A stretch of DNA of 64,000 bases from a phage. Shown here piece by piece: positions 1 to 64,000 of this stretch. Numbering within the stretch: the stretch's first letter is position 1; the number at the start of each line of letters is the position of its first letter. The position numbers and the translations under genes were made by a program. The DNA lies in sequence record PZ674596.1; one strand, 5' to 3'. The notes under the pieces are model-generated. The model saw nothing but the letters and a program-made list of their open reading frames with translations. It was not told the DNA's origin and searched no databases.

Positions 1-293
1 TGGATGGTGAAAGCATAGCCAGCCTTGCATCGTTATTTTCCGGTCGCTTGGAGGACAGGAAGATCATGCTTGTTCTGAGTGATGGCGCGCCGTGGGCTGT
101 TGGGAGAGGTTTTGACGCTCATTTGCGTTCAGTTGCGAAGCAAATTGAAACGCAGACTGATATTGATTTGATGGCAATTGGCATCATGACTGACGCACCG
201 GAGAGATTTTACTCAAATCATGCCCTGGTAACGAGCGTTGATAGTCTTGGTTCATCTGTAGTTACTGAACTATCTCGTATCATTTTAAAGTGA
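1..293 (+). CDS. vWA-domain protein, C-terminal fragment (CobT-like); 5' end lies outside window
   Basis: Open frame runs from window edge to stop at 293 (table ORF 48..293 is its tail); LVLSDGAP vWA-like motif; followed by an AAA ATPase as in phage cobT/cobS-like pairs. Confidence 0.4.
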   Translation, partial: DGESIASLASLFSGRLEDRKIMLVLSDGAPWAVGRGFDAHLRSVAKQIETQTDIDLMAIGIMTDAPERFYSNHALVTSVDSLGSSVVTELSRIILK

Positions 294-388
294 ACAAAAC
301 AGCCTTAATGATAAGTAACCACTTACGATAGATGATGATATATTTATATAAGAAGTTGAACGCTCATTAGAGAACAAAGGAAAAACGC

Positions 389-1624
389 ATGACGACTACT
401 GCACTGCAAAATGAAAAAAATCCTTCTGATTACCTTGTTTGCAAGTGGTGCGGCAAATCATTTCACTATTTTAAGTCCCATGTAGCCAATGGTAATTGCG
501 AGGGCATTCCTGAGTCAGTAAAAGATGCCGATCCTGACACCGTACTGAAAATGTACACAACGCAGTTTCCAGATGAACCAACGCTATCGAAAAAGGCACT
601 TGATGCAATTCAAGCTAAACGTGCCGAGCAAAAAAGCGAAATGGCCAAATCTTCTGGCTTGACCAGTAGCCCTGGCTACACAGGCACAGTTGAGTACAAG
701 ACAGATCTGGTCGCAGCTCACGAACTGCTAAACGTAACGGTGGAAGAACTCGGAACAAAACGTGGGACGCCGCTCATGGTTAGCGTCAACGTCAATACGC
801 CGTATCCAGAGTTCGTTCCCGAAGTGAAGAAAGGCTACGTATATGGCGACTTCGAACTGATCAAAGATATTTTCATGATGCTTGAACTTGGCATACCTGG
901 CTATTTGTGGGGTCATGCAGGAACAGGCAAATCGTCATTGCCTACACAGCTATGTGCTTTGCTCAATCGTCCGTTGATCCGTGCCCAACATACAGCATCA
1001 ATGGAAGAGGCACATGTTACGGGGCAAATTCTGGCGCGTGATGGCTCTACGTATTTCGAACCTGGCTTGCTTGCGCTCGCAATGAAGCATGGCTGGGTTT
1101 ACCTCGCGGATGAATACGACTTTGCGTTTCCACAAATTCTTGGCGTGTATCAGCCAGTGCTGGAAGGTGAAGCGTTGGTCATCAAAGAGGCAACTCCAGA
1201 ATGGCGTCGCATTACTCCGCATGAACGGTTTGCTTTCATTGGCACTGGCAACACGAACGGATCTGGTGATGAAACCGGCTTGTACCAGGGTACAAACATC
1301 CAGAACGCCGCGAACTTTTCGCGTTTTGGCATCGTTTCGAATGTGAAATACATGAGCAAAGACGCAGAGATCAACATGCTGACAAATGCAGGCATCGTGG
1401 ATGAATACGCTGAAAAGATGGTTAAGTTTGCCGGTATCGTTCGCGATGGATACGAAGAACACCTCATTAGTCAGCCAATTGGCCCTCGTGAACTTTTGTT
1501 GTCGGCCAAGATTGGAATGATGCGAGGCGACTTTGTGACAGGTATTGAGCGTTCTTTCATTAACAAACTCCCTTCAGCTTCTGCACAAGCGGCTCGTGAA
1601 GTTGTTCAAAAAATATTTGGTTAA
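389..1624 (+). CDS. AAA+ ATPase, CobS/MoxR-like
   Basis: 411 aa; ATG after AAAGGAAAAACGC; Walker A GHAGTGKSS; N-terminal CxxC...C zinc-ribbon-like motif. Confidence 0.6.
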   Translation: MTTTALQNEKNPSDYLVCKWCGKSFHYFKSHVANGNCEGIPESVKDADPDTVLKMYTTQFPDEPTLSKKALDAIQAKRAEQKSEMAKSSGLTSSPGYTGTVEYKTDLVAAHELLNVTVEELGTKRGTPLMVSVNVNTPYPEFVPEVKKGYVYGDFELIKDIFMMLELGIPGYLWGHAGTGKSSLPTQLCALLNRPLIRAQHTASMEEAHVTGQILARDGSTYFEPGLLALAMKHGWVYLADEYDFAFPQILGVYQPVLEGEALVIKEATPEWRRITPHERFAFIGTGNTNGSGDETGLYQGTNIQNAANFSRFGIVSNVKYMSKDAEINMLTNAGIVDEYAEKMVKFAGIVRDGYEEHLISQPIGPRELLLSAKIGMMRGDFVTGIERSFINKLPSASAQAAREVVQKIFG

Positions 1625-1804
1625 TCGTGCGTAAAGGATGTTTCGGCTCTCTTATCGCTGCTTCTGAAACTGGTAAGGCTTGTCTGGTGTGTCCAGACAA
1701 GCCCGATTGTCACCAATCAGCAAAAGAAGTTGCGATTTCGATGCATGGGAAGTTCGTAGGCTTCCCCAATGACAAAATCAAAAAAACCAGAAAGGTAAAA
1801 ACAC

Positions 1805-4800
1805 ATGAAGGCACTGATGGTTCGAACTGACTTCTCACTTGGGGAGTCGGCTCTAAAAGCAGAAAACGCGGTGAAGATTGCCAGAGAAGCTGGCTACACC
1901 GCTGTAATTTCAGCAGATAGCATGAATATTGCGAGCGTTATTCCACTACAACGTGCCGCTGGTGACGACATGGCGGTTATTTGTGGTGTGAAACTAAACA
2001 TTGTTGATGATCCCACATACGAGCACCGGGCTAAACTTGCTAAAGAATCTATGAGATGTATGGAATCATTAGAGCGAGGACGTAACTACTCGTTTACCGC
2101 TCTAATTAAAAATGAGAAAGGATATCGCGACATCTGCGAACTAATGACGGCGGCCAACACACGAGAACAGTTCTACTTTGTACCGCGTCTCTCGCTCGAA
2201 CAGTTGGTTTCTACATATGCCAAAGGCAACATCATCCTGCTTACTTCCGACATCGGTAGCGTGTTCCAACGCAACGATTTTGCAAAAATCATAAGCACAC
2301 TGATTACAGCGGGTGGAAAAGACAACTTCTATAGTGTGGTTTATCCGCACCCTACCCCATTCTACGACCAGATTAACGTCCGGGCGATGAAAGTCGCCAG
2401 CGCATTGAAAATAGAGCCAGTGGCGTTCTATCCCGCTTATTACGAATCGATCGACGATGCAGACATTAAAGACATTGCGCACATGGTTACGAACAACATC
2501 AAAATCGACCAGCCGCATCGTCTGCGTATCCCCCACCAGCGAGATAACGCCGTCAATGGTCGCCGCCATCTCCTTGAGGCGCTTAAAGCCTTCTCCGTTC
2601 GCATGGATGTGCCGGTAACAGCTGCAATGGCCTCAACAACGCAGGATACCATTATCGATGCCTGCACATGGCGCTGGCATGAATTGCCGCCAGCACTGCC
2701 AAAGATGGCAGACGACGAGCCTGCAACGCTGATGAAACTGGCTGTTGCAGGGCTGCGTAAACGTCTTACCACAAAAGAGTTTGGATACACACCACCTGCT
2801 TCTGAGAACAGGGTTTATGTTGAGCGGCTAAAGTACGAAATGGACACGCTGACTCGCCTGGGATTCTGTGGTTACTTCCTGATGGTACGCGATCTGATGA
2901 ATCACAGCCGTGAAACTGGCATTCCTGTCGGGCCTGGTCGTGGTTCCTCCGCTGGATCTCTGGTGGCATGGTGCATAGGCATAACCAACGTCGACCCAAT
3001 CCGTCACGGTCTTCTGTTTGAGCGTTTCATCAACCCTGAGCGTCTCGACTTGCCAGATGCGGATTTGGACTTCAGCCAGGCACGTCGCCATGAGGTGATC
3101 GAGTATCTGAATGAACGATACGGCGAAGATTACGTTGCAGGTATTCCTAACTTCACATATCTGGGCGCAGCCTCTGCACTACGTGACACCGCTCGTATTT
3201 ATGGTGTGGAGTCCGCAGATATGGCGGTATCAAAAGAGCTGAGGAACGTCGAGGATGATAGCCTTCCATTGGAAGAGCTGCGCGAACAACTGGCAAGTCT
3301 CGACAAATACGCGACAAAATACCCTGATGCATTCAATGCAGCCTGCAAGTTACAAAGCCTTATGCGTGGCTTTGGTAGACATGCGGCAGGGATGATTGTA
3401 GCAGGTGTTCCTCTGACAGAACGTACACCGGTTGAACGACGTGGTGACGCGCGTTGTATCGCATTTGACAAGCGTTACTGCGAGGCTATGGGCCTAATTA
3501 AGCTGGACGTGCTTGGCCTGGCAACTCTCGATTTGCTCGATAGTGCAAAACGCTACATAAAAGAGAACACAGGTGAAGATATCAATCTTGATGCCATTTC
3601 TCTTGAAGATCGCAAGGTGCTGGATGGTTTTGCTGCTGGGTACACTCAAGGTGTTTTCCAGCTTGAATCAGGCCCAATGCGCAAGCTGCTTAAAGATTTA
3701 GGTGGTGGAATTGAGCCAATGAGCTTTAAAACGGTCGTTGCTACGACTGCGCTCTTCCGGCCGGGGCCAATTCAGTCAGGCATGTTGGATGATTATGTTT
3801 CTGTCGCCAAAGGCTTTATGACGCCGGAATCATTACACCCCGTTCTTGATGAACTTACCGCAGAAACAAATGGCGTGATTCTTTATCAGGAACAGACGAT
3901 GAACGCGACTCGATTGCTTGCTGGCTTCACAATGGCTGAAGCTGACGGCGTTCGTAAAGCGATCGGCAAAAAAGACATGGAGAAAATGAAGAGCATGGGT
4001 GAGAAGTTCATCGTTCAGGCTCAAGCTGGCTGGATAGACGTTGAGCTGGAAGATGGCACTACACAGCGCATTCACCGTGCGGAACATTTTAAATGCGAAG
4101 ACGGAACACTGAAAACTGTCGAAGAGGCACTTGAGTACGGCGCAAAACTACCTATAAACGCAGTACGCGTTACAGCGTCACATCCAGGGCTATCAGAGAT
4201 GAAAGCGAAGGAGATCTGGACCGCATTCGAAAAGAATGGTGCCTACCAGTTCAACAAATCACACTCTGTTGCTTACTCCTTAATCAGTTATCAATCTATG
4301 TGGTTGAAAACTCATTATCCCGCAGAGTTTTTCGCTGCTGCTCTCACTATTCTTGGCGAAGATAAACACCAGGGGCTGGTTAAAGATGCGCTGACCTATG
4401 GTATTCGCGTATTGCCACCAGACGTTAACGTGTCATCTAACCGAATCGAGATCCGCACGCTTGAAGATGGCAGCCAGGTGCTGTATGCGCCCTTCTCTGC
4501 TGTGAAAGGGTGTTCTGAGAATGGCTGCCAAGCCATCATGAGAGCGCGAGAAAAAGTTGGCGGCAAATTCGAGTCACTGGCGCAATTCGAAGAAGCTGTC
4601 GAGAAACGTGCCTGTAATAGTCGAGTGCGCGAATCACTGCAAAAAGTAGGTGCGTTTGCATCCATCGAGCCAGGTAGTCTGCCAGCAACTGATCCAGAGC
4701 GTCTCCGCGACCAGGCTGAATTGATGGGAAACCTTGTCATAGACGCAGTTAAAGCCTCACGTCCGTTTGAGATGAACCCCAAACGTTCGGCTGAAATTAA

Positions 4801-5323
4801 CGCACTCATGACACGGATGGCGGCTGAAATGGGCTTAGGTGATGAACTAATCCGCCCCAGCATTGGTATTAAGCCGAAAATCATGATCATTCTGGACAAT
4901 GCGAACGGCAATGATGCTCGAACCGGTTACTTCATGGAGAACGGATACGACGACTTTAAGGCCAAGCTATTGACGGCTGGAGATTTACGCATGGGCGATC
5001 TCTATGTCACAGGCGTTTGCAAGAAGGTTAAAGACAAAGAAAAAGACTACACCAAAGACGAGATCGGCCAGTTCACCGACTTTATACGTGAAGAGATCAA
5101 TCTGGTGCGTCCGACCTATGTGCTGACGTGTGGCAGCCGGGCAACGGCATTGTTTAACAACAAAAACAAGCCATCCGATTTGGTCGGCAGGAAGGAGTAT
5201 CTTCCAGACCTTGACGTTACTGTCTTTTACGGGTTTAACCCCAACATTCTTTACTTCAGACCTGAAGAGGGAGAACGACTAGAAGCGATATTAGCCGACG
5301 TAGCAGAAACTATTAAGACGTGA
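1805..5323 (+). CDS. dnaE: DNA polymerase III alpha-subunit-like replicative polymerase (DnaE family) with divergent C-terminal ~170 aa
   Basis: 1172 aa; conserved DnaE core GYFLMVRDL...GPGRGSSAGSLVAWCIGIT..DPI..GLLFERFINPER; RBS AAAGGTAAAAACAC before ATG. Confidence 0.9.
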   Translation: MKALMVRTDFSLGESALKAENAVKIAREAGYTAVISADSMNIASVIPLQRAAGDDMAVICGVKLNIVDDPTYEHRAKLAKESMRCMESLERGRNYSFTALIKNEKGYRDICELMTAANTREQFYFVPRLSLEQLVSTYAKGNIILLTSDIGSVFQRNDFAKIISTLITAGGKDNFYSVVYPHPTPFYDQINVRAMKVASALKIEPVAFYPAYYESIDDADIKDIAHMVTNNIKIDQPHRLRIPHQRDNAVNGRRHLLEALKAFSVRMDVPVTAAMASTTQDTIIDACTWRWHELPPALPKMADDEPATLMKLAVAGLRKRLTTKEFGYTPPASENRVYVERLKYEMDTLTRLGFCGYFLMVRDLMNHSRETGIPVGPGRGSSAGSLVAWCIGITNVDPIRHGLLFERFINPERLDLPDADLDFSQARRHEVIEYLNERYGEDYVAGIPNFTYLGAASALRDTARIYGVESADMAVSKELRNVEDDSLPLEELREQLASLDKYATKYPDAFNAACKLQSLMRGFGRHAAGMIVAGVPLTERTPVERRGDARCIAFDKRYCEAMGLIKLDVLGLATLDLLDSAKRYIKENTGEDINLDAISLEDRKVLDGFAAGYTQGVFQLESGPMRKLLKDLGGGIEPMSFKTVVATTALFRPGPIQSGMLDDYVSVAKGFMTPESLHPVLDELTAETNGVILYQEQTMNATRLLAGFTMAEADGVRKAIGKKDMEKMKSMGEKFIVQAQAGWIDVELEDGTTQRIHRAEHFKCEDGTLKTVEEALEYGAKLPINAVRVTASHPGLSEMKAKEIWTAFEKNGAYQFNKSHSVAYSLISYQSMWLKTHYPAEFFAAALTILGEDKHQGLVKDALTYGIRVLPPDVNVSSNRIEIRTLEDGSQVLYAPFSAVKGCSENGCQAIMRAREKVGGKFESLAQFEEAVEKRACNSRVRESLQKVGAFASIEPGSLPATDPERLRDQAELMGNLVIDAVKASRPFEMNPKRSAEINALMTRMAAEMGLGDELIRPSIGIKPKIMIILDNANGNDARTGYFMENGYDDFKAKLLTAGDLRMGDLYVTGVCKKVKDKEKDYTKDEIGQFTDFIREEINLVRPTYVLTCGSRATALFNNKNKPSDLVGRKEYLPDLDVTVFYGFNPNILYFRPEEGERLEAILADVAETIKT

Positions 5324-5448
5324 TCCCATAAACATGGCCTCTATGGCCATGTTTTCCCTTATCCCCTCATATCCCCTATCCTCGAACTCCTTGCCTTATC
5401 ATCACAATGATATAATCAATATAAGATGATAAGTAAAAAGGAAAGCAC

Positions 5449-5880
5449 ATGATCACCGATATTTACGAGAAAATAATGTCTGATCTCGAGTTTGACCGAG
5501 ACAATCTGGAGGAAGTCTGGCGTAGACAACCCCGCCTTTTAATGGAGTATGGCTCAAAACTCGCTCATGCAGAAAGAAGTGTCGCAGAGGCAAAACTTAA
5601 CCTTGAAGCTGTTGAAGCAAAGCTATACGACACAGAGCGTAAGAACTTGAGTATGAACGGCATTAAGTTCAACGAATCTGTACTGGACGCTAAGGTTAAA
5701 ACAAACCCACAGTATCTGTCTAAACGGCAGAAGTTGGATGAAGCACGGCACATCGCAGACATATACAAACATGCTGTCGCCGCCTTTTCGCATCGCCGAG
5801 ACATGATCGTTCAGGCGTCAAAGATGGCCATCGTTGAATTAGAGCGATTAGGCTCTGAACGCTTTATTACTCCCCGTTGA
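5449..5880 (+). CDS. hypothetical protein (possible UvsY-like recombination mediator)
   Basis: 143 aa helical/charged protein; start context AAAAGGAAAGCACATG; lies between polymerase and SSB/RecA-like genes; homology not verifiable here. Confidence 0.45.
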   Translation: MITDIYEKIMSDLEFDRDNLEEVWRRQPRLLMEYGSKLAHAERSVAEAKLNLEAVEAKLYDTERKNLSMNGIKFNESVLDAKVKTNPQYLSKRQKLDEARHIADIYKHAVAAFSHRRDMIVQASKMAIVELERLGSERFITPR

Positions 5881-5997
5881 TTTTTGATAGATAATAAGTA
5901 AGTACTGATCTATCATTTAACAGCTCGAAAGAGCCACGAATGAACGAAAGCCCAACGCGCATAGCGCCATCGGCCAAATCACAACAAGGAGAAACAC

Positions 5998-7026
5998 ATG
6001 TCTAAGACATTACTTGATTTGCTTAACAAAACTCGTGAAGACATTGCCGCCAAACGTGGTAACAACGTTGATCTGACTCGCTTAAAAGACGGCGTCAACT
6101 ATATTCGCATCTTCCCGAATAAAGACGACCCAAACGGTAAGTTCTTCCAGACTTTCGGTATGCACTACGTTAAGTATCAGAACGAGGAAGGTAAAGAAGC
6201 AACCAACGCTTATATTTGTGAGCAACATACTCACGGTCGCGCTTGTCAGCTATGCGAAATGGTGATGGAAGGTCGCGCTCGTCACAAGGGTAACAAAGCA
6301 ATGGAAGAACGCATCGGTCAAATGCGTGCCACTCCTCGCTACCTGGTCAACGGCATTCTTTCTGCTCGTGAGGATTTCGCAGATGCTGAGAAATGCCAGT
6401 TAATCGAGCTGCCGTCTACTGTATTCGATGATATCTGCAAAGCAATCACCGAAGACATCGCTGATGATATCGGCAATCCACTGAGCAAAGAGGAAGGCTA
6501 CGCATTCCTGATTAAACGTACTGGCTCTGGTCGCGATACCAAATATGACGTCTCGCCTAAGCGTAAAGTCTACAAAGGCGATATCGAAGATAAATTCTGG
6601 AATACCCAGCATGATCTGATCGCATACGCAAATCAGGCTGATGAAACTCGTCTTCTGTCGACAGTTCGCACTATGGGTCGTCTGATTGGCATCGCTGCAC
6701 CAACTGCCGCAGCATCTGCACCAGCAATTTCCTCAACCGCGAAAACATCGGCTGCGGCACTACCTGGATTTGGCTCTGTCACTGGTCATACGGAGGGTGC
6801 GACTGCTGTAGCTACCGCTCATACCCCAGCTTCTGAACCAACCAGTCTGGTTGATGAAGAAATCCTCCGTGCCGTTGAAACTGAATTTAAACCAGAAGCA
6901 AGTCCCGCTGCCGTTGCAGTATCAGTCAAAGAGTCTGAAGCAGTCGCAGCGACATCTGTAGCAGCCGCATCTGCGACGGAAGATGAAGGTCTGGATGACC
7001 TACTGAGAGAGCTGGACTCTCTGTAA
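5998..7026 (+). CDS. ssDNA-binding protein, T4 gp32-like
   Basis: 342 aa; His/Cys zinc-site-like cluster CEQHTHGRACQLC; Ala/Ser/Thr-rich linker; acidic C-terminal tail DEGLDDLLRELDSL. Confidence 0.65.
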   Translation: MSKTLLDLLNKTREDIAAKRGNNVDLTRLKDGVNYIRIFPNKDDPNGKFFQTFGMHYVKYQNEEGKEATNAYICEQHTHGRACQLCEMVMEGRARHKGNKAMEERIGQMRATPRYLVNGILSAREDFADAEKCQLIELPSTVFDDICKAITEDIADDIGNPLSKEEGYAFLIKRTGSGRDTKYDVSPKRKVYKGDIEDKFWNTQHDLIAYANQADETRLLSTVRTMGRLIGIAAPTAAASAPAISSTAKTSAAALPGFGSVTGHTEGATAVATAHTPASEPTSLVDEEILRAVETEFKPEASPAAVAVSVKESEAVAATSVAAASATEDEGLDDLLRELDSL

Positions 7027-7043
7027 TCCCATTACGTGACCAG

Positions 7044-7072
7044 TAAGGCGTCTACGGACGCCTTACTTTTTG
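7044..7072 (+). terminator. Rho-independent terminator after SSB gene
   Basis: Hairpin TAAGGCGTC-tac-GGACGCCTTA followed by CTTTTT. Confidence 0.6.
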
Positions 7073-7086
7073 GAAGGAATGTACCG

Positions 7087-8031
7087 GTGAATTATCTCTT
7101 CGTAGATGGCAATAGCCTGGGTTATTACCACCAACAATCTGACAAATTGCACAACGGCGAAATGGAAGTACAGGCTGCTTTCGGCTTTGTTAAGAACGTC
7201 CGTCGTTATGCCTCCATCCTCCATGCCCGACCTATGATTCTTTGGGATGGATTTAGTGACAAGCGCCGCGACTTTTACCCGGACTACAAAGCAAATCGCG
7301 ACGACGATCCTGATATGAAAAAGATGAAGGAAGGCTTTGCTATCCAGAAGCCATACATCCTCAAAATGATGACCGCGCTTGGAGTTACCCAACTCATTGC
7401 AAAAGATGCAGAAGCGGATGATCTGGCCGGGCTGCTGGTAGCCAGCATTGCACCGCAGCCAATCGTTGAACACATCTATCTGTTAACAGGCGATAGCGAC
7501 TGGCTTCAGTTAGTTCGCGAAAACGTAAGCTGGGTAAGCCTGCGCGAAGACGCCAAAAACAAGCAGGTTAATTTTGAGCAATTTGCGGAACTGACAGGAT
7601 TCGCTACTCCTCGCGCATTTTTGGAAGCAAAAGCATTACAAGGCGATAACTCGGACAACATTAGCGGTGTTGGTGGCATTGGTGCTGGCGGTGCGAAAGA
7701 GCTGCTGCATGAATGGGGAAGTGTCGCAACGATGGTACGCGGCATCAACGACGGCTCAATCGTGGTTGACAAAGGACGCCATAAGACCGCCTTCAACAAA
7801 CTAGCGAAGAATGCCTTCAACGAGAAAACAGGCTGTCGAATGCTCGAAGCGTTCAAGAGAAACATCACGCTAATGAACCTGATTGAGACGAAGTTTCCGC
7901 CTACCGAAATCGAAACAATCAAAGGCAATCGTGACGTGAAAGCATTCGAGCAACTGTGCTACGAGCTGAATTTCCGTTCGTTCCTTGAAGACCTTGAAGT
8001 GTTTGTTCTTCCATTCGAAAGGTATTGCTAA
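7087..8031 (+). CDS. 5'-3' exonuclease / flap endonuclease (T4 RNase H / T5 D15-like)
   Basis: FVDGNSLGYY N-terminal nuclease motif and H3TH motif GDNSDNISGVGGIGAGGAKELL; start placed at in-frame GTG 7087 after GGAAGGA, because table start 7036 lies inside the upstream terminator hairpin. Confidence 0.8.
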   Translation: MNYLFVDGNSLGYYHQQSDKLHNGEMEVQAAFGFVKNVRRYASILHARPMILWDGFSDKRRDFYPDYKANRDDDPDMKKMKEGFAIQKPYILKMMTALGVTQLIAKDAEADDLAGLLVASIAPQPIVEHIYLLTGDSDWLQLVRENVSWVSLREDAKNKQVNFEQFAELTGFATPRAFLEAKALQGDNSDNISGVGGIGAGGAKELLHEWGSVATMVRGINDGSIVVDKGRHKTAFNKLAKNAFNEKTGCRMLEAFKRNITLMNLIETKFPPTEIETIKGNRDVKAFEQLCYELNFRSFLEDLEVFVLPFERYC

Positions 8032-8297
8032 TGCTTAAATCGATTATCAATGGCGCTACAACCACCCCTGCCCAACTGGCAAAAGAAATTGTCTTTTATC
8101 ACGGTGAGTACGCTGTCATCGCACTGCCGTCAATTCTAGGCGCTGCCGGAATGAAAGCGACAGATCGCGAGTTTGGATTAGTCAGCGAGCAGGTCGTAAA
8201 AATCCTCGCTCGTGTATCCAGACTCCTTAACCACGATGCGATTGTATTCGACGAATCCGCCGCTTTAAAACGAATCAACGAAACAAAAGGAGCCTGA
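8031..8297 (+). CDS. hypothetical protein
   Basis: 88 aa from ATG overlapping upstream stop (TAATG); table ORF starts 6 nt earlier at TTG. Confidence 0.4.
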   Translation: MLKSIINGATTTPAQLAKEIVFYHGEYAVIALPSILGAAGMKATDREFGLVSEQVVKILARVSRLLNHDAIVFDESAALKRINETKGA

Positions 8298-8299
8298 TC

Positions 8300-9373
8300 A
8301 TGGCAAAAGGAAAATCCGCACTGGCACTTGCTCTGAAAAAGAAAATCGGTAGCAACGACGAAATTCAGAAAGTAACTCATTGGATTGATACAGGCTTTCC
8401 ACCGTTAAACAAAGCTATTTCTGGTCGTTACGATGGCGGCTTCCCATGTGGTCGTATCGTCGAAGTATTCGGTCCTCCAAGTGCAGGGAAAACGTTCCTT
8501 GCAACAGCAGCGATGATCTCCGCTCAAAAACAAGATGGTCTGGCGGTATTCCTCGATCATGAAAACAGTTTTGACGTTGGCCTGGCTGTAGCCAATGGCC
8601 TGAACGCAGATGAGGATGACGGTCAGTGGGTATACAAGCAGCCTGATACCTTCGAAGACTCTGTAGAGTTGATCGGCACAATTCTTAAATTGGTACGTGA
8701 TGAAGAGCTTATTCCTGAATCAGCACCTATCTGTATCGTGGCTGACTCACTTGCGTCTATGGTTCCGAACTCCAAAGCCGAGAAGTTCGAAAAGATGGCT
8801 GAAGGCACTGCCAAAGACAAAGATCAGCTAAACATGAACGACAATACGGCACTGGCTCGTGCGACAAGTGCGAACTTCCCTACTCTGGCTTTGTGGGCAC
8901 GCAAATACAACGCCTGCATCATCTTCTTGAATCAGGTTCGCACAAAAATCGGTGTAATGTTTGGCGACCCTACTACGTCGCCAGGTGGAGATTCACCGAA
9001 GTTCTACGCTTCTGTACGTATCCGTCTTGGTGCATCGGTGATGAAGGATGGTAAAGAGAAGATCGGCCAGGACGTAGGCGCAGAATGCATCAAAAACAAA
9101 GTTGCACCACCGTATGGCAAATGCACCTGGAAATTCTACTTCGATCCTACTCGTGGCCTCGACGTTATCGAATCGCTCGTCGAGTACATGCTGGAAGAAG
9201 GATACCTGCCAAAGAACGCCAGCGGGCGAGTTGAAATTGGTGACAAGAAATACACCAAATCGCAGATCGTCGAGATGTATCGGGAGAAGCCACTGGCTGA
9301 AATCATTGCGGCTTTGCAGGCAATCGACGACCGAAGAGCAAAAGACAACCCCACCGAGTCAGTAGAAGAGTAA
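8300..9373 (+). CDS. RecA-family recombinase (UvsX/RecA-like)
   Basis: 357 aa; RecA-type Walker A VEVFGPPSAGKTFLA; RBS AAAGGAG. Confidence 0.75.
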   Translation: MAKGKSALALALKKKIGSNDEIQKVTHWIDTGFPPLNKAISGRYDGGFPCGRIVEVFGPPSAGKTFLATAAMISAQKQDGLAVFLDHENSFDVGLAVANGLNADEDDGQWVYKQPDTFEDSVELIGTILKLVRDEELIPESAPICIVADSLASMVPNSKAEKFEKMAEGTAKDKDQLNMNDNTALARATSANFPTLALWARKYNACIIFLNQVRTKIGVMFGDPTTSPGGDSPKFYASVRIRLGASVMKDGKEKIGQDVGAECIKNKVAPPYGKCTWKFYFDPTRGLDVIESLVEYMLEEGYLPKNASGRVEIGDKKYTKSQIVEMYREKPLAEIIAALQAIDDRRAKDNPTESVEE

Positions 9374-9377
9374 ACAC

Positions 9378-9402
9378 AAGGCGTCCACAGGACGCCTTTT
9401 TT
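9378..9402 (+). terminator. Rho-independent terminator
   Basis: AAGGCGTCC-aca-GGACGCCTT followed by TTTT. Confidence 0.7.
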
Positions 9403-9465
9403 ATCTCTTGAAAATATATAAGTACTTACTTATTATTTTCGCATAACAACCACATAGGAAAACAC

Positions 9466-9666
9466 ATGATCAAAATCTATCTATTGGCAGTAGCCACAGG
9501 CGTTTCAGTGGCTCTCATCTACGGTTTACTGGTTCCGTCGCTGATTTCTACCAAGAGTGATTTAGCCGTCATGTTTGGAGTTATCGTTGGTTTTGGTGCT
9601 CCTGTAATCGGTCTTATTGCTGGTCGTAAGTTTATCAACTCATTAATCAAAGCAAAGGGGAAATAA
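9466..9666 (+). CDS. small hydrophobic membrane protein (possible NfeD-like partner of SPFH protein)
   Basis: 66 aa, two hydrophobic helices, basic C-terminus; 3 nt upstream of SPFH gene. Confidence 0.45.
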   Translation: MIKIYLLAVATGVSVALIYGLLVPSLISTKSDLAVMFGVIVGFGAPVIGLIAGRKFINSLIKAKGK

Positions 9667-9669
9667 GTA

Positions 9670-10500
9670 ATGAAGAAAGGTTTACTTGCAGTTGCTCTGG
9701 CGGCTATTTGCACAATGGGTCTTACTGGCTGTGATCGCGTGGAGCCTGGATACGTTGGCATCAAAGTAAACAAATTAGGTGAAGACAAAGGGATCGGTGA
9801 AGTGGTTGGCGTTGGTCGCCAATGGACAGGTCTTAACACCGAACTTTACGTATTCCCGACCTTCAAACAAATGAAGACCTACGACGAACCGTTCACATTC
9901 CAGATGAGTGACGGTACTGCTATTGGTCACAAAATTGGCGTTGCGTATCTGGTTAATCGTGACAAGGTAACGACGGTGTTCCAGACCTATCGCAAAGGCG
10001 TAGACGATATCACCGAATCAGATCTGCGTCAGAAAATTGCCGACTCTCTAAACCGTTTGGCCAGCCGTATGACCACTGACTCATTTATCGACGGTGGTAA
10101 GGCGCAATTGCTGGACAACGCACTGAAAGATATTCAGAAAGAGATGTCTCCGGTTGGTATTGAGGTACTGAGCCTGTCATGGGTTGGAAAGCCTGATTAC
10201 CCAAAAACCGTCATTGAATCTATCAACGCCAAAGTAACGGCTAACCAGCGTACTCTGCAACGTCAGCAGGAAGTTGAACAACGTAAAGCTGAGGCGAATA
10301 TGCTACGTGAACAGGCTAATGGTGAAGCTGATGCTATCCGTGCTCGTGCGCAAGCAGAAGCAGACGCCATTCGTCTGCGCGGTGAAGCTCTGCGTCAAAA
10401 CCCGAACGTTATGGAACTGGAAGCCATCAATAAATGGAATGGCCAGTTACCGCAGTACATGACTCAAGGGGCTAACACTCCTTTCATTACAGTGAAATAA
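9670..10500 (+). CDS. SPFH/band-7 (prohibitin/HflC-like) domain lipoprotein
   Basis: 276 aa; signal peptide with lipobox LTGC; C-terminal A/E/R/Q-rich coiled coil typical of SPFH proteins. Confidence 0.6.
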   Translation: MKKGLLAVALAAICTMGLTGCDRVEPGYVGIKVNKLGEDKGIGEVVGVGRQWTGLNTELYVFPTFKQMKTYDEPFTFQMSDGTAIGHKIGVAYLVNRDKVTTVFQTYRKGVDDITESDLRQKIADSLNRLASRMTTDSFIDGGKAQLLDNALKDIQKEMSPVGIEVLSLSWVGKPDYPKTVIESINAKVTANQRTLQRQQEVEQRKAEANMLREQANGEADAIRARAQAEADAIRLRGEALRQNPNVMELEAINKWNGQLPQYMTQGANTPFITVK

Positions 10501-10516
10501 CTCCCCTAAAAAGTTC

Positions 10517-10542
10517 AGGCGTCCAGTTGGACGCCTTTTTTA
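10517..10542 (+). terminator. Rho-independent terminator
   Basis: AGGCGTCC-agtt-GGACGCCT followed by TTTTTT. Confidence 0.7.
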
Positions 10543-10591
10543 TCGCAATTATCTTATTAAGAAAATAATTTGTTTAAAAGGATAAGAAAAC

Positions 10592-11017
10592 ATGACAGCT
10601 ATTAAGAAACTCTACGATGCCGCAAACGTGGCTCTGGATGTTATTGATGATGAAGCAGCAAAAGGCTTTCCTGAACCTGATTGGGCGCATCAGCTACGAA
10701 ACGCTATCGCAGAAATGACCCCACCAGATCCAACCCCCGAGGAGACAGACTGGCAGCGATTCATCCGTATGTACGCTCAGGAAATAGGTCCAACGCCAAC
10801 GGCAGAGCAGGCAATGCTGCTGAAATACTTCAAAGAGGCGGGAGAGGATTTACCAATTGATGACTCAGCATATTGGTTCCACTGCGCATGGCGTAAGTAT
10901 GACGTGATATTCACACAAGGCATGGGAAGCAAAGATATGGTTGTGTGGCATCTACTCCATATAGACACAGCCGTTGACAGAGTTATTGAACAGTTTTTCC
11001 CTAAACAAGAAGATTGA
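10592..11017 (+). CDS. hypothetical protein
   Basis: 141 aa; ATG after GGATAAGAAAAC; no recognisable motif. Confidence 0.45.
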   Translation: MTAIKKLYDAANVALDVIDDEAAKGFPEPDWAHQLRNAIAEMTPPDPTPEETDWQRFIRMYAQEIGPTPTAEQAMLLKYFKEAGEDLPIDDSAYWFHCAWRKYDVIFTQGMGSKDMVVWHLLHIDTAVDRVIEQFFPKQED

Positions 11018-11072
11018 TCGCCTATTCATAACTAACAAAATAAGTAAACACTAACCACAAAAGGAAAAACAC

Positions 11073-11348
11073 ATGAGAGTTTTAGTTCGAATCGTTACCA
11101 CCACTGTCTATGACGTGTTTCCGCTTTTTATGGTCAAAGTCGATGGCCTTAACGATGAAGAAACTGACGCGCTGATCCAGCGTACTCTTGTTGAATATAC
11201 AGGTCATGACGCTGATTCAGTGATGGTTGATGACGATGGTGTTTGTTGGCATAACGGCAACTGTTGGTACGTAGAAGAGACTCAACAAATCAGTAATGAA
11301 GATGCTGAACATCTTGAGCGTATTTTAAGCATCAGCACTTTTGAGTGA
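11073..11348 (+). CDS. hypothetical protein
   Basis: 91 aa; conserved start context AAAAGGAAAAACACATG. Confidence 0.4.
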   Translation: MRVLVRIVTTTVYDVFPLFMVKVDGLNDEETDALIQRTLVEYTGHDADSVMVDDDGVCWHNGNCWYVEETQQISNEDAEHLERILSISTFE

Positions 11349-11563
11349 GTTTACAGTAAAGTTTATATAAGTTAGTATCTACCTATCATGAAGATTTTTA
11401 TTGAATACTTGTTACTCATCGTTTCAATAGCTTTTGTCATCGACTGCATTTTCACTGGTGTCATTCGTAAAGTCTTTTCCCCGGTGCACGACGTAGTCAT
11501 AAACGCTTTGGCTATCGTGCTCGTATTTAATTCAGCATTTGATGTAATCAAAGAGGTGGCAGC

Positions 11564-11899
11564 ATGAAGACCATTCCATTCGCGCTGTTGTTTCTTTCTT
11601 CGATCGTTGTGGCCGACACCACTGTTTATCAGTGTGAAATGTCTGTAGCCGACGTTAAGAATGGCGCTCTTACCGACGTCATAAAAGCACCATATGGAGC
11701 GATGGTCGTAGACAGCGGCGACCAGTTCTATGTTGTGCGTGACGATCGAGTGTTGTCATCCCCATATCTCACAAATCGTAATGGCAAATTAACCGGCGTC
11801 GGAGAAGACCACTTCGTATACAACAAATACAAGGGCTTCTATGGCGTTCACGCTTCTCAGCAAAGCTACCTTTTCGATGACTGCAAGGAGGTTGGGTAA
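11564..11899 (+). CDS. secreted hypothetical protein
   Basis: 111 aa; N-terminal signal peptide MKTIPFALLFLSSIVVA. Confidence 0.45.
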   Translation: MKTIPFALLFLSSIVVADTTVYQCEMSVADVKNGALTDVIKAPYGAMVVDSGDQFYVVRDDRVLSSPYLTNRNGKLTGVGEDHFVYNKYKGFYGVHASQQSYLFDDCKEVG

Positions 11900-12111
11900 T
11901 GGCATTAACACTGGCAGGTCTGGAAATCGAGAAAACAAGCGGCTACTGGCGTGCTAAGGGTTTCAAGCAGCCTGGCATTCTTGAGCGTCTGGAACGTGAA
12001 GATGGGTATATCGTCCACCAGCGGCGTGAATGGCGTATGTACGATCCAGAAACAGGAAAACTGACTACAAAAGCCGGAACACTTTGGGGTCTGTTAAAGA
12101 AAATACACTAA
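11899..12111 (+). CDS. hypothetical protein
   Basis: 70 aa; ATG overlaps upstream stop (TAATG). Confidence 0.35.
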   Translation: MALTLAGLEIEKTSGYWRAKGFKQPGILERLEREDGYIVHQRREWRMYDPETGKLTTKAGTLWGLLKKIH

Positions 12112-12158
12112 ATGCAAACTGACTGCGGCACGTTCCGCAGTCATATTTCATAGTCGTC

Positions 12159-12691
12159 ACCGCTGACAGCATACACAATCAACTACCGCTGATAGCATAT
12201 CGAGAGTCTATCTCACCGCTCACAGCATACTTTACTCGATTTTTTACCGCTGACAGCATACTTAAGAAATTGCATGAATAATGTGTCCCGGTATGGGTAT
12301 AACCAGAACAAAATTACCGCTGGCAGCATACGAATGTCTGACATATACCATTAATTACCGCTGATAGCATATCCAAACAAAAATTCCTCAATAAAACACC
12401 GCTGACAGCATACGTTCTATCAGGGAGTAGCAGGCAATAAATGCCTTTCACTACAAGCAATCAGCGCAATAGCAATAGAATGTTAGTGAGCGCAAACCTA
12501 TATGGAATGCACTCTTCGAGGTTAGTAACCACTGGGGAGGTATGACAGAGCATTGAGTGGTGATAGATGATTTACCGCTCACAGCATACGTTCATCTCAC
12601 TATACCGCTGGTAGCATATCTTTAACCGTTCACAGCATACTTTTCAGAAAAATAGCCGCTGATAGCATACATTTCACCGCTGACAGCATAT
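12159..12691. repeat. iteron array: 12 direct copies of 16-bp ACCGCTGACAGCATAC (incA-like, downstream of repA)
   Basis: Copies start near 12159, 12185, 12215, 12246, 12316, 12357, 12398, 12574, 12604, 12625, 12655, 12676; all in one orientation, 1-2 mismatches each. Confidence 0.85.
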
Positions 12692-13785
12692 CAAAGCAGT
12701 TTGAGACTATTGGAAAGGATCTCAATCATCTTGATATTTTCAGGCGTCAAATTCTGCGAAAGTTCGGTTATCTTGTTGATAATGTTCTGTTTGGCATCAA
12801 TTTCCCCAGCTTTCTCATCTGGTTTTTTGGGTTCGATGTCTTCAGGTTTTGGCGGTGCGACTTTGAGTTTTGGATTGCGGCTGTGAATCTGGATATAGAT
12901 CGACCGCCCACGCTTAATCTCGCTGTATTCGAGATAGCCCAAATCTTGGAGAGCTTTTAAGCCGTTACGTATAGTCTGATTCTGCGAGCTGACATTCCTG
13001 CTACTCAAATTGAGTCGCGCACGCAATCGAGCAAGCGATACCGGCGCAGGCTTGGTTGGAAGACTTTCGATGAAGGTGTACAGAGCCTGTGCTGTTTCTT
13101 TGCGTGGTAGCTTATTGATAACCTTTAACTGCAAAAGAACCTTATGGTCAAAGCGATATAGTTCGGCCAGCTTCGGTTCTGCATAGAACACCACCGTATC
13201 TTTCTGCTCGTTGTAGTCCACGCTATTGATGAGGTGCACCATCAGAAGCGAGATCTTGTTAGAGCCGTCGACGTTCTTTTCTTCATACGTTCTCTGGAAA
13301 GACAGAGTTGTACGCATGATCTTCAAAAGACTGTTTGTAAGCCGGTCGCGGAGTGTTTTGCGGATCTGTGACGATGGATAGCCACAAAACTTAGCAAATT
13401 TCGTGATGCTTAACTCGACACGACCGTTAGGTTCGCCGTATTCTGCCAGCGAACGCACAACGCCCACCCACGTTTTGAAATCATGATCCATGTCGAGACG
13501 AGGACCGGTTATCTTGATATCGGAATAGCCTTCAGAACGGGCTACTTCGAGCTGGACAAGCTCCTTTGAAGCATCGATCTCATTTGGCTTGTTACGTTTA
13601 CTGTATTTTGTTCCCTTAAGCGTGGGGACGAACAACCCCAGTCGCATCAACGCAATTGGTTGGACTGTATTGTTGCTATTAGGGACAAGTTCCCCTGTGT
13701 ACAATTCAAGGGAACCTTCTTCAAAGTTGTCGATGTTATCTTCTACTTCTTTGTTATTTTTACCTTTTTTATTTTTTGTGGACAT
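12691..13785 (-). CDS. repA: plasmid replication initiator RepA (P1 RepA / RepFIB-like)
   Basis: 364 aa from ATG 13785 (the table's N-terminal 40 aa is read-through of the iteron region); motifs SNNTVQPIALMRLG, DIKITGPRLDMD, LYTFIESLP, HSRNPKLK match my recollection of P1 RepA; flanked by iterons on both sides. Confidence 0.8.
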   Translation of the reverse strand: MSTKNKKGKNNKEVEDNIDNFEEGSLELYTGELVPNSNNTVQPIALMRLGLFVPTLKGTKYSKRNKPNEIDASKELVQLEVARSEGYSDIKITGPRLDMDHDFKTWVGVVRSLAEYGEPNGRVELSITKFAKFCGYPSSQIRKTLRDRLTNSLLKIMRTTLSFQRTYEEKNVDGSNKISLLMVHLINSVDYNEQKDTVVFYAEPKLAELYRFDHKVLLQLKVINKLPRKETAQALYTFIESLPTKPAPVSLARLRARLNLSSRNVSSQNQTIRNGLKALQDLGYLEYSEIKRGRSIYIQIHSRNPKLKVAPPKPEDIEPKKPDEKAGEIDAKQNIINKITELSQNLTPENIKMIEILSNSLKLL

Positions 13786-13805
13786 GTGGACACCTTTGTC
13801 ATTCA

Positions 13806-13907
13806 ACCGCTGACAGCATACTTGATTTGCCGCTGACAGAATACCAAAAACAGTTGGCAGCATACGGTGAACCGCTGACAGACTATCAATTACCGCTGAC
13901 AGCATAC
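13806..13907. repeat. upstream iterons (4 full + 1 half copy), incC/origin-like
   Basis: Same 16-bp iteron near 13806, 13829, 13871, 13892 plus half-site GGCAGCATAC near 13856. Confidence 0.75.
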
Positions 13908-13947
13908 ATGAACATGACTTCAGACCAGTCGTGGCGCGGGTTACAGC

Positions 13948-14020
13948 GATCGGGGATCTTATTTGATCTATATAAGGATCTATCTATGGATCTCTTTATT
14001 AGGATCTATCCTGTGGATAT
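13948..14020. promoter_or_regulatory. origin-like region: six GATC sites in ~60 bp plus DnaA-box-like TGTGGATAT
   Basis: GATC at about 13948, 13955, 13965, 13977, 13989, 14003; CCTGTGGATAT at 14010-14020; next to the iterons. Confidence 0.55.
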
Positions 14021-14106
14021 GTGAATAATTAAAACAGGCATTTACTACCTTCGGCGCACCTGGTGGGTTATCGTTGCCTCGGCTAACAATCACAGAAAAA
14101 TGACAT

Positions 14107-14751
14107 ATGGATCTAAAACGCACGCGCTGGGTTCGTCGTCTTGAAGACGGCTCCTACACTATCGAATCAAATTCCAACCTGAATAAGCAGAAGTTGCTTT
14201 GTGACATCTGCGGTATAGCGGCGAAGTGCCCGATCTACGAAACCAGAATTAAACTTGATAAGGCTGGTGTGAATTTTCATTTAAACAGTTGCATCAGGTA
14301 CGTTCCATTACTCGCATTTCGTAAACCGATCATCGGATTGGATGCCCCCTACTTCAACACACTCCGTTCAGGTGTGACGTGGCGAGATCGTTTATCACCA
14401 GACAAGCTGATTTGCCTCGTATCCGCAGACACAGGGAAAATCATCCGTTTTGGGAAAGTAGACAAGGTTTACTCAGGCCCAGTAGACGAAATGTTGCGGA
14501 AACACAGCCGGTTTAATCATCTCTGTATGGGTGGTGAGAAAATCGAGAAGGTAGAAGAAGTGATCCGCAAATCCTACGGACACTTTCTGACCAAAGATAG
14601 CCTGCTCACCGCAATCTACATCAGACATGTAAAACGTGAGTTCGACCTCGAATACCACAGCGAAGAAGAGCTTAACCTTGTTGACCCACGTCCAAAAGCT
14701 GGCGTCATAAGCATAAACGCAGCGCGTAAAAAGCCCACTGACGCGCTGTAA
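14107..14751 (+). CDS. hypothetical protein
   Basis: 214 aa; first gene after replicon; no recognised motif. Confidence 0.45.
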   Translation: MDLKRTRWVRRLEDGSYTIESNSNLNKQKLLCDICGIAAKCPIYETRIKLDKAGVNFHLNSCIRYVPLLAFRKPIIGLDAPYFNTLRSGVTWRDRLSPDKLICLVSADTGKIIRFGKVDKVYSGPVDEMLRKHSRFNHLCMGGEKIEKVEEVIRKSYGHFLTKDSLLTAIYIRHVKREFDLEYHSEEELNLVDPRPKAGVISINAARKKPTDAL

Positions 14752-15005
14752 CCCTCCAGATCGTATATTGGCGTAGATAGAATCTACGCCTCCTCAAAAT
14801 AGCTCTCATAGCGTTCTACAGTGATCCTGTCTTATTTTTAGTCATACAGACAAGCAAAGTTGCGCCACAATAAATAGGTATATACTTACTTATAAATTTT
14901 GTATATTAAGGCGCTCGTTTCATTCATAACATACCGTTATGCATAGTTGTTTACCTTCTCATTGCTCTTAAAATTTGTATCAAAATAACCACAAAGGAAA
15001 AACAC

Positions 15006-16091
15006 ATGACTTTGCCATACGGCGTCATTTCTGACTGCCACTACCACAAATGGGATGCGTTCTCCACGACGAACGCAGAGGGACTTAACTCCAGACTTGA
15101 AATACAGTTGGAAGCAACGAAAGAAGCAGCCATCGCCATGAAGAAGGCCGGTTGTAAGTACATGTTGGTTGCCGGTGATACATTTCACGTCCGAGGAACT
15201 GTGTCCCCTTCTGTTTTGCATTACGTAACTGAAACGTACAAGTGGATTATCAACGAGCTTGATCTGACAGTAGTAATGCTGGCCGGTAATCACGATCTTG
15301 AAACCAACGATTCAGTATATAGCGCCAACGCAGCAGCATCGCTGAGTTCTATCGGCGTGGTAATCGTATGTGGCAAACGCCCACACTCAATAAAAATTGG
15401 TGATGTGACTGTCCACCTGATTAGCTGGCGTAACAATCATGCGGAGCTTATCAGCGATCTGAAAGCATTACGTAAGAGCGTAGAAGGTGATAATCATGAC
15501 GTTGTTATCCATACATCCATTAACAAAGCCATTCCAACAATGCCTGACGTCGGTATCGATGCGCAGGAGTTAAAGGATATCGGCTTTCGTCTCGTGCTTA
15601 GTGGGCATTACCACAACCACAAAGAGGTCATTCCTGGAGTTATCAGTGTCGGTGCGCTGACCCATCAAAATTGGGGAGATGTTGGATCTCTGGCTGGTTA
15701 CATGATCGTAAACCCGGACGGCAGTTTCAGTCACTACGAAACCAGTGCGCCTAAATTCATTAACCTGGAAGATTATGTTGCCGATGACCAAATTCGCGGC
15801 AACTACGTGCGTTTCCGCGCCGTAATTGAGAACGATGAAGAAGGCATTAAGTACCAGAACATCCTCAAAACAATGGGTGCAAAAGGTGTCGTGTGCAACT
15901 TCATCCGTAAGTCATCAATGATGGAAGGGACAGCAAGCACAACGGAAACCAGCAAAATCGATAGCCTGGGAGAGTCGGTATCTGCTTATTGCAAGATTGT
16001 CCACGATACTGACGGCGGATTTGATCTGAGCAAGTTGGATATTTTGTGTCAGGAAATCCTCACCGAAGCGGAGAGTTCGGAGGCTGTGTGA
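15006..16091 (+). CDS. SbcD/Mre11-like nuclease (T4 gp47-like)
   Basis: Calcineurin-like phosphoesterase motifs DCHYH, GDTFH, GNHD, GHYH in order; start context AAAGGAAAAACACATG. Confidence 0.8.
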   Translation: MTLPYGVISDCHYHKWDAFSTTNAEGLNSRLEIQLEATKEAAIAMKKAGCKYMLVAGDTFHVRGTVSPSVLHYVTETYKWIINELDLTVVMLAGNHDLETNDSVYSANAAASLSSIGVVIVCGKRPHSIKIGDVTVHLISWRNNHAELISDLKALRKSVEGDNHDVVIHTSINKAIPTMPDVGIDAQELKDIGFRLVLSGHYHNHKEVIPGVISVGALTHQNWGDVGSLAGYMIVNPDGSFSHYETSAPKFINLEDYVADDQIRGNYVRFRAVIENDEEGIKYQNILKTMGAKGVVCNFIRKSSMMEGTASTTETSKIDSLGESVSAYCKIVHDTDGGFDLSKLDILCQEILTEAESSEAV

Positions 16092-16132
16092 GGCAAAGTC
16101 GTTATGGGAGCTTTCGAGACTTTGCCATCACG

Positions 16133-16324
16133 ATGAAAAGACTTGAACGAGGCCAGACGGTGATGTTTCACAAGCCCTACCCGCCACAAGGAAATCCCGT
16201 AGCGTTTTATCTTGGAAGGTTAACCAGAAAAGGCGTATTGAGGCGCAGATCCTTCCCGGCGCATACGGAGTTCAGATTGAAAGAAGGTCAAAAGCTAACA
16301 CACGGTATCAAAGGTGTTATATGA
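16133..16324 (+). CDS. small hypothetical protein
   Basis: 63 aa from internal ATG of table ORF 16046..16324, which otherwise overlaps the SbcD-like gene. Confidence 0.3.
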   Translation: MKRLERGQTVMFHKPYPPQGNPVAFYLGRLTRKGVLRRRSFPAHTEFRLKEGQKLTHGIKGVI

Positions 16325-18237
16325 AGTTTTTAAAGCTCCAGGTTGAGAATTTTATGGCTATCGCCAGCGCGGAGGTCGAGTTAGATCAGCGTGGTTTAGT
16401 GCTCATTCAGGGTGTTAATAGTGATGATAGTTCCGCATCAAGTAATGGCTCTGGAAAGTCAACGCTAATGAATAGCCTGATGTGGTGTCTTTATGGCGAA
16501 ACAGCTCATGGTGTGAAGGGTGACGATGTGTTGTCTACCGACCATGAAAAGAACTGTCGTGTTGCAGTAACCATCGAGGATGAAGGCAAGAGATATGCGA
16601 TCATTCGTCACCGTAAACACAAAGAGTTCAAAAATCGGCTTATCGTTCGTGGTGAAGACGGCGATATGACGAAAGGCAAAGATGCGCTGACGCAAGAGTT
16701 CGTCGAGCGTCTGATCGGTGCATCTAAAGAGGTTTTCATGGCTTCCATCTATGCGAGCCAAGAAGCTATGCCAGATTTACCTGGAATGTCCGACAAAAAC
16801 CTCAAAACCATCGTAGAAGAAGCCGCTGGCGTTGACAGACTGACACGCGCCTACGCTATTGCTCGTGAGCGAGCTAATGCAGCTGCCGCACGTATGGATG
16901 TGGTTAAAACCAAATTGGAGTCGACAATCTCGACCATTGAGGCAACACAGTCAGAAATTGAGTCAGCGAAAGCCTCCTCTGAATCATGGGAGCAAGAGCG
17001 TTCTAAACGTTATGACGATGCCCTGGCTGGGCTGGCCAGTGCCGAAGTTGAGTTAACGGAAGTTGAACTTGAGATCCGCACTCTTCCCGAACAGATCCGT
17101 GATACCGAGAAGGCAATCGAAAGTGAGCGCAAAAAGTTAGCCTCAAAAGAAGAACATGACGCCAAGTTGCTCAAAGTTCGTGGTGCGATAACTGATATTC
17201 GGGCAAGCATCAAAGCTACAGAAAATAGTCAGGCTGATGCAATGAGCCGCGCGCGTAATTTTAAGACCAAAGCAGAAGAGGTTGGTACTAAAGTGGGATC
17301 ACCATGCCCTACTTGTGGCAAAGCCTACTGCGAAGAAGATCTATCAACGGTGAAGGAGAATTTCATTGAACAAGCACGTCAGGAAATTGGTCAGGCGAAG
17401 ACACTTGCAGAGGCAATGGCTAAACACAAAACGAATCTTGAGAAAGCGTTAAGCATTGAGTCTGCCCTTGTTAAAACGACACCTGATGTAACGGCTATCA
17501 TTGCCCGGATTGAAGAGCTTACGAAACAACTCTCATCTTTGCGTCATCGTGAGAAGGAGGTTGTTGCTATTGAGTCTCTTGTGACTCGTGCTCGTACTGA
17601 GGTCGATCGTATATCAAAAGAGATTAATCCGTTTATTGCTCTTATCGCCAGACACGAAGATAACCTGGTATCCAGTAAGTCTACCTTCAAGTCCTTAAAA
17701 GATGAGTTGAAGGCTATTCAGGAACAAACGTTGCTATTGGAAAAAGCTCGTCAGGTCTACTCTCCTGCCGGGGTGCGTTCTCATATTTTGACGTCTGTTA
17801 CGCCTTTCCTGAATACACGCACTGCCGAGTATCTCAATACGTTGTCTGACGGGAATATTACTGCTGAGTGGTCGACGATGGATGTCACTAAAAAAGGTGA
17901 GTATCGCGACAAATTCAACATTAGTGTGCAGAAGAAAGGTTCAAGTAAGTCGTTCCAGACCCTCTCTGGTAGTGAGAAGCGGAAGGTTCGCATTGCGTGT
18001 TCTTTGGCATTGCAGGATCTGGTTAGTAACCGGGCGAGTAAAAACATCGATTTGTTTATCGGCGACGAAATTGACGATGCACTCGATACAGCCGGTCTTG
18101 AACGCCTCATGGGTATTCTGGAGTCCAAAGCTCGCGAGCGAGGTACTGTGCTGATTATCTCCCATAAAGAGATGAAGTCATGGTTCCGGGAAACTATTAC
18201 GCTGGAAGTTAAAGAGGGGCGCAGCTATGTCGTTTAA
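16321..18237 (+). CDS. SbcC/Rad50-like ATPase (T4 gp46-like)
   Basis: N-terminal Walker A NGSGKST, long coiled coil with central CPTCGK zinc-hook-like motif, C-terminal DEIDD Walker B. Confidence 0.8.
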   Translation: MKFLKLQVENFMAIASAEVELDQRGLVLIQGVNSDDSSASSNGSGKSTLMNSLMWCLYGETAHGVKGDDVLSTDHEKNCRVAVTIEDEGKRYAIIRHRKHKEFKNRLIVRGEDGDMTKGKDALTQEFVERLIGASKEVFMASIYASQEAMPDLPGMSDKNLKTIVEEAAGVDRLTRAYAIARERANAAAARMDVVKTKLESTISTIEATQSEIESAKASSESWEQERSKRYDDALAGLASAEVELTEVELEIRTLPEQIRDTEKAIESERKKLASKEEHDAKLLKVRGAITDIRASIKATENSQADAMSRARNFKTKAEEVGTKVGSPCPTCGKAYCEEDLSTVKENFIEQARQEIGQAKTLAEAMAKHKTNLEKALSIESALVKTTPDVTAIIARIEELTKQLSSLRHREKEVVAIESLVTRARTEVDRISKEINPFIALIARHEDNLVSSKSTFKSLKDELKAIQEQTLLLEKARQVYSPAGVRSHILTSVTPFLNTRTAEYLNTLSDGNITAEWSTMDVTKKGEYRDKFNISVQKKGSSKSFQTLSGSEKRKVRIACSLALQDLVSNRASKNIDLFIGDEIDDALDTAGLERLMGILESKARERGTVLIISHKEMKSWFRETITLEVKEGRSYVV

Positions 18238-18970
18238 ATTAAGCCGCTCGCAGTTTTTGCAGGTATTTGCAGTGATGCAGTCGATAAAACTGATCAATGG
18301 GCATACTTCCAATGGTGCGGCTCCACGTATTCTGTGGAGCAGCAACAATATTGACGGAGTACAATTCGCCGCGTTGCTTGGTCTAATATCCGAGACACCA
18401 TTGATGCAAAGTTTGAAATCACTACCACCTGGATGTATTGCGCCGATCCTGATTAATCCTTTTGTTGAGGGGGGATATCTTCCCAACGTCGGGCCTGGGT
18501 TTATTGCATCCCATGAAACTGAAGATCTTAACATTAATAGCGAAGGGTTCTTTGGGGGAATGGGTGCGCATCACTGTATGGCTTTCACGAACCTTATTCG
18601 ACTTGCCAATAAGCGGGTGGATAGTTTGGCATCGCCAGGTGATGCTTTTACTGGTTTCCTTATCCAAAGGAGGGATAAAAAGTACAGTACGGACAAACTA
18701 CAGTTTGTTGGTAAGTATGGAGAAATGGTAGAAATCGAACTTCAGCTCCCTCATGTTTTAGCAAACGATAGTGCAGACAGTCGGAGGCTGTTGGGCATCA
18801 TGCGTCATTTCATAGCAAGTGGTGTTAAACATGCCGCAGATAAACGTGTCACGCAGGAAAATGAGTATTCAGACTTTGCAAACTATCCCCAACCAACGTT
18901 GCAAACGGCAATAGTAGCCAATTCGTTGGAGGCGAGATTATTGGAAAACCCTATATGGGGAACATGGTAA
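18227..18970 (+). CDS. hypothetical protein
   Basis: 247 aa; start overlaps SbcC-like stop. Confidence 0.45.
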   Translation: MSFKLSRSQFLQVFAVMQSIKLINGHTSNGAAPRILWSSNNIDGVQFAALLGLISETPLMQSLKSLPPGCIAPILINPFVEGGYLPNVGPGFIASHETEDLNINSEGFFGGMGAHHCMAFTNLIRLANKRVDSLASPGDAFTGFLIQRRDKKYSTDKLQFVGKYGEMVEIELQLPHVLANDSADSRRLLGIMRHFIASGVKHAADKRVTQENEYSDFANYPQPTLQTAIVANSLEARLLENPIWGTW

Positions 18971-18979
18971 GGAGACTAT

Positions 18980-19549
18980 ATGAGTAAAAAAATCAGCGTA
19001 GTTGGTGTTGATCCCTCAATGAGCAACTTTGGGCTTGCTGTGGGCACTTTAGACCTTGAGACGGACGAACTTGAGATTCACGGCCTTACTCTTGTTGAGA
19101 CTAAAGCGGGGAGTAACAAAAAGACCGTTCGTGTGAACAGTGACGATCTGCGCCGAGCCAGTGAAATATGGCGTGTTGCGAAGCCAATCATTGATAAGGC
19201 AAATATGGTTTTTTGTGAGCTACCGGTTGGGAGCCAAAACTCTCGTTCGCAGACGTCTTACGGTATTTGTATCGGTGTACTTGCGTGTGTGGATAAGCCA
19301 TTGATCCAGGTTACTCCAAACGAAATCAAGCATTTTGTCGGCAATAAACTTACTACATCGAAAGAAGAGATTATCCAGTGGGCTACGAAAAAACACCCTA
19401 AAGCACCGTGGCTGCGTCGTAAGCAATCTGGACAGGATGTTCTCGTGAACAAAAACGAACATTTGGCTGATGCGGTGGCTGCCATCCATACCGGTATGCA
19501 AACAGATCAGTTCCGCCAGGTGCGCGATGTTCTTAAGTCTCTCATTTGA
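18980..19549 (+). CDS. RuvC-like Holliday junction resolvase
   Basis: 189 aa; N-terminal VVGVDPS..FG acidic motif and later E/H/D residues in RuvC-like order; RBS GGAGACTAT. Confidence 0.55.
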   Translation: MSKKISVVGVDPSMSNFGLAVGTLDLETDELEIHGLTLVETKAGSNKKTVRVNSDDLRRASEIWRVAKPIIDKANMVFCELPVGSQNSRSQTSYGICIGVLACVDKPLIQVTPNEIKHFVGNKLTTSKEEIIQWATKKHPKAPWLRRKQSGQDVLVNKNEHLADAVAAIHTGMQTDQFRQVRDVLKSLI

Positions 19550-19583
19550 TTTCATTGATAGGTAAGTGCTTATCTATTAACAT

Positions 19584-19614
19584 GGGCCACTATATTTAGT
19601 GGCCCTCTTTATTT
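19584..19614 (+). terminator. Rho-independent terminator
   Basis: GGGCCACTA-tatt-TAGTGGCCC followed by T-rich run. Confidence 0.6.
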
Positions 19615-19622
19615 GGTGATAC

Positions 19623-21938
19623 ATGATAAGCATCGTAAAACGTAACGGCCAAACAGAGCCGTTATCCGAAGAAAAATACAACCGCGTCGTAATGTATGGC
19701 GTAGAAGGCATTCGTGGTGTAAGCGCATCCGCTGTAGCAATGGGAGCTGCGGCCAGCATTTTTGATGGGATGACCACCAGCCAGTTGCATGAGGCTTTGG
19801 TTAAATCTGCCGCTGATTTGATCTCACCAGAAGCACCAAATTACTCACAGGTGGCTGCCCGCCTGAACATTTTTAAAATCCGCAAAGATGCCTTCGGTCG
19901 TTACGACTATCCGAACTTCTACCAACACATTGTCAAGAACGTTAACAAGGGCGTTTATGACAAGGATTTGCTGACACATTATTCGTTTGAAGAGATCGAA
20001 GAACTCGGCAATTACATTAAGCCTAAACGTGACGATCTTTTTGGCTATGCAGCTACGGTGCAGTTGCAAAGCAAATACCTCGTTCAAAACCGTGTTACTG
20101 GTGAGATTCATGAGGGGCCGCAACATATCTATATGCTGGTAGGCATGTGTCTGTTCCAGAATTGGGAAGACGACTGCGCTGGCAAAACACGTATGGAGAT
20201 GGTCAAAGGTTTCTATGACGTTACAAGTACGTTCAAACTGTCTCTGCCCACACCAATCATGGCCGGCGTCCGTACTCCAACCCGTCAGTTCTCCAGTTGT
20301 GTGCTGATTGAGTCTGGCGATAGTCTGAAAGGGATTAGTGCAGCTTCAGCCGCAATTATCGACTACGTTTCACGTCGTGCTGGAATTGGTATTGGTTTTG
20401 GCCGTATCCGTGCGCTGGGCAGCGAGATCCGCAATGGTGAAGCCACCCATACCGGAGTTATTCCATTCCTGAAGCATTTCCAGACGGCTGTTAAATCTTG
20501 TTCGCAAGGTGGTGTTCGTGGTGGCGCAGCAACAGCGTTTTACCCGATCTGGCATCTTGAAGTTGAAAGTCTGCTGGTGGTGAAAAATAACCGTGGTATT
20601 GATGAAAACCGCGTTCGCCATCTTGATTACGGCGTCATGAGTAACCGTCTAATGTACCGTCGACTCGTCAGAAGCGAGAACATCACTCTGTTCAGCCCGC
20701 ATGATGTGCCTGATATGTACGAAGCCTTCTTCACAGACCAGGAGCTGTTTGAAAAGCTGTACCATAAATACGAAGCCGATGATTCAATTCGCAAGAAGTC
20801 AGTACCTGCCATTGAGCTGTTCTCATCTCTGATGCAGGAACGAGCGTCCACGGGCCGAATTTATATTGCGAACGTCGATCATATTAATGAGCATGGCGCT
20901 TTCATTCCTGCTCTTGCACCTGTCCGCCAGTCAAACCTGTGTATGGAGATCACCCTACCCACCCGTCCACTGGCATTTACCGACGACCCGAACGGTGAGA
21001 TCGCGCTATGCACTTTATCCGCTTTTAACCTCGGAGCCATCCGTTCACTGGAGTCTCTTAAAGAGGTGGCGTTCTATGCCGTTGCTGCACTGGATTCGTT
21101 ACTGGATTATCAAGACTATCCGATGGAGGCAGCCGAAGTGCCTGCCAAAGCTCGTCGTAGCTTGGGAATTGGTGTAACCAACTTTGCTTATTACCTGGCA
21201 AAGAATGGCGTTCGTTATTCTGATACCGCTGGCAATAAACTGGTGCATGAAACGTTCGAAGCTATCCAGTATTACCTTCTTGATGCCAGCTGCCGACTTG
21301 CTGAAGCAAAAGGTGAGTGTGACTGGTTTGAGCAGACCAAATACGCAATTGGTCAGTTGCCGATCGACCATTACCGTTCTTCATTAGACGAAAGTGGCGA
21401 AACCAACTTTGAGTTAAAGATGCCGTGGGAAGAACTGCGTGAACGTATTGCAAAATACGGCCTTCGCAACTCCACACTGACGGCACAAATGCCATGCGAG
21501 ACTTCCAGCCAGATCACTAATTCCACCAACGGCATCGAACCGCCTCGTGGCCCGGTGTCGGTGAAATCTTCTAAGGACGGCATCGTTAAGATGGTCGTGC
21601 CTGAGTTTGAAAAACTGAAGGAACAGTATGAATACCTGTGGGATATGCCGGACAACCGCGGCTATCTGACAAAGGTGGCGATCATCCAGAAGTTCTTTGA
21701 CCAGGCTATTTCAGCCAATACCAACTATGACCCTTCTCGCTTTGAAGGCGATAAAGTCCCAATGATGACGCTACTGTCAGATTTGCTTCTCGCCTACAAG
21801 ATGGGAGTTAAAACGCTTTACTACCACAACACCAGAGATGGTGCAGGAAAGCGTGATGACGACGAACCGCAGAATCCACTGGCGCAAGCTGTAGCCGTCG
21901 AGCCAGAAGATGAGTGCGACGGAGCCTGCAAAATCTGA
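19623..21938 (+). CDS. nrdA: ribonucleotide reductase class Ia large subunit
   Basis: 771 aa; active-site region SNLCMEITLP and overall NrdA-like sequence. Confidence 0.9.
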   Translation: MISIVKRNGQTEPLSEEKYNRVVMYGVEGIRGVSASAVAMGAAASIFDGMTTSQLHEALVKSAADLISPEAPNYSQVAARLNIFKIRKDAFGRYDYPNFYQHIVKNVNKGVYDKDLLTHYSFEEIEELGNYIKPKRDDLFGYAATVQLQSKYLVQNRVTGEIHEGPQHIYMLVGMCLFQNWEDDCAGKTRMEMVKGFYDVTSTFKLSLPTPIMAGVRTPTRQFSSCVLIESGDSLKGISAASAAIIDYVSRRAGIGIGFGRIRALGSEIRNGEATHTGVIPFLKHFQTAVKSCSQGGVRGGAATAFYPIWHLEVESLLVVKNNRGIDENRVRHLDYGVMSNRLMYRRLVRSENITLFSPHDVPDMYEAFFTDQELFEKLYHKYEADDSIRKKSVPAIELFSSLMQERASTGRIYIANVDHINEHGAFIPALAPVRQSNLCMEITLPTRPLAFTDDPNGEIALCTLSAFNLGAIRSLESLKEVAFYAVAALDSLLDYQDYPMEAAEVPAKARRSLGIGVTNFAYYLAKNGVRYSDTAGNKLVHETFEAIQYYLLDASCRLAEAKGECDWFEQTKYAIGQLPIDHYRSSLDESGETNFELKMPWEELRERIAKYGLRNSTLTAQMPCETSSQITNSTNGIEPPRGPVSVKSSKDGIVKMVVPEFEKLKEQYEYLWDMPDNRGYLTKVAIIQKFFDQAISANTNYDPSRFEGDKVPMMTLLSDLLLAYKMGVKTLYYHNTRDGAGKRDDDEPQNPLAQAVAVEPEDECDGACKI

Positions 21939-22044
21939 CATATGGTGGGGGATATCCCCACCTTCTCTTTGATTTGTAAGCCTTGTTTAAACACATAAGA
22001 TAACAACTTGTTTAAACGCACCAAAAAAGAAAAAGGAAAAACAC

Positions 22045-23187
22045 ATGTCATATTCAACGTTCCGTTTGGGTGCTAATGATGCAACCAAAGAGCCTATGTT
22101 CCTCGGACAATCTGTCAACGTGGCACGTTACGATCAGCAAAAATACCGTGATTTTGAAAAGTTGATTGAACGTCAATTGTCTTTCTTCTGGCGGCCGGAA
22201 GAAGTTGATATTTCGAGCGATCGTATCGACTTCAACACGAAGCTGCGGGACCACGAACGTCACATTTTTCTGAGCAATCTCCGTTATCAAACGTTACTCG
22301 ATTCAGTTCAGGGACGTAGTCCAAATGCAACGCTGCTGCCGCTTATCTCTATTCCTGAACTGGAAACGTGGGTTGAAACGTGGTCTTTCTCTGAGACTAT
22401 CCATAGCCGCAGCTACACCCACATTATTCGTGGCATGGTGGACGATCCGAGCATTGTTTTTGACGGTATTGTTACGGATGAAGAAATCATCAACCGAGCG
22501 ATCAGTATCTCTGCTGAATATGACAGGCTTTATGGGATGACCTGCGAGCGCCAGTCGTTAGGTGAGAAGGAATTTGAGCGTCTGTACGTAAATGAATATG
22601 GCTGGGAGCCATACCCTTTGCATCGTCAGCTTTTCCGCACGTTGGTGTCCATTAATGCGCTTGAGGCGATCCGTTTCTACGTAAGTTTTGCATGTACGTT
22701 TGCCTTTGGTGAACGGAAGTTGCTTGAGGGTAACACCAAAATTATGCGCTTTATTGCCCGTGATGAAGCTCTGCATTGCGAAGGAACTGAACGCATGATC
22801 CGCTTCATGCGTACCGGTCGCGAAGGTTTATTGTGGAAAGAGATTGCTGCTGATGAAGAAAACGTCATTTACGACACCATGAAATCAGTCGCCGAACAAG
22901 AAATGAACTGGGCAGACTATCTCTTCAAAGACGGTTCGATGATTGGTTTAAACGCGGATATTCTCAAAACCTATGTAAAATACCGCACCAATCTGGCTAT
23001 GAATCGTCTTGGCCTGAAGGCTTTATTTCCAGAAGTTACCACTGATCCGCTGGTCTGGATGAACAAGTGGTTGTTAACCGACACACTGCAAATTGCACCA
23101 CAAGAGGCAGAGCAAAGCACATATCTGGTAGGTCAGATCGATTCTACCGTGGATAAGGCTTCTCTAAGCCAGTTTGCAGACCTGTAA
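22045..23187 (+). CDS. nrdB: ribonucleotide reductase class Ia small subunit
   Basis: 380 aa; di-iron ligand motifs SETIHSRSY and DEALHCEG; start context AAAAAGGAAAAACACATG. Confidence 0.85.
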
Positions 23188-23264
23188 ACCGATACAAAGC
23201 ATTATGTGGCCTGGCAACGCTGGGCCACAATGGATCACAAGAATTAAGAAGGAGCAAAACTAGC

Positions 23265-24134
23265 ATGAACTTTACCAAACTGACTGACCACCTGAAACTT
23301 GCCACCGATCGACTCATTGGATTTAAGCCAGAACCATATGAGTTGCATGAAGGCCATGGTGTAGCCACTGAAAGTATTTACAAGATGGTCGATCAGTTTC
23401 ATGAACTCTTCCAGCATCCGAGACGCGTTATGCCGACACCAGAGCTGCTTCGTCTCCGTGCAAGCCTGATTCATGAAGAAGCTGTAGTGGAAGGTATTCC
23501 AGCCGCAATGAATGGGGATATTGAGCAACTGCTGGATGCAATGGCCGACTTTTTATACGTTGGTGTTGGTACGATGGTCGCCATCAAAGGTGGTATTTCT
23601 ACCGGCATGACTTATTACACGCAGGAACAGAGCATTGATCGCTTTATGCAGACAATTTTTGTGCCTGGTAACACTGTTTTCGATGATATGGCAATGCCAT
23701 TTCAGGAAGCTCGTGAGGCGTCATGTATGCTCGAAGAGCTGGCAGATAAACTTGAGAAGAAGACTGTTAAGGATTCTGAGCTGATTCAGGAACTGCGCCG
23801 TGTAATGAACAAAATCTATGTGGCGTGCATGATGACTTATCGACTGGCTGATTTTCTCGGTATCAATGTCGTCGAGCTGGTTGGCGAAATTCATCGGTCC
23901 AACATGACAAAATTATGGCCTGCAGATGCCGAAGAGCGTCGCCATGCTGTGGCCAACTGCAAATACGACTCTTCTGACCTGGGATTTCGCCATGCTGATG
24001 GCACCGATAAGATGATCGGTTTTCGAATTTCCGATGGAAAGATTCTGAAGTCTCCAACCTATAGTGATGTCGATTTATCCTCCTTTGTTGAGCAAGCTAA
24101 AGCCTCAGCAATGTACGGAATGATCAAAAAATAA
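23265..24134 (+). CDS. putative MazG-like all-alpha nucleotide pyrophosphohydrolase
   Basis: 289 aa; EExxE..D-like acidic motifs (HEEAVVEGI..DIEQLLDAMAD; EELADKLEKK); tentative. Confidence 0.35.
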   Translation: MNFTKLTDHLKLATDRLIGFKPEPYELHEGHGVATESIYKMVDQFHELFQHPRRVMPTPELLRLRASLIHEEAVVEGIPAAMNGDIEQLLDAMADFLYVGVGTMVAIKGGISTGMTYYTQEQSIDRFMQTIFVPGNTVFDDMAMPFQEAREASCMLEELADKLEKKTVKDSELIQELRRVMNKIYVACMMTYRLADFLGINVVELVGEIHRSNMTKLWPADAEERRHAVANCKYDSSDLGFRHADGTDKMIGFRISDGKILKSPTYSDVDLSSFVEQAKASAMYGMIKK

Positions 24135-24203
24135 TTGTAGGTAGTTATCTATCTGTGTATATTGCGCTGGCGCGTTAAATTTCTGAAACAACTATTCGTT
24201 TTT

Positions 24204-24228
24204 GGTGGCCTATGGCCACCATTTTTTT
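24204..24228 (+). terminator. Rho-independent terminator
   Basis: GGTGGCC-tat-GGCCACC followed by TTTTTTT. Confidence 0.7.
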
Positions 24229-24305
24229 ATCTGTCTGGTCTTGTTCTCTCAATAAATGTAAACTCACGCAATGAATAAGTGGTTACTTATCTTTGTGAGG
24301 TTTTT

Positions 24306-25409
24306 GTGTCACTCCTTTTGAATCGTGAGCATACGAACGGTCAGGTAACAAACGCATCGTATGCAAAAGTTATTGAGACGGTGCTTAAAAGCGGCGTGCA
24401 GGCTGATGATCGCACAGGCACTGGTACTTTAAGCACCTGTTACGTTCCCTCTTACTACATGCTTACTGGTGGGACTGTGCCGCTTATTTCTGGAAAGGCG
24501 GTAAATCTTAAGCCACTGCTTGTCGAACTTGAGTGGTATCTGAAAGGCACGGGCAACATCCAATTTCTCAAGGATAACGGCGTTAAGATTTGGGATGCAT
24601 GGGCCGATGAGAATGGCGATTTGGGGCCGGTTTACGGTAAGCAGTGGCGTCGATGGGAAGATACCCGCATCGTGAGCCATAGTGAATATCTGAGCAAGAT
24701 CGCTACTTTCCGTGAACGCGGGTACAAAGTCGAGGGATACCTGGGTATCAGTGAAGATCGCGTAGTGCTGTCCCGTGAAATCGATCAGCTACAGCGTATT
24801 GTCGATACACTGCGCACGAACCCTACCGATCGTCGCATCATGCTTAACGCATGGAACGTAGGCGAGCTTGAGGATATGAAACTGCCACCTTGCCACTTTG
24901 TCTTCTCTTTGTGGAGTCGTGAGCTGGATTTTGAAACCCGTTTAACGATGGCAACTGACATTGGTCTTCAACACAGTCGCCTCGGTTACGAGTCTATCTA
25001 CACCAAGATGCTATACGATCTGGAGATAGACGGCAGTGTTACTGAAGCTGAACTGGATGAACTTGGAATCCCCAAACGCATCCTCAACTCCTGCCTCGTA
25101 CAGCGTAGCGTAGACACTTTTGTTGGTATGCCATTCAATATTGCTGGCTATGGCATTCTCACTCATTTTCTCGCGAAGATTACGGGTCACATGGCCGGTG
25201 CATTTGTGCATTTTGGCTTTGACGTGCATTTGTACAACAACCACATGGAAGGTGTGTGTGAGCTAATGCAACGACAGGCTCCAGAGCATTCAGATCCGGT
25301 CGTTATATTCCCTAATGAATGGTCTGAGCTGGATGATTTCAAATGGGACGAGATTCTTATTCTTGGCTATGCCCCTCTACCGTGGATCAAGGTTCCAGTG
25401 GCGGTGTGA
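24306..25409 (+). CDS. thyA: thymidylate synthase (ThyA family, with insertions)
   Basis: ThyA motifs DRTGTGT, DRRIMLNAWNVGEL, PPCH, GMPFNIAGY; start uncertain: placed at in-frame GTG 24306 after GAGG, since table GTG 24279 lies inside an operator-like palindrome. Confidence 0.8.
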   Translation: MSLLLNREHTNGQVTNASYAKVIETVLKSGVQADDRTGTGTLSTCYVPSYYMLTGGTVPLISGKAVNLKPLLVELEWYLKGTGNIQFLKDNGVKIWDAWADENGDLGPVYGKQWRRWEDTRIVSHSEYLSKIATFRERGYKVEGYLGISEDRVVLSREIDQLQRIVDTLRTNPTDRRIMLNAWNVGELEDMKLPPCHFVFSLWSRELDFETRLTMATDIGLQHSRLGYESIYTKMLYDLEIDGSVTEAELDELGIPKRILNSCLVQRSVDTFVGMPFNIAGYGILTHFLAKITGHMAGAFVHFGFDVHLYNNHMEGVCELMQRQAPEHSDPVVIFPNEWSELDDFKWDEILILGYAPLPWIKVPVAV

Positions 25410-25410
25410 T

Positions 25411-25824
25411 ATGGCAAGAGGTATGTATGTCTTATGCGAAATTGAAGGTGTGCTGGCAAATACCAGCCATCGTAAATCTGTATCTGACTCGGATGCAGGC
25501 CAATTCATTGCCGGTGATGAACTCATTTTCCCCACCAGCCGTATGTTGCGTGGTTTTGCTCGCTCAGGGGCTGAAGTGGTGCTTATCAGTAGCCGCTCTG
25601 AAACTCTTGAAGCGCCCACTAAACGATGGCTGAAAGATTTTGGTGTTGATTACGACTGGCTTCACCTCGTACCGAATAGCACCAGTTATGAGAAGCATAT
25701 TAAGCGCACATTAGCGGAGCATAAAGGCGATCTGCTTATCGCTGCGCTGGTGCACGATCCTCGACTCCGTGCCGCTTTAGCTGACTCTCATCATAGACCG
25801 GTCATCTATGAGGTGAGCAAATGA
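25411..25824 (+). CDS. hypothetical protein
   Basis: 137 aa from ATG overlapping thyA stop; upstream part of table ORF overlaps thyA. Confidence 0.4.
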   Translation: MARGMYVLCEIEGVLANTSHRKSVSDSDAGQFIAGDELIFPTSRMLRGFARSGAEVVLISSRSETLEAPTKRWLKDFGVDYDWLHLVPNSTSYEKHIKRTLAEHKGDLLIAALVHDPRLRAALADSHHRPVIYEVSK

Positions 25825-26297
25825 AGATGATAGCTGCTGTTGGCCGTAACTATGAGATCGGCATAGCGAACGAACTGCCCTGGCGTTGTTCTACCGATCT
25901 GAAGCTATTTAAGAGACTCACCAAAAACGCCACTGTCGTTATGGGGCGTAAAACGATGGAAAGTCTCAAACGCCCTCTTCCAGAGCGTCATAACCTCGTT
26001 TTGACGCGCTCTCATGGCTTTGTACCAAATGGATTCTACCCTGCTGGTGTGGATGATGTGTTGCGATTACCAGAGCCTGTGTGGGTGATTGGCGGGGAAC
26101 AAATTTACTCGCTATTCATGCCGCATGTTGAAGAGATTTGGCTCTCCCACATCGGCGTTGATGTGCCAAACGCCGATGCATTCTTCCCGGCAAGCATGAT
26201 GCGTAATTTAGGCTTTGTGCCTGTTGAAACAGCTTATACCCAACGAGCCAGCGAGGAAGAGCCTGGCTTTTCGCAGATCGTATACAGAAGGTCGTAA
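25821..26297 (+). CDS. folA: dihydrofolate reductase
   Basis: 158 aa; DHFR-like N-terminus MIAAVGRNYEIG..LPW and VVMGRKT; adjacent to thyA as in T4 td/frd. Confidence 0.85.
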   Translation: MKMIAAVGRNYEIGIANELPWRCSTDLKLFKRLTKNATVVMGRKTMESLKRPLPERHNLVLTRSHGFVPNGFYPAGVDDVLRLPEPVWVIGGEQIYSLFMPHVEEIWLSHIGVDVPNADAFFPASMMRNLGFVPVETAYTQRASEEEPGFSQIVYRRS

Positions 26298-26941
26298 TGG
26301 ATTACCGGATTGGGATCACTGGTGCTCAGGGCAGTGGGAAAACAACCCTGGCTAAATATATCGACAAACATTACGGAATCCCTTACGTGGATGCTGGTGT
26401 CGGAAGTTTGATGAGCCGCCTCGGTGTTCGAGTAGGTGATTCTATGCCTCTATATGAGCGGCTTCAGATTCAAATGGAAATAGCAAAGCATATAGAGCTA
26501 CTTACGCGTGGTGCTGAAGGCTTTGTTATCGATCGCACACCTGCTGATGTTATGGCCTACACGTTGGATTTGGTCGGCCATACAAATGAAGATCGGTGTA
26601 TTGAGTTAGCCCTCGATATCGAAAAGTTTTGCCACAAAACTGCTATTTCAAACTTTAACGCCATTGCTGGCCTACGCCCGGGGGGCGCTCTCTCAGAGCG
26701 AGATTACTTGCGGTCACAACGAGCATCATTAGACCGTCTGTATGTCGCTCGTATTGATGCGTTGATGTGCGGGGAACTGACAAAAATTCACCTGCATCCG
26801 CAAAGGGGAGATCTGCAAACCTTCGTCGTTTCCAACCGGTATCGCACAGTTGAAGCAAGAGCCAGATCAGTGATGAGAATGCTAGATAACGCTGTAGAAA
26901 AGATAGAAAACCGGTTCTGTGGCCGAGTGACCGTTCATTAG
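26297..26941 (+). CDS. P-loop nucleoside/nucleotide kinase-like protein
   Basis: 214 aa; Walker A GITGAQGSGKTT at N-terminus. Confidence 0.5.
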   Translation: MDYRIGITGAQGSGKTTLAKYIDKHYGIPYVDAGVGSLMSRLGVRVGDSMPLYERLQIQMEIAKHIELLTRGAEGFVIDRTPADVMAYTLDLVGHTNEDRCIELALDIEKFCHKTAISNFNAIAGLRPGGALSERDYLRSQRASLDRLYVARIDALMCGELTKIHLHPQRGDLQTFVVSNRYRTVEARARSVMRMLDNAVEKIENRFCGRVTVH

Positions 26942-27002
26942 AAATTGTTCGCCTCTTCGACATTGCGACAATAAAACTCTCAAAATGGGTTAAGGATAAA
27001 AA

Positions 27003-27422
27003 ATGTTTAGTGAAATGTTGCTTGAAGATGAACTGGATCGGAAAACAACAGAGGCTTTGATTCGTGTAGCGGACGAACATTCCCGGTCGCTTATGAGCGA
27101 TCGAGAGGCTCGTCTGGCTATTCGTGCCATATTCGAAACTGCGCAGGGGCTTGTTGGCGCACAAGTAGGTGAAGCCATTAACATCGCCATGTCTCAGTTC
27201 AGTGAAGACAGTAAAAAGCCTCTGTTTCCTATGCATTTGATGCTGGCTGGTGGCACGGTGCTTTATATCTCTGTTTGTCTGGATAGCAACCAAATCAATA
27301 TTCTCAACACTGCGTCAGGTAAGTGGAAAGATCCGATTGTCTGTGAAACCAGTGAAGAAACTTTGAAAAAAGCGGCTCAATTTGTACGTAGCGCACTACT
27401 TAAGGGCGCTAAGAAGTTGTAA
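27003..27422 (+). CDS. hypothetical protein
   Basis: 139 aa; no recognised motif. Confidence 0.45.
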   Translation: MFSEMLLEDELDRKTTEALIRVADEHSRSLMSDREARLAIRAIFETAQGLVGAQVGEAINIAMSQFSEDSKKPLFPMHLMLAGGTVLYISVCLDSNQINILNTASGKWKDPIVCETSEETLKKAAQFVRSALLKGAKKL

Positions 27423-27431
27423 GGAGTAGTA

Positions 27432-28226
27432 ATGGGACAACCGGTAGACATAACAGGTAAACGTTTTGGAAAGTTGGTTGCACTTAAATATTCCGGTATT
27501 TCAAACAAACAAGGGCGACTTTGGGATTGCATCTGCGATTGCGGCAACACCTGCCTGGTTAGTTACGGGAAGCTAAATCACGGGGCGACAATATCGTGTG
27601 GCTGTGTCTACAACGCACATCGCCGTAGCGTAAAGCCTCATGGTATGAGTAAAACGCCAATTTATCGTATATGGCTGGGTATGCGGGAACGATGTGAAAA
27701 ACCAACCCATCACGCCTATAAGTGGTATGGCGGCCGAGGTATCAAAGTCTGCGAGCGGTGGCAAATATTTGAAAATTTTTATGCTGACATGGGAGAGCGA
27801 CCAGAGGGGATGTCTCTTGATCGCAAAGATGTGAATGGTGACTACGAACCTGAAAATTGCAGATGGGCGACTTTTGAAGAACAGGCCAATAACACGCGTT
27901 CAAACTTAATTTTGGAGCATAAGGGGGAAAAGCTGACTCTCTCACAATGGGCTAAAAGAGCCGGGATTCAGACATCAACTCTTCACTATCGAATCAAGAA
28001 AGGGTGGCCATTAGATCGCGCGCTTAACGCCAGCGTCGACACGTATGCCAACCGAGATAGTAAGCGTCTGATCGAGTGTCGCGGCAGAACTCAGCGAATT
28101 ACCGAATGGGCTAGAGAGGTTGGCTTGACTGCGACCATTATCTCGCAGCGAATTTTGAGGGGGTGGGATGTTGAAGCTGCCATCTTCACACCGTCCAAAC
28201 GACCAGTAAAAGGAGATAAAAAGTGA
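27432..28226 (+). CDS. HNH endonuclease (homing-endonuclease-like)
   Basis: 264 aa; Cys cluster CDCGNTC..SCGC and HNH-like core DRKDVNGDYEPENCRWATFEEQANN. Confidence 0.6.
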   Translation: MGQPVDITGKRFGKLVALKYSGISNKQGRLWDCICDCGNTCLVSYGKLNHGATISCGCVYNAHRRSVKPHGMSKTPIYRIWLGMRERCEKPTHHAYKWYGGRGIKVCERWQIFENFYADMGERPEGMSLDRKDVNGDYEPENCRWATFEEQANNTRSNLILEHKGEKLTLSQWAKRAGIQTSTLHYRIKKGWPLDRALNASVDTYANRDSKRLIECRGRTQRITEWAREVGLTATIISQRILRGWDVEAAIFTPSKRPVKGDKK

Positions 28227-28771
28227 TTGCTACAGGGGTGGACATCGAATCAACAGGTCTTGATTTCCTCTCAGGCCATAAAATCATTGAAATCGCAATG
28301 GTGAAGTACGAAATTGAGACACAGACAATGGTTGATAGTTTTGTAATGCGGTTCAACCCGCGTCGCAGTATCGATCCGAAAGCGCAAGCGGTACACGGCA
28401 TCAGTCTTGAAGATTTAGCCGCCGAGCCGTTACTAGCCGATCACGCTTCATCTGTCGCTTCGTATCTCTCTTCTTCCGATATTTGGATAGCCCACAACGG
28501 CGAAGCGTTCGATATTCCGTTTATTAGGCATGAGCTGAAAAGTTACGGTTTTTCGCTTCCAGACATCCCATTGATTGACACTCTATTTTCCCTGTGGGCC
28601 ACAGAAGACGGTAAACGTCCCCGCCTTGAAGAGTTGGCCTTCTCTCTTGGCTTTATATACGATCATGCCAAAGCACATAGTGCCTTATATGACACAAACT
28701 TAATGATGCAATGCTTCTTTAAGGCACGTAATAAGTACGGATTTTTTAAATTACCCTCTGAAATTGTGTAA
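28223..28771 (+). CDS. DnaQ-like 3'-5' exonuclease (DEDDh)
   Basis: Exo motifs GVDIESTGLD, HNGEAFDIPF, H-x4-D (AHSALYD); GTG start after AAAGGAG. Confidence 0.8.
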   Translation: MIATGVDIESTGLDFLSGHKIIEIAMVKYEIETQTMVDSFVMRFNPRRSIDPKAQAVHGISLEDLAAEPLLADHASSVASYLSSSDIWIAHNGEAFDIPFIRHELKSYGFSLPDIPLIDTLFSLWATEDGKRPRLEELAFSLGFIYDHAKAHSALYDTNLMMQCFFKARNKYGFFKLPSEIV

Positions 28772-28775
28772 AACA

Positions 28776-28814
28776 AAAGCCTACTTTAAAAAGTTTAAAG
28801 TAGGCTTTCTTTTA
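28776..28814 (+). terminator. Rho-independent terminator
   Basis: 15-bp stem AAAGCCTACTTTAAA / TTTAAAGTAGGCTTT followed by T-rich run. Confidence 0.7.
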
Positions 28815-28929
28815 AAGAACAGTCGCCTTTCAATCATTTCCTGCCTGTATTTAATACTTTTCCGCCTGATAGGTTTAGTCAAAATGCAGCCATCGAAACG
28901 CAAATGTAACCAAACAGAAGGAGACTTAC

Positions 28930-29739
28930 ATGAGTTCGGTTGAAAATGTAATGACAAATGATGATCTGGACGAGCTGACAGCCATGTTGCAATCACTTGA
29001 TGAACCAGTAAAAAAAGCTGCACAGGTTGAAAATACTGATGATATTGACGATCTGCTGCTCGGCCTAGATGCTGGCGTAGCCATGAGTTCTGATGATGTT
29101 GCCGAAGAACTGTTCAATGAAGAAAAAGCAGGTGATTTCAGCTCTGCTTTAAATGAGTTGGAGTTAGCGCATGAGCCTATAAACATAATTAACGCTGAAA
29201 GTGTTGAAGCTGCCGAAAACGAGCCAGAACAATTGGGATTTATTGAGGTTGAAGAGTGTGTTGAGGTTAATGATGAATTAAAAGTTCAACAGTCAAATGA
29301 TAGCAATACAAATAAAAAAGCTCGTACTGCAAGAGGTCCTCGTTTTACTTTAAGTGATAAAGATGATTCGTTTTTCAATAAAGCGGGCTTAGAAAAAGAT
29401 ATTTTCTTAGACGCTTACGATAACGCGCCTGTCAAAGCAAAGGATAAGATATTAAACCTTCTTAATTGGTTTAGCGGAGGTCCAGATATTAGTGTTTACA
29501 CGGTAATTTCCATGAGACACCTTCTCACAGAAAAGAAGGCTACAAGTAATAGTATTAAGATTGCTTTAATGAGCAATCCAGAAAAACCGTATCCGCTTAA
29601 TACTGCGTCAACTCAGGCTGGGCAAATGATGGCTGTATTTCCAGCGACAGGAATTGCCGTTAGAGACGGTGGAAATCTAACATTGAACGAAGAATCACCG
29701 ATCGTTAAGAAGTTTGTCGCGGAGTACACTATTGGATGA
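28930..29739 (+). CDS. acidic hypothetical protein (candidate DNA mimic)
   Basis: 269 aa; N-terminal ~120 aa very rich in D/E; RBS AAGGAG. Confidence 0.5.
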   Translation: MSSVENVMTNDDLDELTAMLQSLDEPVKKAAQVENTDDIDDLLLGLDAGVAMSSDDVAEELFNEEKAGDFSSALNELELAHEPINIINAESVEAAENEPEQLGFIEVEECVEVNDELKVQQSNDSNTNKKARTARGPRFTLSDKDDSFFNKAGLEKDIFLDAYDNAPVKAKDKILNLLNWFSGGPDISVYTVISMRHLLTEKKATSNSIKIALMSNPEKPYPLNTASTQAGQMMAVFPATGIAVRDGGNLTLNEESPIVKKFVAEYTIG

Positions 29740-29813
29740 CGTTCCCCTACTTAAAATAAAGCCCATAGAGAGCTTTATAGTACTGGGTAAGCCAATCACA
29801 TACCCAGCACCAC

Positions 29814-29860
29814 AAAAACGCGCCAGAGAGCTTCTCGTTTGCATTTCTGGCGCGTTTTAT
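29814..29860. terminator. bidirectional hairpin terminator
   Basis: AAAACGCGCCAGA...TCTGGCGCGTTTT perfect inverted repeat. Confidence 0.6.
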
Positions 29861-29922
29861 TTGATTGCCAGACATAAAATCAAATGCAAAAATAGGTATA
29901 TACTTACCTATCGAGAAAGAAG

Positions 29923-30516
29923 ATGATTGCAGCCGAAAAAATCAAACAGCGAAAGCGCGACAACTCTCTTCGTGACCTCTGGAGAACACCTGACTGGCTG
30001 TTTTCTGCCATTCAACGTTATCTTGGAGTGACATTTGATGTTGACGTTGCCTGCAACAAGGACAATGCAAAGCTGCCTAATTTCATAGGCGTTGAGCGTG
30101 ATGCTTTGAAATCTGAATGGGGACAGCCAGGTACAATTGCCTTCCTCAATCCACCCTACTCCAAAATCTACCCCTGGATTGATGCGGCTATACGTGAGCA
30201 GGCTCGTGGAGTTACAACAGTGATGCTAATTCCTCAATCCCTAGATACAAAGTGGTATGAGCGTGCAACAGAGTGTGCGAATGAGACGATTATTCTGTCT
30301 GGTGGCCGCGTAGCGTTTGTCGAGCCTGACGTAAATCTGGGTCAGGTAGAAGTAAACATCAACCCAGGTGGCAGTATGCTCGTTGTTTTTCGAGGATTCT
30401 GTCAGGACGCTGGGCACTCTATAAGCAAGATCCCTTTGGACGTCATGAAAAGTCTGGGAGGGTATGATCCTGCGAATGTGATCAGGAAAAAAAGACCATC
30501 AAAGAAGGCTGCTTAG
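29923..30516 (+). CDS. phage-type N6-adenine DNA methyltransferase (Dam-like)
   Basis: 197 aa; catalytic motif FLNPPYS; small size typical of phage Dam family. Confidence 0.75.
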   Translation: MIAAEKIKQRKRDNSLRDLWRTPDWLFSAIQRYLGVTFDVDVACNKDNAKLPNFIGVERDALKSEWGQPGTIAFLNPPYSKIYPWIDAAIREQARGVTTVMLIPQSLDTKWYERATECANETIILSGGRVAFVEPDVNLGQVEVNINPGGSMLVVFRGFCQDAGHSISKIPLDVMKSLGGYDPANVIRKKRPSKKAA

Positions 30517-30537
30517 TTTGTTCTGGCGTCTGTAATT

Positions 30538-30595
30538 AGCCTGCTTCTGTATATATAAATAACTACATATTAATTATTAATATACGGAAGCAGGC
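30538..30595. repeat. large AT-rich palindrome (copy 1 of 2)
   Basis: AGCCTGCTTCTGTATATATAAAT...ATATACGGAAGCAGGC; near-identical arms recur at 63197-63251. Confidence 0.7.
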
Positions 30596-30701
30596 AGCTT
30601 TGTATCAGAGACTCCAGACCTGAACATCACTACAGAATCCACTAGAACCCCTTCCCAGACGCTTTAAAATCGATTTTATGAACCACTTTAAGGAAACCAA
30701 C

Positions 30702-30932
30702 ATGTCATACCCGACTAATGTCGTTGCGCTCGTAGAGAGCGATTTTCTGGCCCAGGCTCGTGAAATGATGAAAGATCGTGAGCAGGCTTTCAACTTGTAC
30801 GAATGGGCAATTAAGTGCTTGCATCTTGGCGAGCATCGCGAACTTGTTGAACAGCTTTTAGGTGAGTTGATCAATGAGGTGTTTGCCTTGAATGTTCAAC
30901 TACATGGTAGAGAAAATAATCAATCACAATGA
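30702..30932 (+). CDS. hypothetical protein
   Basis: 76 aa from ATG after AAGGAAACC; table ORF starts 24 nt earlier. Confidence 0.4.
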   Translation: MSYPTNVVALVESDFLAQAREMMKDREQAFNLYEWAIKCLHLGEHRELVEQLLGELINEVFALNVQLHGRENNQSQ

Positions 30933-31514
30933 TAGATAAGTACAAACTATTCATAAAGTGAATTGTAAGTGCTAAGATCTGATAGTTTCCAGTCGTAGAC
31001 TGGAGACTCGACCTGATGGGTGGGGGTAAGCGTCACTGGCGTCAGGTTTAAAAAAGCTCACTACCAGCGTAGAACTGGTGCCGTTTAGGTGTCGGGGAAG
31101 GGGGAACCAAAGTGAGCAGAGACAAGGGTCACTTTATGATTGTCGAGTCTGGGGTGTTTCGAGAGGTTGAATCCAGTACTCCCCTTCATAAAGTGTGGGA
31201 AGATCTCGGTTCTGGGGTGCTGTCATCCATAACTTCCCAAGTCTAAGCTGGCAGTAGACTTAGACCATAACTTTTCAGGTTATGAAACGACCAGGTTGGT
31301 GAGAGATTTTTATACTCACCTCCCTGGGAGAGTATTACCTGAAAAGACAACCTCTCACTTCGTTCGAGGTGAACTTCACTCACTTCGTTCGTTCAGTTCA
31401 GGTTTATAAAAACCTGTTCTGGGAAGTAATTTGTTTATTTTAATAATTATTAACACGCACGCGTGTGCGCACGCGCGAGGAAAAATCGGCGCGGCGCTTG
31501 ATTCAGGAGTTTAT

Positions 31515-32105
31515 ATGACGACGAAGACACCAGCCCGATCGCAAGCAAAAACTCGCAAAAAAGCCAAAAACAAAAATTCCCCCCGCACCAATCCCACAAC
31601 GCCTGTCGTAGAGTTCAATCCCCAGCTTAAAACCGTGAAAATCTTTAGTGATGGCTCTTGCCTTAAAAATCCGGGTGGCCCGGGCGGTTACGGTATCGTT
31701 CTCCAGTATCGTGGTGAGGAACGCGAGTTCTCAGATGGTTTTCATAGCACCACCAATAACCGCATGGAGATGATGGGGGCACTTATCGGGCTGGAGCGTT
31801 TGAAATATCCATGCAACGTTATTTTGCACTCTGATAGCCAGTATCTGAAAAACGGCATGACACAGTGGATGAAATGGTGGAAACGCAATGGATGGATGAC
31901 TTCTGACAAAAAACCGGTAAAGAATGTTGATCTGTGGAAGCGTCTGGATGAGGCCGCAAGTCGACATAATGTTCGCTGGAAGTGGGTTAAAGGTCACGCC
32001 GGGCATCGTGAAAATGAAATATGTGATCGACTCGCGAAGATCGCAGCTTTTTCAGCAGCAGATATGCCTCACAAGAAAGATATTGGTTTTGTTTATAATA
32101 AATAG
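31515..32105 (+). CDS. rnhA: ribonuclease HI with basic N-terminal extension
   Basis: Near-complete match to RNase HI core ([35 protein letters not shown]); start at ATG 31515 after CAGGAG. Confidence 0.85.
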
Positions 32106-32253
32106 TAAGTAAGTGTTTACCTATCATTTTAAATCATGTATCTTATCGGCGTCAGGATGACAATGTGTCGGTAAGACACAGTTCCAGGATGGAACGAGAA
32201 AGGCGGCTGGCAATCGCCAGCCGCAACTCTTTCTGACACTGGATGGAGTCCAC

Positions 32254-32748
32254 ATGGCACGTCAAACCTATTTCACTTCTGTAACTAAACGCCCTCGTTC
32301 TTTACGTCAAATTTTGGCCGAATTATTTAGCGGTCGTGTTATGTCACGCCTTGAAGAACTAGAGACTACCGTTCGGTTGCTGAATGAACGTTTAGATAAT
32401 CAAGCGTCAGTTGTTGCGAACGTGGGGGCGATTGTTGCCTCTGGCTCTTCACGCGAAGCGAAAAATGCACGGCCTTTAGTGAAGGAGAAAAACAACAAGG
32501 ACAGTTCGAATGGAAAATTTTCAAAGAAAGAGGCTGAAACCAATGGCCTACGTTCTCATTATAGTTTCACTGGCGACGGTAGCCGTTCCAGCCGGTCAGA
32601 GCCTTTTGATGCCGGATTCATCCATCACCACACCTTCGTCGACGACAATTACCACCACTCCAGTGGAGCGTCCTGTCACTCTGGATGGGATGGCGGTGGA
32701 TGCGATACCTCAAGTTCATCCAGTTACTCAGGATCATGCTGTGACTAA
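32254..32748 (+). CDS. hypothetical protein (frame uncertain)
   Basis: 164 aa; 3' part is low-complexity S/G/C-rich and overlaps an alternative frame 32510..32761. Confidence 0.3.
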   Translation: MARQTYFTSVTKRPRSLRQILAELFSGRVMSRLEELETTVRLLNERLDNQASVVANVGAIVASGSSREAKNARPLVKEKNNKDSSNGKFSKKEAETNGLRSHYSFTGDGSRSSRSEPFDAGFIHHHTFVDDNYHHSSGASCHSGWDGGGCDTSSSSSYSGSCCD

Positions 32749-32757
32749 GGCGGTTGT

Positions 32758-32946
32758 ATGAACTGGTTTTCAAATCACTTTGGAAAAATTTGGCTGGCAA
32801 TTCTTGCCCTTATGGCCGCCGGTTGGGTATCGAACATTATAAAACTTGTTTGCTCTGGCGATCTCCAGTTTCAGGCTGGCATGACCTTGGCTCGTGTAGT
32901 TGGGATTTTTGTTTTTCCAGTTGGTTCGGTACTTGGTTATTTCTGA
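32758..32946 (+). CDS. small membrane protein
   Basis: 62 aa with two hydrophobic segments; overlapped by alternative ORF 32754..32984. Confidence 0.35.
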   Translation: MNWFSNHFGKIWLAILALMAAGWVSNIIKLVCSGDLQFQAGMTLARVVGIFVFPVGSVLGYF

Positions 32947-33039
32947 CGGCTGTTAGTGCATATGCATTGACCATCTCTGCGTAAGCAATTTATGTAATTA
33001 GAAAACAACTTGTTTTGACAAATAATAAAAGGAAAGCAC

Positions 33040-33465
33040 ATGTTAGGTTTCTTCAAAAAGAAAACTCGTAAAGCTGTTATCGAAGTCAAAAAAATGGAGA
33101 ACCGTGATGCGGTTGAGGCCACCGTGTGGGGCGCGTACATGATCTCCTATGCCGACGGCACATGTGACGCAAAAGAAATTGCCATTCTTGAGAAGACAAT
33201 TGCAGCTCTGCCTGCGTTTTCTCCGTTTGCTGGTGAAATTGCCCAAATGAGCGCCAATATCCGTGCTCGTTACGAAGCGTCCCCTCGTTCTGCTAATGCA
33301 CAGGCTATTCGTGAGCTGTCTGATATTGCGGGTACTCCAGAGGCGGTCGATGTTCTGTGTCTGTGCCTTGATATTGCCGATCAGGACGGCATTGGTGAAC
33401 AAGAAGAGCAGGCACTGAAAAAGATCGCCCAGGCGCTTCAGTTGTCACTGGATGCTTATCTCTAA
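33040..33465 (+). CDS. TerB-like (tellurite-resistance-type) domain protein
   Basis: 141 aa; size and helical acidic pattern reminiscent of TerB; start context AAAAGGAAAGCACATG. Confidence 0.4.
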   Translation: MLGFFKKKTRKAVIEVKKMENRDAVEATVWGAYMISYADGTCDAKEIAILEKTIAALPAFSPFAGEIAQMSANIRARYEASPRSANAQAIRELSDIAGTPEAVDVLCLCLDIADQDGIGEQEEQALKKIAQALQLSLDAYL

Positions 33466-33623
33466 TGCTTGAGAGATTCCGGCTTGTGATCGTCATTGCT
33501 CTTCTGGTGATGGCGGTGTTGGTGGATTTTACGGGAAAGATGATGTCTGTCATTTCTGATGGCGTCCTCATTGGTCTGGCGATCTACTTCGCTTATCCGT
33601 TAGTTCGTAAAGCAAAGTGTTAA
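33465..33623 (+). CDS. small membrane protein (52 aa, not in ORF table)
   Basis: ATG overlaps upstream stop (TAATG); translation MLERFRLVIVIALLVMAVLVDFTGKMMSVISDGVLIGLAIYFAYPLVRKAKC; followed by a terminator hairpin. Confidence 0.4.
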   Translation: MLERFRLVIVIALLVMAVLVDFTGKMMSVISDGVLIGLAIYFAYPLVRKAKC

Positions 33624-33626
33624 TGA

Positions 33627-33653
33627 CAAGGGCCAAATGGCCCTTGTGTTTCG
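33627..33653 (+). terminator. Rho-independent terminator
   Basis: CAAGGGCC-aaat-GGCCCTTG followed by TGTTTCGTT. Confidence 0.6.
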
Positions 33654-33762
33654 TTGACCGAAATAGAGAGTTTGCACCTTTACGTTTAGCTTGCTCCCCT
33701 TTTATGCCACATCACAATAAAGCCAATAAGAAAACAACTTGTTTAAGCATTAGGAAAAACAC

Positions 33763-34329
33763 ATGTGCAAGAAATGCAAAGCGATAGCTGATGAACAAAA
33801 CGCCTTATTCGAAGAAATGGATGCTAATGAACTGGTCAAAATGTTAGCCATTCTTCGAGGAATAGAAGACGTTTCCATATTTGAGAGACTGTTTACAATA
33901 CTTAATTTTAATTCCACCTTTGAAGAGCCAACTCAGATTGTAGCTTTGGCACACCATTTCGGTGTTCATTACCTTGCTGAAAAAGAGAGAGCTGATAAGT
34001 TGCAAGCGACTTTGGATATGGTGAGCGAGACTCAAGAAACTGATGACGGTAACAAAAGTGAGACGATTATTGCCAGCAAAGATCGTGAAATTGCCGGGCT
34101 TAAATCCTCTCTAACGATGTTGATGTCTGCAATCAACCTTATGTCTTCTAAAGCAGGTTCTAAAATGCCATCACTAAACAGCGACGATCCGATGGCCGTT
34201 CGCCAGCTTTTAGGTGCAATGGCCGACCAGCTCGACGACACAAAGAGTCGCCTTGAAGACATGATGCGGGAGCTCACGCATCGCCATGACTTGAATAAGC
34301 AGCCGCACAAAACGCAATACGCACTCTAA
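33763..34329 (+). CDS. hypothetical protein
   Basis: 188 aa; start context AGGAAAAACACATG. Confidence 0.5.
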   Translation: MCKKCKAIADEQNALFEEMDANELVKMLAILRGIEDVSIFERLFTILNFNSTFEEPTQIVALAHHFGVHYLAEKERADKLQATLDMVSETQETDDGNKSETIIASKDREIAGLKSSLTMLMSAINLMSSKAGSKMPSLNSDDPMAVRQLLGAMADQLDDTKSRLEDMMRELTHRHDLNKQPHKTQYAL

Positions 34330-34346
34330 TACAGCACCAGTCGACA

Positions 34347-34369
34347 GGGGGCGACAGCCCCCATTTTTA
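34347..34369 (+). terminator. Rho-independent terminator
   Basis: GGGGGC-gaca-GCCCCC followed by ATTTTTA. Confidence 0.65.
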
Positions 34370-34470
34370 CGCCTTAAATCTGCTGTAACGCCTATGAATG
34401 CAGCTTTTATGCCTTTTCAAGTTTGCGATAATTACACCAATCAGAAAACAAATTATTTAATGGTGTAATT

Positions 34471-36156
34471 ATGAATACAGCCCTTTCCATCATCGACGAT
34501 GCCAGCTCAAACACGGCTATCGACTATCGTCAGGAAATGAATGTCATCCACGAAATCGTGGCCGAGTGCGAGAAAGAGATCGCCTTCATGTATCAGGTAC
34601 ACGACTTCGTTTATGGCGACGAACGCCACAACATGATTAATCGCCTGCTGAGACTAAACCATCGACCAGATGAAGATCGCTCGCGTTTAAATCGAGGTTG
34701 GTTGGATAAAGTCGATCTGGAATGGGTGAAACAGAATATTTGGGCCGAGTACTGGAGGAAGGTCACGGACATGACTAACGTTTTGCTGATCATGCCAGCT
34801 TCCCGTCGAGATGAGTGGCGCGAGCAGTTTATAGAGGGCAAACAGGAAGTCATCAAAACTGACAGAACCGGCTACCAGATGAAGGTTAAAGAGTTCGTTG
34901 GTGTACCGGAGTTCAAAGCAGAAACGGTCATACCCACGATGCTTAATTTGCTGAATGACAGGCACAAATATCTCTCTGAGCGCGTGTATGGCTTGTTTAA
35001 GGCGCTGAGTCCTGCGCACAAGACAAATAAGACAAACGGTTTCAGCGAGCGGCTGATAATCGCTGACTGCATTTCTGATTTCTGGCGGGACAGCGTTAGC
35101 GTGAACTATCGCAAAGAGGACTACATCGACGATCTGCGTGTCTTGCTTCATTTCTTCGCGCACAAAGAATTTATTACCATCAACCGCACTGCTGAGGTGC
35201 TATCAGCTGCGTATCGGGCAAACGACTGCCAGACCGGTGACTGGATGAACGTCGATGGAAATCTGATGCGCGTGAAGATGTTCAAGAACGGCAACGTTCA
35301 CTTTGAAATACATCCTGACGTGGCCTGGAAGTTGAATGAGGTGCTGGCTTACAGTATGCCTGCTGCAATCCCCGCGCCATGTCGCACCGCGCCAAAAACA
35401 CGGGCACCAAAGCAGTTCGGGTTAATCCAGAAGACGATCTCCGTGCCGGTTCGCACTGCGCTTCGTGACGGGCGATTGAGCAAAGACAAAGGCGTATGGT
35501 ACTTCTCTGATTCAGCTCTCCAGAAGTCGCAGGTGGAAGAGCTTGAGCGCACACTGAGCTTCATTGGCGGCGTGCAGGAGAAAAAACACTGGCAGTTCCC
35601 GTATGACATCGTCCATACGCTAAATACGATTGTGGCTACCGGATTAATACCGGATACAAAATCACACCAGTTCTACCCTACCCCACGCTTGATTGCTGAG
35701 TACGTTGCCAGAGCCACTGAATTGAAGCCTGGTGAGAAGCTGCTGGAGCCTCAAGCCGGACGTGGGGATCTTCTGGCCTATATTAACGCCGATCTGGAAG
35801 ATGTTACCTGCATAGAAATCGCACCTCTCTTCGCTGATATCCTGCGTGGAAAAGGGTATACGAACACGATTTGCTGCGACTTCATAAAGTGGTCTGAGGA
35901 CAACGCAGGTTATCAGTTCGACAAAATCGTTATGAACCCGCCGTACTCGCTTGGTCGTCATAGAGAGCACACTCTGGCTGCGCTTGGGCATCTGAAAGTC
36001 GGCGGGCGTCTTGTAGCAGTATTGCCGGGCACTGCGCCAATACTGGACTGGATGACGATGGATAATTACGTTTATGCCAGAGGGAAGTCGTTTACCAACG
36101 AGTTTGAAGACACAGGGATCACAGTCAGCGTATACGTTTTCAAACGCGTTAAATGA
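34471..36156 (+). CDS. large protein with C-terminal N6-adenine DNA methyltransferase domain
   Basis: 561 aa; SAM-binding-like LEPQAGRGDL then catalytic VMNPPYS near C-terminus; ~400 aa N-terminal region of unknown function. Confidence 0.6.
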   Translation: MNTALSIIDDASSNTAIDYRQEMNVIHEIVAECEKEIAFMYQVHDFVYGDERHNMINRLLRLNHRPDEDRSRLNRGWLDKVDLEWVKQNIWAEYWRKVTDMTNVLLIMPASRRDEWREQFIEGKQEVIKTDRTGYQMKVKEFVGVPEFKAETVIPTMLNLLNDRHKYLSERVYGLFKALSPAHKTNKTNGFSERLIIADCISDFWRDSVSVNYRKEDYIDDLRVLLHFFAHKEFITINRTAEVLSAAYRANDCQTGDWMNVDGNLMRVKMFKNGNVHFEIHPDVAWKLNEVLAYSMPAAIPAPCRTAPKTRAPKQFGLIQKTISVPVRTALRDGRLSKDKGVWYFSDSALQKSQVEELERTLSFIGGVQEKKHWQFPYDIVHTLNTIVATGLIPDTKSHQFYPTPRLIAEYVARATELKPGEKLLEPQAGRGDLLAYINADLEDVTCIEIAPLFADILRGKGYTNTICCDFIKWSEDNAGYQFDKIVMNPPYSLGRHREHTLAALGHLKVGGRLVAVLPGTAPILDWMTMDNYVYARGKSFTNEFEDTGITVSVYVFKRVK

Positions 36157-36217
36157 TAGGTAAATACTTACCTAATTTGTGTAAGAATGTAGTTACTAAA
36201 CGATAAGAGAAAAACAC

Positions 36218-36922
36218 ATGAACAACCTCCAGTTAGAGCATTTTAACGTCACAGGCCATTCTGATTTTCCTTTCAAGTTTACATTGAAAGGTTATGCAGA
36301 GGATGCGGTAGGCCAGATCATTATTGATAAAGGCATCGTTAAGTTTGAGGGGAATTTTGATGAATCCGCGAAAACATTCATAGACTTCGTTGCCAAACGT
36401 TGGAGCGAGCAATGGAAAGACCTGGAAAAGCGCGCTAATGAGTTTGATCGGTTCATGGATGCAATGGATACAGCAAAAGAGGCTCTTGCTGCCGGGACTC
36501 CGTTAGATCTGGAGTCACTTTTCAACGGCGAAGTGGCCTCTGCGATGTTCGCCACCATGTTCGCGGGTGAGTTCGTCCGCAGCGGTGCCAAAAACTACCT
36601 TGAGCTGGATTACAACGTCCCTGCAATTGGCGACTTCGTCGTTACCATCCAACGCAAAGAAGGTAAGACGCCAGGTGAACGCGTCGCAGAGCTTGAGGCC
36701 GTTGTGGATCAGCGTAACGGAGAGTGTGACCGTTTGATCAACGAGCTTCATGCACTTCGGGAAGAAAGAATATGTGCGGGTAGCAATACACGTAATGCTG
36801 CGGATATCTACTTCCAGTTAGTCGAGGAATGCCAGATTCCACCAGGTGGCTCTCTTGTCGATTACGTCAGACATTTAATGGCGGAAGTTAACTCCAGCCA
36901 TAAAGATGGTGAGGTGCGCTGA
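36218..36922 (+). CDS. hypothetical protein (shares C-terminal module with 39406..40098)
   Basis: 234 aa; C-terminal NTRNAADIYFQLVEECQIPPGGSLVDYV also present in a second protein. Confidence 0.5.
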   Translation: MNNLQLEHFNVTGHSDFPFKFTLKGYAEDAVGQIIIDKGIVKFEGNFDESAKTFIDFVAKRWSEQWKDLEKRANEFDRFMDAMDTAKEALAAGTPLDLESLFNGEVASAMFATMFAGEFVRSGAKNYLELDYNVPAIGDFVVTIQRKEGKTPGERVAELEAVVDQRNGECDRLINELHALREERICAGSNTRNAADIYFQLVEECQIPPGGSLVDYVRHLMAEVNSSHKDGEVR

Positions 36923-37302
36923 TGTTTGGCATTGACGCACAGCGTGTAGCCGCTTTTGCAAAAAGCCCTCTTGATAATCCCTTGTCTCGTAGTGAGCAAA
37001 TGGAGCTGGCAAGGCTTTTTCTTCACATTCAAAAACAGGCAGACATTTTCAATAACATGCCTAATCAACCTATTCTGGATGGTCACATCCAGATGGTCAT
37101 TAACAGTCATGAGAAAGGCTGGGCTGCAATCGTCCCCTGCACAATTACATACAAGTTGGCGAAAGAGGTTCAAGAGTTTCGAAAAGCCAGTGTCGAATCG
37201 GAGGCTACCAAAGCCGCAATAAACACTCTTATTCGCATGGGGTTCACATGGAACGGTGGAGCCTACTGGCAAGCACCTCACCCCATTTTATCCGGCAATT
37301 AG
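36922..37302 (+). CDS. hypothetical protein
   Basis: 126 aa; start overlaps upstream stop. Confidence 0.45.
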   Translation: MFGIDAQRVAAFAKSPLDNPLSRSEQMELARLFLHIQKQADIFNNMPNQPILDGHIQMVINSHEKGWAAIVPCTITYKLAKEVQEFRKASVESEATKAAINTLIRMGFTWNGGAYWQAPHPILSGN

Positions 37303-37332
37303 ACGCTACAAATCCTTCGGCATGAATAAATA

Positions 37333-37395
37333 AAGGCCATAAGTTGTGGCCTTAAATAAATTGTTTTCCACCTTTTCTTATTTGTGAAAATAACC
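37333..37395 (+). promoter_or_regulatory. conserved terminator-promoter cassette
   Basis: Hairpin AAGGCCATAAGTTGTGGCCTT followed by AAATAAATTGTTTTCCACCTTTTCTTATTTGTGAAAATAACC; related copies near 42960, 46910, 50971, 51577. Confidence 0.55.
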
Positions 37396-37421
37396 ACAAC
37401 TAGAAAACAACGGAGTTAAGA

Positions 37422-38063
37422 ATGTCTAGTATTTCCGAAGCTCATATGTTCGCCGCTGGCGCTCATGGTGGCGTTGGTCAGAAAAGAAAATATACCGGCG
37501 AAGACTACATCAACCACCCGGTTGCGGTCCGAGAGATTGTTGCATTGCATGACGGAACCGTGGAGATGCAAATCGCGGCGCTTCTGCATGATGTGGTCGA
37601 AGACACCCATGTAACCATAGAGATGGTTCGTGATCACTTCGGTGAGCGCGTAGCTGAAATGGTTCAGGCTCTGACCAACATTGCAAGGCCAGAAGACGGC
37701 AATCGAATACAGCGTTTCATCATCAATGTCCGGGAGCTGGAGCAAAATCTCGACATGCAGACGCGCATGATCAAGCTGGCTGACCTGCTCGACAATACCT
37801 CTTCTATCGTGAGTCGCGATCCCGAGTTTTCAGCTGTCTACCTCGCAGAGAAAGAACTGATGCTGGACGTACTCTTTCACGGCAAAGAGATTGGTGCCAA
37901 CGCTGATGTTGTCGAGTACATGGAGAGGATAGGTATAGAACACCCGTTGCTATTAAGCGCAATGGCGAAAGTCACTGAAGGTATTGCGCTTCTGAAACCG
38001 GTACACATCAAACGTTATGAAAAACACAAATCGCTGATCTGGAGCGCGTGGGAGGCTGCATGA
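37422..38063 (+). CDS. SpoT/RelA-type HD-domain (p)ppGpp hydrolase-like protein (small alarmone hydrolase)
   Basis: 213 aa; aligns to RelA/SpoT hydrolase domain: EDYINHPVAV..IAALLHDVVEDT..FGERVAEMV..IKLADLLDN. Confidence 0.7.
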   Translation: MSSISEAHMFAAGAHGGVGQKRKYTGEDYINHPVAVREIVALHDGTVEMQIAALLHDVVEDTHVTIEMVRDHFGERVAEMVQALTNIARPEDGNRIQRFIINVRELEQNLDMQTRMIKLADLLDNTSSIVSRDPEFSAVYLAEKELMLDVLFHGKEIGANADVVEYMERIGIEHPLLLSAMAKVTEGIALLKPVHIKRYEKHKSLIWSAWEAA

Positions 38064-38602
38064 AGGTCGAAAAAATAGATGTTCTTTCCTTTGTGCTGAC
38101 GGATCTGGAACGCCTCGATCCGGTTCGAGTAATGATTGAAAACTACGAACCTGGTAAGGGAAGAATCACCATCATCTGCTACGGAAAAGCGTGGACTGCG
38201 GCTTGGTTTGCTATGGGCGGTGATGATGTGCAGACGTTCATTAAGCGGGTCAGCAACGAGTATCTAATCGGCTATTTCGACTCTCAACTGCGAAGCACGG
38301 TCGACGATGACAACGATGCAAATCTGCTTTTCGTGAAGTCAGAAATCATAAAGTTACGAAGAGAGAGAGAAATCGACGCCGTACTGGCTCGTGAAATGTG
38401 GGACGAGGCGGAAAACGCCGATGACGTAAAAGAAAGCTGCTGTTGTTTCGGCGTCGGTAACAAACTGCTGAATCTCTTTGGTGATGATCCGTGGTATGCC
38501 GACTGGCCAACGGTACCAAACCCGAAATACCAGTATCTGGAACGCATTGTGAACGCGGTACGTGAAGGGCTGAAAGAGTTAGACAAGTTAGAGGCATCGT
38601 AA
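38060..38602 (+). CDS. hypothetical protein
   Basis: 180 aa from ATG 38060 overlapping upstream stop. Confidence 0.45.
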   Translation: MKVEKIDVLSFVLTDLERLDPVRVMIENYEPGKGRITIICYGKAWTAAWFAMGGDDVQTFIKRVSNEYLIGYFDSQLRSTVDDDNDANLLFVKSEIIKLRREREIDAVLAREMWDEAENADDVKESCCCFGVGNKLLNLFGDDPWYADWPTVPNPKYQYLERIVNAVREGLKELDKLEAS

Positions 38603-39108
38603 TGAGAGAGAAAATCAAGAACCCGGTCGTCGTATTGTATAAACGGGAAACCAGCGATTCTTATGCGGTATCCATCACTGATGGAAGCCAGAACATGCAC
38701 GATGGTCTGCTAATGGCCGCCGTATCTCCTGATGATTCGGACTACCCTTTCGCCACTTTCGCTATGGTTGGTTACTACATGGCTGCCGAAATTGAGAAGT
38801 TGCGGGCGCAGAGAGACGCATTAGCGGCGGAGAATGTGGCATTGCGATCTAAGGCTGCGGAACTGGCACATGAAGCGTCAAAAATTTACTCGGCATATAA
38901 CGCCACTATCACAGAGCCTGACGGGGATTTTATGGACATGCAGACATTGCATGAAATGCAGTGCATAGAAACTCCAGCCACCGACGCTTTTCTGGCTGAA
39001 GTACGTGCGCAGGGCGTGGAGATGTTTGCGGAGTGTGCATACACACTTGAACATCATGATCACGCATTAGCTTTTGCCGCCGAGCTACGTGAAGGAGGCA
39101 ACCAGTGA
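38602..39108 (+). CDS. hypothetical protein
   Basis: 168 aa; start overlaps upstream stop. Confidence 0.45.
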   Translation: MREKIKNPVVVLYKRETSDSYAVSITDGSQNMHDGLLMAAVSPDDSDYPFATFAMVGYYMAAEIEKLRAQRDALAAENVALRSKAAELAHEASKIYSAYNATITEPDGDFMDMQTLHEMQCIETPATDAFLAEVRAQGVEMFAECAYTLEHHDHALAFAAELREGGNQ

Positions 39109-39404
39109 CTGTATGTCTTATTGATAAACGTCGACGTGGGCAACAAATACCATCTGTTGAAATGCCGAATCACACATGGTTTTGCGTACTTGATATCGAT
39201 GGTATCGATACGTTGATCGACACTCGTCATTACTGCGAAACCGCAACAGCTACTCCTGCAAAAGCAAAGAAAATGGCTGCTCTGATAGAAAACTGGACTC
39301 CACCTGATGGTTGGTGCAATGGGAATGATCGAGATTGGCACGAAAAAATGAAGGGCTATATCTGCGATTTTTTACGTAAATGCAACGGATTCAGGGTGAT
39401 GTGA
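39105..39404 (+). CDS. hypothetical protein
   Basis: 99 aa; GTG start after GAAGGAGG. Confidence 0.4.
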   Translation: MTVCLIDKRRRGQQIPSVEMPNHTWFCVLDIDGIDTLIDTRHYCETATATPAKAKKMAALIENWTPPDGWCNGNDRDWHEKMKGYICDFLRKCNGFRVM

Positions 39405-39405
39405 T

Positions 39406-40098
39406 ATGACCAACATTAACTATCAGGCACTGCGTGAAAAGGCAGAAAAAGCAACGTGGGGAGACTGGGACTCATATAAACCACACCGTGGCGCACGTGG
39501 TTATAAGGTCCGACTAAGTGGTCAGGCCATTGCGCAACACGTTCTGAAAAACAACGCTGAATTTATTGCTGCCTTTAATCCAAAGGTTGCTTTGGCATTA
39601 CTGGATGAACTGGAAAGAAACCAGCAATACATCAAACGCCGTGACCAGGAGAACGAGGAAATTGCGCTAACGGTAGGGAGGCTTCGCGTTGAGCTGGAAG
39701 GCAAAGACAGCAAAATAGCCAATCTTACCGCCGAACGCGATGCTCTTCGTGAAGGTGAGATGGGCGACGCTAGGCATAGCAACACACGGGCCGCAGCTGA
39801 TATCTACTTCCAACTGGTCGAGGAGTGCGAAATTCCTGCTGGCGGTTCTCTGGTCGAGTACGTTGACGATATGCGCGAGAAGTTGGAAGCCGCAGAGAAG
39901 CGCATTGCAGAGTTAGAAAGTGGTTCTCAGGCACAAAAGTTAGTTGAAGCAATCATTGTTGCGATAGAAAACGAACAGGAAAGGCTTTTTGATGAAGATT
40001 ACCTAATGGATTCGAAAGAATGCATTGACGTAATTCGTGAAGAAGTAAAGCGATGGAATGATTCCCGTGCCGCTGGCATTCGCATCAAAGGAGAGTGA
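39406..40098 (+). CDS. hypothetical protein (paralogous C-terminal module)
   Basis: 230 aa; NTRAAADIYFQLVEECEIPAGGSLVEYV matches C-terminus of 36218..36922. Confidence 0.5.
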   Translation: MTNINYQALREKAEKATWGDWDSYKPHRGARGYKVRLSGQAIAQHVLKNNAEFIAAFNPKVALALLDELERNQQYIKRRDQENEEIALTVGRLRVELEGKDSKIANLTAERDALREGEMGDARHSNTRAAADIYFQLVEECEIPAGGSLVEYVDDMREKLEAAEKRIAELESGSQAQKLVEAIIVAIENEQERLFDEDYLMDSKECIDVIREEVKRWNDSRAAGIRIKGE

Positions 40099-40099
40099 T

Positions 40100-40363
40100 A
40101 TGGCAACTTTGACAAAAAAAGAACAAGCATGGTTGAGCGAATTACAGGACGTTCTTGATCGCTGCCCATCACCGAAAAAAATTGGTTTTTACACCATTGG
40201 CGATAAAAGCATTTACCTGTATGACCTGCGCCGCATGGATGAAATCATGGAGGCTCTTGATAATCGTTCGTCGATGGATTGGTGTGTTGCTGTCCATGAT
40301 ATGAATGCCGGATTTGATGAAAGGATTTTGTTCCCCTCGTCAGTTGAAAGCACTGCGGGTTAA
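40100..40363 (+). CDS. hypothetical protein
   Basis: 87 aa from ATG 40100 after AAAGGAGAG; table ORF extends into upstream gene. Confidence 0.4.
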   Translation: MATLTKKEQAWLSELQDVLDRCPSPKKIGFYTIGDKSIYLYDLRRMDEIMEALDNRSSMDWCVAVHDMNAGFDERILFPSSVESTAG

Positions 40364-40373
40364 GGAGTAACAC

Positions 40374-41213
40374 ATGACCACTATAACCGATAAGAAACAG
40401 TATCCAGGCGAGCAATATCTTAATGAGCTAATCACCAACATAGAGTTTGCTGCAAGGGCACCAGTTGAAGTCGTGAGAGCGATGGCAGCAGAGCTACAGA
40501 AGCGGCGCGAAGCTGATAGTGCAGAACCTGCAAGTAATCATGAAGAGTTGCCGCTTGATTATCTCCAAGGTCAAAAAGATGGTCTTGAATGGGCTGCGCA
40601 GCTTGCAGAAGCAAATCACCCACAAACTGGCGACTGGCTTTACGATGACCCGCTGGAGCTGGCTAAAGCTATCAGAAAAGGTCCTGACATGCCCGAATTC
40701 GATGGACCAACTCCGGTAACTCCGGATGGTTGGATAAGCTGTAGTGAGCGAATGCCTGTAATTGGCGAGCTAAATTGGAGAACTAGTTTTCCTTTACTGG
40801 TTATGTGTGAGATCGGCGTTATACCTGCTTATTACGGCTTTGTGAGCGTTAATGGTGATAGGCATTATGGCTTTATGGAGAGTCTTAAATACGGAGACGA
40901 TAACGGCAACCATCCTCAAACTAATGAATATGGTCTGATTAGCAATGTCACACACTGGATGCCACTACCAGAACGCCGCAGGAGTCGAACAGTGAATAAA
41001 GCAGAGTTATTTCAGAAAATATCGGCTCTCGCGACTGAATGTCACGCTATAGCATCTGAGCTTGATGTTGGCGGTGAACGAACCGAGATGTTCGAAATAT
41101 ACAGTGTGCTGCGCAATCTCTGTCGGCGTGGCTACGCTACTCAGGTAGGGCGAATGACTAACCCACTACTTTCATTCTGTGATGAGGATGACTCGGATGA
41201 GGATGACGAATGA
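40374..41213 (+). CDS. hypothetical protein with acidic C-terminal tail
   Basis: 279 aa; ends DEDDSDEDDE; central W..C..RMP / THWMPLP segment. Confidence 0.45.
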   Translation: MTTITDKKQYPGEQYLNELITNIEFAARAPVEVVRAMAAELQKRREADSAEPASNHEELPLDYLQGQKDGLEWAAQLAEANHPQTGDWLYDDPLELAKAIRKGPDMPEFDGPTPVTPDGWISCSERMPVIGELNWRTSFPLLVMCEIGVIPAYYGFVSVNGDRHYGFMESLKYGDDNGNHPQTNEYGLISNVTHWMPLPERRRSRTVNKAELFQKISALATECHAIASELDVGGERTEMFEIYSVLRNLCRRGYATQVGRMTNPLLSFCDEDDSDEDDE

Positions 41214-41593
41214 TGCATAAATCAGTAGCCGGTGAGCTTCAGAAGGAAGTCGATAATACCACTGATCTATTGGACGATATTTTAAGCATTCTCGCGCTGC
41301 TTGAGGCTGGTGATTGGTCAGAACATTGCACTAAAACAGAGCTAGGCGGTCGGCTTGAAAGAGAGATTACACGACTGATTAGCGATGCCCAAAATGATTT
41401 GTCACCTGAGCATCTCCCCTGCGATGTAGTTCTTGTGCCAGGGATGAGGATACACGAAGGCGTCAGAACGAAAACATTATTAACCGCATTACAGAGAAGA
41501 GCCGAACTAAGCTCGCGGATAAAGTTGATGCCATCCAAAATATTTGATGTCGTCAAATTTACGCCATCGCAACATACTGAGAGAGATAAATGA
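41210..41593 (+). CDS. hypothetical protein
   Basis: 127 aa; start overlaps upstream stop. Confidence 0.4.
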   Translation: MMHKSVAGELQKEVDNTTDLLDDILSILALLEAGDWSEHCTKTELGGRLEREITRLISDAQNDLSPEHLPCDVVLVPGMRIHEGVRTKTLLTALQRRAELSSRIKLMPSKIFDVVKFTPSQHTERDK

Positions 41594-42405
41594 GCACGGT
41601 AGCGAAAGATCTCACAGAAGATATTCTCAATGAAATTATTGCTGGTGCAAATACCTCGCTTGAGCAACTTCTTGCGTTAGCACTGAGAGCCGAACGTCGA
41701 GACAGAAATCGTTTTTATGAGCGATTACCAGGGAAGCGACCAGATAGATCGGATGAAGAAGGTTGCGATATAGACTACATGGAGCCTTCAGAGATTTATC
41801 AACTTGGTAAAGATGACGGCTGGAACGCTTATCACGATGCTGTGATGAAGTTGGATGAAAAAGTTAAACCTCTTTCTCGACCGGTAGATCACGGTTTCCG
41901 CGATAACTGCGAATGCTCTAGTTGCCAGACCACGGCCCGTATTTGTTCCGAATTGACAGATAAGTCCAGCCTAATCTACGAAGTTAATGTAGGCGGTAAT
42001 ACATGGGTCGAATGCACAAGAGCTGCATACGTAAGAGCAAAAGACAAGGGTGAATTAACCAGAGTTGTTACCCATCACCCAAATAATGAGCTTAAAGATC
42101 ACCAGATTAGAGAACTGGTGAACGAGTTGCGGGATATTGCGGTTACGTATCACGGAACGCAGCAATTGCGGGAGAAAATTGCCAGAGCAGTGAACAACTC
42201 GCTCAAAGGTGGACAATCCCAACCGAAACGTATACGAATTACACATATAGGTGAAAACGGAACAGAAATCCCCCAATTTTCTGTTGGGGACATCTTTGAT
42301 GTACATGGAGAAGAGTTTGGCGAGCCTCACATCACTATGCCTAGTGGCCATGTTTATTGGCTAAGAGCTATGGAGAAATATGGTGATAAATGGGAAGTGT
42401 TATGA
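41590..42405 (+). CDS. hypothetical protein with Cys-rich motif
   Basis: 271 aa; CECSSCQ..C motif; overlaps next gene start. Confidence 0.45.
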   Translation: MSTVAKDLTEDILNEIIAGANTSLEQLLALALRAERRDRNRFYERLPGKRPDRSDEEGCDIDYMEPSEIYQLGKDDGWNAYHDAVMKLDEKVKPLSRPVDHGFRDNCECSSCQTTARICSELTDKSSLIYEVNVGGNTWVECTRAAYVRAKDKGELTRVVTHHPNNELKDHQIRELVNELRDIAVTYHGTQQLREKIARAVNNSLKGGQSQPKRIRITHIGENGTEIPQFSVGDIFDVHGEEFGEPHITMPSGHVYWLRAMEKYGDKWEVL

Positions 42406-42418
42406 GGGATGCGAAGTT

Positions 42419-42943
42419 ATGACTAAATTTGGAAAGCTGGAAGCTCATTTGCTAACTCGTAACTACCGCCATGATGTGCATCCATATAGACAGTGGATCG
42501 ATGAAAGCGAAGGAGTTGTTACATTCCCTCTATACAGGTTTGATGGGATGTTGGCCGGGTATCAGACATACAGACCAGGCGCTCCTAAGCAGCATAGCAA
42601 TCCGAAGATGGCCCGGTATTTCACACGAGCGCACGGCAGACAGCTACTATGGGGAACCTATCTTCCTTTAAAAGATGGACCGATATGGATAACTGAGTCG
42701 ATTTTTAAAAGTGCAGCAGTGCACAACGCGGGCGGAAATTCGTGGGCGCTGTTAGGTTCGACTTTCTCAGCAGGATTACGTCGTCAACTGGCAATGCTGC
42801 CGTATGACTTTCGCGTAATAGGTGACAATGATGCGGCTGGTGAATCACTTGTGAAGTCTTTCGGAAAAGGTTTTGTGGCCCCGGATCTTGACGAGCTACA
42901 ACCAAATGAAGTGTCTCATTTGATTTTTAGCCATAGCCAATAA
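42419..42943 (+). CDS. Toprim-like domain protein (tentative)
   Basis: 174 aa from ATG 42419; acidic motifs ITESIF and GDNDAAGE spaced like Toprim E and DxD. Confidence 0.4.
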   Translation: MTKFGKLEAHLLTRNYRHDVHPYRQWIDESEGVVTFPLYRFDGMLAGYQTYRPGAPKQHSNPKMARYFTRAHGRQLLWGTYLPLKDGPIWITESIFKSAAVHNAGGNSWALLGSTFSAGLRRQLAMLPYDFRVIGDNDAAGESLVKSFGKGFVAPDLDELQPNEVSHLIFSHSQ

Positions 42944-42959
42944 GCATCCCTTCTCCATT

Positions 42960-43022
42960 AAGGCCACTAGTTGTGGCCTTAAACAATTTGTTTTCTACCT
43001 TTTCTTGTTCGAGAAAATAACG
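42960..43022 (+). promoter_or_regulatory. conserved terminator-promoter cassette
   Basis: AAGGCCACTAGTTGTGGCCTT followed by AAACAATTTGTTTTCTACCTTTTCTTGTTCGAGAAAATAAC. Confidence 0.55.
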
Positions 43023-43079
43023 TTCATTTGTCTGGTGCTATGTACCGATCAGTTGCACTGAGTGAGCTTCTTTCATGTA

Positions 43080-43099
43080 TACTGTATAAATGAACAGTA
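43080..43099 (+). promoter_or_regulatory. LexA (SOS) box upstream of humD-like gene
   Basis: TACTGTATAAATGAACAGTA fits CTGT-N8-ACAG; 17 nt upstream of ATG 43116. Confidence 0.7.
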
Positions 43100-43115
43100 T
43101 TGAGGGCAAAACGCT

Positions 43116-43505
43116 ATGGGCTTCCCTTCTCCTGCGGCGGATTATGCTGAGAGCCGTATTTCTCTTGATCAGCAGATAATTAGACATCCTTCAGCGACCT
43201 ACTTCATGAGAGCGGCTGACAGCCATCATCGTGAGGGAATATTGCAGGGCGCATTGCTGGTGGTCGATTCCTCACTTACCCCGGTTGATGGTTCTCTGCT
43301 TGTATGCGCTCTGGATGGGGAATATCGCGTAAAAAGATACCGGAAGTATCCACGTCAGCATCTGGAGGATTTAAGAACTGGTAAGAAGGAAGCATTGCCA
43401 AAGGATGACGATGGATGCACGGGCAGCAATGCCGTGTTTGGTGTGATCACTCACATTATCAACGACGCAAGAAGTGGCGAGTTTGATGATTGTCCCGTGA
43501 TGTAG
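43116..43505 (+). CDS. humD: UmuD'-like protein lacking the N-terminal arm (HumD-like)
   Basis: 129 aa beginning MGFPSPAADY, i.e. at the UmuD Cys24-Gly25 processing site; Ser and Lys of the catalytic dyad alignable (ADSH; VKR); P1 HumD has the same form. Confidence 0.75.
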   Translation: MGFPSPAADYAESRISLDQQIIRHPSATYFMRAADSHHREGILQGALLVVDSSLTPVDGSLLVCALDGEYRVKRYRKYPRQHLEDLRTGKKEALPKDDDGCTGSNAVFGVITHIINDARSGEFDDCPVM

Positions 43506-43516
43506 GAGAACTGATT

Positions 43517-43542
43517 AGGCGGTGCATTGCACCGCCTTTTTA
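43517..43542 (+). terminator. Rho-independent terminator between convergent humD and mrp
   Basis: AGGCGGTGCA-tt-GCACCGCCT followed by TTTTT. Confidence 0.7.
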
Positions 43543-44643
43543 TCACACTGCGCGGAATGCGATTTCGCCAGGTATTACTTCACCTTGCCAATACATTTGG
43601 GCAGCAACGCGATCTGCGAGGTCACGATAAATAGCTGTAAATTCGCTATCTGGACGACTAATAACGGTTGGTGTTCCGTTATCCAGATCTTCACGAAGAG
43701 AGATATGAAGTGGCATTTGGCCTAACAACTGCGTGTTGTATTTCTCGGCCAGTTTCTGTGCGCCACCGGTGCCAAAAATTGGCTCGTGATGACCGCAGTT
43801 ACTGCAAATATGCACACTCATGTTTTCAACGATACCCAGTACCGGCACTTCGACTTTTTCGAACATCACAATGCCTTTCTTCGCATCGATCAGCGCGATG
43901 TCTTGCGGCGTAGTTACCACAACCGCACCAGTTACAGGAATGTTCTGCGCCAGCGTCAACTGAATATCACCAGTGCCCGGCGGCATATCGAGAACAAGAT
44001 AGTCCAGATCAGGCCACAATGTTTCCTGCAACATCTGCATTAACGCCTTGCTCGCCATCGGTCCACGCCACACCATTGCATTGTCGTCGGTGACCAGATA
44101 ACCAATAGAGTTGGTTGCCAGGCCATGAGACATGATAGGTGCCATGTGAGTACCGTCAGGTGAGGTTGGACGTTGGTTTTCCGCGCCCAGCATGGTTGGA
44201 ATTGATGGACCATAGATATCGGCATCCAAAATACCAACTTTCGCACCTTCAGCAGCCAACGCCAGTGCCAGGTTTACCGCCGTGGAGGATTTACCCACGC
44301 CGCCCTTGCCTGAGCTGACGGCGATAATGTTCTTAACGCCATTAATGCCTGGTTGGTTTTTGACGCGCTTAAGCGTGGCAATGTTGTACGACAGCTTCCA
44401 GTCAATAGCCTTTGCGCCAGTGATACGGAGCAGATCACCACTACATTGCTCTTTCAGGTCTTCAAAAGGCTTATTCCACACGAAAGGCATGATTAGTTCG
44501 ACATGCAGTGTGTCATCCATCAACGCAACATGGTGTAACGCTTTAAGCGTAGTCAGGTTGTGTTTCAGGGTTGGGTGCTGAAAATTAGCCAGCGTACCGG
44601 CTACCATTGCTCTCAGGGCATCCGGCGATTTGGACTCGCTCAT
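43543..44643 (-). CDS. mrp: Fe-S cluster carrier ATPase Mrp/ApbC (host-type)
   Basis: 366 aa; deviant Walker A SGKGGVGKSS; matches my recollection of enterobacterial Mrp. Confidence 0.9.
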   Translation of the reverse strand: MSESKSPDALRAMVAGTLANFQHPTLKHNLTTLKALHHVALMDDTLHVELIMPFVWNKPFEDLKEQCSGDLLRITGAKAIDWKLSYNIATLKRVKNQPGINGVKNIIAVSSGKGGVGKSSTAVNLALALAAEGAKVGILDADIYGPSIPTMLGAENQRPTSPDGTHMAPIMSHGLATNSIGYLVTDDNAMVWRGPMASKALMQMLQETLWPDLDYLVLDMPPGTGDIQLTLAQNIPVTGAVVVTTPQDIALIDAKKGIVMFEKVEVPVLGIVENMSVHICSNCGHHEPIFGTGGAQKLAEKYNTQLLGQMPLHISLREDLDNGTPTVISRPDSEFTAIYRDLADRVAAQMYWQGEVIPGEIAFRAV

Positions 44644-44800
44644 CCCGTCTCCTTTATTTTAATTTGCGCAATTGTCGCCTTGTAGTGTACTCCAGCTACG
44701 ACATTTAATCATTTATGAGAAATGCTGTTATCACATGGCAGACATAAGGCCATTTTGTTACTATCAAGCCCCTTTTCACTACAAAGAAGTAATGCCTACT

Positions 44801-46834
44801 ATGACCCAAGTCGCGAAGAAAATTCTGGTGACGTGCGCGCTGCCGTACGCTAACGGCTCAATCCACCTCGGCCATATGCTGGAGCACATCCAGGCTGATG
44901 TCTGGGTTCGTTACCAGCGAATGCGCGGCCACGAGGTTAATTTCATCTGTGCCGACGATGCCCACGGTACGCCGATCATGTTGAAAGCACAGCAGCTTGG
45001 TATCACACCGGAGCAGATGATTGGCGAAATGAGTCAGGAACATCAGACTGATTTCGCAGGCTTTAACATCAGCTATGACAACTATCACTCGACGCACAGC
45101 GAAGAGAACCGTCAGTTGTCCGAGCTTATCTATACTCGCCTGAAAGAGAACGGTTTTATTAAAAACCGCACCATCTCTCAGCTGTACGACCCGGAAAAAG
45201 GCATGTTCCTGCCGGACCGTTTTGTAAAAGGCACATGCCCGAAATGTAAAGCGCCGGATCAATACGGCGATAACTGTGAAGTCTGCGGCGCTACTTACAG
45301 CCCGACTGAACTGATCGAGCCGAAATCGGTAGTTTCTGGTGCTACGCCGGTAATGCGTGATTCCGAACACTTCTTCTTTGATCTGCCTTCTTTCAGCGAA
45401 ATGTTGCAGGCATGGACCCGCAGCGGTGCGTTGCAGGAGCAGGTGGCAAACAAAATGCAGGAGTGGTTTGAATCTGGCCTGCAACAGTGGGATATCTCCC
45501 GCGATGCGCCGTACTTCGGTTTTGAAATTCCGAACGCACCGGGCAAATATTTCTACGTCTGGCTGGACGCGCCGATTGGCTACATGGGTTCCTTCAAGAA
45601 TCTGTGCGACAAACGCGGCGACACTACCAGCTTCGACGAATACTGGAAGAAAGACTCCACCGCCGAGCTGTACCACTTCATCGGTAAAGATATCGTTTAC
45701 TTCCACAGCCTGTTCTGGCCTGCCATGCTGGAAGGCAGCAACTTCCGCAAGCCGACCAACCTGTTTGTTCACGGCTATGTGACGGTGAACGGCGCGAAGA
45801 TGTCCAAGTCTCGCGGCACCTTTATTAAAGCCAGCACCTGGCTGAATCATTTTGACGCCGACAGCCTGCGTTACTACTACACTGCGAAACTCTCTTCGCG
45901 CATTGATGATATCGATCTCAATCTGGAAGATTTCGTTCAGCGTGTGAATGCCGATATCGTTAACAAAGTGGTTAACCTGGCCTCCCGTAATGCAGGCTTT
46001 ATCAACAAGCGTTTTGACGGCGTGCTGGCAAGCGAACTGGCTGACCCGCAACTGTACAAAACCTTTACTGATGCCGCTGAAGTGATTGGCGAAGCATGGG
46101 AAAGCCGCGAATTTGGCAAAGCTATCCGTGAAATCATGGCACTGGCTGACCTGGCTAACCGCTATGTTGATGAACAGGCTCCGTGGGTGGTGGCGAAGCA
46201 GGAAGGACGCGATGCCGATCTGCAGGCGATTTGCTCTATGGGCATTAACCTGTTCCGCGTGCTGATGACGTACCTGAAACCGGTACTGCCGAAACTGACT
46301 GAACGTGCAGAAGCATTCCTGAATACAGAACTGACCTGGGATGGTATCCAGCAACCGCTGCTGGGCCATAAAGTGAATCCGTTCAAGGCACTGTATAACC
46401 GTATCGATATGAAACAGGTGGAAGCACTGGTGGAAGCATCCAAAGAAGAAGTGAAAGCCACAGCTGCACCGGTAACTGGCCCACTGGCTGACGACCCGAT
46501 TCAGGAAACCATCACCTTTGACGACTTCGCCAAAGTTGACCTGCGTGTGGCGCTGATTGAAAACGCGGAGTTTGTCGAAGGTTCTGACAAACTGCTTCGC
46601 CTGACGCTGGATCTCGGTGGTGAAAAGCGTAATGTCTTCTCAGGCATCCGTTCCGCTTATCCAGATCCACAGGCACTGATTGGTCGTCACACCATTATGG
46701 TGGCTAACCTGGCACCACGTAAAATGCGCTTCGGTATCTCTGAAGGCATGGTGATGGCTGCTGGCCCCGGCGGGAAAGATATCTTCCTGTTAAGCCCGGA
46801 TGCTGGTGCTAAACCTGGCCACCAGGTTAAGTAA
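44801..46834 (+). CDS. metG: methionyl-tRNA synthetase (host-type)
   Basis: 677 aa from ATG 44801 (table ORF has spurious 43-aa extension); [16 protein letters not shown], Zn knuckle CPKCK..CEVCG; near-identical to enterobacterial MetG as I recall it. Confidence 0.95.
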
Positions 46835-46856
46835 TTAAACAACCTCTCTTCGCAAT

Positions 46857-46880
46857 GCCCGGCAACACGCCGGGCATTTT
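46857..46880 (+). terminator. Rho-independent terminator after metG
   Basis: GCCCGGC-aacac-GCCGGGC followed by ATTTT. Confidence 0.7.
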
Positions 46881-46995
46881 CATATAGACACAATCCCTCC
46901 TGATTTACACAAGCCCTAAAACAATTTGTTTTCTACCTTTTGTTGATTGAGATAATAAGCCACATAAGAAAACAACTTGTTTTGGAGTAGTTGAA

Positions 46996-47295
46996 ATGTT
47001 GAACATTACCCAAGCCTACCAGGTGGCATTGATCAGTTCATCTCATACATCAGAGGAAGATGCTCGCCGATTCATGATCGCAAGCAATGAGCTGGATTGG
47101 GTTTCACAAATTGATGGCGGTTGTATTGTTCACGCCGGGTTACAGGATGATGTCTGGAAAGACGACTTGCGTCGATATGGTATATCCGAAGGCGCGATTG
47201 CTAACATTCAGAAAGTACTTGATGTAGGCTTTGACTCTGTACATTTTGATTGTGGAGCACCAGTCGTTGAAGGGCTTGAGTGCTGGAACTGGTAA
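46996..47295 (+). CDS. hypothetical protein
   Basis: 99 aa; preceded by AAAACAACTTGTTTT palindrome and GGAG. Confidence 0.45.
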   Translation: MLNITQAYQVALISSSHTSEEDARRFMIASNELDWVSQIDGGCIVHAGLQDDVWKDDLRRYGISEGAIANIQKVLDVGFDSVHFDCGAPVVEGLECWNW

Positions 47296-47340
47296 CAGAT
47301 ATTAAAGCATTGGTAGTTTGTTTTTAGGATTATCAAAGAA

Positions 47341-48075
47341 ATGAAAAAGTTGAAAAGTTTAGAAATCCCTGGGACTGGTTATAAATTCTTTATGGACAAC
47401 GCGGAGTGTGCGCCTAACGCGTTGGAAAAAATACAAAGTCTTATCAACAGCCTTACTGAAGAAGCGAAAGAACTGAAGAGCGAGGCGACAAAGGACAATA
47501 CAGCTAAAATCCAATGCTTAAATCTCGTTTCTTATTGTTTATATCAAGTGTCCAAAACACTGATTAAAGGCAATATCTATTACGACGATGAAGACACCTC
47601 GACACCTGAAGAAAAAGATAGCGATGAAGAACTCTATGAAGATATCTCTACCAGTGCGGGTCACGCTGCCTTCGATGCTATGGGTGAATCGTCAGGCATC
47701 AGATCGTTTGTTGAACAGAACAATTCGACAATAATGATTGAGTACTGTGAACAAACAAGCTCCAAGGCCATACATGTTCTTCACGATGTTGCTGCAGGGG
47801 TTCGCTGTGAGGCTGAAGCGGTCAGAAAAGATGTATTTGGTGCAGACAGTAATACCGTGAAAGCGTTCATCAACAGTGCTCTGCTAAATTCTTACTCAAA
47901 CCTTATCGTCAATGCGGCACTATGCGCAAATTCAGGTGAAGAACACATTGTCATAACTGAAACCAAACATGAGCATCAACAGTCACCAACCATAGAAGAG
48001 GTAACTGCATTGGCTATCAAACAGGCGAGTGAAATTAGTGATGAAATTCTCTCTCTGCTAAACAAAACTATGTAA
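47341..48075 (+). CDS. hypothetical protein
   Basis: 244 aa; acidic central region. Confidence 0.5.
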   Translation: MKKLKSLEIPGTGYKFFMDNAECAPNALEKIQSLINSLTEEAKELKSEATKDNTAKIQCLNLVSYCLYQVSKTLIKGNIYYDDEDTSTPEEKDSDEELYEDISTSAGHAAFDAMGESSGIRSFVEQNNSTIMIEYCEQTSSKAIHVLHDVAAGVRCEAEAVRKDVFGADSNTVKAFINSALLNSYSNLIVNAALCANSGEEHIVITETKHEHQQSPTIEEVTALAIKQASEISDEILSLLNKTM

Positions 48076-48189
48076 AACATTGATAATGGCGGTCAAAATT
48101 TGATTCTTTTCTATAAGAATCCGTTGATCGCCACTACTCCCCTTCCATACCTGCAATCATACCCTTAAATATCAATAGGTTATGGTTGT

Positions 48190-48935
48190 TTATACAAATA
48201 AGAAAACAACTAAATAACAGATCAACGAAACGTCAACGCTTTCACCCGATTTGGTCTAAAAAATTGACGTTTTCACACATCACTTCTTATACCCGTAACT
48301 CTACGCAGCAGACAGCGCCACAGCGTCCAATTTTCACCACAGACGACCCAACACACTACCAACAAAAACACACGCTCAAAATCGCTCCCGTTGCGTTACA
48401 CAACCATATAAACAACTTATTTTCAGGCATAACAAAACAACTAAATAACACACATGCCATTCCCAAAAACAACCAACCTCTTTATGGCAGGCTACCGAAA
48501 AGACCCACCTCTTCTCCCCAGGCTACCGGACAACCAACCTAACTTTCACAGGCAATCCGAAAACATTCATACGCGCGATACCCACGACACGCCATTCCCC
48601 AAACAGCGAAGAAACACCAGAATCACTGAAACCCCAACGAAGCCTGTAACCGCAAGGATTCTCTCAATCCCAAAAGACACGAAACAGAACAATCACGGGA
48701 AACGCCATTACCCAATACACGAATAACTACAAAAGCCTTTCACACACTCCAGACAAACAACTCAAACACAATAACGAAAGGAATCGCCCACCTGCCATTA
48801 CTCCATACACGGAGAAGAACAATCACCAAAACGACGAGAACACCCCATAGAAGAACCACCGCAAAACGAACGAAACCACATACACCGACAGAGAAAACAG
48901 CACACCCAATTCACCAACAGAAATAGTCGCCGTAT
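48190..48935 (+). repeat. G-depleted A/C-rich low-complexity tract with dispersed direct repeats
   Basis: ~750 bp with almost no G on plus strand; 17-mer AAAACAACTAAATAACA twice (near 48199 and 48434); GCCATT(C/A)C(C/T)C-type repeats near 48456, 48591, 48704, 48794. Confidence 0.7.
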
Positions 48936-49127
48936 AGAACATTCTGGAAGGAGTGAGCATTAACGCCTATAGAGAGGTTGAGACAGATAAAACACAACAT
49001 GTATAGCGAAGAAGCCAGGTATGTATAAGTGGGGAGGGAAGGAGGGGTGTCGCCTCCTTTTTCGTATTTATTCAACTCCTGATTTTATCCCCCGTAACAC
49101 CCCTACGGTCAGCCTTCGGTCCATACA

Positions 49128-49266
49128 GGGAAAAGGCTGCATCCCGCTACAGAAACGGCTGGGTTGCCTTCGGGGAACGGCTGGGGATTTTCAGGGAAAC
49201 GGTCGAGTTGCCTGTGTGGATTTCGGGAAAAGGCTCGATGCCGGTTCAGGAACGGTGGCGTACCGG
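49128..49266 (+). repeat. tandem imperfect repeats RGGAAAMGGCT (6 copies, ~21-31 bp period)
   Basis: GGGAAAAGGCTGCATCCCGC, AGAAACGGCTGGG, GGGGAACGGCTGGGG, AGGGAAACGGTCGAG, GGGAAAAGGCTCGATGCCGG, AGGAACGGTGGCG; related 20-mers at 52353-52395. Confidence 0.7.
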
Positions 49267-49616
49267 TATAGCGAGAGGGAGAGTTGCGGCTACCCACCTG
49301 TAATGTGCGGGAAGAAGAGAGGCGCTCACGTAGGCGGACTTGCTTACCGCTGGATTCCCTCTGAATGCCCAGCTACAGCGTAATTGTGCCAGACAGCCAA
49401 CGGGTCACAATCGATTTCAGTAGGTTTTTGGGGAGAGGATTACTCTGCCACCAGCCACTTTCGGCCACTAAATCAGAATAATGTAAAAAGTGTACTCGGT
49501 ACTGAACCTGAAAACTCACTGCCAAAACCACATTCACCGGAATAAAATCCTTTTTCGCCTGTGCGTTATTGCGATAATAACACCATCAAGAAAACATGTT
49601 GTTTAAGGATTGCTTT

Positions 49617-49946
49617 ATGTTTACAAACATCGACATCAACCAAATCAAGAAATTAACTCAAAAAGAGTTTGATCAGTTTTATGAGTTAGAAGGTTGGTCT
49701 TCCACTCTGATCAATTCAAGATGGGTGCTGGAACTGATGACTCGTGATGACGCACCTGCTTTGATGATTTGCGACATGGGTGAAGATGCTGACTTTATGG
49801 ATATGAGCGAATTTTGTGTGGACACATACAACCGCAGCCAGAAGTACTACTTCACATGCGATAGCGAGAATGACGTTATTTCTAAGGTCTATCTTCACCT
49901 TGTCCAGCATTGGGACGTTCAGGAGTTTCTTGAAGTATTCGAGTAA
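49617..49946 (+). CDS. hypothetical protein
   Basis: 109 aa from ATG 49617 after AAGGA; table start 49596 lies in the promoter palindrome. Confidence 0.4.
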   Translation: MFTNIDINQIKKLTQKEFDQFYELEGWSSTLINSRWVLELMTRDDAPALMICDMGEDADFMDMSEFCVDTYNRSQKYYFTCDSENDVISKVYLHLVQHWDVQEFLEVFE

Positions 49947-50099
49947 CCCCAACCAAAGCCAGCATTGCTGGCTTAATTTCTCTATAGCCGCAGGGAAGAA
50001 CCTGCATATCGCTCATGCACCTGATCAATATGCTTTGTAGCCGTTTTCTTACTGGTATTATTTACGCCATTGAGAAAACAAGTTGTTTACGGAGTTGTA

Positions 50100-50411
50100 A
50101 TGAAAAAATCATTGGTTCTTGGTCTGGACAAAGACCAGAAGAGAAAAGAGAAGCCTGCGCTGGTTGCTCAATTAACTTTGCTGGACATCGTTGCCAATGG
50201 AACCTCTATTCGTCTGTTCCGTGAAACAGCGGTGTCTTTCGATAAAAACACCTTTACTCGTTATGTAATGAATGTTCGTCGCCAGCGTGGAAAAGGCTGG
50301 GTGGCATTTCAAAGAATGTGGCCGGAACATCAGCTCGAACTGGCTTTGATGGAAGTTAACCGCGTGGCCCAGCAAGAGATTCAGAGAGCATCAGTGATGG
50401 CAATAGCCTGA
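50100..50411 (+). CDS. hypothetical protein
   Basis: 103 aa from ATG 50100 after ACGGAG. Confidence 0.45.
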   Translation: MKKSLVLGLDKDQKRKEKPALVAQLTLLDIVANGTSIRLFRETAVSFDKNTFTRYVMNVRRQRGKGWVAFQRMWPEHQLELALMEVNRVAQQEIQRASVMAIA

Positions 50412-50446
50412 TAATGTGCAAGTGGCAATTAGTCGACAGTACGACA

Positions 50447-50473
50447 GCCCCGCCATCCTTACGGGGCTTTTTT
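50447..50473 (+). terminator. Rho-independent terminator
   Basis: GCCCCG-ccatccttac-GGGGC followed by TTTTTT. Confidence 0.65.
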
Positions 50474-50537
50474 GTATTGTAAGTACATACTTACGATCAT
50501 AGAATATAAAAATAATCAAAACACTACGGAGAGTGAA

Positions 50538-50933
50538 ATGACCGTTAAACGCGAAAAACTGACAGTTGATGTTTACTATGCCTCTGAAACCGCCGAAGGT
50601 AAGAATGTGGCAAAAATCACCGTTGTTACGTACAACACCGAAACTGGTGCCGAAGTACAGGCCAGTACGATCGTGCGTAAAGGTGATGCCTCCGGCGGCG
50701 AGTACGCGACTCAATACCAGTCCATTCTCGATGCAACTGACCCGCTGCTGCTGAAAATCGAGAACTACTTCCGCCAGGTTGATGAAGAGGTGTTTGAAAC
50801 CATGATGAATATGGTTAACACCGTATTCGCCTCCAGCCTGAATACCAACACTACCTGGATTGGTCAGTACGGCCTGCGCATTACCTCTGGCATTCCTGCC
50901 GACACCTTAATCCCTGAAAGCGTATTCGCTTAA
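50538..50933 (+). CDS. hypothetical protein
   Basis: 131 aa from ATG 50538 after GGAGAG. Confidence 0.5.
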   Translation: MTVKREKLTVDVYYASETAEGKNVAKITVVTYNTETGAEVQASTIVRKGDASGGEYATQYQSILDATDPLLLKIENYFRQVDEEVFETMMNMVNTVFASSLNTNTTWIGQYGLRITSGIPADTLIPESVFA

Positions 50934-50942
50934 TCCTCTTTA

Positions 50943-50970
50943 AATGGCGCGTAAACCGCGCCATTTTATT
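50943..50970 (+). terminator. Rho-independent terminator
   Basis: AATGGCGCG-taaac-CGCGCCATT followed by TTATT. Confidence 0.65.
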
Positions 50971-51050
50971 AAGCCCGATAACAATTTGTTTTCTGCCTTA
51001 TCTGATTTGTGAAAATGATTTCACTGAAGCAAGTTAATAAGGAAACCATC

Positions 51051-51425
51051 ATGGGACTTGATATCTATATCGAGACACAGCCTAAAAACGATCTGAATAA
51101 CGAGGCATCCAGAAAGCAGGTTGCTTACTTCCGTAAGTTCAATGCGCTCGTTGGGTGGATGGAGCGCAACGTAGGTGAAGTCGAAAATTGTGAGCTTTTA
51201 GAATTAACGATGAATGACATTTGTTTTCTGAAGGCTCATTTGATGCACATAAACGAAAGTAATTGCGAAGAGTACTTGCCTACCCGGGAAGGTTTTTTCT
51301 TCGGCAGTCAGGAGTACGATGAAGGTTACTGGCATGATGTGGGGCAGTTGAAAGAGCTTGTGGAAGATCTGATTAAGAACCACGACTTTCACAATAACAG
51401 ACTGACCTTCTGCGCCTGGTGGTAA
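51051..51425 (+). CDS. hypothetical protein
   Basis: 124 aa from ATG 51051 after AAGGAAACC. Confidence 0.45.
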   Translation: MGLDIYIETQPKNDLNNEASRKQVAYFRKFNALVGWMERNVGEVENCELLELTMNDICFLKAHLMHINESNCEEYLPTREGFFFGSQEYDEGYWHDVGQLKELVEDLIKNHDFHNNRLTFCAWW

Positions 51426-51775
51426 ATATGGGCGATTTCAAGAAACGCCTGAAGGAAAGAGCCGAGATGGTCAGAAAGCAAAACGCCTCTTCTGTCATCA
51501 GATACGCAAGGCAGTTTAGTCGCAACAACAAATCAGTTGAGGAAAAGATCCTTAGCGTAATCGTGCGATAATTATTAAGGCCACCAGCATTGGTGGTCTT
51601 AAATGACCATCCTGTTTCCCTCAGGCTAATAACACCAACCTCTTACCTCCAGGCAACCGACAAACCCACCTGTTCCCGTCCGGCTACCGCAACTTTCCAC
51701 TTTGACGCCTTATTCGTACAACGATAATTAACGCCAACAAGAAAACAATTTGTTATTTACGATAAGGAATTAATC

Positions 51776-52258
51776 ATGAATTTTATCGCTACTGTAAACG
51801 CACCCGCACATGGCAATATCGCTGTAACGTTCTCTGACATTGAAAAACGAGTACTTGGTGCATGGCGCGACAATGAGACGGTAGAACTGTCAGCACAAGA
51901 AAAATGCATTATTGCACGCGACATCATTGGCAATCGTCGTTACTCGAGGGTATTTGAGAAAGCATATGTGGTAAATTCTGGATTCGGAACGTTCGTCTTT
52001 CCGGTGCGCTCCGGGCGATTCTGCCAGTCCAAGCTGATTGAGTTCGCTACGCAGATTTCTTTCTGGATTAAAACTCAATCGTCGTTCAAATTTTCCGACG
52101 ATGAAGCAGTATCGCAGGGGATGCGGATCGCCAACAATGCGATTAAATGCAAAAACATTACGTATACCGCTGGCGTTGATACATGGAAACTGTTTTGCGC
52201 TAACTTTATGCTGAATGTATACGCAAGCAACCGCATCCACATCCTTGATGGCGTGTAA
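51776..52258 (+). CDS. hypothetical protein
   Basis: 160 aa; ATG after AAGGAATTAATC. Confidence 0.5.
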   Translation: MNFIATVNAPAHGNIAVTFSDIEKRVLGAWRDNETVELSAQEKCIIARDIIGNRRYSRVFEKAYVVNSGFGTFVFPVRSGRFCQSKLIEFATQISFWIKTQSSFKFSDDEAVSQGMRIANNAIKCKNITYTAGVDTWKLFCANFMLNVYASNRIHILDGV

Positions 52259-52267
52259 CTGAGAAGA

Positions 52268-52288
52268 GGGCCAGAAACGGCCCTTTAT
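52268..52288 (+). terminator. Rho-independent terminator
   Basis: GGGCC-agaaac-GGCCC followed by TTTAT. Confidence 0.6.
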
Positions 52289-52511
52289 CTATAGCCACCA
52301 GCTGCCGCAGGGAAATTTTCAGAAGCGGCGAGGAACGTATTCATGAGCCGACGGGGGAACGGCCAGGATTTTTTCGGGAAACGGCTGCATTCGCCTTTGT
52401 GTAGAAAAAACATCGGGAAGCTGGTGGAATCCAACCAGCGGTTGTCGGACAGGTGAGCGGGGAAAATTATGATGACTTTCGTCACCTGAGACATCCAGAT
52501 TTCTTTCGTAG

Positions 52512-52557
52512 CATAATCACATACGTGATTAAGTGGTGTGATTAAGTGAAAAATCAC
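52512..52557. promoter_or_regulatory. two adjacent operator-like palindromes (GTGATTA / TAATCAC family)
   Basis: TAATCAC-atac-GTGATTA and GTGATT-aagtgaaa-AATCAC, with direct repeat GTGATTAAGTG x2. Confidence 0.45.
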
Positions 52558-52804
52558 GCGCACATAATACGCGAGCGGATACAGAACAAAACAAAATACC
52601 GATCCGCACCGACAAATAAGCGCGGATCACATAGCAAGACTAAAAGCCAATGATTAACCATACTCTATAGCGCAATATAACGCGTTTTAAGCGCGTTAAT
52701 GTGTTAAGTAATGGGCATGTACTGGTAAGGATATAAAAGCGCGTCTATGGCGTTATTTTGGCGCTTATTTTTATGTTGTTGGAGTGAGTTAAAGACAATA
52801 AAAA

Positions 52805-52871
52805 ACGCGCCATCAATGGCGCGTTATTGTGGAAGTATTGGAAACGAAAAAAGCGCCCATAGTGGGCGCTC
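52805..52871 (-). terminator. tandem hairpin terminators downstream of minus-strand island genes
   Basis: AACGCGCCAT-ca-ATGGCGCGTT and AGCGCCCA-tag-TGGGCGCT, each with A-run on plus strand (T-run on minus); second hairpin recurs near 53347. Confidence 0.55.
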
Positions 52872-52875
52872 GATT

Positions 52876-53106
52876 TTATTTGTGTAAACTGATTTTAAAT
52901 CCCATTTCTACGAACGCTTTTAACATTAAAAATATATCAGCGTCGTTCACGTCTGCTTTTTTTCGCTCCTGGTCGCTCAATAAGTCAATTTTGCGCGTCG
53001 TTTCATCTATAAGCTCGACTGCGCGCCCAGCGTAACCAGCGATCCCAGCGATGCGATTAACATAATATTCATTATGGACGTTAACGCCAGCGATAAGAAC
53101 AAACAT
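52876..53106 (-). CDS. small hypothetical protein
   Basis: 76 aa; RBS AAGGAG 6 nt upstream of ATG. Confidence 0.45.
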   Translation of the reverse strand: MFVLIAGVNVHNEYYVNRIAGIAGYAGRAVELIDETTRKIDLLSDQERKKADVNDADIFLMLKAFVEMGFKISLHK

Positions 53107-53126
53107 GATTAAGCTCCTTAAAAAAA

Positions 53127-53330
53127 TTAAATAGAATTTTGAAGTTTTCCGATTAATGCGCTTAAACGTAAGTATTCACGTTTGCGCTTGCAATCTCGCT
53201 TGCTGTTAAGCAAATCAGAAAACGTAAAATTTAATTGGTCGCGTTGCGCGATCAAATCATCGATTAATTCCAGTTTATAAGCGCGATACTTTGCGCGATA
53301 TTCTGCGCGGATCTTGTCATAGCTGACCAT
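53127..53330 (-). CDS. small basic hypothetical protein
   Basis: 67 aa from ATG 53330 with RBS AAAGGAG; table N-terminal extension covers a hairpin. Confidence 0.4.
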   Translation of the reverse strand: MVSYDKIRAEYRAKYRAYKLELIDDLIAQRDQLNFTFSDLLNSKRDCKRKREYLRLSALIGKLQNSI

Positions 53331-53378
53331 TTTTAAAGCTCCTTTAAAGCGCCCATAGTGGGCGCTTGATTCCATTAA

Positions 53379-54029
53379 TTACGCTTTGAAAGCATCAGCT
53401 AAATAATTGTAGAAATCATTTTTAATGAAGCGATATTGCTGAGTACCAGCTTTTGCGCTCCCAGCTCCTTTGACTTTCTCAACAAGTCCGAGACGTTCGC
53501 AAAGATTGATCAACTGGTTGGCTTGAGTATAGCCAGCGTCCAATTTAATTTCGCACGCTTTTTTAGCTTCATTCATTAAATCGAAAACAGCGCCATTAGT
53601 GAACGTGTCGATCTCGTCGTTAATCATATCGATTAAAGCGAATACACGAGATCCTGACATATCAGCGACGGAATAAACGCATTTACCAGCTTTAATGGAT
53701 TTAACCAGATAAACCAGTTTTTCCAGTGAATAACTATTAGTCATTGCATCACGGAAAAATACTTCTGGCGCTTGTTTGCTTGCTTTAATCGCATAGTAGA
53801 AAACAGAGCATAATTTTTCGTCTTCAACAGCGTTTACAACGTTGTTGATGAAGTAAGCAAGTTTAGTGGTAGCAGCTTGCATATTTGCTTTATCTGCTTT
53901 GGTGTGCGTACCATTTTTATAATGTTCGTTATATGTTTGAGTTGCCAGATCTGCTTTTTCTTTTAATTCATTTGTTACAACACGCGCAGCTTCAACGATG
54001 GATTTTTTAGATAAGATAATATTGGTCAT
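53379..54029 (-). CDS. hypothetical protein
   Basis: 216 aa from ATG 54029 with RBS AGGAA; low-GC coding region. Confidence 0.5.
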   Translation of the reverse strand: MTNIILSKKSIVEAARVVTNELKEKADLATQTYNEHYKNGTHTKADKANMQAATTKLAYFINNVVNAVEDEKLCSVFYYAIKASKQAPEVFFRDAMTNSYSLEKLVYLVKSIKAGKCVYSVADMSGSRVFALIDMINDEIDTFTNGAVFDLMNEAKKACEIKLDAGYTQANQLINLCERLGLVEKVKGAGSAKAGTQQYRFIKNDFYNYLADAFKA

Positions 54030-54322
54030 GGTTTTATTCCTTACAAAAATTAAAATGAATTTATTTTTTACTGTCGTTAGCCAGTTCGCTTTCGACGAGT
54101 TCAATTATCGATACGCAAAAAAAGATTGCAAGTGTTTTTTTTAGTTTTTTGCAGGGACGAAAGTCCTAGAAATAAAAGCGAGATCGTCGAAGGTGTTCCC
54201 TAAATAAATAATTAATTCCGGCTTATAACCTTATATGTTTATACGGAGTAGAATTGGAGGTGTATTTAATAAATGGCATTTAAAAAAATAACCGGACTTA
54301 GCCGGTTATTACCCTTATACAT

Positions 54323-54619
54323 TTATCGGACTGATTCTACAGCCTTACGATTGGTGTCAAATAACGCATCAACGAACTGCACAGAAGAGTTGTTCGATTC
54401 ACATGGTTCATAATTTTCCACTTGTTCACATAGTTGAGCGGTCTTACCAATGTTTATCCCTAATTTTACAGCTGCTGAAAGTTTAAACATGCAAACTGGT
54501 ACATTCTGAGACGTTGAGCATACGTCATTCATCAGCGACTGAATAATTGCGATATCATCCTTTGCATTGGCCGAAATTGAGTAAACTAAAAATAAAGATG
54601 TCAATAGTATCGATTTCAT
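54323..54619 (-). CDS. small secreted Cys-rich protein
   Basis: 98 aa; signal peptide MKSILLTSLFLVYSISANA; six Cys in mature part. Confidence 0.5.
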   Translation of the reverse strand: MKSILLTSLFLVYSISANAKDDIAIIQSLMNDVCSTSQNVPVCMFKLSAAVKLGINIGKTAQLCEQVENYEPCESNNSSVQFVDALFDTNRKAVESVR

Positions 54620-54622
54620 AAC

Positions 54623-55144
54623 TCAAAACGGTAAAATTCGTTCAACCCAATCGAAGAATACAAGTGTTTTTCTGCCGTCTTCTAACTTAAGAGTGACCTG
54701 GCAAGCATCAACGCCTCTTGATATCCCTTCTATTTCACGACCGTCTGCCATGTAGACCCTTATAGATTTGCCGTTTTGGTAAGCCTGACGACATATCTTA
54801 AAAAAGTCACGACGTGATGGCTGATTGTCAACATAGTCTGGATGTATTGTTAGCCTACCTTTGAACTCGCGAGCAATGCCATCGATTACACCTGATTCAA
54901 TTGTGCTAATGCGCTCAAGTGGGAGTCTTATACGATTTTCTTTATCATATGGAAGCGGGCATAAATCTAGCTTATTGCGGGAAGGCATTGTCCCCTGAAC
55001 GTACATGCAAAACACCTGACCGTCTTCAAGCGTGACTCTTACAGGAATGTTGTTTTTCCGCCAGAACATAAGTATGTTTTCAGCATGTTCGTAGTCTCGT
55101 GGCCAGACTTCTGCTGGAATGCCGTAGGTGATGTCTTTAACCAT
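54623..55144 (-). CDS. hypothetical protein with internal tandem repeat of ~80-aa domain (weak Sm/Hfq-like signature)
   Basis: 173 aa; halves share R..N.IPVRVTLEDGQV / GKSIRVYMADGREIEG pattern; ends 3 nt before the secreted-protein gene. Confidence 0.45.
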   Translation of the reverse strand: MVKDITYGIPAEVWPRDYEHAENILMFWRKNNIPVRVTLEDGQVFCMYVQGTMPSRNKLDLCPLPYDKENRIRLPLERISTIESGVIDGIAREFKGRLTIHPDYVDNQPSRRDFFKICRQAYQNGKSIRVYMADGREIEGISRGVDACQVTLKLEDGRKTLVFFDWVERILPF

Positions 55145-55246
55145 AGTCTACCTTTTTAAGTCTTTTTTGGTCATTATATACATCTCTATGATGCGTAGAC
55201 AGACTAACCGTACATTCCAACAAAAATTGATTATGGAACAAGTTTC

Positions 55247-56047
55247 ATGAAGAATGGGGTGAATAAAAAATACTCATTAGCATTGTTAATAGCGGCTTTA
55301 CTATTAACAGGTTGTGATTCTGATGAAGAGCGAGCCATAAATCTGGTCGAGAAGGATATTCGCTCTACACTGCTAGATCCTGATGCTGGTCGGTTCACGA
55401 ATATGCGAGCTATTCAGTTAGGTGAAAATAGCTATTCATATATGGTATGTGGAGAGGTGAATGGCAAAAACGTCTTGAACGCCTATACAGGTGCGACCGC
55501 ATTCAATGCACACATCTTTGATGTTCGTGAACGTAACCCGATTGTATTCGTTGCAATGGATAAAAATACCAACTCGGCAAGAGAACGATTACGTTTTGAA
55601 CGCCAAAATCTAGCATGTAAAGAAAATGGTGTGAAACTTTATCTGGAAAACGAATCTAATATCAGGAAGGAAAAAGAGAAAATAGATGATTTAAAAAAAA
55701 CTCCATTAGGTCAGGCTGTGTTTGATGCTGCAAGTGATTCGACATATGTGAGTAGAGAGTTGGGCGAATCGAGAGGTGTTAGTGAAGTGTATGCAAGAGA
55801 AAATGATAAATATGCTCTTGTTAGCGTCACCAATTATGACACTCCTGACTTTTACAAATTTAGGAAAAAAGATAACGGTGAACTAGAACCTGTTAGAGGA
55901 CTGTCTTACACCGGCTATCCATTCGCGGTTACACTGTGCCATTCTGAACAAACAGATTATGACAAATGCATAACAGAAGAAGAAATCAAGTTGCTTCGAG
56001 ACGAAAAGAATAAGCTGGATGATTTTGTCGTGCCACCAGAAGAATAA
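55247..56047 (+). CDS. lipoprotein of unknown function
   Basis: 266 aa; signal peptide with lipobox LLTGC; only plus-strand gene in the low-GC island. Confidence 0.55.
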   Translation: MKNGVNKKYSLALLIAALLLTGCDSDEERAINLVEKDIRSTLLDPDAGRFTNMRAIQLGENSYSYMVCGEVNGKNVLNAYTGATAFNAHIFDVRERNPIVFVAMDKNTNSARERLRFERQNLACKENGVKLYLENESNIRKEKEKIDDLKKTPLGQAVFDAASDSTYVSRELGESRGVSEVYARENDKYALVSVTNYDTPDFYKFRKKDNGELEPVRGLSYTGYPFAVTLCHSEQTDYDKCITEEEIKLLRDEKNKLDDFVVPPEE

Positions 56048-56106
56048 CATATACAAAATATTTAATTGCTGTTAACATTTAATCGTTCAGACATAGGGAA
56101 AGTCCT

Positions 56107-56144
56107 ATGCCCTCGACAAATCTTTCTGGTATTGTCGAGGGCAT
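56107..56144. terminator. bidirectional hairpin between convergent genes
   Basis: ATGCCCTCGACAA...TTGTCGAGGGCAT inverted repeat. Confidence 0.6.
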
Positions 56145-56169
56145 GTTTCACATTTATAGGTAGATAGCG

Positions 56170-57303
56170 TTAATTGGCGTTTTCGTTCTTCTCTTTTTTG
56201 CTAATTTCATCACATGCAAGGTTCATTATGTCTATGTTTTCTTGTTTTTGAAGGTTGCCGACAATTTTTTGGCGCAATTCATAAAATCGCTCGCGTGGTA
56301 TAGCTTCCTTGTTGCCGCTGATGTGAAGTATTGCGTGACAGCTAGGGCAGACGGCAATCAGATCTGTTTTTGGGTTCACGCTTCGTGCACCTTCGCCTTG
56401 TGAAAGTGGGATGATGTGGTGAGCGTGTAGCAGCGTTTTCGTTTCTTTACCGTCAATTTCCTTGCCGTATATTTCCGACATCGTTCTGCAACATAGTTGA
56501 CACCTGTAGTCTGCGTTTGCCAGAACGTCATTCCTTAACCCGGATACGCGGCTACGATGTTGCGACTGGATTAATCTTGTTTCGCCCTCTATATATTCCT
56601 CAACTTCTTCTTTCTGGAGGTCGTAGCTGATTTCTTCTTGAGTTACGTTGTCTTCTGCTTTGGCTGAGACTGCATGAATCTCTTTCTTATTCAACGAGAA
56701 AGGTGATTTGAGAGCATCAGCACTGTTTTGCCCTCTTGAATGTTGTGATTTTAGAGCAAGATTGTAAATCTCTTTTAATTTGACATTTTTTTTGTTTGTT
56801 CTAAAGAACTTTCTGCTCTCTACTTGTGAGATAATCCCTGATTCTATATATTGAATTAACACACGAAGAAAATGTTCTATAGATTTTTTACTTTTGAATG
56901 AAAAGGAATAGCCGACTTTCTTTCTCAACTCGTTTTCGCTAAAGAACTCTTTCAGATTTTCGTCGTCAGTCAGGTTAATGGTTGCACCTGCCCAGGTTGA
57001 AGCTTCTACAATTTCAGGAATAACCTCTTGGTCGCCAAGCTGATTGTTTATTTCATCCAGCATTTTAAAGACTGTCAATATTGGATACGGATTCGTCACC
57101 AGACCGTTAGAGGATTTCGTTCTAGGCCCATTCTTTTTTATAATGATGGGGTGCTGTTGAGAAGTTTTCTTTAATTGTAAATAATAAAGGTTTATATTAT
57201 TATTCGTTGATATACCTGCCGGTTTTATCAAGGATAATTTTTCATCACATGCAATATCATCTATTATATTTCTTAGGTCACACGTTTTTATAAATTGACG
57301 CAT
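56170..57303 (-). CDS. HNH-nuclease-domain protein with unknown N-terminal domain
   Basis: 377 aa; C-terminal CQLCC...HAHHIIPLS...CPSCH HNH signature; low GC; RBS GGAGGA lies in a CCTCCGAA/TTCGGAGG hairpin. Confidence 0.6.
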   Translation of the reverse strand: MRQFIKTCDLRNIIDDIACDEKLSLIKPAGISTNNNINLYYLQLKKTSQQHPIIIKKNGPRTKSSNGLVTNPYPILTVFKMLDEINNQLGDQEVIPEIVEASTWAGATINLTDDENLKEFFSENELRKKVGYSFSFKSKKSIEHFLRVLIQYIESGIISQVESRKFFRTNKKNVKLKEIYNLALKSQHSRGQNSADALKSPFSLNKKEIHAVSAKAEDNVTQEEISYDLQKEEVEEYIEGETRLIQSQHRSRVSGLRNDVLANADYRCQLCCRTMSEIYGKEIDGKETKTLLHAHHIIPLSQGEGARSVNPKTDLIAVCPSCHAILHISGNKEAIPRERFYELRQKIVGNLQKQENIDIMNLACDEISKKEKNENAN

Positions 57304-57443
57304 ATATCCTCCGAATTTCTTCGGAGGCGGAGCCTACAAATATCGTTCAGCCAATCAAGAAATTTTTTCAGCCGGAGGTGTACATTTCAAAAAATGTGAC
57401 GAATGTCACATGCAGGTGCTCTCATACACCTGCATGTAGACTA

Positions 57444-58010
57444 TTAATCATTCAATAATCTATATTTTCTTTTGATTAAATCTTCACCTTTTTTGGTGAA
57501 CACAAAACCAAATTGCGATTTTTTGTTTAGACGAAGGACTCTGTTATCCAACGCATCGGTTGATGGAATCAATGTTTGATCATCTATCCAATTAAGTAGC
57601 GTAAGAAAGTTCAGCAGCCTCAACGTTGTTGTGCGAAGCTCTTTCGATATATTTTCAATGCTGGCAATTCGTCTTTCTTTTTTCTCAGGTGGTACAGATA
57701 ATTGTTCTTGAGGTTTCGTGGATAGATAATCAATTTCGTTTGCTGCATCGAATGATATGTGTGGCGTAATTTTGCTAAAAAAGCCTTTCGCTGACTCACT
57801 TGATAATAAACCAGACCTATTCATATCGTTTGTTATTCTGTACAGGAGTGGACTGTGTTTCATTTCAGGATAACGTTGATAAAAGTTAAGCAATTCAAAA
57901 GCAGCATTAGCGCCAACAAGAAAATCAGAAGGATCGCTGACTTTCCAGAAAGAATGATTTTTCTTAGCGCCAGTGGTGTCAACAAATGATAATTCTTTTA
58001 ACCAACTCAT
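57444..58010 (-). CDS. hypothetical protein
   Basis: 188 aa from ATG 58010 with RBS AAGGAG; inverted repeat GATGTGCTC-N13-GAGCACATC overlaps the RBS. Confidence 0.45.
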   Translation of the reverse strand: MSWLKELSFVDTTGAKKNHSFWKVSDPSDFLVGANAAFELLNFYQRYPEMKHSPLLYRITNDMNRSGLLSSESAKGFFSKITPHISFDAANEIDYLSTKPQEQLSVPPEKKERRIASIENISKELRTTTLRLLNFLTLLNWIDDQTLIPSTDALDNRVLRLNKKSQFGFVFTKKGEDLIKRKYRLLND

Positions 58011-58075
58011 GATGTGCTCCTTTCTAACAAGTGAGCACATCATAGAATTAGTAGATAGGGGGTAAATATGAAATG

Positions 58076-58354
58076 TTACGGCAACCTGCTCAGTATTTCC
58101 TCTAAATCTTTTTTTGTCATATTGGAGTTTTCATAGATGCGCATGATTTTCTCACGCGTCTTAGCGGAAACCCCAACGGCAGATGTGACTTTGTCAAATT
58201 CAGCCATAGTCATCGTCTCCAGAATGGCATTGATAACTTCAGCCTTAGACATCTTGATTTTTTTCTCTTTGAGTTTTATTTGAAATTTTCCAAGTTTTTC
58301 ATTGGCCTTATCAGACAATGCCACTTGGCAATAAGTTGTTTTTTTTTCGCTCAT
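58076..58354 (-). CDS. small hypothetical protein
   Basis: 92 aa, Lys-rich; starts 2 nt after helicase stop. Confidence 0.4.
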   Translation of the reverse strand: MSEKKTTYCQVALSDKANEKLGKFQIKLKEKKIKMSKAEVINAILETMTMAEFDKVTSAVGVSAKTREKIMRIYENSNMTKKDLEEILSRLP

Positions 58355-58356
58355 AA

Positions 58357-59916
58357 CTAATCTCGTTTCAGAATTCCAAAATCGAATGCGCCATCAACAG
58401 GCAATACACCTTCCGCAAAGCCAGGTGTGGTGTCGATGATGTGTTTTCGCTCATAAGAGTGAGACAACAGGTATTTGTTGCTAGTGTCAATGAAATCAGT
58501 GATAAAACACACGTTTGCCTGATTCTTCTTGGCTCGTAAGCCACGACCGACACGCTGCCTCATTTCAACTTCTGCTTTCCCACCACCAGCCAGAATGACC
58601 GCACCAACGCTTGGCACATCAACACCGACATCCAGAATAGTCGAGCCTATTAAAACATCTATGTCGCCAGACGCTAAACTGTTCAGCTTTGCTTGCCTTG
58701 TCGACTGGTTCGATTCCCCATAAATGAAGTCAACTCTAAGGCCGGACTCTTTCATCATTTCCATCAGGATTTGCCCGTGGCGTTTAAGACGAACCAGAGT
58801 CATACAATTGAGAGAATGTTGCTTATAGAGCAATGCTTCGCGAACAATGGCCTCATTACGTCCCAAATTATACACGATCCCCAACTGATAAGCCTTTTGG
58901 TAGGCAGTGCTCATACCTACTCTAAAATTGAGGTATTTGTTGGCAAGTTCTGCCTTGATTCTGGCCTCGTCCGGCTTGTAGGCAACTTTATGATAAAGGA
59001 AGTATGGTTTTGCCAGAATGCCTCTATCAATCAGGTACTTTTCTGTGACTTTAATTTCAATTCGCCCGGCCACCGCCATCAGGCGCATGTTGGCTTCCGT
59101 CGAATCCTTCATGAACGGCGTGGCTGTAAGCGCCAGACGATAGTCTGCGTTCACACATAATCTGGCGATGTCATAGAAATTTGAGCCTGAAGACTCATGC
59201 GCCTCTTCCAGAATAAGAAGAGAGACACTTGAAAGGAAGCGTTTCACCAACTCCCGACGTTTGAGGTGGTAGCTTTTCTTATCTGGTGTTGCATCGCGTG
59301 GTGGTTCTTCGAGGAAACTTGCAAGAGTTTGAACTGTAGCGACGTTGATATGTCGTGATACCTGGAACTCACCCGAGCCAATGACTCCAACCTTTTGGTC
59401 CTTTAACCACGGTTCGCCATTTTCGGCGCGGTAGTCGATGGATCTCTGGAAGTTTTCGGCCATTTGAAACATCAGAACAGAGCGGGTTGTTAAAAATAAT
59501 GTCATTCGACCGATACGTGCAGCTGCTTTGCAGGCAACGTTAGATTTCCCACCACCAGTAGCGATCTGGGCAATCATCATTCCCTCGCGAACTAGTGTTT
59601 CCACAGCCTGATCCTGATATGCATAATCAGGATTGTATGGGAATGGGTTAACCGCCGGATTTGGCTTTCCAAGCGCCGGGGCTTTGTCTTTGCGGATATG
59701 AACACATTTGATGCCCGCCTTGTTCAAGTTCGCCGCTACAGGCTTGGCAAAGCCAGCAGGGAACGAGTTTTTACTCCAGTTGAACATCGTGCTTGTGCCC
59801 TTCCAGTCGCCAGTCTCGACTTCGTAGCTCAACATTTGCTGCACCAGTTGCTTTACCTTGTCATCTGCGCCAGAAATAAGCGCATTTACTGCGTTAGATA
59901 CAATCCGAACAGTCAT
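58357..59916 (-). CDS. SF2 helicase (UvsW-like, tentative)
   Basis: 519 aa; motif I ATGGGKS, motif II ILEEAHE, motif III TATP, motif VI QRVGRGLR; N-terminal region loosely resembles UvsW N-domain. Confidence 0.65.
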   Translation of the reverse strand: MTVRIVSNAVNALISGADDKVKQLVQQMLSYEVETGDWKGTSTMFNWSKNSFPAGFAKPVAANLNKAGIKCVHIRKDKAPALGKPNPAVNPFPYNPDYAYQDQAVETLVREGMMIAQIATGGGKSNVACKAAARIGRMTLFLTTRSVLMFQMAENFQRSIDYRAENGEPWLKDQKVGVIGSGEFQVSRHINVATVQTLASFLEEPPRDATPDKKSYHLKRRELVKRFLSSVSLLILEEAHESSGSNFYDIARLCVNADYRLALTATPFMKDSTEANMRLMAVAGRIEIKVTEKYLIDRGILAKPYFLYHKVAYKPDEARIKAELANKYLNFRVGMSTAYQKAYQLGIVYNLGRNEAIVREALLYKQHSLNCMTLVRLKRHGQILMEMMKESGLRVDFIYGESNQSTRQAKLNSLASGDIDVLIGSTILDVGVDVPSVGAVILAGGGKAEVEMRQRVGRGLRAKKNQANVCFITDFIDTSNKYLLSHSYERKHIIDTTPGFAEGVLPVDGAFDFGILKRD

Positions 59917-59998
59917 AAACCTCTTTCCTTAGTGCCTTTTGTATGTTATTTGGCTATTATAATAAGTAAGTGATTACTTAGTGGATTGTAGCAATAAA

Positions 59999-60679
59999 AT
60001 GGATGTAAAAATCACGATTTTGCAGGTTGATGTTGCCAACCTTCGCCCGAATACCTGGAACACCAATTCGGTTGGTGCGCAGAATTTTGAAAAACTGAAA
60101 GGTTCTATCGAAAAATTGGGCTTTTTTAAGCCAATTTTGGCTCGTGAACTTGAAGATGGATTTTTTGAAATCCTCGGCGGCGAACATCGCTGGCGTGCTG
60201 CTATTGAGCAAGGAATTTCAACGGTTCCGGTGCTTTCTGTGGGCAAAATTAGCGATGTCGTAGCTAAACAGATGTCACTGGTGGACAACGAGCGATACGG
60301 TGAAGACGACCAAATCGCATTGCAACGCTTCATTGAAGAAATTCAGTCAGAACTTGACTATCAACTGTCTGAAATCGCCCCGTATGACGACGAAATCTCG
60401 ATGGTTTTAGCAAAAGAGGCGGCAATCGACCTTGAAGCACTGGAGGCGTTGTCTCGTGGTAGTGATGAGCCTGTCGATACCGACAAACGAGAGAAAACCG
60501 AACGTGTGGGTGCGGAACATCAGACCATGCGCTTCAAAGTAACTTTCGATGCGTCAGATCGTGTTGCAGAAACCATAAAAAACATCATCAAAGAGCAGGC
60601 TATTAACACCGGTAATGAAATGGAGAACGCTGGTGAGGCTCTGGTGTGGCTGGTCGACTACTACAAGGAGCGTATGTAA
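59999..60679 (+). CDS. ParB N-terminal-domain (ParB/Srx-like) protein 1
   Basis: GGEHRWRAA ParB box-II-like motif; start uncertain (ATG 59999 or GTG 59981). Confidence 0.5.
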   Translation: MDVKITILQVDVANLRPNTWNTNSVGAQNFEKLKGSIEKLGFFKPILARELEDGFFEILGGEHRWRAAIEQGISTVPVLSVGKISDVVAKQMSLVDNERYGEDDQIALQRFIEEIQSELDYQLSEIAPYDDEISMVLAKEAAIDLEALEALSRGSDEPVDTDKREKTERVGAEHQTMRFKVTFDASDRVAETIKNIIKEQAINTGNEMENAGEALVWLVDYYKERM

Positions 60680-61347
60680 TGACCAAAAAGTTTGAAATCG
60701 TATATCGCGACCCGGCAGATCTTATTCCCTATGAGATGAATGCCAAAAAGCATGATGAACAGCAGATCCGAGATCTGGCCGCAGCCATTAAAAAGCGCGG
60801 ATTTGACCAGCCAATTACGGTCGATAAGAACGACGTAATTATTACTGGCCACGGCCGCCGTGAGGCTGCAATTTTTGCTGGACTTGAGCGCGTACCGGTT
60901 ATTGTTCGCGATGATCTCAGTGATGACGAGGTTCGTGCGAAGCGCCTTGAAGATAACCGACTTGCCAGCATTGATTACGATGCAATTAAGCTACAGAAAG
61001 AGCTTGAGTCGCTTGTTCTGGACGATATCGAGGTTTTCGGCTTTGAAGAGCGTGAGTTGAATGTTCTCGTTGGCAGTATGACAGAAGAAATGGACACCGA
61101 TTCGCTAGTTATCGATCTTGGCGAAGAAACTAAACGACAGAAGGATGAACACACCGAGATCAGTCGTGAAGTTGCAGCGGAAGAAGTACGTGTTGTCGAC
61201 GTATTGGGCTTTAAAACGCTCCCTGCTGGCTCTGCCATTGTTGTTGGTGATTTGCTTGCCCACATGGAAGAAATGACGGGAGAAAGCGGGGTAGACGCAT
61301 TTGTGGCATATGCGGAGAAGATCTCTTCCGGGGAGATGGCTGCATGA
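60679..61347 (+). CDS. ParB N-terminal-domain (ParB/Srx-like) protein 2
   Basis: 222 aa from ATG overlapping upstream stop; ITGHGRREAA motif; acidic C-terminal half. Confidence 0.5.
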   Translation: MTKKFEIVYRDPADLIPYEMNAKKHDEQQIRDLAAAIKKRGFDQPITVDKNDVIITGHGRREAAIFAGLERVPVIVRDDLSDDEVRAKRLEDNRLASIDYDAIKLQKELESLVLDDIEVFGFEERELNVLVGSMTEEMDTDSLVIDLGEETKRQKDEHTEISREVAAEEVRVVDVLGFKTLPAGSAIVVGDLLAHMEEMTGESGVDAFVAYAEKISSGEMAA

Positions 61348-62009
61348 GCAAATACATCATCAACGTATCGTTTCAGACACGCGTAAATAAAACCACGCGC
61401 ACGTTGGAAATCGCTGAGTCGTTCGGGCTTGGCCTGGACGAAAAAGAGTGGACGCTTTACGACAATCTGGAGCTGGAAGTGAAGCAGGGCGATGTGGTGT
61501 ACATCACCGGCCAATCCGGTTCTGGCAAATCCGTTGTGCTGCGCGAGTTGCAACGCCAGATGAAGGATGAAGGGCTTTCTGTAGCCTCCATCGATGATTT
61601 TACCTTCGATAATGAGGTTAACGTCATCGATCAGTTGGGCAAAACGACCAGTGATGCGCTTGGGTTGTTATCTATGGCTGGTCTGAACGATGCATATCTG
61701 TTTGTTCGCAAGCCTTCTGAAATGTCAGACGGCCAGAAATATCGTCTCAAGATTGCCAAACTGATTGAGTCAGGCGCTAAAGTGTGGGCTGCTGACGAGT
61801 TCGGCGCTGTTCTCGACCGTGTAACCGCTCAGGTTGTGGCGTCTAACCTCCAGCGTGCCGCTCGAAAGGTTGGTGCGACGGTAATGGTGGCGACGACTCA
61901 CGAAGACCTGAAGAACGCGCTGCGCCCGGATATGCAGATCACCAAGCACTACAAAGAACGCGTGAAGGTGGAATATCACAATGGTAGTCACGATGAGGTC
62001 CATTCATGA
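61344..62009 (+). CDS. soluble ABC-type ATPase
   Basis: 221 aa; Walker A GQSGSGKS, signature-like SDGQKYRL, Walker B VWAADEF, H-loop TTHED; no membrane domain. Confidence 0.55.
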   Translation: MSKYIINVSFQTRVNKTTRTLEIAESFGLGLDEKEWTLYDNLELEVKQGDVVYITGQSGSGKSVVLRELQRQMKDEGLSVASIDDFTFDNEVNVIDQLGKTTSDALGLLSMAGLNDAYLFVRKPSEMSDGQKYRLKIAKLIESGAKVWAADEFGAVLDRVTAQVVASNLQRAARKVGATVMVATTHEDLKNALRPDMQITKHYKERVKVEYHNGSHDEVHS

Positions 62010-62896
62010 CGGACATCATCATTAAACGCTACCGCCCTGAAGAGTTTCCGCGTCATCTGGACTTTCTGGAGCGAATGACTGTTACAAAGGGAACTGTAGA
62101 GGACTGGCACGCTCTTAAGTCGCTTCACTACAAAACAGACGGCAAACCTTTCGCGCCAACTTACTATCGCTGCGAACTTGATGACCGTCTGGTGGGCGTC
62201 GTGGTTATGGCTTACCCGAAACTACTGTTGGCACCTCGCCACCGCATGTTTCCTAAGTTGAAACCAACCACTAATACCACCGTGGCTAACCAGTACTGGG
62301 GTCGGTACGTGAATAACAACTTTGCGGTGATCAGTCGCTCAGTTGTGGATACTCAGTATCGTGGCGTAGGCGTCTCTTATCGAATGATTAACCTGGTTAG
62401 CAGGATGCATGACCGGCCAATCATTGAGATCCAGTCCTCGATGAGCAAATACAATCCCTTCGCCATGAAAGCAGGGTTTAAGTTCATCCGCCCTGAGCGA
62501 CCGAAGAGCTATGAAAGTGCACTGCGTGTATTCCAGCGCCATTTCCGTTCTGACCCGGGTAATAACGAGGCGATCGTCAAAGAGTTGTTCGCAATGAGCG
62601 AGTCTCGTCGTCGCCGTGCACTGCGTGATCTGGTGGCGGACTACCACAAGAACAGTTCCCTGGCAAAAGCTGGGCGGAATCGTGGCACGACGATTCAGGA
62701 CATTGCCGACAGTCTGGTGGACGAGGCCAGCATTGTGAAGCTGCTCAAGGACATTCACAACCTGAGCTTTACGTCTCCGTTGTATGGTGTGTACCGAAAC
62801 CCTGACTTTGGCCGTCGACTGCCTGACACGCTGCCACTGCTGGCATTCGACAAACAACCTTTGGATAAACCGTTAGAAATTGCTTTACCGGCATAA
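62006..62896 (+). CDS. hypothetical protein (possible GNAT-like fold)
   Basis: 296 aa; RSVVDTQYRGVGVSYRMINLV resembles acetyl-CoA-binding motif; overlaps ATPase stop. Confidence 0.4.
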   Translation: MTDIIIKRYRPEEFPRHLDFLERMTVTKGTVEDWHALKSLHYKTDGKPFAPTYYRCELDDRLVGVVVMAYPKLLLAPRHRMFPKLKPTTNTTVANQYWGRYVNNNFAVISRSVVDTQYRGVGVSYRMINLVSRMHDRPIIEIQSSMSKYNPFAMKAGFKFIRPERPKSYESALRVFQRHFRSDPGNNEAIVKELFAMSESRRRRALRDLVADYHKNSSLAKAGRNRGTTIQDIADSLVDEASIVKLLKDIHNLSFTSPLYGVYRNPDFGRRLPDTLPLLAFDKQPLDKPLEIALPA

Positions 62897-62905
62897 GGAT
62901 TTGCC

Positions 62906-63172
62906 ATGACGTTAACCGACAAACAAAAGGACATCATCAAAACGCTCAATCTCGGTTATGAGCGAGGTCATCTACTTGATCTGGACGAATTGCTTGAAGT
63001 TTTGCCGTACAAGACAACAAAGCAAAGTATCCAGTTCTCAATTCGCGCTCTGATAAAAAAGGGGCTGGTGGAGAAAGGGCATACGCGCCAACGCAGTGAC
63101 AATCGCTATCACCGCCGGACTCTTGGGTTAACCACTTTAGGTCGAGCCAAAGCGAAGTTACTGGTGATGTAA
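62906..63172 (+). CDS. small basic protein, possible winged-helix DNA-binding
   Basis: 88 aa; helix-turn-wing-like segment; last gene of operon. Confidence 0.4.
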   Translation: MTLTDKQKDIIKTLNLGYERGHLLDLDELLEVLPYKTTKQSIQFSIRALIKKGLVEKGHTRQRSDNRYHRRTLGLTTLGRAKAKLLVM

Positions 63173-63196
63173 TCGGTCTGGGAGCTTATTTAAAGA

Positions 63197-63251
63197 CCTG
63201 CTTCTGTATATATAAATAATAAGTAACTTATTAAATATATACGGAAGCAGG
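63197..63251. repeat. large AT-rich palindrome (copy 2 of 2)
   Basis: CCTGCTTCTGTATATATAAATAATAAGTAACTTATTAAATATATACGGAAGCAGG; centre is ATAAGT-A-ACTTAT. Confidence 0.7.
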
Positions 63252-63368
63252 CTTAGTAAGACATGCCCAGACCTAATTAAACACCCCAGAAAACAAGTTG
63301 GTTAGCATACGCAGTAAACAAGTTGTTTTAGAGCGCATGGACGCGCTCTGTGTGTTTTAGAGGGATCT

Positions 63369-64000
63369 ATGACGGTCGAAAAAGACGAGGTAAAAACTCG
63401 CCTGACACCAGCGGAGTGGGCCGAAGCTGAAGCCAAATGGACGTCAGGCGAATATACACTCTCAAAGCTGGAGGAAGAGTACGGCATTCGTCGTGAAACA
63501 CTCTCCAGACATTTCAAAAAGCGAGGATTAGAGAAAGGCGCGGACTCTGTTGGGAAGATGGTTCGTGAGTCTCTTAAATCTGACGCAGAGCTTCGCGCTA
63601 AAGCTCGTGCGGAAAAGATAGAAGAACGTCGTACACGTTATGACGGCTGGGCGTATGCGTTGGGGCAGATGGTGATGGTCGAAGTCACTACGGCCAAACG
63701 TGAGGGTAAGCCTTTAGGGGCGATTGAGGATTCTCTCAAGAGCTTACAGAGAGCCAGTAATACCCTTGCAAAATGCTTTGAAGTTTCGTCCAAAGCATTG
63801 GGCATGGATCATGCGGAAAATGACGAGGAAGAAATTCCGAACCTGGTATTTGGTGAGCTTACGCCTTCCCAGGTGGCGAAATTACGTCAGGAAGACGACG
63901 AGCCTGAAATCATCGATGACGAATTGCTTGAGACGTTGGAAGAAGAAGCTCTAAGCGAATTTGATGCGACAGATGATGGAAGTGAAGGGGAGGACGAATA
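63369..64000 (+). CDS. hypothetical protein, 3' end outside window (possible DNA-binding / terminase small subunit-like)
   Basis: Open frame from ATG 63369 to window end (not in ORF table); very acidic downstream part; preceded by AAACAAGTTGTTTT motifs. Confidence 0.4.
   Translation, partial: MTVEKDEVKTRLTPAEWAEAEAKWTSGEYTLSKLEEEYGIRRETLSRHFKKRGLEKGADSVGKMVRESLKSDAELRAKARAEKIEERRTRYDGWAYALGQMVMVEVTTAKREGKPLGAIEDSLKSLQRASNTLAKCFEVSSKALGMDHAENDEEEIPNLVFGELTPSQVAKLRQEDDEPEIIDDELLETLEEEALSEFDATDDGSEGEDE

Follow-up and report, generated by a model that had tools for sequence, protein, structure and literature searches.

A low-GC sector of an SSU5/pHCM2/pMT1-type phage-plasmid as a probable mosaic of accessory ('moron') genes with proposed surface-remodelling and nuclease roles

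The stretch of DNA analysed here (64,000 nucleotides; 'the window') is an E. coli phage-plasmid of the SSU5/pHCM2/pMT1 type, whose nearest relatives are Cyrano and pLF82. At positions 52560-58050 its GC content is 0.384, compared with 0.466±0.012 in same-size, non-overlapping segments elsewhere; since the minimum among the latter is 0.437, this is the lowest-GC 5.5 kb in the 64 kb. Mean GC3 is likewise reduced, being 0.377 for the nine genes of the region and 0.479 for 50 other genes (Mann-Whitney p=5e-5), and computation of windowed GC and GC3 thus bears out a preliminary description of the locus as AT-richer than its flanks. The same description had the segment transcribed opposite to most of the element, which holds for eight of the nine genes, located on the minus strand (elsewhere, 46 genes are on the plus and 4 on the minus strand), but not for the lipoprotein gene at 55247-56047, which is on the plus strand. 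The phage-wide palindrome AAAACAAnTTGTTTT (18 sites observed, 0.76 expected) is indeed missing from the region, no copy occurring in 51757-63289; given that a 5.5-kb gap has a probability of about 0.2 at this density, the absence is a weak point. The 'hairpin array' proposed as the left boundary is present at 52557-52871 and turns out to be a stack of terminator-like hairpins, each with GC-stem and T-run (52871-52851, 52825-52804, 52629-52600 and 52573-52557), for the minus-strand operon. It is located in a 600-bp convergent intergenic region (52260-52875) for which no Rfam family was found and which also contains two tandem copies of GTGATTAAGTG (52525-52548). On the right, the helicase gene does flank the segment; the low-GC tract continues to about 58450 and takes in a 92-aa gene.

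The region is divided into at least five separately terminated transcription units, that is, (i) the helicase, 92-aa and 188-aa genes, (ii) the HNH nuclease gene alone, (iii) the oppositely oriented lipoprotein gene, (iv) the fljA-like gene together with the gene of a 98-aa periplasmic protein, and (v) the 216-, 67- and 76-aa genes. The unit boundaries are predicted terminator-like hairpins, and promoters are represented by consensus matches only. Besides the left stack at 52557-52871, these hairpins comprise one that would close the fljA-98aa unit (54287-54310, minus strand), a GC-rich, likely bidirectional terminator between the convergent lipoprotein and HNH genes (56109-56142), and two hairpins with a T-run at the end of the helicase-92aa-188aa unit (57394-57436, minus strand). 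Family-core genes (FljA-like, 216-aa and 92-aa) are interleaved with two cargo slots, in which lineages differ by the replacement, domain swapping or deletion of exported proteins and a nuclease; the cargo genes are those of the 266-aa lipoprotein, the 98-aa periplasmic Cys protein, the 188-aa ORFan and the HNH nuclease. Among the plasmids of PLSDB, the FljA-like gene is found in 831, the 98-aa gene in 246 (at 48-100% identity), the 188-aa gene in 178, the lipoprotein gene in 61 and the HNH gene in 1, and distributions differing this widely indicate that the genes do not travel together. The components named in the preliminary description, an HNH protein, a lipoprotein (LLTGC), a secreted four-Cys protein and small proteins, are all present. 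A 173-aa FljA homologue (PF03614, E=3e-82) had been overlooked there; apart from FljA and the HNH domain, no protein matches a characterised family.

Unit (v), on the minus strand, starts with the 216-aa family-core protein (53379-54029, ORF extending to 54104; phrog_1513), which shares 81-86% identity with its counterparts in Klebsiella, Yersinia and Salmonella relatives (dN/dS 0.06-0.11). There follow a basic, probably coiled-coil protein of 67 residues (53127-53330, ORF extending to 53375), the gene of which is missing in Cyrano, and, as the last gene of the operon, that of a 76-aa protein (52876-53106; phrog_1585). The label 'metal ion transporter' attached to phrog_6145, which the 67-aa protein matches, is implausible for a soluble protein of this size. 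Expression is taken from Cyrano, a 95%-identical relative for which values are available as log2(FPKM+5) from growing and intramacrophage lysogens (PMC9928086, S1 Table). While most genes have values of roughly 3-5 on this scale, the 216-aa gene (CYRAN_113) is silent, near the floor, and the 76-aa gene (CYRAN_112) is at the detection floor (PMC9928086).

The FljA-like protein of unit (iv) (173 residues; 54623-55144, minus strand) matches Pfam family PF03614 (Flag1_repress) over its full length, with 274.9 bits against a cut-off of 24 and residues 4-170 aligned to profile positions 1-170 of 170; it also matches phrog_1444 (5e-99), and its C-terminal half yields weak Hfq/LSM matches. Its gene is core to the whole SSU5/pHCM2/pMT1 phage-plasmid family. 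The locus lacks the co-transcribed alternative flagellin gene and the switchable promoter of an fljBA-type locus, the neighbours being the lipoprotein and 98-aa genes; consistently, no flagellin or invertase family was matched (Pfam) among ten proteins scanned in or beside the region, and no such gene is annotated within several kb in eight relatives. The 102 bp between the divergent fljA-like and lipoprotein genes (55145-55246) may constitute their control region. In Cyrano lysogens the FljA-like transcript (6.9-8.1) is among the most abundant, and that of the lipoprotein (7.9-9.4) ranks second or third among CYRAN_74-123 (PMC9928086); both genes are missing from the list of a published moron screen (LB overnight, 5x cut-off).

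The 266-aa lipoprotein (55247-56047, plus strand) occupies what we call slot A. It has a lipobox (LLLTG/C, residues 19-23) with a Cys that is invariant in eight homologues, and its predicted structure shows two cystatin/NTF2-like domains with a helical hairpin between them (pLDDT 86). According to the Lol-avoidance rule, Asp at position +2 retains a lipoprotein in the inner membrane, and the Asp found there in the E. coli alleles predicts such retention. Slot A always encodes an exported protein adjoining the fljA-like gene, drawn from three families across lineages: a 140-154-aa lipoprotein (phrog_890) in pMT1, pHCM2, E. coli pS2 and K. pneumoniae, the 266-aa lipoprotein in the window, and a secreted protein of 196 or 118 residues in Klebsiella types. 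Searches of Pfam, annotated PHROGs, PDB and BFVD, by sequence or fold, returned no Llp/Cor match for the lipoprotein. In slot B, the 98-aa protein (54323-54619, minus strand; phrog_9536) carries a Sec signal with cleavage after ANA and four Cys residues; the segment 54326-54624 is missing in Cyrano and in pPK8276.

The HNH nuclease (377 residues; 56170-57303, minus strand) combines a hypervariable, recognition-type N-terminal domain (residues 1 to about 220) with a near-invariant C-terminal zinc-HNH domain (about 223-377); a linker of roughly 60 residues is of low confidence in the model. The catalytic and zinc residues expected of an McrA-type nuclease (CxxC...HH...N...CxxCH; C268/C271, H295-H296, N310, C319/C322-H323 and H327) are invariant in 5/5 family clusters. 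The domain matches PF01844 (3e-6), PADLOC HNH (2e-5) and mREase_IV PDLC03656 (3e-5), and its best relative of solved structure is EcoKMcrA (6GHC, E=6e-4). As for a solitary nuclease, no methyltransferase was matched among the ten proteins of the 52.9-59.9 kb run, nor is one annotated within several kb in relatives. The N-domain, whose only relatives are standalone phage proteins of 160-190 residues (phrog_31250, 29155 and 25050), belongs to a swapped cassette of 686 bp (56644-57329, minus strand) which includes 26 bp upstream of the gene and is 50% identical in nucleotide sequence to the L006 allele, against 97-98% in both flanks; within the gene, the N-half is 37% (aa) and 50% (nt) and the C-half 98% (nt) identical. 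On these grounds the protein is most likely an McrA-like, modification-dependent (Type IV-like) nuclease. The defence-like character suspected in the preliminary description is thus retained for one gene, which appears to be the only credible defence candidate in the region and one that is being lost. A 15-bp direct repeat, TTTCATCACATGCAA, is present at 56205-56219 and 57240-57254 (plus strand), and recombination between the two copies produces the in-frame deletion of 1035 bp that most relatives carry, in which codons 1-21 and the last 11 codons are fused. The gene is deleted in about 98% of relatives: among 5,426 complete E. coli genomes, the 188-aa gene occurs in 87 and the HNH body in only 2. 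The HNH gene has its own promoter-like site (a consensus match), and a hairpin formed by CCUCCGAA and UUCGGAGG (57308-57327, minus strand; dG -16.8 kcal/mol, z -2.2) would sequester its Shine-Dalgarno sequence.

The 188-aa ORFan (57444-58010, minus strand, ORF extending to 58043; phrog_13473) is located just upstream in every examined locus with HNH, an HNH scar or a standalone N-domain homologue. Next to it, the basic, 92-aa family-core protein (58076-58354, minus strand) is encoded directly downstream of the gene of a DEAD/DEAH (UvsW-like) helicase (58357-59916, minus strand), which is of normal GC content and lies outside the cargo. The 92-aa gene is probably co-transcribed with the helicase gene; in Cyrano lysogens its transcript level is high, at 12x background.

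Taken together, these findings lead us to propose, with a probability of roughly 0.55, that the 52.5-58.4 kb tract is an AT-rich accessory ('moron') sector of the phage-plasmid, a mosaic rather than a single system, with proposed surface-remodelling and nuclease roles. In its best reading it is a lysogenic-conversion or exclusion moron cluster accompanied by a decaying Type IV-like nuclease, functions that we infer. Features of morons are (i) the terminators, (ii) the atypical GC3, (iii) the dispensability of the lipoprotein, 98-aa and HNH genes, and (iv) the lysogen transcripts of the lipoprotein and FljA-like genes, the promoters being consensus matches; the preliminary description was right in that a compositionally distinct region contains genuine presence/absence cargo. 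The lysogen would then make the FljA-like protein, a putative RNA-binding repressor, together with the neighbouring exported proteins and so remodel its cell surface. In flagellated hosts the former may block flagellin translation, and the membrane-anchored lipoprotein and the disulfide-bonded 98-aa periplasmic protein could keep out other phages or toxins that target the envelope. The N-domain of the HNH protein would pick a target for the zinc-HNH domain to cut, the hairpin over the Shine-Dalgarno sequence would probably damp translation, and the gene is being lost, nearly all relatives being left with a 32-codon in-frame scar.

The strongest competitor, which we regard as a possible if clearly less probable account, has the FljA-like protein act as the element's own post-transcriptional RNA-binding regulator (of lytic, copy-number or envelope genes) rather than as a repressor of host flagellin, and the low-GC sector as mainly a regulatory module. 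Klebsiella and Y. pestis make no flagella; LF82, the host of Cyrano, is flagellated. The protein is full-length in 822 of the 831 plasmids, 341 of Klebsiella and 62 of Y. pestis (pMT1/pFra) included, and it is equally conserved in the plasmids of both, with dN/dS values of 0.05-0.24, a range that applies within Klebsiella-associated lineages too. Since the gene is thus kept in non-flagellated hosts, flagellin repression cannot be its family-wide role, and its purifying selection there argues that blocking the translation of fliC mRNA is not its sole role. The lack of an adjacent flagellin gene, transcription in lysogens, the weak Hfq/LSM matches and the minimal layout in relatives, a same-strand run of helicase, 92-aa, lipoprotein and fljA genes with 4 bases between the last two, point in the same direction. 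However, the full-length match to the flagellin-repressor family is very strong (275 bits), most hosts of the family are flagellated (E. coli, Salmonella, Enterobacter, Citrobacter and Cronobacter), no target RNA has been identified on the element, and such a role would not preclude flagellin repression where the host is flagellated.

It is rather unlikely that the HNH gene is instead a selfish, free-standing homing endonuclease in the last stage of a life cycle of invasion, fixation, decay and loss, in a region otherwise composed of regulatory and conversion genes. Like phage-borne enzymes of this kind, it has an HNH domain and is intergenic and sporadic (2 of the 87 E. coli carriers), with a fixed position in several lineages, a predominance of deletion derivatives and matches to phage HNH endonuclease PHROGs (1e-7 to 1e-5). 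However, the 'empty' alleles are products of in-frame deletion within the gene itself rather than clean target sites, and a homing element would be expected at higher frequency. The domain order is reversed, with the nuclease C-terminal to a variable domain as in McrA-type enzymes, and no NUMOD, IENR or HTH module was matched in Pfam at E≤0.1. Moreover, the N-domain occurs standalone at the same slot in Klebsiella plasmids, and the gene comes with its own promoter-like site and with a hairpin that covers its Shine-Dalgarno sequence.

More speculative still is the twofold proposal that (i) the 188-aa ORFan and an 'N-domain (± HNH)' gene make up a defence module of two genes, hitherto undescribed and confined to SSU5-like phage-plasmids, with a sensor that is cassette-exchanged and also exists without the nuclease, and (ii) the FljA family, which to our knowledge is known only for repressing flagellin mRNA, acts across about 800 phage-plasmids as a general, flagella-independent RNA-binding regulator of element or host envelope genes. 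We consider it improbable that the region is ordinary early or replication-associated backbone with a low GC content due to mutational or silencing bias: the helicase and ParB genes are its neighbours, conservation of the 216-aa and 92-aa genes matches that of backbone genes, and the 216-aa and 76-aa genes are lysogen-silent, as lytic genes are, but several genes are polymorphic and plainly dispensable, three have exported products, lysogens transcribe the FljA-like and lipoprotein genes, and GC3 departs sharply from that of the adjacent helicase gene (0.33-0.44 versus 0.49). A PADLOC-DB v2 search of each protein, a check put forward in the preliminary description, revealed no known defence system in the region or in the slot cargo of relatives, returning weak HNH-domain hits, generic hits on the flanking helicase and nothing for the other seven proteins. 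The idea advanced there, if read as a single undescribed anti-phage or superinfection-exclusion system of several genes that spans the segment and is carried on a discrete, recently and horizontally acquired island, is least probable of all: low GC, atypical codon use, absence of the operator motif, the co-occurrence of a nuclease with envelope proteins and presence/absence polymorphism of several genes speak for it, but the separately terminated units with one gene on the opposite strand, the disparate distributions, a family-wide backbone (FljA-like, 216-aa and 92-aa genes) under purifying selection, silence of the 216-aa and 76-aa genes in lysogens, loss of HNH from nearly all relatives and the PADLOC result speak against it.

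The mosaic accessory sector favoured here has parallels among known systems. Salmonella FljA (the phase-1 flagellin repressor of fljBA) and the FlkB/FljA-like fliC repressors of E. coli share full-length PF03614 and a similar size with the FljA-like protein; the phage-plasmid gene, however, is an orphan with neither an adjacent flagellin gene nor a hin-type invertible promoter, and is core to a family that also lives in non-flagellated hosts. Like the superinfection-exclusion lipoproteins known from temperate and T5-like phages (Llp of T5; Cor of phi80, N15 and HK022), the lipoprotein is a small, phage-encoded envelope lipoprotein expressed from a prophage at a locus where non-homologous exported proteins substitute between lineages, although it is larger (266 aa, two domains) and its gene adjoins fljA-like rather than receptor-binding tail genes. 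The HNH protein is longer than EcoKMcrA, the Type IV modification-dependent restriction endonuclease of the e14 prophage (377 versus 277 residues, with the low-confidence linker), and no resemblance of its N-domain to that of McrA could be detected in sequence or structure; both, however, are single polypeptides in which a recognition domain, putative in the HNH protein, precedes a C-terminal zinc-HNH (ββα-Me) domain, and both are prophage-borne, devoid of a partner methyltransferase and equipped with their own terminator and promoter (a promoter-like site in the case of HNH), and the mREase_IV model is of McrA length. As to the region as a whole, it differs from the moron clusters and the defence or cargo hot spots of temperate phages in that its slots alternate with family-core genes and that none of the relatives examined has a recognised defence system there; with the moron clusters and hot spots of lambda (bor/lom) and P2/P4 it shares AT-rich genes with their own promoters and terminators between conserved genes, expression in the lysogen and rapid turnover at fixed slots.

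The low-GC sector at 52560-58050 is best described as a mosaic accessory region with two cargo slots, and there is good support for viewing it neither as one system nor as a recent island. Megablast matches of window positions 52-59 kb are SSU5-like phage-plasmids, including the Escherichia phages Cyrano (pLF82) and PhiR41_1, and extend to 782 PLSDB plasmids from Klebsiella, Escherichia, Enterobacter, Yersinia (pMT1/pFra) and Salmonella (pHCM2); the plasmid NZ_JBTZOT010000003, from a blood isolate, matches the window at 100% identity in both stretches that were compared (56220-57239 and 57444-58043). Judged by these matches, the element carrying the sector is a known, widespread type of phage-plasmid. 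SSU5/pHCM2/pMT1-like phage-plasmids are frequent in clinical E. coli, Klebsiella, Salmonella Typhi and Y. pestis (pMT1/pFra), and their counterparts of the sector genes are labelled hypothetical almost throughout in public records.

The preliminary description had portrayed 52560-58050 as AT-rich and transcribed from the minus strand. GC and GC3 values confirm the former: GC content is 0.384, the lowest in the 64-kb window (mean of non-overlapping windows of equal size, 0.466±0.012), and mean GC3 amounts to 0.377 for the nine island genes versus 0.479 for the 50 other genes (p=5e-5). The low-GC tract reaches ~58450 and takes in the gene for a 92-residue protein (58076-58354) which adjoins the helicase gene. 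The strand assignment holds for eight of the nine island genes, compared with 46 of 50 genes elsewhere lying on the plus strand, but not for the lipoprotein gene (55247-56047), the island's plus-strand gene. The hairpin array reported on the left is present as stacked hairpins with GC stems and T-runs in a 600-bp convergent intergenic region; the stack has no Rfam match, and a wider Rfam search of 50-61 kb and 47.8-49.8 kb yielded nothing above chance. The same intergenic region contains two tandem copies of GTGATTAAGTG followed by a GTGATT...AATCAC palindrome (52525-52548), which may represent a protein-binding site. It is likewise correct that the phage-wide motif is absent from the island, since the palindrome AAAACAAnTTGTTTT, found at 18 sites in the window where 0.76 are expected, does not occur in 51757-63289; a 5.5-kb gap at this site density is, however, not significant alone. 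The AAAACAAnTTGTTTT sites are intergenic and lie ahead of plus-strand operons (e.g., 33002, 46918, 46969, 50075, 50978, 51742, 63315), and the motif is a putative operator or promoter element of the phage-plasmid.

Further non-coding features were registered elsewhere in the window. Thirteen iterons with the core ACCGCTGACAGCATAC (12150-12700 and 13800-13907) flank and overlap the ends of a 404-aa ORF (12691-13905, minus strand), an arrangement that looks like the RepA/iteron origin from which the phage-plasmid replicates as a plasmid. The ~700 bp at 48250-48920 are non-coding, with a plus strand that is extremely rich in A and C and has little G or T (48001-49000: GC skew -0.35, AT skew +0.35), and contain no credible ORF, tandem repeat or Rfam match; they could give rise to a long transcript lacking structure, serve as a rut-like tract or be associated with an origin. 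At 30540-30595 and 63197-63252 lie two copies, 82% identical, of an AT-rich palindromic element of 56 nt that has CCTGCTTCTG...CGGAAGCAGG as its clamp.

Terminator-like hairpins (57394-57436, 56109-56142, 54287-54310 and 52557-52871) and gene orientation split the sector into five units: (i) the helicase gene (58357-59916) with the 92-aa and 188-aa genes (the latter at 57444-58010), (ii) the HNH gene (56170-57303), with a promoter-like site ahead of it and an 8-bp hairpin burying GGAGG (dG -16.8, z -2.2), (iii) the lipoprotein gene, on the plus strand and divergent from fljA, (iv) the fljA-like gene (54623-55144) and, separated by a 3-base gap, a 98-aa gene (54323-54619), and (v) the 216-aa (53379-54029), 67-aa (53127-53330) and 76-aa (52876-53106) genes. 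Such a layout is that of independent morons rather than of an operon-encoded system. Comparison of gene content with Cyrano, pPK8276, NZ_CP027369, pMT1/pFra, pHCM2, E. coli pS2 and plasmids of the K. pneumoniae and K. oxytoca types yields the minimal layout helicase-92aa-[small lipoprotein]-FljA-[gap]-216aa-67/75aa, with only two variable slots: slot A, flanked by the 92-aa gene and fljA, and slot B, directly downstream of fljA. Typical E. coli relatives and the window differ in exactly two segments, one holding the 98-aa gene (54326-54624) and the other the HNH gene body (56220-57239). Frequencies were obtained by tblastn against PLSDB records: the FljA-like protein is encoded in 831 (822 full length), the 98-aa protein in 246, the 188-aa protein in 178, the 266-aa lipoprotein in 61 and the HNH protein in 1. 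The 216-aa protein retains 81-86% identity across genera with dN/dS of 0.06-0.11, and the same comparison gives 0.08-0.10 for the FljA-like protein; the island's backbone therefore dates back as far as the family itself. The 67-aa gene (53124-53335 in the comparison) is missing in Cyrano and apparently also in NZ_JBTZOT010000003, and the 76-aa gene is missing in Klebsiella types, so that each is independently dispensable.

The notion that the sector encodes a coherent, undescribed system is thus not borne out: it comprises five units, its core genes are mixed with two slots, and PADLOC detects no system, whether among the nine island proteins, in the flanking helicase, in a neighbouring 160-aa protein or among seven proteins that relatives carry as cargo. 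As regards slot A, nonetheless, the advice to search the sector for genes of exclusion or defence is reasonable, and with the exchangeable cargo sites of the family now located, the slots can be mined for such genes.

The HNH protein is the sole nuclease of the sector and its sole PADLOC-positive protein (HNH 2e-5, mREase_IV 3e-5). Its HNH domain matches PF01844 (3e-6), the closest solved structure is EcoKMcrA 6GHC (6e-4), and NCBIfam offers nothing useful, its one match being a weak IscB HNH hit. The family is tiny: 5.8e9 proteins yield just five clusters at 90% identity, and all four clusters looked up reside at the same slot of SSU5-like elements. Across it the residues CxxC...HH...N...CxxCH are invariant and the first ~220 residues hypervariable. 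When aligned with the DNA of an E. coli relative carrying another allele (L006), the C-terminal half is 98.1% identical and the N-terminal half 50% (37% at the amino acid level); the exchanged segment, 56644-57329, has flanks of 97-98% identity and represents a clean cassette swap of the N-domain. An exhaustive single-sequence HMMER search with residues 1-200 against 1.84e9 proteins retrieved only the protein's own family and a 37-aa scar peptide, while profile matches connect the N-domain to standalone phage proteins of 160-190 residues (phrog_31250, 29155 and 25050). At the same slot, the K. pneumoniae relative NZ_CP040597 encodes a nuclease-less, standalone N-domain homologue (4684-5283, phrog_29155). 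The 188-aa and 196-aa neighbours lack BLASTP similarity to the N-domain and are ruled out as its homologues.

Relatives devoid of the HNH gene retain a 32-codon in-frame remnant, MRQFIKTCDLRNIVDDIACDE joined to ISKKEKNKNAN, and its junction is a 15-bp repeat which within the window occurs only at 56205-56219 and 57240-57254. Hence the relatives bear a 1035-bp deletion and the window bears no insertion. Among complete E. coli genomes, the 188-aa neighbour gene is found in 87 and the HNH body in 2. That the gene might instead encode a homing endonuclease is unlikely, because the apparent 'empty sites' are deletion scars and the domain order of the protein is reversed. Architecture, the lack of a methyltransferase and the exchange of the sensor domain favour a McrA-like Type IV nuclease, and the gene is probably a decaying, Type IV-like one. 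Recent insertion of the HNH gene into the window is ruled out, as the flanking alignment enters both ends of the ORF and relatives show the in-frame scar.

The fljA-like gene, overlooked in the preliminary description, encodes a full-length match to Pfam Flag1_repress (275 bits) and is an orphan: neither a flagellin nor an invertase gene lies close to it. As a core gene of the family it occurs, among others, in 341 Klebsiella and 62 Y. pestis plasmids; dN/dS of 0.05-0.24 within Klebsiella-associated lineages indicates purifying selection. Klebsiella and Y. pestis are non-flagellated, and conservation in such hosts implies that the conserved role of the protein is not repression of host fliC alone. 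A 'flagellin repressor' label on ~800 plasmids therefore cannot fit its role in non-flagellated hosts. The protein may regulate other targets by binding RNA, while retaining the capacity to silence flagellin when the host is E. coli or Salmonella. Literature searches turned up no paper that connects FljA or flagellin with SSU5 or pHCM2 phage-plasmids. What results is a testable question about a putative RNA-binding regulator transcribed in lysogeny and inside macrophages.

In every lineage compared, the neighbour of fljA encodes an exported protein, the family of which varies: pMT1, pHCM2, pS2 and K. pneumoniae have a 140-154-aa lipoprotein (phrog_890), this window has the 266-aa lipoprotein, and other Klebsiella types have a secreted protein of 196 or 118 residues. 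The shorter of these secreted proteins, encoded in NZ_CP040597 (5308-5664), resembles the first domain of the 266-aa lipoprotein. The model of this lipoprotein is good (pLDDT 86) and shows two cystatin/NTF2-like cones with a helical hairpin linking them. Asp at position +2 of its E. coli alleles predicts retention in the inner membrane; other alleles have Lys. A Sec signal and four conserved Cys residues characterise the 98-aa protein, whose identity drops to 48% across the family. Sequence searches of the PDB gave no relatives for the lipoprotein, the 216-aa protein or the 188-aa protein (the last searched as a single sequence and as a seven-sequence profile), and a Pfam search with the 188-aa alignment gave nothing. 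The basic 92-aa protein exhibits, by eye, a ribbon-helix-helix-like pattern, and no family match was obtained. Taken together, the exported and FljA-like products would remodel the cell surface, leading to lysogenic conversion or exclusion.

Published RNA-seq data for an LF82 lysogen bearing Cyrano, which is ~95% identical in the sector, allow one to assess expression (PMC9928086, S1 Table; values in log2(FPKM+5)). From LB overnight cultures to growing and intramacrophage lysogens, values rise from 4.7-5.0 to 7.9-9.4 for the lipoprotein, from 4.2 to 6.9-8.1 for the FljA-like protein, and from 6.3-7.2 to 8.6-9.9 for the 92-aa protein. Among CYRAN_74-123, the lipoprotein transcript takes second or third place when lysogens are growing or inside macrophages. 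The 216-aa and 76-aa transcripts are near the floor. The fljA-like and lipoprotein genes thus behave like lysogen-expressed cargo, and the 216-67-76 unit does not. The 92-aa gene is among the top-transcribed Cyrano genes in lysogens (12x background), and alone of the sector genes passes the published 5x moron cut-off in LB overnight cultures (PMC9928086). A toxin-antitoxin pair formed by the 67-aa and 76-aa proteins is ruled out, as neither has a family match, the 76-aa gene, Cyrano's sole member, is silent in lysogens, and the 67-aa gene is gone from Cyrano and the 76-aa gene from Klebsiella types.

The kinds of component found in the sector are already known, namely a moron cluster, a McrA-like nuclease, a FljA homologue and a prophage lipoprotein, and on present evidence they make up no new kind of system; the genes themselves are in public records, all as hypothetical proteins. 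What is new is (i) an HNH nuclease whose N-domain swaps as a cassette and also stands alone, (ii) the near-universal loss of this nuclease by a defined repeat-mediated deletion, the gene being a compact case of sensor-domain cassette exchange followed by short-repeat deletion, and (iii) a member of the FljA family that is fixed in a phage-plasmid family whatever the flagellation of the host.

Follow-up and report, generated by a model that had tools for sequence, protein, structure and literature searches.

The two adjacent genes on the minus strand at positions 54,323 to 55,144 of the window, the whole 64,000-nucleotide stretch of phage DNA analysed here, are a two-gene transcription unit of an SSU5/pHCM2/pMT1-type phage-plasmid. 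The first gene codes for a member of the FljA family in a new context and the second for a small, exported-looking protein. Taken as a whole, the locus is best explained, in our judgement with slightly better than even confidence, by an orphan FljA-like RNA-binding repressor combined with an optional periplasmic cassette.

Locus and transcription unit

The 4.5 kb around the locus share 92-95% DNA identity with E. coli phage-plasmids and with the phages PhiR41_1 and Cyrano. More distant relatives of this region are Salmonella phage SSU5, S. Typhi pHCM2, Klebsiella pKPHS1 and Y. pestis pMT1, and an IMG/VR contig of 111.5 kb (L016) encodes both proteins at 100% amino-acid identity. The close relatives of the window reside in E. 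coli, a species that possesses fliC.

The earlier note had described the two ORFs as a coupled pair, and this pair is real. The CDS of the 173-aa FljA-like protein (54623-55144, minus strand; PF03614, phrog_1444) ends in a TGA stop codon, which is separated by a 3-nt spacer, GTT (54620-54622, minus strand), from the ATG of the small CDS (54323-54619, minus strand). The latter codes for an exported-looking, four-cysteine helical protein of 98 aa (phrog_9536). A GC-containing hairpin, the sole terminator-like site of this region, lies 13 bases past the stop codon of the small ORF (54287-54310, minus strand); its 9-pair stem, AATAACCGG/CCGGTTATT, is followed by a T-run. This intrinsic terminator (54280-54310 in the alignment of the locus parts) has a fold energy of -12.3 kcal/mol (z=-2.0) and is kept in all loci of the junction alignment, being common to those that carry the small gene and those that do not. 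As it is located after the small ORF, both genes can form one transcription unit. A strong Shine-Dalgarno sequence is absent in front of the small ORF, making it plausible that its translation is coupled to that of the FljA-like gene.

The upstream intergenic region (55145-55246, minus strand, as read from the sequence) is common to the FljA-like gene and a divergent lipoprotein gene. It contains a Shine-Dalgarno-like AAGGTAG at 55148-55154 and a perfect TATAAT at 55173-55178, which is preceded by a poor -35 sequence. A strict promoter scan of this region called no promoter at the TATAAT, and we regard this hexamer as a candidate promoter of the FljA-like gene.

The FljA-like protein and its distribution

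The 173-aa ORF is confidently annotated as a member of a known family, an outcome that the earlier note had named as counting against its reading. Residues 4-170 cover positions 1-170 of the 170-position profile PF03614 (FljA) with E=3.1e-82 and 274.9 bits, the cut-off being 24, and the protein matches phrog_1444 with E=4.9e-99. PF03614 is present in all 86 homologous clusters, and many copies of the phage-plasmid gene in GenBank and RefSeq are already labelled 'repressor of phase-1 flagellin'. The identity to canonical chromosomal or plasmid fljA products is 35-41%. An alignment that also took in five more distant sequences (38-42% identical), among which is one annotated as a phase-1 flagellin repressor, revealed 22 invariant columns, including R16-D17-Y18, R112-D113-F114-F115 and D165-W166-V167.

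A tblastn search with the conserved FliC N-terminus detected no flagellin-like sequence in the 64-kb window and no flagellin in any of the more than 90 phage-plasmid loci. The only FljA homologues immediately preceded by a flagellin gene were those of three chromosomal fljBA loci from Atlantibacter and Franconibacter (L013-L015), which are 40-41% identical to the protein of the window. Judged by this search, the FljA-like gene of the window is an orphan that has no companion flagellin gene.

The gene is present in 831 PLSDB plasmids, among them 341 from Klebsiella, 229 from Escherichia, 92 from Enterobacter and 62 from Yersinia. The corresponding counts for the neighbouring helicase gene are 346, 229, 92 and 62. 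These almost equal numbers show that the FljA-like gene is near-universal, and thus core, in the enterobacterial SSU5-like phage-plasmids. Its dN/dS ratio of 0.08-0.16, obtained also between two loci with copies resembling the Klebsiella pKPHS1 gene, indicates that it is under purifying selection. To our knowledge, Klebsiella pneumoniae and Y. pestis make no flagellin, and this suggests that repression of fliC is not the only role of the gene. Our literature search found no experiment on any phage-plasmid FljA-like protein.

Enterobacterial-type FljA-like genes are also carried by two contigs labelled 'Bacillota bacterium' MAG and 'Candidatus Fimivivens' (L011, L012), and an enterobacterial-type FljA-like protein (P0090) is labelled Gemella morbillorum. 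The identities of these three are 56-92%, and they are probably mis-binned or contaminating phage-plasmid DNA.

A predicted tandem of Sm/Hfq-like units

An AF2 model of the 173-aa protein was built on 30 family members, and strands and helices were assigned by DSSP. The model has a mean pLDDT of 83.7 and consists of two units joined by a low-confidence linker. The first unit, residues about 19-85 (54890-55090, minus strand; pLDDT blocks of 86-94), is predicted as an N-terminal Sm-like domain with H21-30, E34-39, E44-53, E58-62, E71-75 and E79-84, which corresponds to a complete Sm topology of a helix and five strands. The second unit, a predicted C-terminal Hfq-like domain of residues about 109-173 (54626-54820, minus strand), contains H111-124, E127-131, E137-146, E149-153 and E159-163, that is a helix and four strands, and the expected fifth strand falls in the low-confidence C-terminus of the model. 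The Hfq/Sm-like fold is defined by a helix at the N-terminus and, after it, a strongly bent beta sheet of five strands, and the predicted model agrees with this arrangement.

At the level of family profiles, the Pfam Hfq (PF17209) and LSM (PF01423) models gave 20.0 and 14.1 bits, respectively, and did not reach their gathering scores of 27 and 23.4. Both matches are confined to the C-terminal half; the N-terminal half alone gave no Pfam Sm/Hfq match, and its assignment as an Sm unit is for this reason based on the predicted topology and on its weak profile match to the C-terminal half. A sequence-profile search of solved structures returned only a chance match to kinesin (E=0.39), and a literature search found no paper linking FljA to the Sm/Hfq fold. 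The likeness to Sm/Hfq folds that had been suspected earlier is thus borne out by the predicted fold, which is tandem Sm/Hfq-like, but not by the Pfam gathering scores.

The same protein had also been described as an internal duplication of a unit of about 80 aa. A Smith-Waterman self-alignment of the single sequence was not significant (z=1.9, 107 of 2000 shuffles being as good) and had a different, wrong register. In a profile-profile comparison with hhalign, the N-terminal half matched the C-terminal half with P=0.0087, a score reached by one of 150 column-shuffled controls. The register of this alignment is collinear with the predicted secondary structure and pairs IPVRVTLEDGQ with SIRVYMADGRE and LERISTI with VERILPF, which are structurally equivalent strands. 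Because the two modelled units and the hhalign comparison agree with a duplication and the single-sequence alignment does not, we consider the duplication to be supported at the level of the predicted fold and only marginally at the level of the sequence.

The small protein

The 98-aa protein belongs to phrog_9536 (E=2.5e-30), whose function is unknown. Its family is tiny, with 10 clusters among 5.8 billion proteins and 5 representatives among 1.84 billion. The N-terminus, MKSILLTSLFLVYSISANA followed by KDD, resembles a Sec-type signal, as had been proposed before, and the protein accordingly looks exported. Read from the sequence, the signal has n-, h- and c-regions, MK-SILLTSLFLVYSIS-ANA with cleavage before K, a single positive residue, a hydrophobic core with a Kyte-Doolittle 11-residue mean of 2.1, and an A-x-A cleavage motif; a lipobox is absent. 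The predicted signal peptide comprises residues 1-19 (54563-54619, minus strand) and the mature part residues 20-98 (54326-54562). A signal-peptide-like N-terminus is conserved in three types of the small protein that are otherwise about 20-33% identical.

Instead of the six cysteines claimed in the earlier note, the protein has four, C34, C43, C64 and C73. Of these, the first three are invariant in the family, and the spacing of 9/21/9-13 is the same across the three divergent types. An AF2 model of moderate confidence (pLDDT 66.8) has three helices, and a Foldseek search with this model against the PDB yielded no structural neighbour (best E=1.8).

The dN/dS ratio of the small ORF is 0.08-0.28 wherever dS is not saturated, and the ORF is therefore a real, constrained gene. 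Between types, the small proteins are about 20-50% identical as compared to about 77% for the FljA-like protein, and the small protein thus diverges faster than its neighbour.

Most type-1 copies have a methionine right after the predicted cleavage site (A-x-A followed by MDYKP), for example at 2501-2809 of locus L003 and 2456-2764 of locus L005. Several annotations start the type-1 gene at this methionine or omit the gene. An internal start at this position would give a cytoplasmic form of the type-1 protein. The allele of the window has a lysine after the cleavage site, and the option of an internal start is therefore absent.

The small gene as a cassette

Every copy of the small gene that could be placed lies directly 3' of a PF03614 gene. 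Type 1 (98/102 aa), which occurs in the window, in pHCM2 and in pKPHS1, is found on 246 plasmids in total, and its gap to the FljA-like gene is 3 nt in nearly all loci examined, with one locus having 9 nt. Type 2 (99 aa) has a 9-nt gap and is found on 151 plasmids, mostly from Klebsiella. At about 20% identity, types 1 and 2 are distantly homologous (hhalign probability 81-92%), and their alignment matches all four cysteines. Type 3, represented by P0099, is 33% identical to the small protein of the window and is located 17 nt behind its FljA-like gene; the product of the latter (PF03614) is 40% identical to that of the window, and the adjacency has thus been kept despite this divergence. The nearly constant 3-nt spacing, the adjacency kept at 40% and 33% identity of the two proteins and the dN/dS ratio of the small ORF show that the pairing of the two genes is more than chance.

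The distances between the stop codon of the FljA-like gene and the gene that follows fall into two classes, of about 295-325 nt and about 593-641 nt, and an alignment of the junctions revealed a precise difference of 300 nt between occupied and empty loci. In the window, this presence/absence cassette comprises the stop codon of the FljA-like gene, the 3 nt of the spacer and 98 sense codons (54326-54625, minus strand). Empty junctions read ...CCATTT TAA ATCTATAAGGG and occupied junctions ...CCGTTT TGA GTT ATG...CGA TAA ATGTATAAGGG, each continuing into the terminator. The small ORF is absent in 60 of the 98 loci examined, three of these 60 being the chromosomal fljBA loci, and about half of the related plasmids have the FljA-like gene alone. 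Empty forms include phage SSU5, Y. pestis pMT1 and all Yersinia and Enterobacter plasmids. Elements with an FljA-like gene 95-97% identical to that of the window (L017-L025) are empty, and one locus with an FljA-like gene only 75% identical (L075) has a small ORF identical to that of the window, which indicates that the cassette moves by recombination. One type-2 copy is shortened to 59 aa beside an intact FljA-like gene. These comparisons indicate that the small gene is an optional, allelically diverse cassette on the transcript of the regulator.

Neighbourhood

The FljA-like gene sits between two variable envelope-protein slots. On its upstream side, the divergent gene at 55247-56047 (plus strand) codes for a 266-aa lipoprotein (lipobox LLLTGC, phrog_20234). 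At the same position, SSU5, pMT1 and pHCM2 have a gene for a 140-aa lipoprotein on the same strand and locus L097 has a divergent one for a 145-aa lipoprotein. Homology of the 266-aa lipoprotein to these two was rejected, since only the lipobox regions align. The constant presence of unrelated flanking lipoproteins of 140, 145 or 266 aa suggests a variable envelope-protein neighbourhood built on a conserved regulator.

Further upstream, an insertion separates the FljA region from the conserved genes for a 92-aa protein and the helicase. It comprises a 377-aa HNH endonuclease (56170-57303, minus strand; Pfam HNH E=3e-6), for which PADLOC also gave a weak match to a type IV methyl-directed restriction enzyme (E=3e-5), and a 199-aa ORF without a family match (57444-58043, minus strand). 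This small insertion may serve defence or homing. In PLSDB, a single plasmid, NZ_CP027369.1, matches the 4.5-kb query with a coverage of at least 80%.

On the other side, the terminator and the phrog_1513 gene are separated by an intergenic region (54105-54286, minus strand) that is well conserved among the elements of E. coli, Klebsiella and Yersinia. A promoter-like TTGCAA-16-GATAAT at 54131-54104 would give a leader of some tens of nucleotides, and the region is possibly a regulatory leader. The phrog_1513 ORF is listed with 241 aa and a TTG start (53379-54104, minus strand). Its most likely start is the ATG at about 54029, since the matches to the phrog_1513 profile and to the 216-aa proteins of relatives begin at residue 26 (MTNIILSKK...). 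Two GC-rich hairpins at 52785-52880, each with a U-run on the minus strand (fold z=-5 to -6), are most simply tandem or bidirectional terminators between convergent genes. They also explain the sub-threshold Rfam matches to the sRNAs Hrs1, suhB and isrK at 52790-52874, which were rejected.

Discussion

Canonical FljA acts post-transcriptionally (PMC2652032, citing Bonifield & Hughes 2003, Yamamoto & Kutsukake 2006). In S. Typhi with pBSSB1, fliC mRNA is present and flagellin is absent unless fljA is deleted, and pBSSB1 renders E. coli non-motile (PMC2652032). We propose that the FljA-like protein of the phage-plasmid would, like canonical FljA, bind to an mRNA leader and thereby block translation, and that it may do so as an oligomer mimicking an Hfq ring; its RNA binding, oligomeric state and target are all features that we infer. 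As the gene is intact and under purifying selection in hosts that lack flagellin, the protein is probably directed mainly at a transcript of the element or at a host mRNA that is generally conserved. Where the host is flagellated, as in E. coli, it may also act on fliC mRNA. A search for fliC-leader-like sequences in the window gave only chance-level matches of 9-12 nt, the best being a 12-mer with E=0.32, a result that has no bearing on a target in the host, and no candidate target was identified on the element.

The precursor of the small protein would be exported, and its mature part of about 79 aa would fold into a three-helix unit, presumably with the two disulfides C34-C43 and C64-C73. 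It might then act in the periplasm as an accessory envelope factor expressed by the lysogen. That this factor has a superinfection-exclusion-type role is a guess. We further propose that the small gene rides on the transcript of the FljA-like gene and that its product would be no molecular partner of the FljA-like protein.

One might go further and speculate that the FljA family as a whole consists of tandem-Hfq-like, sequence-specific translational repressors, of which the orphan member would be a flagella-independent core regulator of the SSU5-type life cycle, for example of plasmid maintenance or of the choice between lysis and lysogeny. Canonical fljA would in that case represent an offshoot that was recruited for flagellar phase variation, and the adjoining slot a diversifying hotspot of periplasmic or lipoprotein exclusion factors. 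We regard this combination, taken jointly, as tentative and rather unlikely.

Among the alternatives to an orphan repressor with an optional cassette, the one that survives best is pure lysogenic conversion, in which the FljA-like protein binds the leader of the host fliC mRNA and stops flagellin synthesis. Lysogens would be less flagellated and could, for example, escape flagellotropic phages or immune recognition or save energy, and copies in non-flagellate hosts would be carried by descent. The full-length membership in PF03614, the fliC repression exerted post-transcriptionally by the pBSSB1 protein and the loss of motility in E. coli (PMC2652032), as well as the many database entries naming a repressor of phase-1 flagellin, are all in agreement with such a function. 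However, a companion flagellin gene is absent, the identity to proven FljA proteins is only 35-41%, and 341 Klebsiella and 62 Yersinia plasmids have kept the gene intact, in numbers that match those of the core helicase. A dN/dS ratio of about 0.1 would also not be expected for a gene without a target, and we therefore think that fliC repression as the sole function is possible, though somewhat improbable.

Alternatively, the small ORF could be the functional output of the unit, with the FljA-like protein controlling the translation of the cassette or of the flanking lipoprotein in cis, so that the unit would be a self-contained module of a regulator and an envelope protein. The position of the cassette 3 nt past the stop codon of the regulator and its lack of a good Shine-Dalgarno sequence would fit such a control, as would the envelope-targeted lipoprotein genes of unrelated families that are always found on the other side of the FljA-like gene. 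However, conservation of the FljA-like gene extends to loci that lack the cassette, a conserved RNA element was not detected in the junction between the FljA-like gene and the small ORF, and an Rfam scan of 52000-58500 gave no match above the gathering scores. We consider control in cis to be distinctly unlikely.

The earlier proposal of a cytoplasmic and periplasmic pair of an effector and its immunity protein, or of a toxin and its inhibitor, possibly forming a phage-exclusion module with one member neutralising its partner, could draw on the tight 3-nt coupling, the conserved adjacency and the faster divergence of the small protein, but it is largely refuted by the presence/absence pattern and seems to us scarcely credible: the FljA-like gene, on 831 plasmids compared with 246 for type 1 and 151 for type 2 of the small gene, lacks the obligate co-occurrence of such pairs and stands alone in roughly half of the plasmids and in the functional phage SSU5, an intact FljA-like gene is found beside the copy shortened to 59 aa, the larger protein is a member of an established regulator family, its predicted compartment differs from that of the small protein, and neither protein has a toxin, effector or defence domain in Pfam, PHROGs, NCBIfam or PADLOC, the last two giving no match at all for either protein.

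SSU5/pHCM2/pMT1-like phage-plasmids, the regulation of which is almost unstudied, are frequently found in clinical E. coli, Klebsiella, Salmonella Typhi and Yersinia pestis. If our reading of the locus is true, a flagellin-independent core homologue of FljA, predicted to have a double Hfq-like fold, would offer a concrete, testable candidate for an RNA-binding regulator of phage-plasmids, and the double fold would provide a structural rationale for the recognition of fliC mRNA by canonical FljA. If the FljA-like protein merely represses fliC, it would be the product of a routine lysogenic-conversion gene. The small gene offers a clean natural presence/absence polymorphism, which allows for an easy comparison of phenotypes between otherwise near-identical elements.

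The closest known system is FljA itself, encoded in the Salmonella fljBA operon and, as fljA-z66, on the linear plasmid pBSSB1. The protein of the window belongs to the same family over its full length, is of similar size (173 aa as compared to about 176-179 aa) and presumably shares the mode of action, that is post-transcriptional repression through binding to an mRNA leader (PMC2652032). Whereas canonical fljA lies downstream of a flagellin gene and usually under phase-variable control, the gene of the window has no flagellin gene upstream and no invertible promoter or recombinase nearby. It is, unlike canonical fljA, part of the core of a phage-plasmid lineage that is also found in Klebsiella and Y. 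pestis, and the periplasmic cassette that often lies 3' of the phage-plasmid genes is missing from the canonical loci. Hfq and other Sm-like chaperones have one Sm unit per chain, whereas two units are predicted for the protein of the window, and its sequence identity to Hfq is 15-21%. Hfq is also a general chaperone, whereas canonical FljA acts on a specific mRNA.

For the small protein, one might think of T4 Spackle (Sp), which we take to be a superinfection-exclusion factor expressed from the resident phage, with a precursor of about 97 aa, a cleavable signal peptide and an all-helical mature part with a disulfide. There is no match between the two in sequence or, in the Foldseek search of the PDB, in structure, and the likeness is one of analogy only. 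In its genetic behaviour, the cassette resembles phage 'morons', as it is precisely present or absent within a conserved transcription unit and has alternative alleles in the same slot. Unlike morons, it has no promoter or terminator of its own and uses those of the FljA-like gene, to which its translation is probably coupled.

Follow-up and report, generated by a model that had tools for sequence, protein, structure and literature searches.

The closest solved sequence match to the nuclease region described here is EcoKMcrA, the Type IV restriction endonuclease of prophage e14, a prophage-encoded single polypeptide that joins an N-terminal recognition domain to a C-terminal Cys4 zinc-finger HNH domain. 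A second group of described systems is formed by the free-standing HNH homing endonucleases of phages (T4 mobE, I-TevIII and I-HmuI type), which occur sporadically between conserved genes. In the T4 homing-endonuclease genes I-TevI-III, segB and mobE, a hairpin sequesters the Shine-Dalgarno (SD) sequence, terminators lie upstream or on the flanks, and the promoter directly adjoins the hairpin (PMC2988022). The gene analyzed in this work lies on the minus strand at 56170..57303 of the window, by which we mean the whole 64,000-nucleotide stretch of sequence record PZ674596.1, and encodes a 377-aa protein in which an N-terminal domain (N-domain) is fused to an HNH module. The nuclease itself is already annotated in RefSeq, as 'HNH endonuclease' (WP_094307971.1); its architecture is familiar and it is rare.

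Element identity and synteny place the window among the SSU5/pHCM2/Cyrano-like phage-plasmids. The host of the element is E. coli, and the SSU5/pHCM2-like group is clinically common among Enterobacteriaceae. In this element the locus forms an accessory slot of variable content, flanked on one side by a backbone operon (a helicase gene, a 92-aa gene and a 188-aa gene) and on the other by a lysogenic-conversion-type block with variable lipoproteins and an FljA-like regulator. The lipoprotein gene at 55247-56047 (plus strand) is convergent with the HNH gene, and the 13-bp inverted repeat ATGCCCTCGACAA/TTGTCGAGGGCAT at 56107..56144 (fold -23.2 kcal/mol, z -5.8) is likely to be a bidirectional terminator common to both. 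A scan of 55900-58400 against Rfam gave no match.

The HNH module occupies codons 221-377 (56173..56643, minus strand) and consists of an acidic helix, a CxxC...CxxC zinc-finger beta-beta-alpha-Me HNH and a helical tail. The C-terminal HNH signature reported in the initial annotation was upheld by a Pfam match to PF01844 at aa 286-327 (nt 56323-56448, minus strand; E 3e-6), whose score of 27.7 bits exceeds the gathering score of 21.4, and by the best sequence match in the PDB, the McrA HNH domain from E. coli (6ghc, E 5.8e-4). Alignment of five fusion homologs revealed that the catalytic His, Asn and His and the two zinc-binding Cys pairs are present, with C268/C271(C272), H295-H296, N310, C319/C322, H323 and H327 invariant in all five and aligned with McrA. 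The protein is thus a predicted nuclease with an intact HNH motif, and since the catalytic and zinc ligands are invariant in five diverged fusions from two N-domain clades, the strong conservation of the module implies that it is under selection. The AlphaFold model of the HNH part is of low confidence. PADLOC gave weak matches to Type IV mREase and HNH models, confined to the HNH region (mREase_IV, PDLC03656, E 3e-5), and placed the protein in no defined defence system. The protein thus has a C-terminal McrA-related HNH, and a search for the N-terminal domains known to read modified bases (NEco, SRA/PUA and similar) found none. Assignment to IscB (NF040563) was rejected, with 23.6 bits against an equivalog cut-off of 175. 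Two HNH proteins of Klebsiella (243 aa) and Rhizobium (313 aa), which gave partly longer tblastn matches, have only the HNH in common with the window protein and carry no assigned N-domain.

The remainder of the protein is of a different kind. Residues 1 to about 205 are covered by no family in Pfam, NCBIfam or PADLOC, so that the estimate of about 270 aa of unassigned N-terminal sequence was essentially correct and needs only to be adjusted to about 205-260 aa. Codons 161-220 (56644..56823, minus strand) encode a basic linker (pI 10) of low model confidence, which forms the 3' part of a swappable cassette described below. Codons 1-160 (56824..57303, minus strand) encode the fast-evolving N-domain. 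Structure prediction, which had been proposed as a check on this part, yielded an alpha/beta domain of about 160 aa with the topology alpha-beta(3-4)-alpha-beta(2)-alpha, whose sole fold match is YgaC (DUF2002, PDB 2g7j); the match is mechanistically uninformative, because YgaC has no known function. It also differs from a family relationship in that no relation is seen at the sequence level: hhalign gave a probability of 0.2% against E. coli YgaC, Pfam gave no match, and the N-domain does not belong to the YgaC/DUF2002 sequence profile. Foldseek comparison of the full-length model with the PDB returned nothing below E 0.3 (MotA and McrB-N matched at E > 1), the N-domain model had no significant match among the viral structures of BFVD, and the N-domain profile had no match among PDB sequences. 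Structure comparison revealed no recognisable DNA-binding or modified-base-binding fold, and the pI of aa 1-160 is 7.7, that is, not strongly basic.

The N-domain belongs to a very narrow, lineage-restricted family, since only five true relatives emerged when 1.84 billion representatives were searched exhaustively with a profile, and all N-domain relatives found occupy the same slot. Pairwise identity within the family ranges from 13 to 73%, with the ORFs still intact across genera. PHROG families 31250, 29155 and 25050 cross-match one another and form one superfamily with the N-domain and its stand-alone relatives, which match all three (the window protein only weakly for phrog_31250, E 2.3e-4). 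The PHROG members examined (loci L003, L013, L015, L019, L034 and L039) are stand-alone and nuclease-free, whereas the window protein carries an added HNH. Our literature searches on SSU5, on phage-plasmids and HNH, and on the function of YgaC/DUF2002 found nothing relevant.

In sister elements the usual occupant of the slot is the N-domain on its own, as a protein of about 160-190 aa from this fast-diverging family, and the HNH fusion is a rare, deletion-prone variant. The full fusion gene was found in 1 of 72,556 plasmid records, in 1 of the 233 related plasmid records and in 2 of 5,426 complete E. coli genomes. N-only forms were found in 23, 76 and about 24 plasmid records, giving a ratio of N-only to fusion genes of about 120 to 1 in PLSDB. 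The initial annotation had overlooked that the fusion is the exception in this slot. The HNH-less relatives carry either a diverged, intact N-domain homolog or a deletion remnant. The remnant results from a 1035-bp in-frame deletion of the fusion gene between two copies of a 15-bp direct repeat, TTTCATCACATGCAA, one at 56205..56219, which encodes ACDE near the C-terminus and marks an end point of the deletion, and the other at 57240..57254, which encodes ACDE at aa 18-21. The deletion junction is present in 29 plasmids and the deletion allele in most E. coli relatives; phage Cyrano retains the first 21 codons of the fusion gene. A role in DNA packaging as a terminase-associated HNH protein, like HK97 gp74, could be suggested by a terminase large-subunit gene about 6.7 kb away in the closest record, but the fusion gene is not adjacent to the terminase, its product is much larger than packaging HNH proteins, and the gene is absent from nearly all sister elements, among them Cyrano and PhiR41_1, which are annotated as phages; its absence from these two effectively refutes this role.

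Alleles were also found to differ by replacement. Between otherwise similar loci, identity of the flanks is 98% as far as 57330 and again beyond 56643, and the DNA between these positions has no detectable similarity; correspondingly, the HNH module is 97.5% identical in DNA to that of the P0002 allele, and the cassette upstream of it has no detectable similarity. The leader and the N-domain are therefore exchanged as one cassette behind a conserved promoter-like block, and one locus (L013) contains a second cassette preceded by a duplicate of that block. Because stand-alone proteins are the norm, the core function of the N-domain family needs no nuclease and could differ from targeting. One explanation in this direction is that the N-domain has a role outside genetic conflict, as a regulator or as a replication or lysogeny accessory acting with the 188-aa protein, and that the HNH was gained incidentally, as a mildly deleterious domain now in the course of being purged. 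The excess of N-only genes and the recurrent or clonal deletion of the fusion are consistent with this, as is the lineage restriction of both the N-domain and the 188-aa genes, which are absent together from the contigs of Y. pestis (NCTC5923), Kluyvera and Buttiauxella (L029-L032). However, the extreme divergence between clades (13-55% identity) and the exchange of cassettes among near-identical backbones would be unusual for a housekeeping regulator, the strong conservation of the HNH module implies selection on it, and locus L015 has an N-only gene and lacks the 188-aa gene. We consider this explanation unlikely.

The control region of the gene corresponds, with small corrections, to the initial annotation. 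The allele-specific leader (57304..57330, minus strand) contains an 8-bp hairpin with a GAAA loop, with the mRNA sequence CCUCCGAA-GAAA-UUCGGAGG-AUAU-AUG (plus-strand 57308-57327 for the hairpin), whose 3' arm holds the SD sequence GGAGG, 4 nt before the AUG. The proposal that the ribosome-binding site is buried in a hairpin was thus borne out; the fold has -13.7 kcal/mol and z -2.8, and 2 of 200 shuffled sequences fold as well. This hairpin is peculiar to the window allele, the leaders of the other alleles being unrelated. Directly upstream, at 57331..57379 (minus strand), lies the promoter-like block ACCTCCGGCTGAAAAAA-N4-TTGATT-N16-TAGGCT, which precedes every type of cassette, with the variable DNA beginning directly after TAGGCT. 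The block is a putative promoter, predicted to be weak, that a consensus scan did not pick up. Within the window the motif is found nowhere else, and so does not represent a promoter motif in general use by the phage; no LexA box was seen in it by eye.

Between the block and the 188-aa gene, at 57388..57437 (minus strand) after the stop codon of the latter, we found two adjacent hairpins, a conserved, covarying stem of 11-15 bp followed by a 7-bp stem with T6. The first has an 11-bp stem in the window (57408-57418/57427-57437) and was recognised in seven diverged relatives with 15 pairs kept, seven of them through compensatory double changes; the second has its 7-bp stem at 57394-57411, and the combined fold has z -4.75. 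Two hairpins are indeed present as claimed, but they partly overlap and only the second scores as terminator-like. The hairpins, the terminator and the promoter-like block between the genes agree with the view that the fusion gene and the 188-aa gene are separate expression units. With a conserved promoter-like block of its own, and hairpins and terminators on either side, the slot has the layout of an accessory gene that is self-contained and transcribed independently.

The initial annotation took tight control as a sign of a toxic restriction or abortive-infection effector. This argument does not discriminate, since SD hairpins and terminators are equally typical of phage homing-endonuclease genes (PMC2988022), and the same layout with a promoter abutting the hairpin favors the alternative that the fusion is a selfish, homing-type free-standing endonuclease. 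The N-domain would then bind a site in fusion-less siblings, the HNH would cut it during co-infection or co-residence, and repair would copy the cassette, with the N-only forms and the deletion remnant as stages in a cycle of invasion, degeneration and loss. The sporadic distribution of the fusion among near-identical backbones, its position between conserved genes with sharp recombination boundaries, and the frequency of degenerate alleles also fit such an element. On the other hand, no NUMOD, IENR1, AP2 or HTH DNA-binding module was found, and the HNH is C-terminal and of the McrA/Cys4 type, in both of which the protein differs from the mobE, I-TevIII and I-HmuI-type enzymes. No naive empty target site was seen in the relatives of the window, which carry the 1035-bp deletion remnant or N-only homologs, and the persistence of intact N-only proteins in different genera, at 37-55% identity, suggests that they are selected for some function that is theirs alone. 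Full-length homology to a homing-endonuclease family, named at the outset as the result that would overturn a defence role, was not found in Pfam, PHROG, NCBIfam or protein profile searches. Taken on both sides, these observations make homing a rather improbable explanation.

The 188-aa gene (57444..58010, minus strand; phrog_13473) encodes a backbone protein restricted to SSU5-like phage-plasmids. The gene starts at 58010, as in RefSeq, and not at 58043, where the ATG of a 199-aa ORF lies. An inverted repeat covers both its SD and its AUG (58009..58043, minus strand; arms 58009-58019/58033-58043), and is of 11 bp rather than the 9 bp first described. The hairpin has -24.5 kcal/mol and z -7.9, and is conserved in eight diverged loci with one compensatory pair and a varying loop length. 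The 188-aa protein had no match in Pfam even at E 10 and no meaningful match in PADLOC, and its best PDB match, PARP1 Zn3/PADR1, is non-significant (E 0.23).

The pairing of this gene with the nuclease might suggest a two-gene toxin-immunity or controller system, in which the 188-aa protein would act on the HNH nuclease like an antitoxin, by neutralising it, or like a C-protein-type controller, by repressing its expression. A 188/178-aa gene lies directly upstream in every sampled HNH locus and is kept after loss of the HNH, as expected of an orphan immunity gene, SD-covering hairpins are present on both genes, and the C-terminus of the 188-aa protein appears winged-helix-like by eye, which no tool supports. 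Against this, the two genes are separated by a 140-nt spacer with the covarying hairpin, the terminator and the conserved promoter block, and the 188-aa protein lacks any Pfam, PADLOC or PDB match of note. Its family comprises 35 protein clusters, compared with five for the HNH, and is found in hundreds of elements without HNH; it is a lineage-wide backbone gene and not a specific neighbour of the nuclease, as it had been taken to be. In addition, the protein is at least 96% identical beside unrelated N-domains and beside N-only genes, and therefore does not co-vary with the N-domains. The co-transcribed or overlapping genes and the strict co-occurrence typical of toxin-antitoxin or immunity pairs were not found, and we regard such a pairing as very unlikely.

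The explanation we favor, tentatively and at somewhat less than even probability, is that the fusion works as an accessory nuclease complete in itself, in which a variable domain does the targeting and a conserved HNH the cutting, serving in exclusion of or defence against foreign DNA as McrA does. The N-domain would recognise the target, either a DNA feature or a foreign protein, in the place held by the recognition domain in McrA, and would be joined by the basic linker to a McrA-type zinc-finger HNH module that would cut DNA. Acting as a single protein, such a nuclease would exclude competing phages, plasmids or sibling phage-plasmids or defend against them. No dedicated immunity gene was identified, and McrA requires none. 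The SD-sequestering hairpin would keep translation low; a transcript that begins at the promoter of the slot itself would be missing part of the hairpin's 5' arm, and for this reason the hairpin may chiefly silence read-through from the 188-aa operon. Specificity would change by exchange of the leader and N-domain cassette, and the nuclease is frequently lost, either by deletion between the two 15-bp direct repeats or when an N-only cassette takes its place. Several points speak against this nuclease reading, namely the absence of a recognisable DNA-binding fold in the N-domain and its pI, the lack of a place in any PADLOC defence system, the predominance of N-only genes, the weakness of the predicted promoter, the low-confidence HNH model and the equally good fit of the SD hairpins and terminators to a homing endonuclease. 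As judged from sequence, a defence or exclusion role of the fusion nuclease is plausible.

A related but quite improbable possibility is that the N-domain family is a polymorphic specificity module in conflict between sibling phage-plasmids, where the fusions would be weapons against a target set by the N-domain and the stand-alone N-domains, including the second cassette of L013 with its own promoter block, would be decoys, immunity factors or a reservoir for cassette switching behind the conserved promoter. The stand-alone N-domains would then resemble the orphan modules of Rhs/CDI or HsdS, but inside a temperate phage-plasmid.

If the accessory-nuclease reading is true, a new recognition domain would join the set of single-chain 'sensor + HNH' nucleases, and PHROG families 31250, 29155 and 25050 would gain a testable hypothesis. 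The SSU5/pHCM2-like phage-plasmids of Enterobacteriaceae would likewise be found to contain a hypervariable slot that had not been described before and that has a conserved promoter. As a natural series carried by near-identical backbones, the fusion, N-only and deletion alleles lend themselves to probing recognition by the N-domain.

The 5 kb around the HNH gene matched ~110-kb non-mobilizable plasmids of E. coli and E. albertii at 96-98% identity (233 PLSDB records) and also the Escherichia phages Cyrano (the plasmid of strain LF82) and PhiR41_1, all of which are phage-plasmids of the SSU5/pHCM2 type. The local minus-strand order starts with a DEAD/ResIII helicase gene (58357-59916), followed by a 92-aa gene, the 188-aa gene (57444-58010) and the 377-aa HNH gene (56170-57303). 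A plus-strand lipoprotein gene (55247-56047) is convergent with the HNH gene, and a minus-strand FljA-like Flag1_repress gene ('repressor of phase-1 flagellin'; 54623-55144; PF03614, E 3e-82) lies beyond it. In the window, as in most of the relatives fetched, the FljA-like gene adjoins the variable slot that here holds the HNH gene. Its alleles share as little as 65-80% identity, even where the backbones are otherwise almost the same. Signal-peptide or lipoprotein genes that are exchangeable with one another, 266, 196, 139 or 117 aa long and some with a common 'LLDPD/LLAPDA' motif, also adjoin the slot (55247-56047, plus, in the window; L004:7130-7720, L013:5563-5982, L003:4159-4512 and L015:4404-4823 in relatives), so the whole stretch from the 92-aa gene to the FljA-like gene is a mosaic accessory region. 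Divergent from the helicase operon, 59981-62896 (plus) carries two tandem ParB_N-domain genes, an ABC-type ATPase gene and a 296-aa gene, a cluster kept in nearly all fetched loci reaching that far; one ParB_N protein is called 'DNA modification methylase' in the deposited PhiR41_1 record. Elsewhere in the window, 43543-46834 encodes a methionyl-tRNA synthetase homolog of full length (44672-46834; the ORF has 720 aa when read from an upstream TTG) and, divergently beside it, an Fe-S carrier ATPase of ApbC/NUBPL type (43543-44643, minus), both of which look like products of host-derived auxiliary genes. A 376-aa thymidylate-synthase homolog (24279-25409, plus) matches PF00303 in two segments, suggesting an insertion; genes for a pyrophosphohydrolase, a HAD hydrolase and DfrA51 lie beside it in the closest record.

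RefSeq already labels the 377-aa gene 'HNH endonuclease'. As the initial annotation had proposed, the protein ends in an HNH domain (Pfam HNH, aa 286-327, above threshold) and begins with an unassigned region, since its first ~205 residues are covered by no Pfam, NCBIfam or PADLOC family. Among solved structures, E. coli McrA (6ghc) gives the best sequence match, through its HNH domain. Among 5.8 billion sequences only five homolog clusters of the full-length protein were found, all in the same slot of SSU5-like elements, one of them in Klebsiella oxytoca. In these five fusion homologs the C-terminal 157 residues are highly conserved, with the catalytic His, Asn and His and both Cys pairs invariant, and the N-terminal ~200 residues are 19-36% identical. 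The protein couples an intact, conserved McrA-type HNH module to a hypervariable domain restricted to this lineage.

Run as an HMM in an exhaustive search of 1.84 billion representatives, the N-terminal profile matched the representatives of two fusion clusters (P0002 and P0004), stand-alone proteins of 181 and 177 aa and a 43-aa remnant; the only other match, an EF-hand repeat protein, was spurious. Alignment by hhalign also links the N-domain to the 191-aa stand-alone protein that PhiR41_1 carries in this slot (94.7%), and an HMM scan of all fetched loci added a 162-aa form (E. coli, K. pneumoniae) and a 187-aa form. The same scan found a Salmonella enterica gene (L037:4676-5165, also L038) broken into 117-aa and 61-aa pieces, which appears to be a frameshifted pseudogene. 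The N-domain proteins match three PHROGs of unknown function that also hit one another (31250, 29155, 25050), and an AlphaFold model of the N-domain alone (pLDDT 75, pTM 0.78) has the topology alpha-beta(3-4)-alpha-beta(2)-alpha. Stand-alone genes of three clades were found by tblastn in 23, 76 and ~24 plasmid records, and such genes are the norm for the slot; neither the 188-aa gene nor an N-domain gene is present on the contigs of Y. pestis (NCTC5923), Kluyvera and Buttiauxella. Neighbour joining put the fusions into two clades, with the stand-alone proteins P0006 and P0007 nested beside the fusions P0004 and P0005, indicating that HNH was gained or lost more than once. The prevalence of stand-alone genes would suit a non-conflict role of the N-domain with HNH as a decaying add-on, a reading we consider unlikely, the HNH module being intact and its catalytic residues invariant.

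Comparison of the window with the P0002-type allele of a relative (L009) showed DNA 98% identical up to 57330 and again from 56643 (codon 221), with no detectable similarity between these positions; leader, N-domain and linker were therefore swapped as one cassette. The left boundary lies directly after a ~50-bp block, CGGCTGAAAAAA..TCTTGATTGGCTGA..TTTGTAGGCT, that precedes every cassette type in conserved form and occurs once in the window. In a metagenomic relative (L013:4892-5546, also L014) a P0002-type fusion gene is followed by a stand-alone P0006 gene of a different clade, preceded by a second, 76% identical copy of the terminator together with the block. The fusion gene is seldom seen: its internal 1020 bp were found in 1 of 72,556 plasmid records and 2 of 5,426 complete E. 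coli genomes, and the HNH module in no further PLSDB record. The 'empty' alleles are deletions that keep the first 21 and last ~11 codons of the HNH gene. The in-frame 1035-bp deletion ended at two perfect 15-bp direct repeats, TTTCATCACATGCAA (56205-56219 and 57240-57254); its exact junction is present in 29 plasmids, and Cyrano retains the first 21 codons.

The HNH unit is bracketed by structured elements. In its mRNA leader, CCUCCGAA-GAAA-UUCGGAGG-AUAU-AUG, an 8-bp hairpin (-13.7 kcal/mol, z -2.8) holds the Shine-Dalgarno sequence (SD) in its 3' arm, in agreement with the buried ribosome-binding site first described. This hairpin is confined to the window's allele and its deletion derivative; leaders of other alleles are unrelated, with SDs that look weak by eye. 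Two hairpin terminators had been proposed between the genes; both hairpins exist 3' of the 188-aa stop codon, one of 11 bp and one of 7 bp with T6, but only the second scores as terminator-like. The 188-aa start is at 58010, as in RefSeq, and its SD and AUG do lie within an inverted repeat, in the 3' arm, although the repeat measures 11 bp (-24.5 kcal/mol, z -7.9) and not 9 bp. In diverged relatives 15 pairs of the post-188 hairpin are retained, seven by compensatory double changes, and 12 pairs of the 188-aa SD hairpin, the latter with one compensatory pair and loops varying in sequence and length; both are therefore conserved structural elements and not chance. We infer that the ~50-bp block is a promoter, TTGATT-N16-TAGGCT, a combination absent from the consensus promoter scan list. 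Three nucleotides separate the end of its -10-like TAGGCT (57331-57336) from the 5' arm of the SD hairpin (57320-57327).

The 188-aa protein belongs to phrog_13473, and a profile search found 35 clusters, all hypothetical or unnamed, most on ~105-116-kb contigs of Escherichia, Klebsiella, Salmonella, Citrobacter, Cronobacter and Enterobacter. It has no assignment in Pfam, PADLOC or PDB; a non-significant match of its family profile (aa 16-87, E 0.23) to the helical part of the PARP1 third zinc-finger (PADR1) domain is probably chance. The idea of a separately regulated neighbour holds in that a 140-nt gap with the covarying hairpin, the terminator and the promoter-like block separates the two genes, but the 188-aa gene is a backbone gene and no partner of the nuclease. 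A toxin-immunity pair is accordingly very improbable: HNH always has the 188-aa gene upstream in the loci sampled, but hundreds of HNH-less elements carry that gene, and copies at least 96% identical adjoin four unrelated slot occupants.

A start at the usual distance from TAGGCT would remove part of the 5' arm, so the SD hairpin would silence read-through transcripts and leave those from the slot's putative promoter translatable. Such logic has been described for T4 I-TevI-III, segB and mobE (PMC2988022), which the SD hairpin and putative promoter of the window gene resemble. Tight control does not, therefore, single out a toxic restriction or abortive-infection effector, as had been suggested, and the regulatory features cannot separate defence from homing. 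A homing or selfish endonuclease, which shares this regulation, is nevertheless doubtful, for the protein has no modules typical of homing endonucleases and no naive empty site was found. A packaging HNH was ruled out by the absence of the gene from sister phages.

The architecture of a sensor with HNH is familiar; the N-domain family with its usual stand-alone existence, the cassette-swapping slot with its conserved promoter-like block and the repeat-mediated deletion appear new, in the sense that no relevant paper on family, slot or deletion was found in the searchable literature. We tentatively favour defence or exclusion, because the HNH is C-terminal and of McrA type, homing-type modules and a naive empty site are lacking, and the gene lies among lysogenic-conversion-type genes. 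The N-domain would then target the nuclease and the product would attack foreign DNA, which may serve exclusion or defence as does e14 McrA, likewise with a C-terminal module of this type, and would need no immunity gene.

Follow-up and report, generated by a model that had tools for sequence, protein, structure and literature searches.

A complete UvsW-family helicase gene and a distinct small gene, encoding a possible DNA-binding partner, in an SSU5-like phage-plasmid

A helicase gene and a small gene share one locus

We analysed a 64,000-nucleotide stretch of phage DNA (record PZ674596.1), referred to here as the window. Judged by its sequence, the window comes from an SSU5-like E. coli phage-plasmid. 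Across the whole of a 2.6-kb stretch, its DNA is 97.6-98.4% identical to that of phages PhiR41_1 and Cyrano and of plasmid p009_B. Approximately 70 E. coli plasmids are also about 98% identical over this stretch, and 233 plasmid records match part or all of it. As originally predicted, an SF2 helicase gene is followed, 2 nt later, by a 92-amino acid open reading frame (ORF); the helicase has 519 amino acids, and both are on the minus strand. The two genes, and the junction between them, are as follows:

58357..59916, minus strand: UvsW-family SF2 DNA helicase gene, complete (519 amino acids, ATG...TAG)
58355..58359, minus strand: junction, with the helicase TAG and a 2-nt spacer (TT) before the small-gene ATG; reads GAT-TAG-tt-ATG
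58076..58354, minus strand: small conserved gene, phrog_1466 (unknown function); 92 amino acids, ATG...TAA, basic product, pI 9.5

Gene order in this region is the same in SSU5, pMT1, and Klebsiella elements. The helicase and the 92-amino acid ORF are two distinct, ordinary genes that have been annotated before. In phage Cyrano, the helicase is named 'UvsW helicase'; RefSeq plasmids list it as a 'DEAD/DEAH box helicase'. A literature search on the helicase of SSU5 phage-plasmids found no paper.

The helicase is a complete member of the UvsW family

The larger protein had been described, from its sequence, as a UvsW-like SF2 helicase. Pfam, BLASTP, and hhalign all agree. Pfam matches above cutoffs were obtained for ResIII, DEAD, and Helicase_C, and the protein matches phrog_16 with an E-value of 2.8e-94. 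Three PHROGs (phrog_16, 9690, and 16259) are common to the helicase and T4 UvsW. The BLASTP E-value against T4 UvsW is 2e-16 and, in a PDB search, UvsW (2oca) was among the top matches. Using hhalign, the helicase family aligns with the T4-like UvsW family at 99.7% probability (E-value 7.2e-26, 447 columns, 24% identity). This alignment is collinear from residue 1 to the end; it spans residues 1-499 of the helicase and 1-484 of 503 in UvsW, and the helicase ends at the counterpart of the T4 UvsW stop. Since the homology runs end to end, no part of the helicase C-terminus is missing. We conclude, from these alignments, that the protein belongs to the UvsW family (A18/UvsW clade) and is complete. 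Its recognizable parts are:

59632..59916, minus strand: N-terminal domain (approximately residues 1-95), homologous to the UvsW N-terminal domain
59542..59562, minus strand: motif I (Walker A), ATGGGKS, residues 119-125, from the translation; aligned to UvsW PTSAGKS
59197..59211, minus strand: motif II (DExH type), LEEAH, residues 236-240, from the translation; aligned to UvsW DECH
58534..58557, minus strand: motif VI, QRVGRGLR, residues 454-461, from the translation; aligned to UvsW QTIGRVLR

In the N-terminal domain, the hhalign alignment begins with the first residue of each family and takes in the W-x-G and (F/L)P-x-G-(F/L) positions. The helicase N-terminus also has a weak collinear match to phrog_16259, which corresponds to T4 UvsW residues 1-278. 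Motif III reads TATP in the translation. Except for G459 of motif VI, motifs I, II, III, and VI are invariant across a six-lineage alignment. The C-terminus, TTPGFAEGVLPVDG-x-FDF-x-x-L, is kept, with the same end point in all lineages. The enzyme has a domain of DNA-binding type at its N-terminus, followed by a pair of RecA-like lobes, with motifs I, II, III, and VI all intact. Activities expected of such a protein are 3'-5' unwinding, branch migration, dissociation of R-loops and D-loops, and annealing. By homology, it would be expected to remodel branched DNA, through fork regression, D-loop/R-loop unwinding, and branch migration, during replication and recombination of the phage-plasmid. 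For D10 of phage T5, a UvsW-like SF2 helicase of a non-T4 phage, branch-migration and unwinding activity is demonstrated (PMC5180179), and activity of this kind is expected here. The description of D10 there mentions no small partner encoded downstream.

Archaeal XPB/Rad25 proteins (6P4F, 5TNU, and 2FWR) gave the best PDB E-values for the helicase motor core, ahead of UvsW: 6e-13 with the single sequence and 1.3e-16 with a profile. However, this match is confined to residues ~99-162 and 230-470, and the N-terminal domain and C-terminus fall outside. The helicase scores 50.9 bits against the NCBIfam repair_heli_XPB equivalog, where the cutoff is 610, and 22.4 against Pfam ERCC3_RAD25_C, where the cutoff is 27. 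We rejected membership of the XPB/Rad25 family, given scores below these cutoffs and an alignment with UvsW that is instead end to end.

The small gene is conserved and strictly linked to the helicase gene

The 92-amino acid protein matches phrog_1466 along its full length (E-value 1.2e-45), and tblastn detected the gene in 790 plasmid records and 12 phage records, with identities as low as 51%. In comparisons with SSU5 and Klebsiella relatives, pN is 0.26 and synonymous sites are saturated (pS 0.88-0.95). For the two shifted frames, pN/pS exceeds 1. We conclude that the small ORF is under purifying selection in its own frame and is not a chance ORF. An exhaustive HMMER search with the small-protein family returned stand-alone proteins of 40-119 amino acids and three repetitive, spurious matches. 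Across the family, pI ranges from 7.8 to 9.5, that is, from neutral to basic.

Going by the records found, the phrog_1466 protein appears restricted to phage-plasmids of Enterobacterales, always beside a UvsW-family helicase. Both Yersinia pestis pMT1 and Salmonella pHCM2-type elements fall within this range. All lineages examined have the small gene directly downstream of a helicase of ~520-525 amino acids, even where small-protein identity is 25-35%, and the helicase gene is divergent from a ParB-ParB-ABC cluster. The pair was found in 79 of 80 IMG/VR loci; the remaining locus is cut by a contig end. While genes downstream of the small gene vary between lineages, linkage with the helicase is strict. 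For the distant family members P0026, P0020, and P0039, single-protein scans found no viral contig.

At the junction, the last helicase codons (AGA GAT) create a purine-rich AGAGA sequence 7-11 nt upstream of the small-gene ATG. Relative to the helicase, the small ORF lies in the -1 frame, which is open for just 42 nt upstream of the ATG. The 2-nt junction also occurs in SSU5, pMT1, pJN2-26, one Klebsiella plasmid, and at least 66 of the 80 IMG/VR loci. Across lineages, the genes overlap by 1 or 4 nt, or are separated by 2, 3, 9, 10, 27, 30, or ~41-43 nt. The relative frame can be -1, +1 (at gaps of 10 or 43 nt), or in-frame with a stop (at a gap of 3 nt). The small gene is probably translated by coupling with the helicase. 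Note that one lineage has a terminator-like hairpin between the genes. Hence, expression of the pair is not always strictly coupled.

A possible ribbon-helix-helix core in the small protein

We examined the fold of the small protein using AF2 and hhalign. Two segments can be delineated:

58214..58342, minus strand: putative ribbon-helix-helix (RHH)-like core, residues 5-47 (AF2 and hhalign)
58088..58207, minus strand: predicted C-terminal helical extension, residues 50-89 (AF2), with a conserved N-S-N-M-T-x-x-D-L motif

The AF2 model was built from a 32-sequence alignment and has a pLDDT of 81; an earlier model, from 10 sequences, was unusable (pLDDT 50.7). In the core, an extended TYCQVAL segment precedes a helix (residues 15-30), a turn (IKMS(K)), and a second helix (residues 37-47). 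Residues 10-50 have pLDDT values above 90. In the monomer, residues 1-14 are extended, without any beta-strand call. Beyond the core, helices at residues 50-76 and 81-89 are modelled with pLDDT values of 64-79, and N76, D83, and L84 are conserved columns of the C-terminal motif.

Aligned with a set of RHH proteins, the small protein gave an hhalign probability of 50% and an E-value of 1.6e-4, falling to 16% and 1.6e-3 without TTHA0139; note that one of the four templates was chosen from a weak match to the small-protein family itself. The observed score exceeds those of all 200 column shuffles. Known RHH proteins (CopG, 2CPG/1B01; the Rv0298 antitoxin; ParG-type) share a collinear order of hydrophobic-alternating strand, helix, S-K turn, and helix. 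The collinear stretches are ...KMSKAEVINAILE in the small protein and ...GLSKSAMISVALEN in CopG. E-values against RHH proteins range from 1.6e-4 to 6.5e-3, and both they and the small protein are small and basic. Conversely, helix A and the turn are ~5 residues longer in the small protein, which also has an extra C-terminal helical extension of ~45 residues.

Other searches were negative. No RHH family in Pfam matched at E-values up to 10, and Pfam and NCBIfam had no meaningful match to the whole protein, 17 family members, or 20 N-terminal cores. PDB sequence searches assigned neither fold nor family. With Foldseek, the best PDB E-value for the model was 3.2, the sole RHH-type entry was 3h87_C (E-value 6.2), and nothing in BFVD was significant. 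Given the lack of Pfam and Foldseek matches, support for an RHH fold is only moderate. We put the odds at roughly even that the N-terminal ~45 residues form an RHH-type dimeric DNA-binding core.

Roles proposed for the small protein

With a probability of about 60%, we favour two separate genes, for a UvsW-family helicase and a probably coupled small DNA-binding partner or regulator. The small protein would be made together with the helicase. It would occupy the position of T4 UvsW.1 but be unrelated to it. A functional or physical link between the small protein and the helicase is conceivable, with the balance tilting somewhat against it. The small protein evolves ~5 times faster than the helicase (pN of 0.26 and 0.05, respectively), and this suggests something other than a tightly fitting subunit. 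In summary of the linkage, phrog_1466 is strictly tied to a UvsW-family helicase and its product, as modelled, is probably DNA-binding.

Alternatively, the small protein might be autonomous: a transcriptional regulator of the RHH type, not physically linked to the helicase. Possible roles include autorepression at the divergent helicase/ParB promoter region and binding of the TAAGTA-N-TACTTA palindromes. The relevant features upstream of the helicase gene are:

59920..59930, minus strand: helicase Shine-Dalgarno region, AAGGAAAGAGG, from the sequence
59956..59961, minus strand: TATAAT, resembling a -10 hexamer, 40 nt ahead of the helicase ATG, with no good -35 hexamer
59963..59980, no strand: palindrome TAAGTAA-N4-TTACTTA, a candidate operator/promoter element in the divergent helicase/ParB intergenic region, 59917..59998

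A consensus promoter scan skipped the TATAAT sequence because a -35 hexamer is lacking. The palindrome is directly upstream of this box, an arrangement conserved in most lineages that would suit an autonomous regulator. It is an exact inverted repeat in seven of nine loci examined (the exceptions are SSU5 and L008) and, in 74 of 100 fetched loci, the exact pattern is ~50-60 nt upstream of the helicase start. Furthermore, the window has three copies, compared with 0.00 expected, and the other two, at 9419..9432 and 50480..50493, are also at promoter-like sites. The RHH-like core and basic charge of the small protein fit the same role. RHH repressors encoded second in an operon, such as ParG, are known. 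However, the predicted DNA-facing strand residues differ by lineage (Y-Q-A, H-Q-Q, S-H-K, and N-Q-V) while the half-sites, TAAGTA and TACTTA, are constant. This disfavours the small protein as the reader of the palindrome. In addition, the RHH assignment is itself only moderate, and a general regulator has no need for strict linkage to the helicase when downstream genes vary. We consider an autonomous regulator possible, if on the unlikely side.

Comparison with T4 UvsW.1

In phage T4, uvsW.1 is a separate 76-amino acid ORF directly after uvsW (PMC1524935). The gene is also annotated after uvsW in phages JSE, RB16, and 65. The original prediction, that the locus echoes T4 uvsW/uvsW.1, had the T4 layout right, and the position is alike: the small gene is immediately downstream of a uvsW-type helicase gene, on the same strand. 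The small proteins are not detectably homologous and, since the small ORF has no similarity to UvsW.1, the echo is merely positional. Nelson and Benkovic, in 2007, reportedly found UvsW.1 to bind UvsW and to dampen strand annealing by the helicase. Two unrelated phage groups have a UvsW-family helicase with a different small gene directly downstream in each, which makes two-component action worth testing. Neither this pattern nor the linkage of phrog_1466 would surprise a specialist. A bolder proposal is that, in SSU5-like phage-plasmids, a UvsW.1-type subunit was replaced by an unrelated basic RHH-type protein (non-orthologous displacement). The replacement would dock on the helicase and direct it to particular sequences or structures, an origin R-loop being one example. 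We regard this as a long shot. If true, UvsW-type helicases would generally be two-subunit enzymes with interchangeable small partners.

It is highly improbable that the small protein is a true, extremely diverged, UvsW.1 orthologue co-inherited with the helicase. Besides the shared position directly downstream of a UvsW-family helicase gene, the proteins are similar in size (76-90 and 92-119 amino acids), both are helical, and both gene pairs have short, variable junctions (in T4-like phages, three gaps, of 43, 9, and 9 nt, and one overlap, of 1 nt). Conversely, BLASTP with the small protein found no relevant match to T4 UvsW.1, hhalign gave 0.14% probability between the two families, and the PHROG assignments are separate (phrog_1466 for the small protein, phrog_1143 for UvsW.1). 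UvsW.1 (2JPN-type) chains were absent from PDB searches with the small protein, even at E-values up to 10, and Foldseek against the PDB, without a significant match, also argues against orthology. The charges are opposite: the small protein has a pI of 9.49 and a net charge of +6, compared with 4.24 and -12 for T4 UvsW.1, and has no UvsW.1-like acidic C-terminal tail. Such total loss of signal is unexpected for a co-inherited partner, because the helicases retain 24% identity. In one account, UvsW.1 is trihelical and is termed a 'potential DNA-binding partner' of UvsW (PMC7824862), while the small protein here is predicted to have an RHH-like core and a helical tail. The systems also differ in context; T4 belongs with the T4-like myoviruses and the element here is a siphovirus-type phage-plasmid.

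Frameshifting does not account for the junction

Programmed -1 ribosomal frameshifting close to the end of the helicase gene, yielding a fusion besides the two separate products, would suit the -1 frame of the small ORF and the 42-nt overlap window. However, an X-XXY-YYZ slippery heptamer is absent from the last 14 helicase codons, and the frame relation differs by lineage (+1 at 10 or 43 nt, in-frame at 3 nt). An A9 run is downstream of the small-gene ATG; of 80 related loci, just one has it. We consider programmed frameshifting extremely improbable.

The original prediction left open whether the small ORF is a separate protein or the helicase C-terminus, split by a frameshift. The former is right. 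A true helicase C-terminus, severed either through an error in sequencing or by a genuine frameshift mutation, is an idea prompted by the -1 frame offset and 2-nt gap, and has a precedent: as a result of such an error, uvsW and uvsW.1 are still one 587-amino acid fusion in the T4 GenBank record. Here, the helicase alignment reaches the natural UvsW stop, the small ORF shows no resemblance to the C-terminus of UvsW, and its frame stays open for no more than 42 nt ahead of the ATG. Hundreds of independently sequenced records share the same two-ORF layout, and distant lineages hold two ORFs with differing gaps and frames (-1, +1, and in-frame with a stop). Moreover, an exhaustive search of 1.84 billion protein representatives found no helicase fused to the small-protein domain. 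Because the two-ORF layout is kept across records, a split helicase is refuted for practical purposes. Neither an assembly error nor a frameshift is at issue at the junction, and annotation of the helicase as a complete enzyme of the UvsW family is justified.

We also rejected slippage at the A9 run (positions 58339-58347). The run lies within the small ORF, where it is a synonymous variant specific to the strain; it is absent from 79 of 80 related loci, and E. coli relatives have GAAAAGAAAACA.

Two genes at the helicase locus

The original prediction placed the two open reading frames (ORFs) correctly, at 2-nt spacing; the junction reads TAG-TT-ATG:

58357..59916, minus strand: helicase ORF, 519 aa, stop codon TAG
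58076..58354, minus strand: small ORF, 92 aa, with an ATG start 2 nt (TT) past the helicase TAG

Relative to the helicase, the small ORF is in the -1 frame, and it is open for just 42 nt upstream of its own ATG. The final helicase codons supply a purine stretch, AGAGA, 7-11 nt upstream of this ATG. We conclude that these are two genes. One encodes a UvsW-family helicase, and the other a small basic protein that is strictly linked to it.

The helicase matches Pfam models ResIII, DEAD, and Helicase_C, as well as phrog_16 (E 2.8e-94) and phrog_9690. T4 UvsW matches phrog_16, 9690, 16259, 14619, 2488, and 16694, so both helicase PHROGs are included. In BLASTP, the two proteins align at 21% identity (E 2e-16; residues 36-502 versus 45-490). 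Using hhalign, we compared an alignment of six phage-plasmid helicases with one of five T4-like UvsW proteins. The match (99.7% probability, E 7.2e-26, 447 columns) runs from residue 1 of both families to residue 499 of the helicase and 484 of 503 in UvsW. Motifs I (ATGGGKS), II (LEEAH), III (TATP), and VI (QRVGRGLR) are intact and conserved, and the C-terminal motif TTPGFAEGVLPVDG-x-FDF has the same end position in all lineages. Hence, these sequence comparisons uphold the predicted likeness to UvsW, and identify the helicase as a complete enzyme of that family, ending where UvsW ends. Note that, in PDB sequence searches, archaeal XPB was slightly ahead of UvsW, over the motor core only; against curated XPB models, the helicase scores far under the cutoffs.

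The small ORF had also been suggested to be the helicase C-terminus, split off by a frameshift, with alignment to UvsW as a check. That alignment is end to end, and the helicase stops where UvsW stops. Furthermore, the gene pair is found in 79 of 80 IMG/VR loci, the remaining one being cut by a contig end. The same 2-nt gap separates the genes in SSU5, pJN2-26, pMT1, and a Klebsiella plasmid. Small proteins at 25-35% identity are still encoded directly after a helicase of ~525 aa, but with different junctions.

Junctions between helicase and small gene in related loci
L008 (phage-plasmid): 43-nt gap, with a terminator-like hairpin inside
L010 (lineage): 1-nt overlap (TAATG)
L012 (lineage): 10-nt gap with GGAG
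L100 (lineage): ~41-nt gap
Other IMG/VR loci: gaps of 3, 9, 27, and 30 nt; 4-nt overlap

Since junction lengths differ, the relative frame of the two genes varies between lineages (-1, +1, or in-frame), which argues against a conserved programmed frameshift joining them. Searching 1.84 billion representative proteins with a profile HMM gave 26 matches to the small-protein family, and none is a fusion of a helicase to this domain. Three of the 26 are long repetitive proteins that lack helicase domains; the rest are stand-alone proteins, 40-119 aa in length. With the helicase complete, the pair retained, junctions variable, and fusions absent, we reject the small ORF as a cut-off helicase C-terminus.

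A run of nine A residues (58339-58347) occupies codons 3-6 of the small ORF (GAA AAA AAA ACA). We considered this as a split signal and discounted it; the run is inside the small ORF, is a strain-specific synonymous variant, and occurs in only 1 of 80 related loci. Escherichia coli relatives have GAAAAGAAAACA instead. The run is likely a hotspot for sequencing errors or slippage, and is not conserved.

In one Klebsiella phage-plasmid lineage (L008, 4958-5000, and two IMG/VR loci), the gap of ~27-43 nt contains a CCGG...CCGG hairpin, then T-rich sequence, and also a strong Shine-Dalgarno sequence (GGGGAGA). Together, these elements suggest that, in this lineage, the two genes are partly uncoupled in their expression.

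The small gene and its product

The small ORF is a real gene, bearing out the suggestion of a separate protein. Its match to phrog_1466 is full-length (E 1.2e-45) and, in tblastn searches, it was found in 790 plasmids and 12 phages, SSU5 among them. The plasmids are from Klebsiella, Escherichia, Enterobacter, Yersinia pestis (pMT1), Salmonella, Citrobacter, and Cronobacter. Compared with SSU5 and Klebsiella copies, pN is 0.26 and pS is 0.88-0.95, with synonymous sites saturated; in the other two frames, pN/pS exceeds 1. For the helicase, pN is ~0.05, and the small gene evolves around five times faster.

An AlphaFold2 model, from a 32-sequence alignment, has a pLDDT of 81.4, with residues 10-50 above 90. 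From the N-terminus, an extended segment is followed by a helix (15-30), a short turn, and helices at 37-47, 50-76, and 81-89. Residues 1-47 resemble a ribbon-helix-helix (RHH) motif, in that an alternating hydrophobic strand (x-C-Q-V-x-L) precedes helix A, and a turn ending S-K leads into helix B (AEVINAILE). In hhalign, this core matched CopG alone, the sequence of which was checked against 1B01 and 2CPG, with E 6.5e-3. Against a four-protein RHH set, the match had E 1.6e-4 and 50% probability, falling to 16% (E 1.6e-3) without the template picked from a weak match to the small-protein family. For both sets, none of 200 column shuffles reached the observed score and the reversed profile gave nothing. 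Pfam RHH models and Foldseek gave no match backing this fold. From the model and these alignments, we put the chance of an RHH fold at roughly even.

Comparison with T4 uvsW.1

The original prediction stated, rightly, that T4 uvsW is followed by uvsW.1. Resequencing identified two ORFs, and uvsW.1 is a separate 76-aa ORF, formerly taken for the UvsW C-terminus (PMC1524935). GenBank record AF158101.6 (T4 112677-114440; 7678-9441 in locus L003) still has uvsW as one 587-aa CDS, including the 76 UvsW.1 residues. Other T4-like phages have the genes annotated apart; the gap between them is 43, 9, or 9 nt, or they overlap by 1 nt.

The predicted echo of uvsW/uvsW.1 applies to location after the helicase, and not to homology. 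BLASTP of the small protein gave just a spurious match elsewhere in UvsW, and hhalign of the two small-protein families gave 0.14% probability. The PHROGs differ (phrog_1143 for UvsW.1), UvsW.1 was absent from PDB searches with the small protein at E up to 10, and Foldseek of the model against PDB returned nothing. Charge differs too: T4 UvsW.1, with pI 4.2 and a net charge of -12, is strongly acidic, whereas the small-protein family is basic to neutral (pI 7.8-9.5). We find no detectable relation to UvsW.1; the resemblance is one of position only. Such a non-homologous parallel is mildly interesting, and testable.

In Vibrio phage EniLVp02 (2150-3037 of locus L018), a 295-aa 'DNA helicase' has a UvsW.1-like N-terminus (compare phrog_14207), with 41% identity to T4 UvsW.1 residues 14-62. 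Hence, judging by this similarity, the UvsW.1 module also exists fused to another protein, besides stand-alone genes.

Possible expression, function, and regulation

The two genes would be co-transcribed, the putative promoter having a TATAAT box that precedes the helicase ATG by 40 nt. Translation of the small gene may be coupled to that of the helicase, using the AGAGA within the last helicase codons. Both UvsW and T5 D10 (PMC5180179) remodel branched DNA. By homology, the helicase probably does so in replication and recombination of the element. The small protein may act as a DNA-binding dimer, either helping or targeting the helicase or controlling transcription.

Upstream of the helicase, 74 of 100 fetched loci have a conserved palindrome, TAAGTA-N(2-6)-TACTTA, immediately adjoining the -10 box; seven of the nine lineage loci examined have an exact inverted repeat. 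The window has three copies, against 0.00 expected (100 shuffles):

9419-9432: palindrome copy
50480-50493: palindrome copy
59963-59980: palindrome copy

Each closely follows an intrinsic-terminator-like hairpin, and precedes a -10-like box by 1-6 nt and a Shine-Dalgarno sequence and ATG by ~35-60 nt. The palindrome is an attractive candidate for an operator, or promoter element, of a global phage-plasmid regulator. Strand residues of the small protein that would face DNA differ by lineage, whereas the half-sites are constant. Hence, the small protein is probably not the palindrome's reader.

Source element and neighbouring features

Escherichia phages PhiR41_1, CMS-2020a, and Cyrano share 97.6-98.4% identity with the 2.6-kb stretch. 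It is matched, in whole or in part, by 233 records of the plasmid collection, and coverage is 80% or more in 72, mostly non-mobilizable E. coli plasmids of ~110 kb. These phages and plasmids are SSU5-like phage-plasmids (PMC7969092). Records inspected annotate the ORFs separately, the helicase as 'UvsW helicase' (Cyrano) or 'DEAD/DEAH box helicase' (RefSeq) and the small ORF as 'hypothetical protein'. Public records thus already contain both genes, and the helicase family is known; the new annotations, strict linkage of the small gene to the helicase and a possible RHH fold, are modest.

Features neighbouring the helicase module
54623-55144, minus strand: full-length FljA-like 'repressor of phase-1 flagellin' (Pfam Flag1_repress, E 3e-82)
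56170-57303: HNH endonuclease gene, 377 aa, downstream of the helicase module (insertion ~56220-57239, ~1.0 kb)
58003-58052, minus strand: strong RNA hairpin (core stem 58011-58041), between the small gene and next ORF
59981-63172, plus strand: cluster divergent from the helicase, encoding two ParB_N-domain proteins, an ABC-type ATPase (221 aa), a 296-aa phrog_886 protein (no Pfam match), and an 88-aa phrog_900 protein

The HNH insertion is absent at the same position in Cyrano and plasmid p009_B, and, among 72,556 plasmid records, a single one has it (NZ_CP027369.1, 99.2% identity). By sequence, it looks like a rare mobile gene in a variable region. The RNA hairpin (-28.5 kcal/mol, z -6.0; 0 of 200 shuffles equally stable) pairs the Shine-Dalgarno AGGAG and ATG at 58010 of the next gene. 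This ATG, at residue 12, is likely the true start of the 199-aa ORF (phrog_13473). With no U-tract, the hairpin may serve in translational control or RNA stability, rather than in termination. The divergent cluster is not an obvious ParAB partition system. Every lineage examined has it beside the helicase, and some have an additional gene of ~185 aa. The FljA-like gene is conserved, close to the helicase module, in SSU5, pMT1, and Klebsiella elements.
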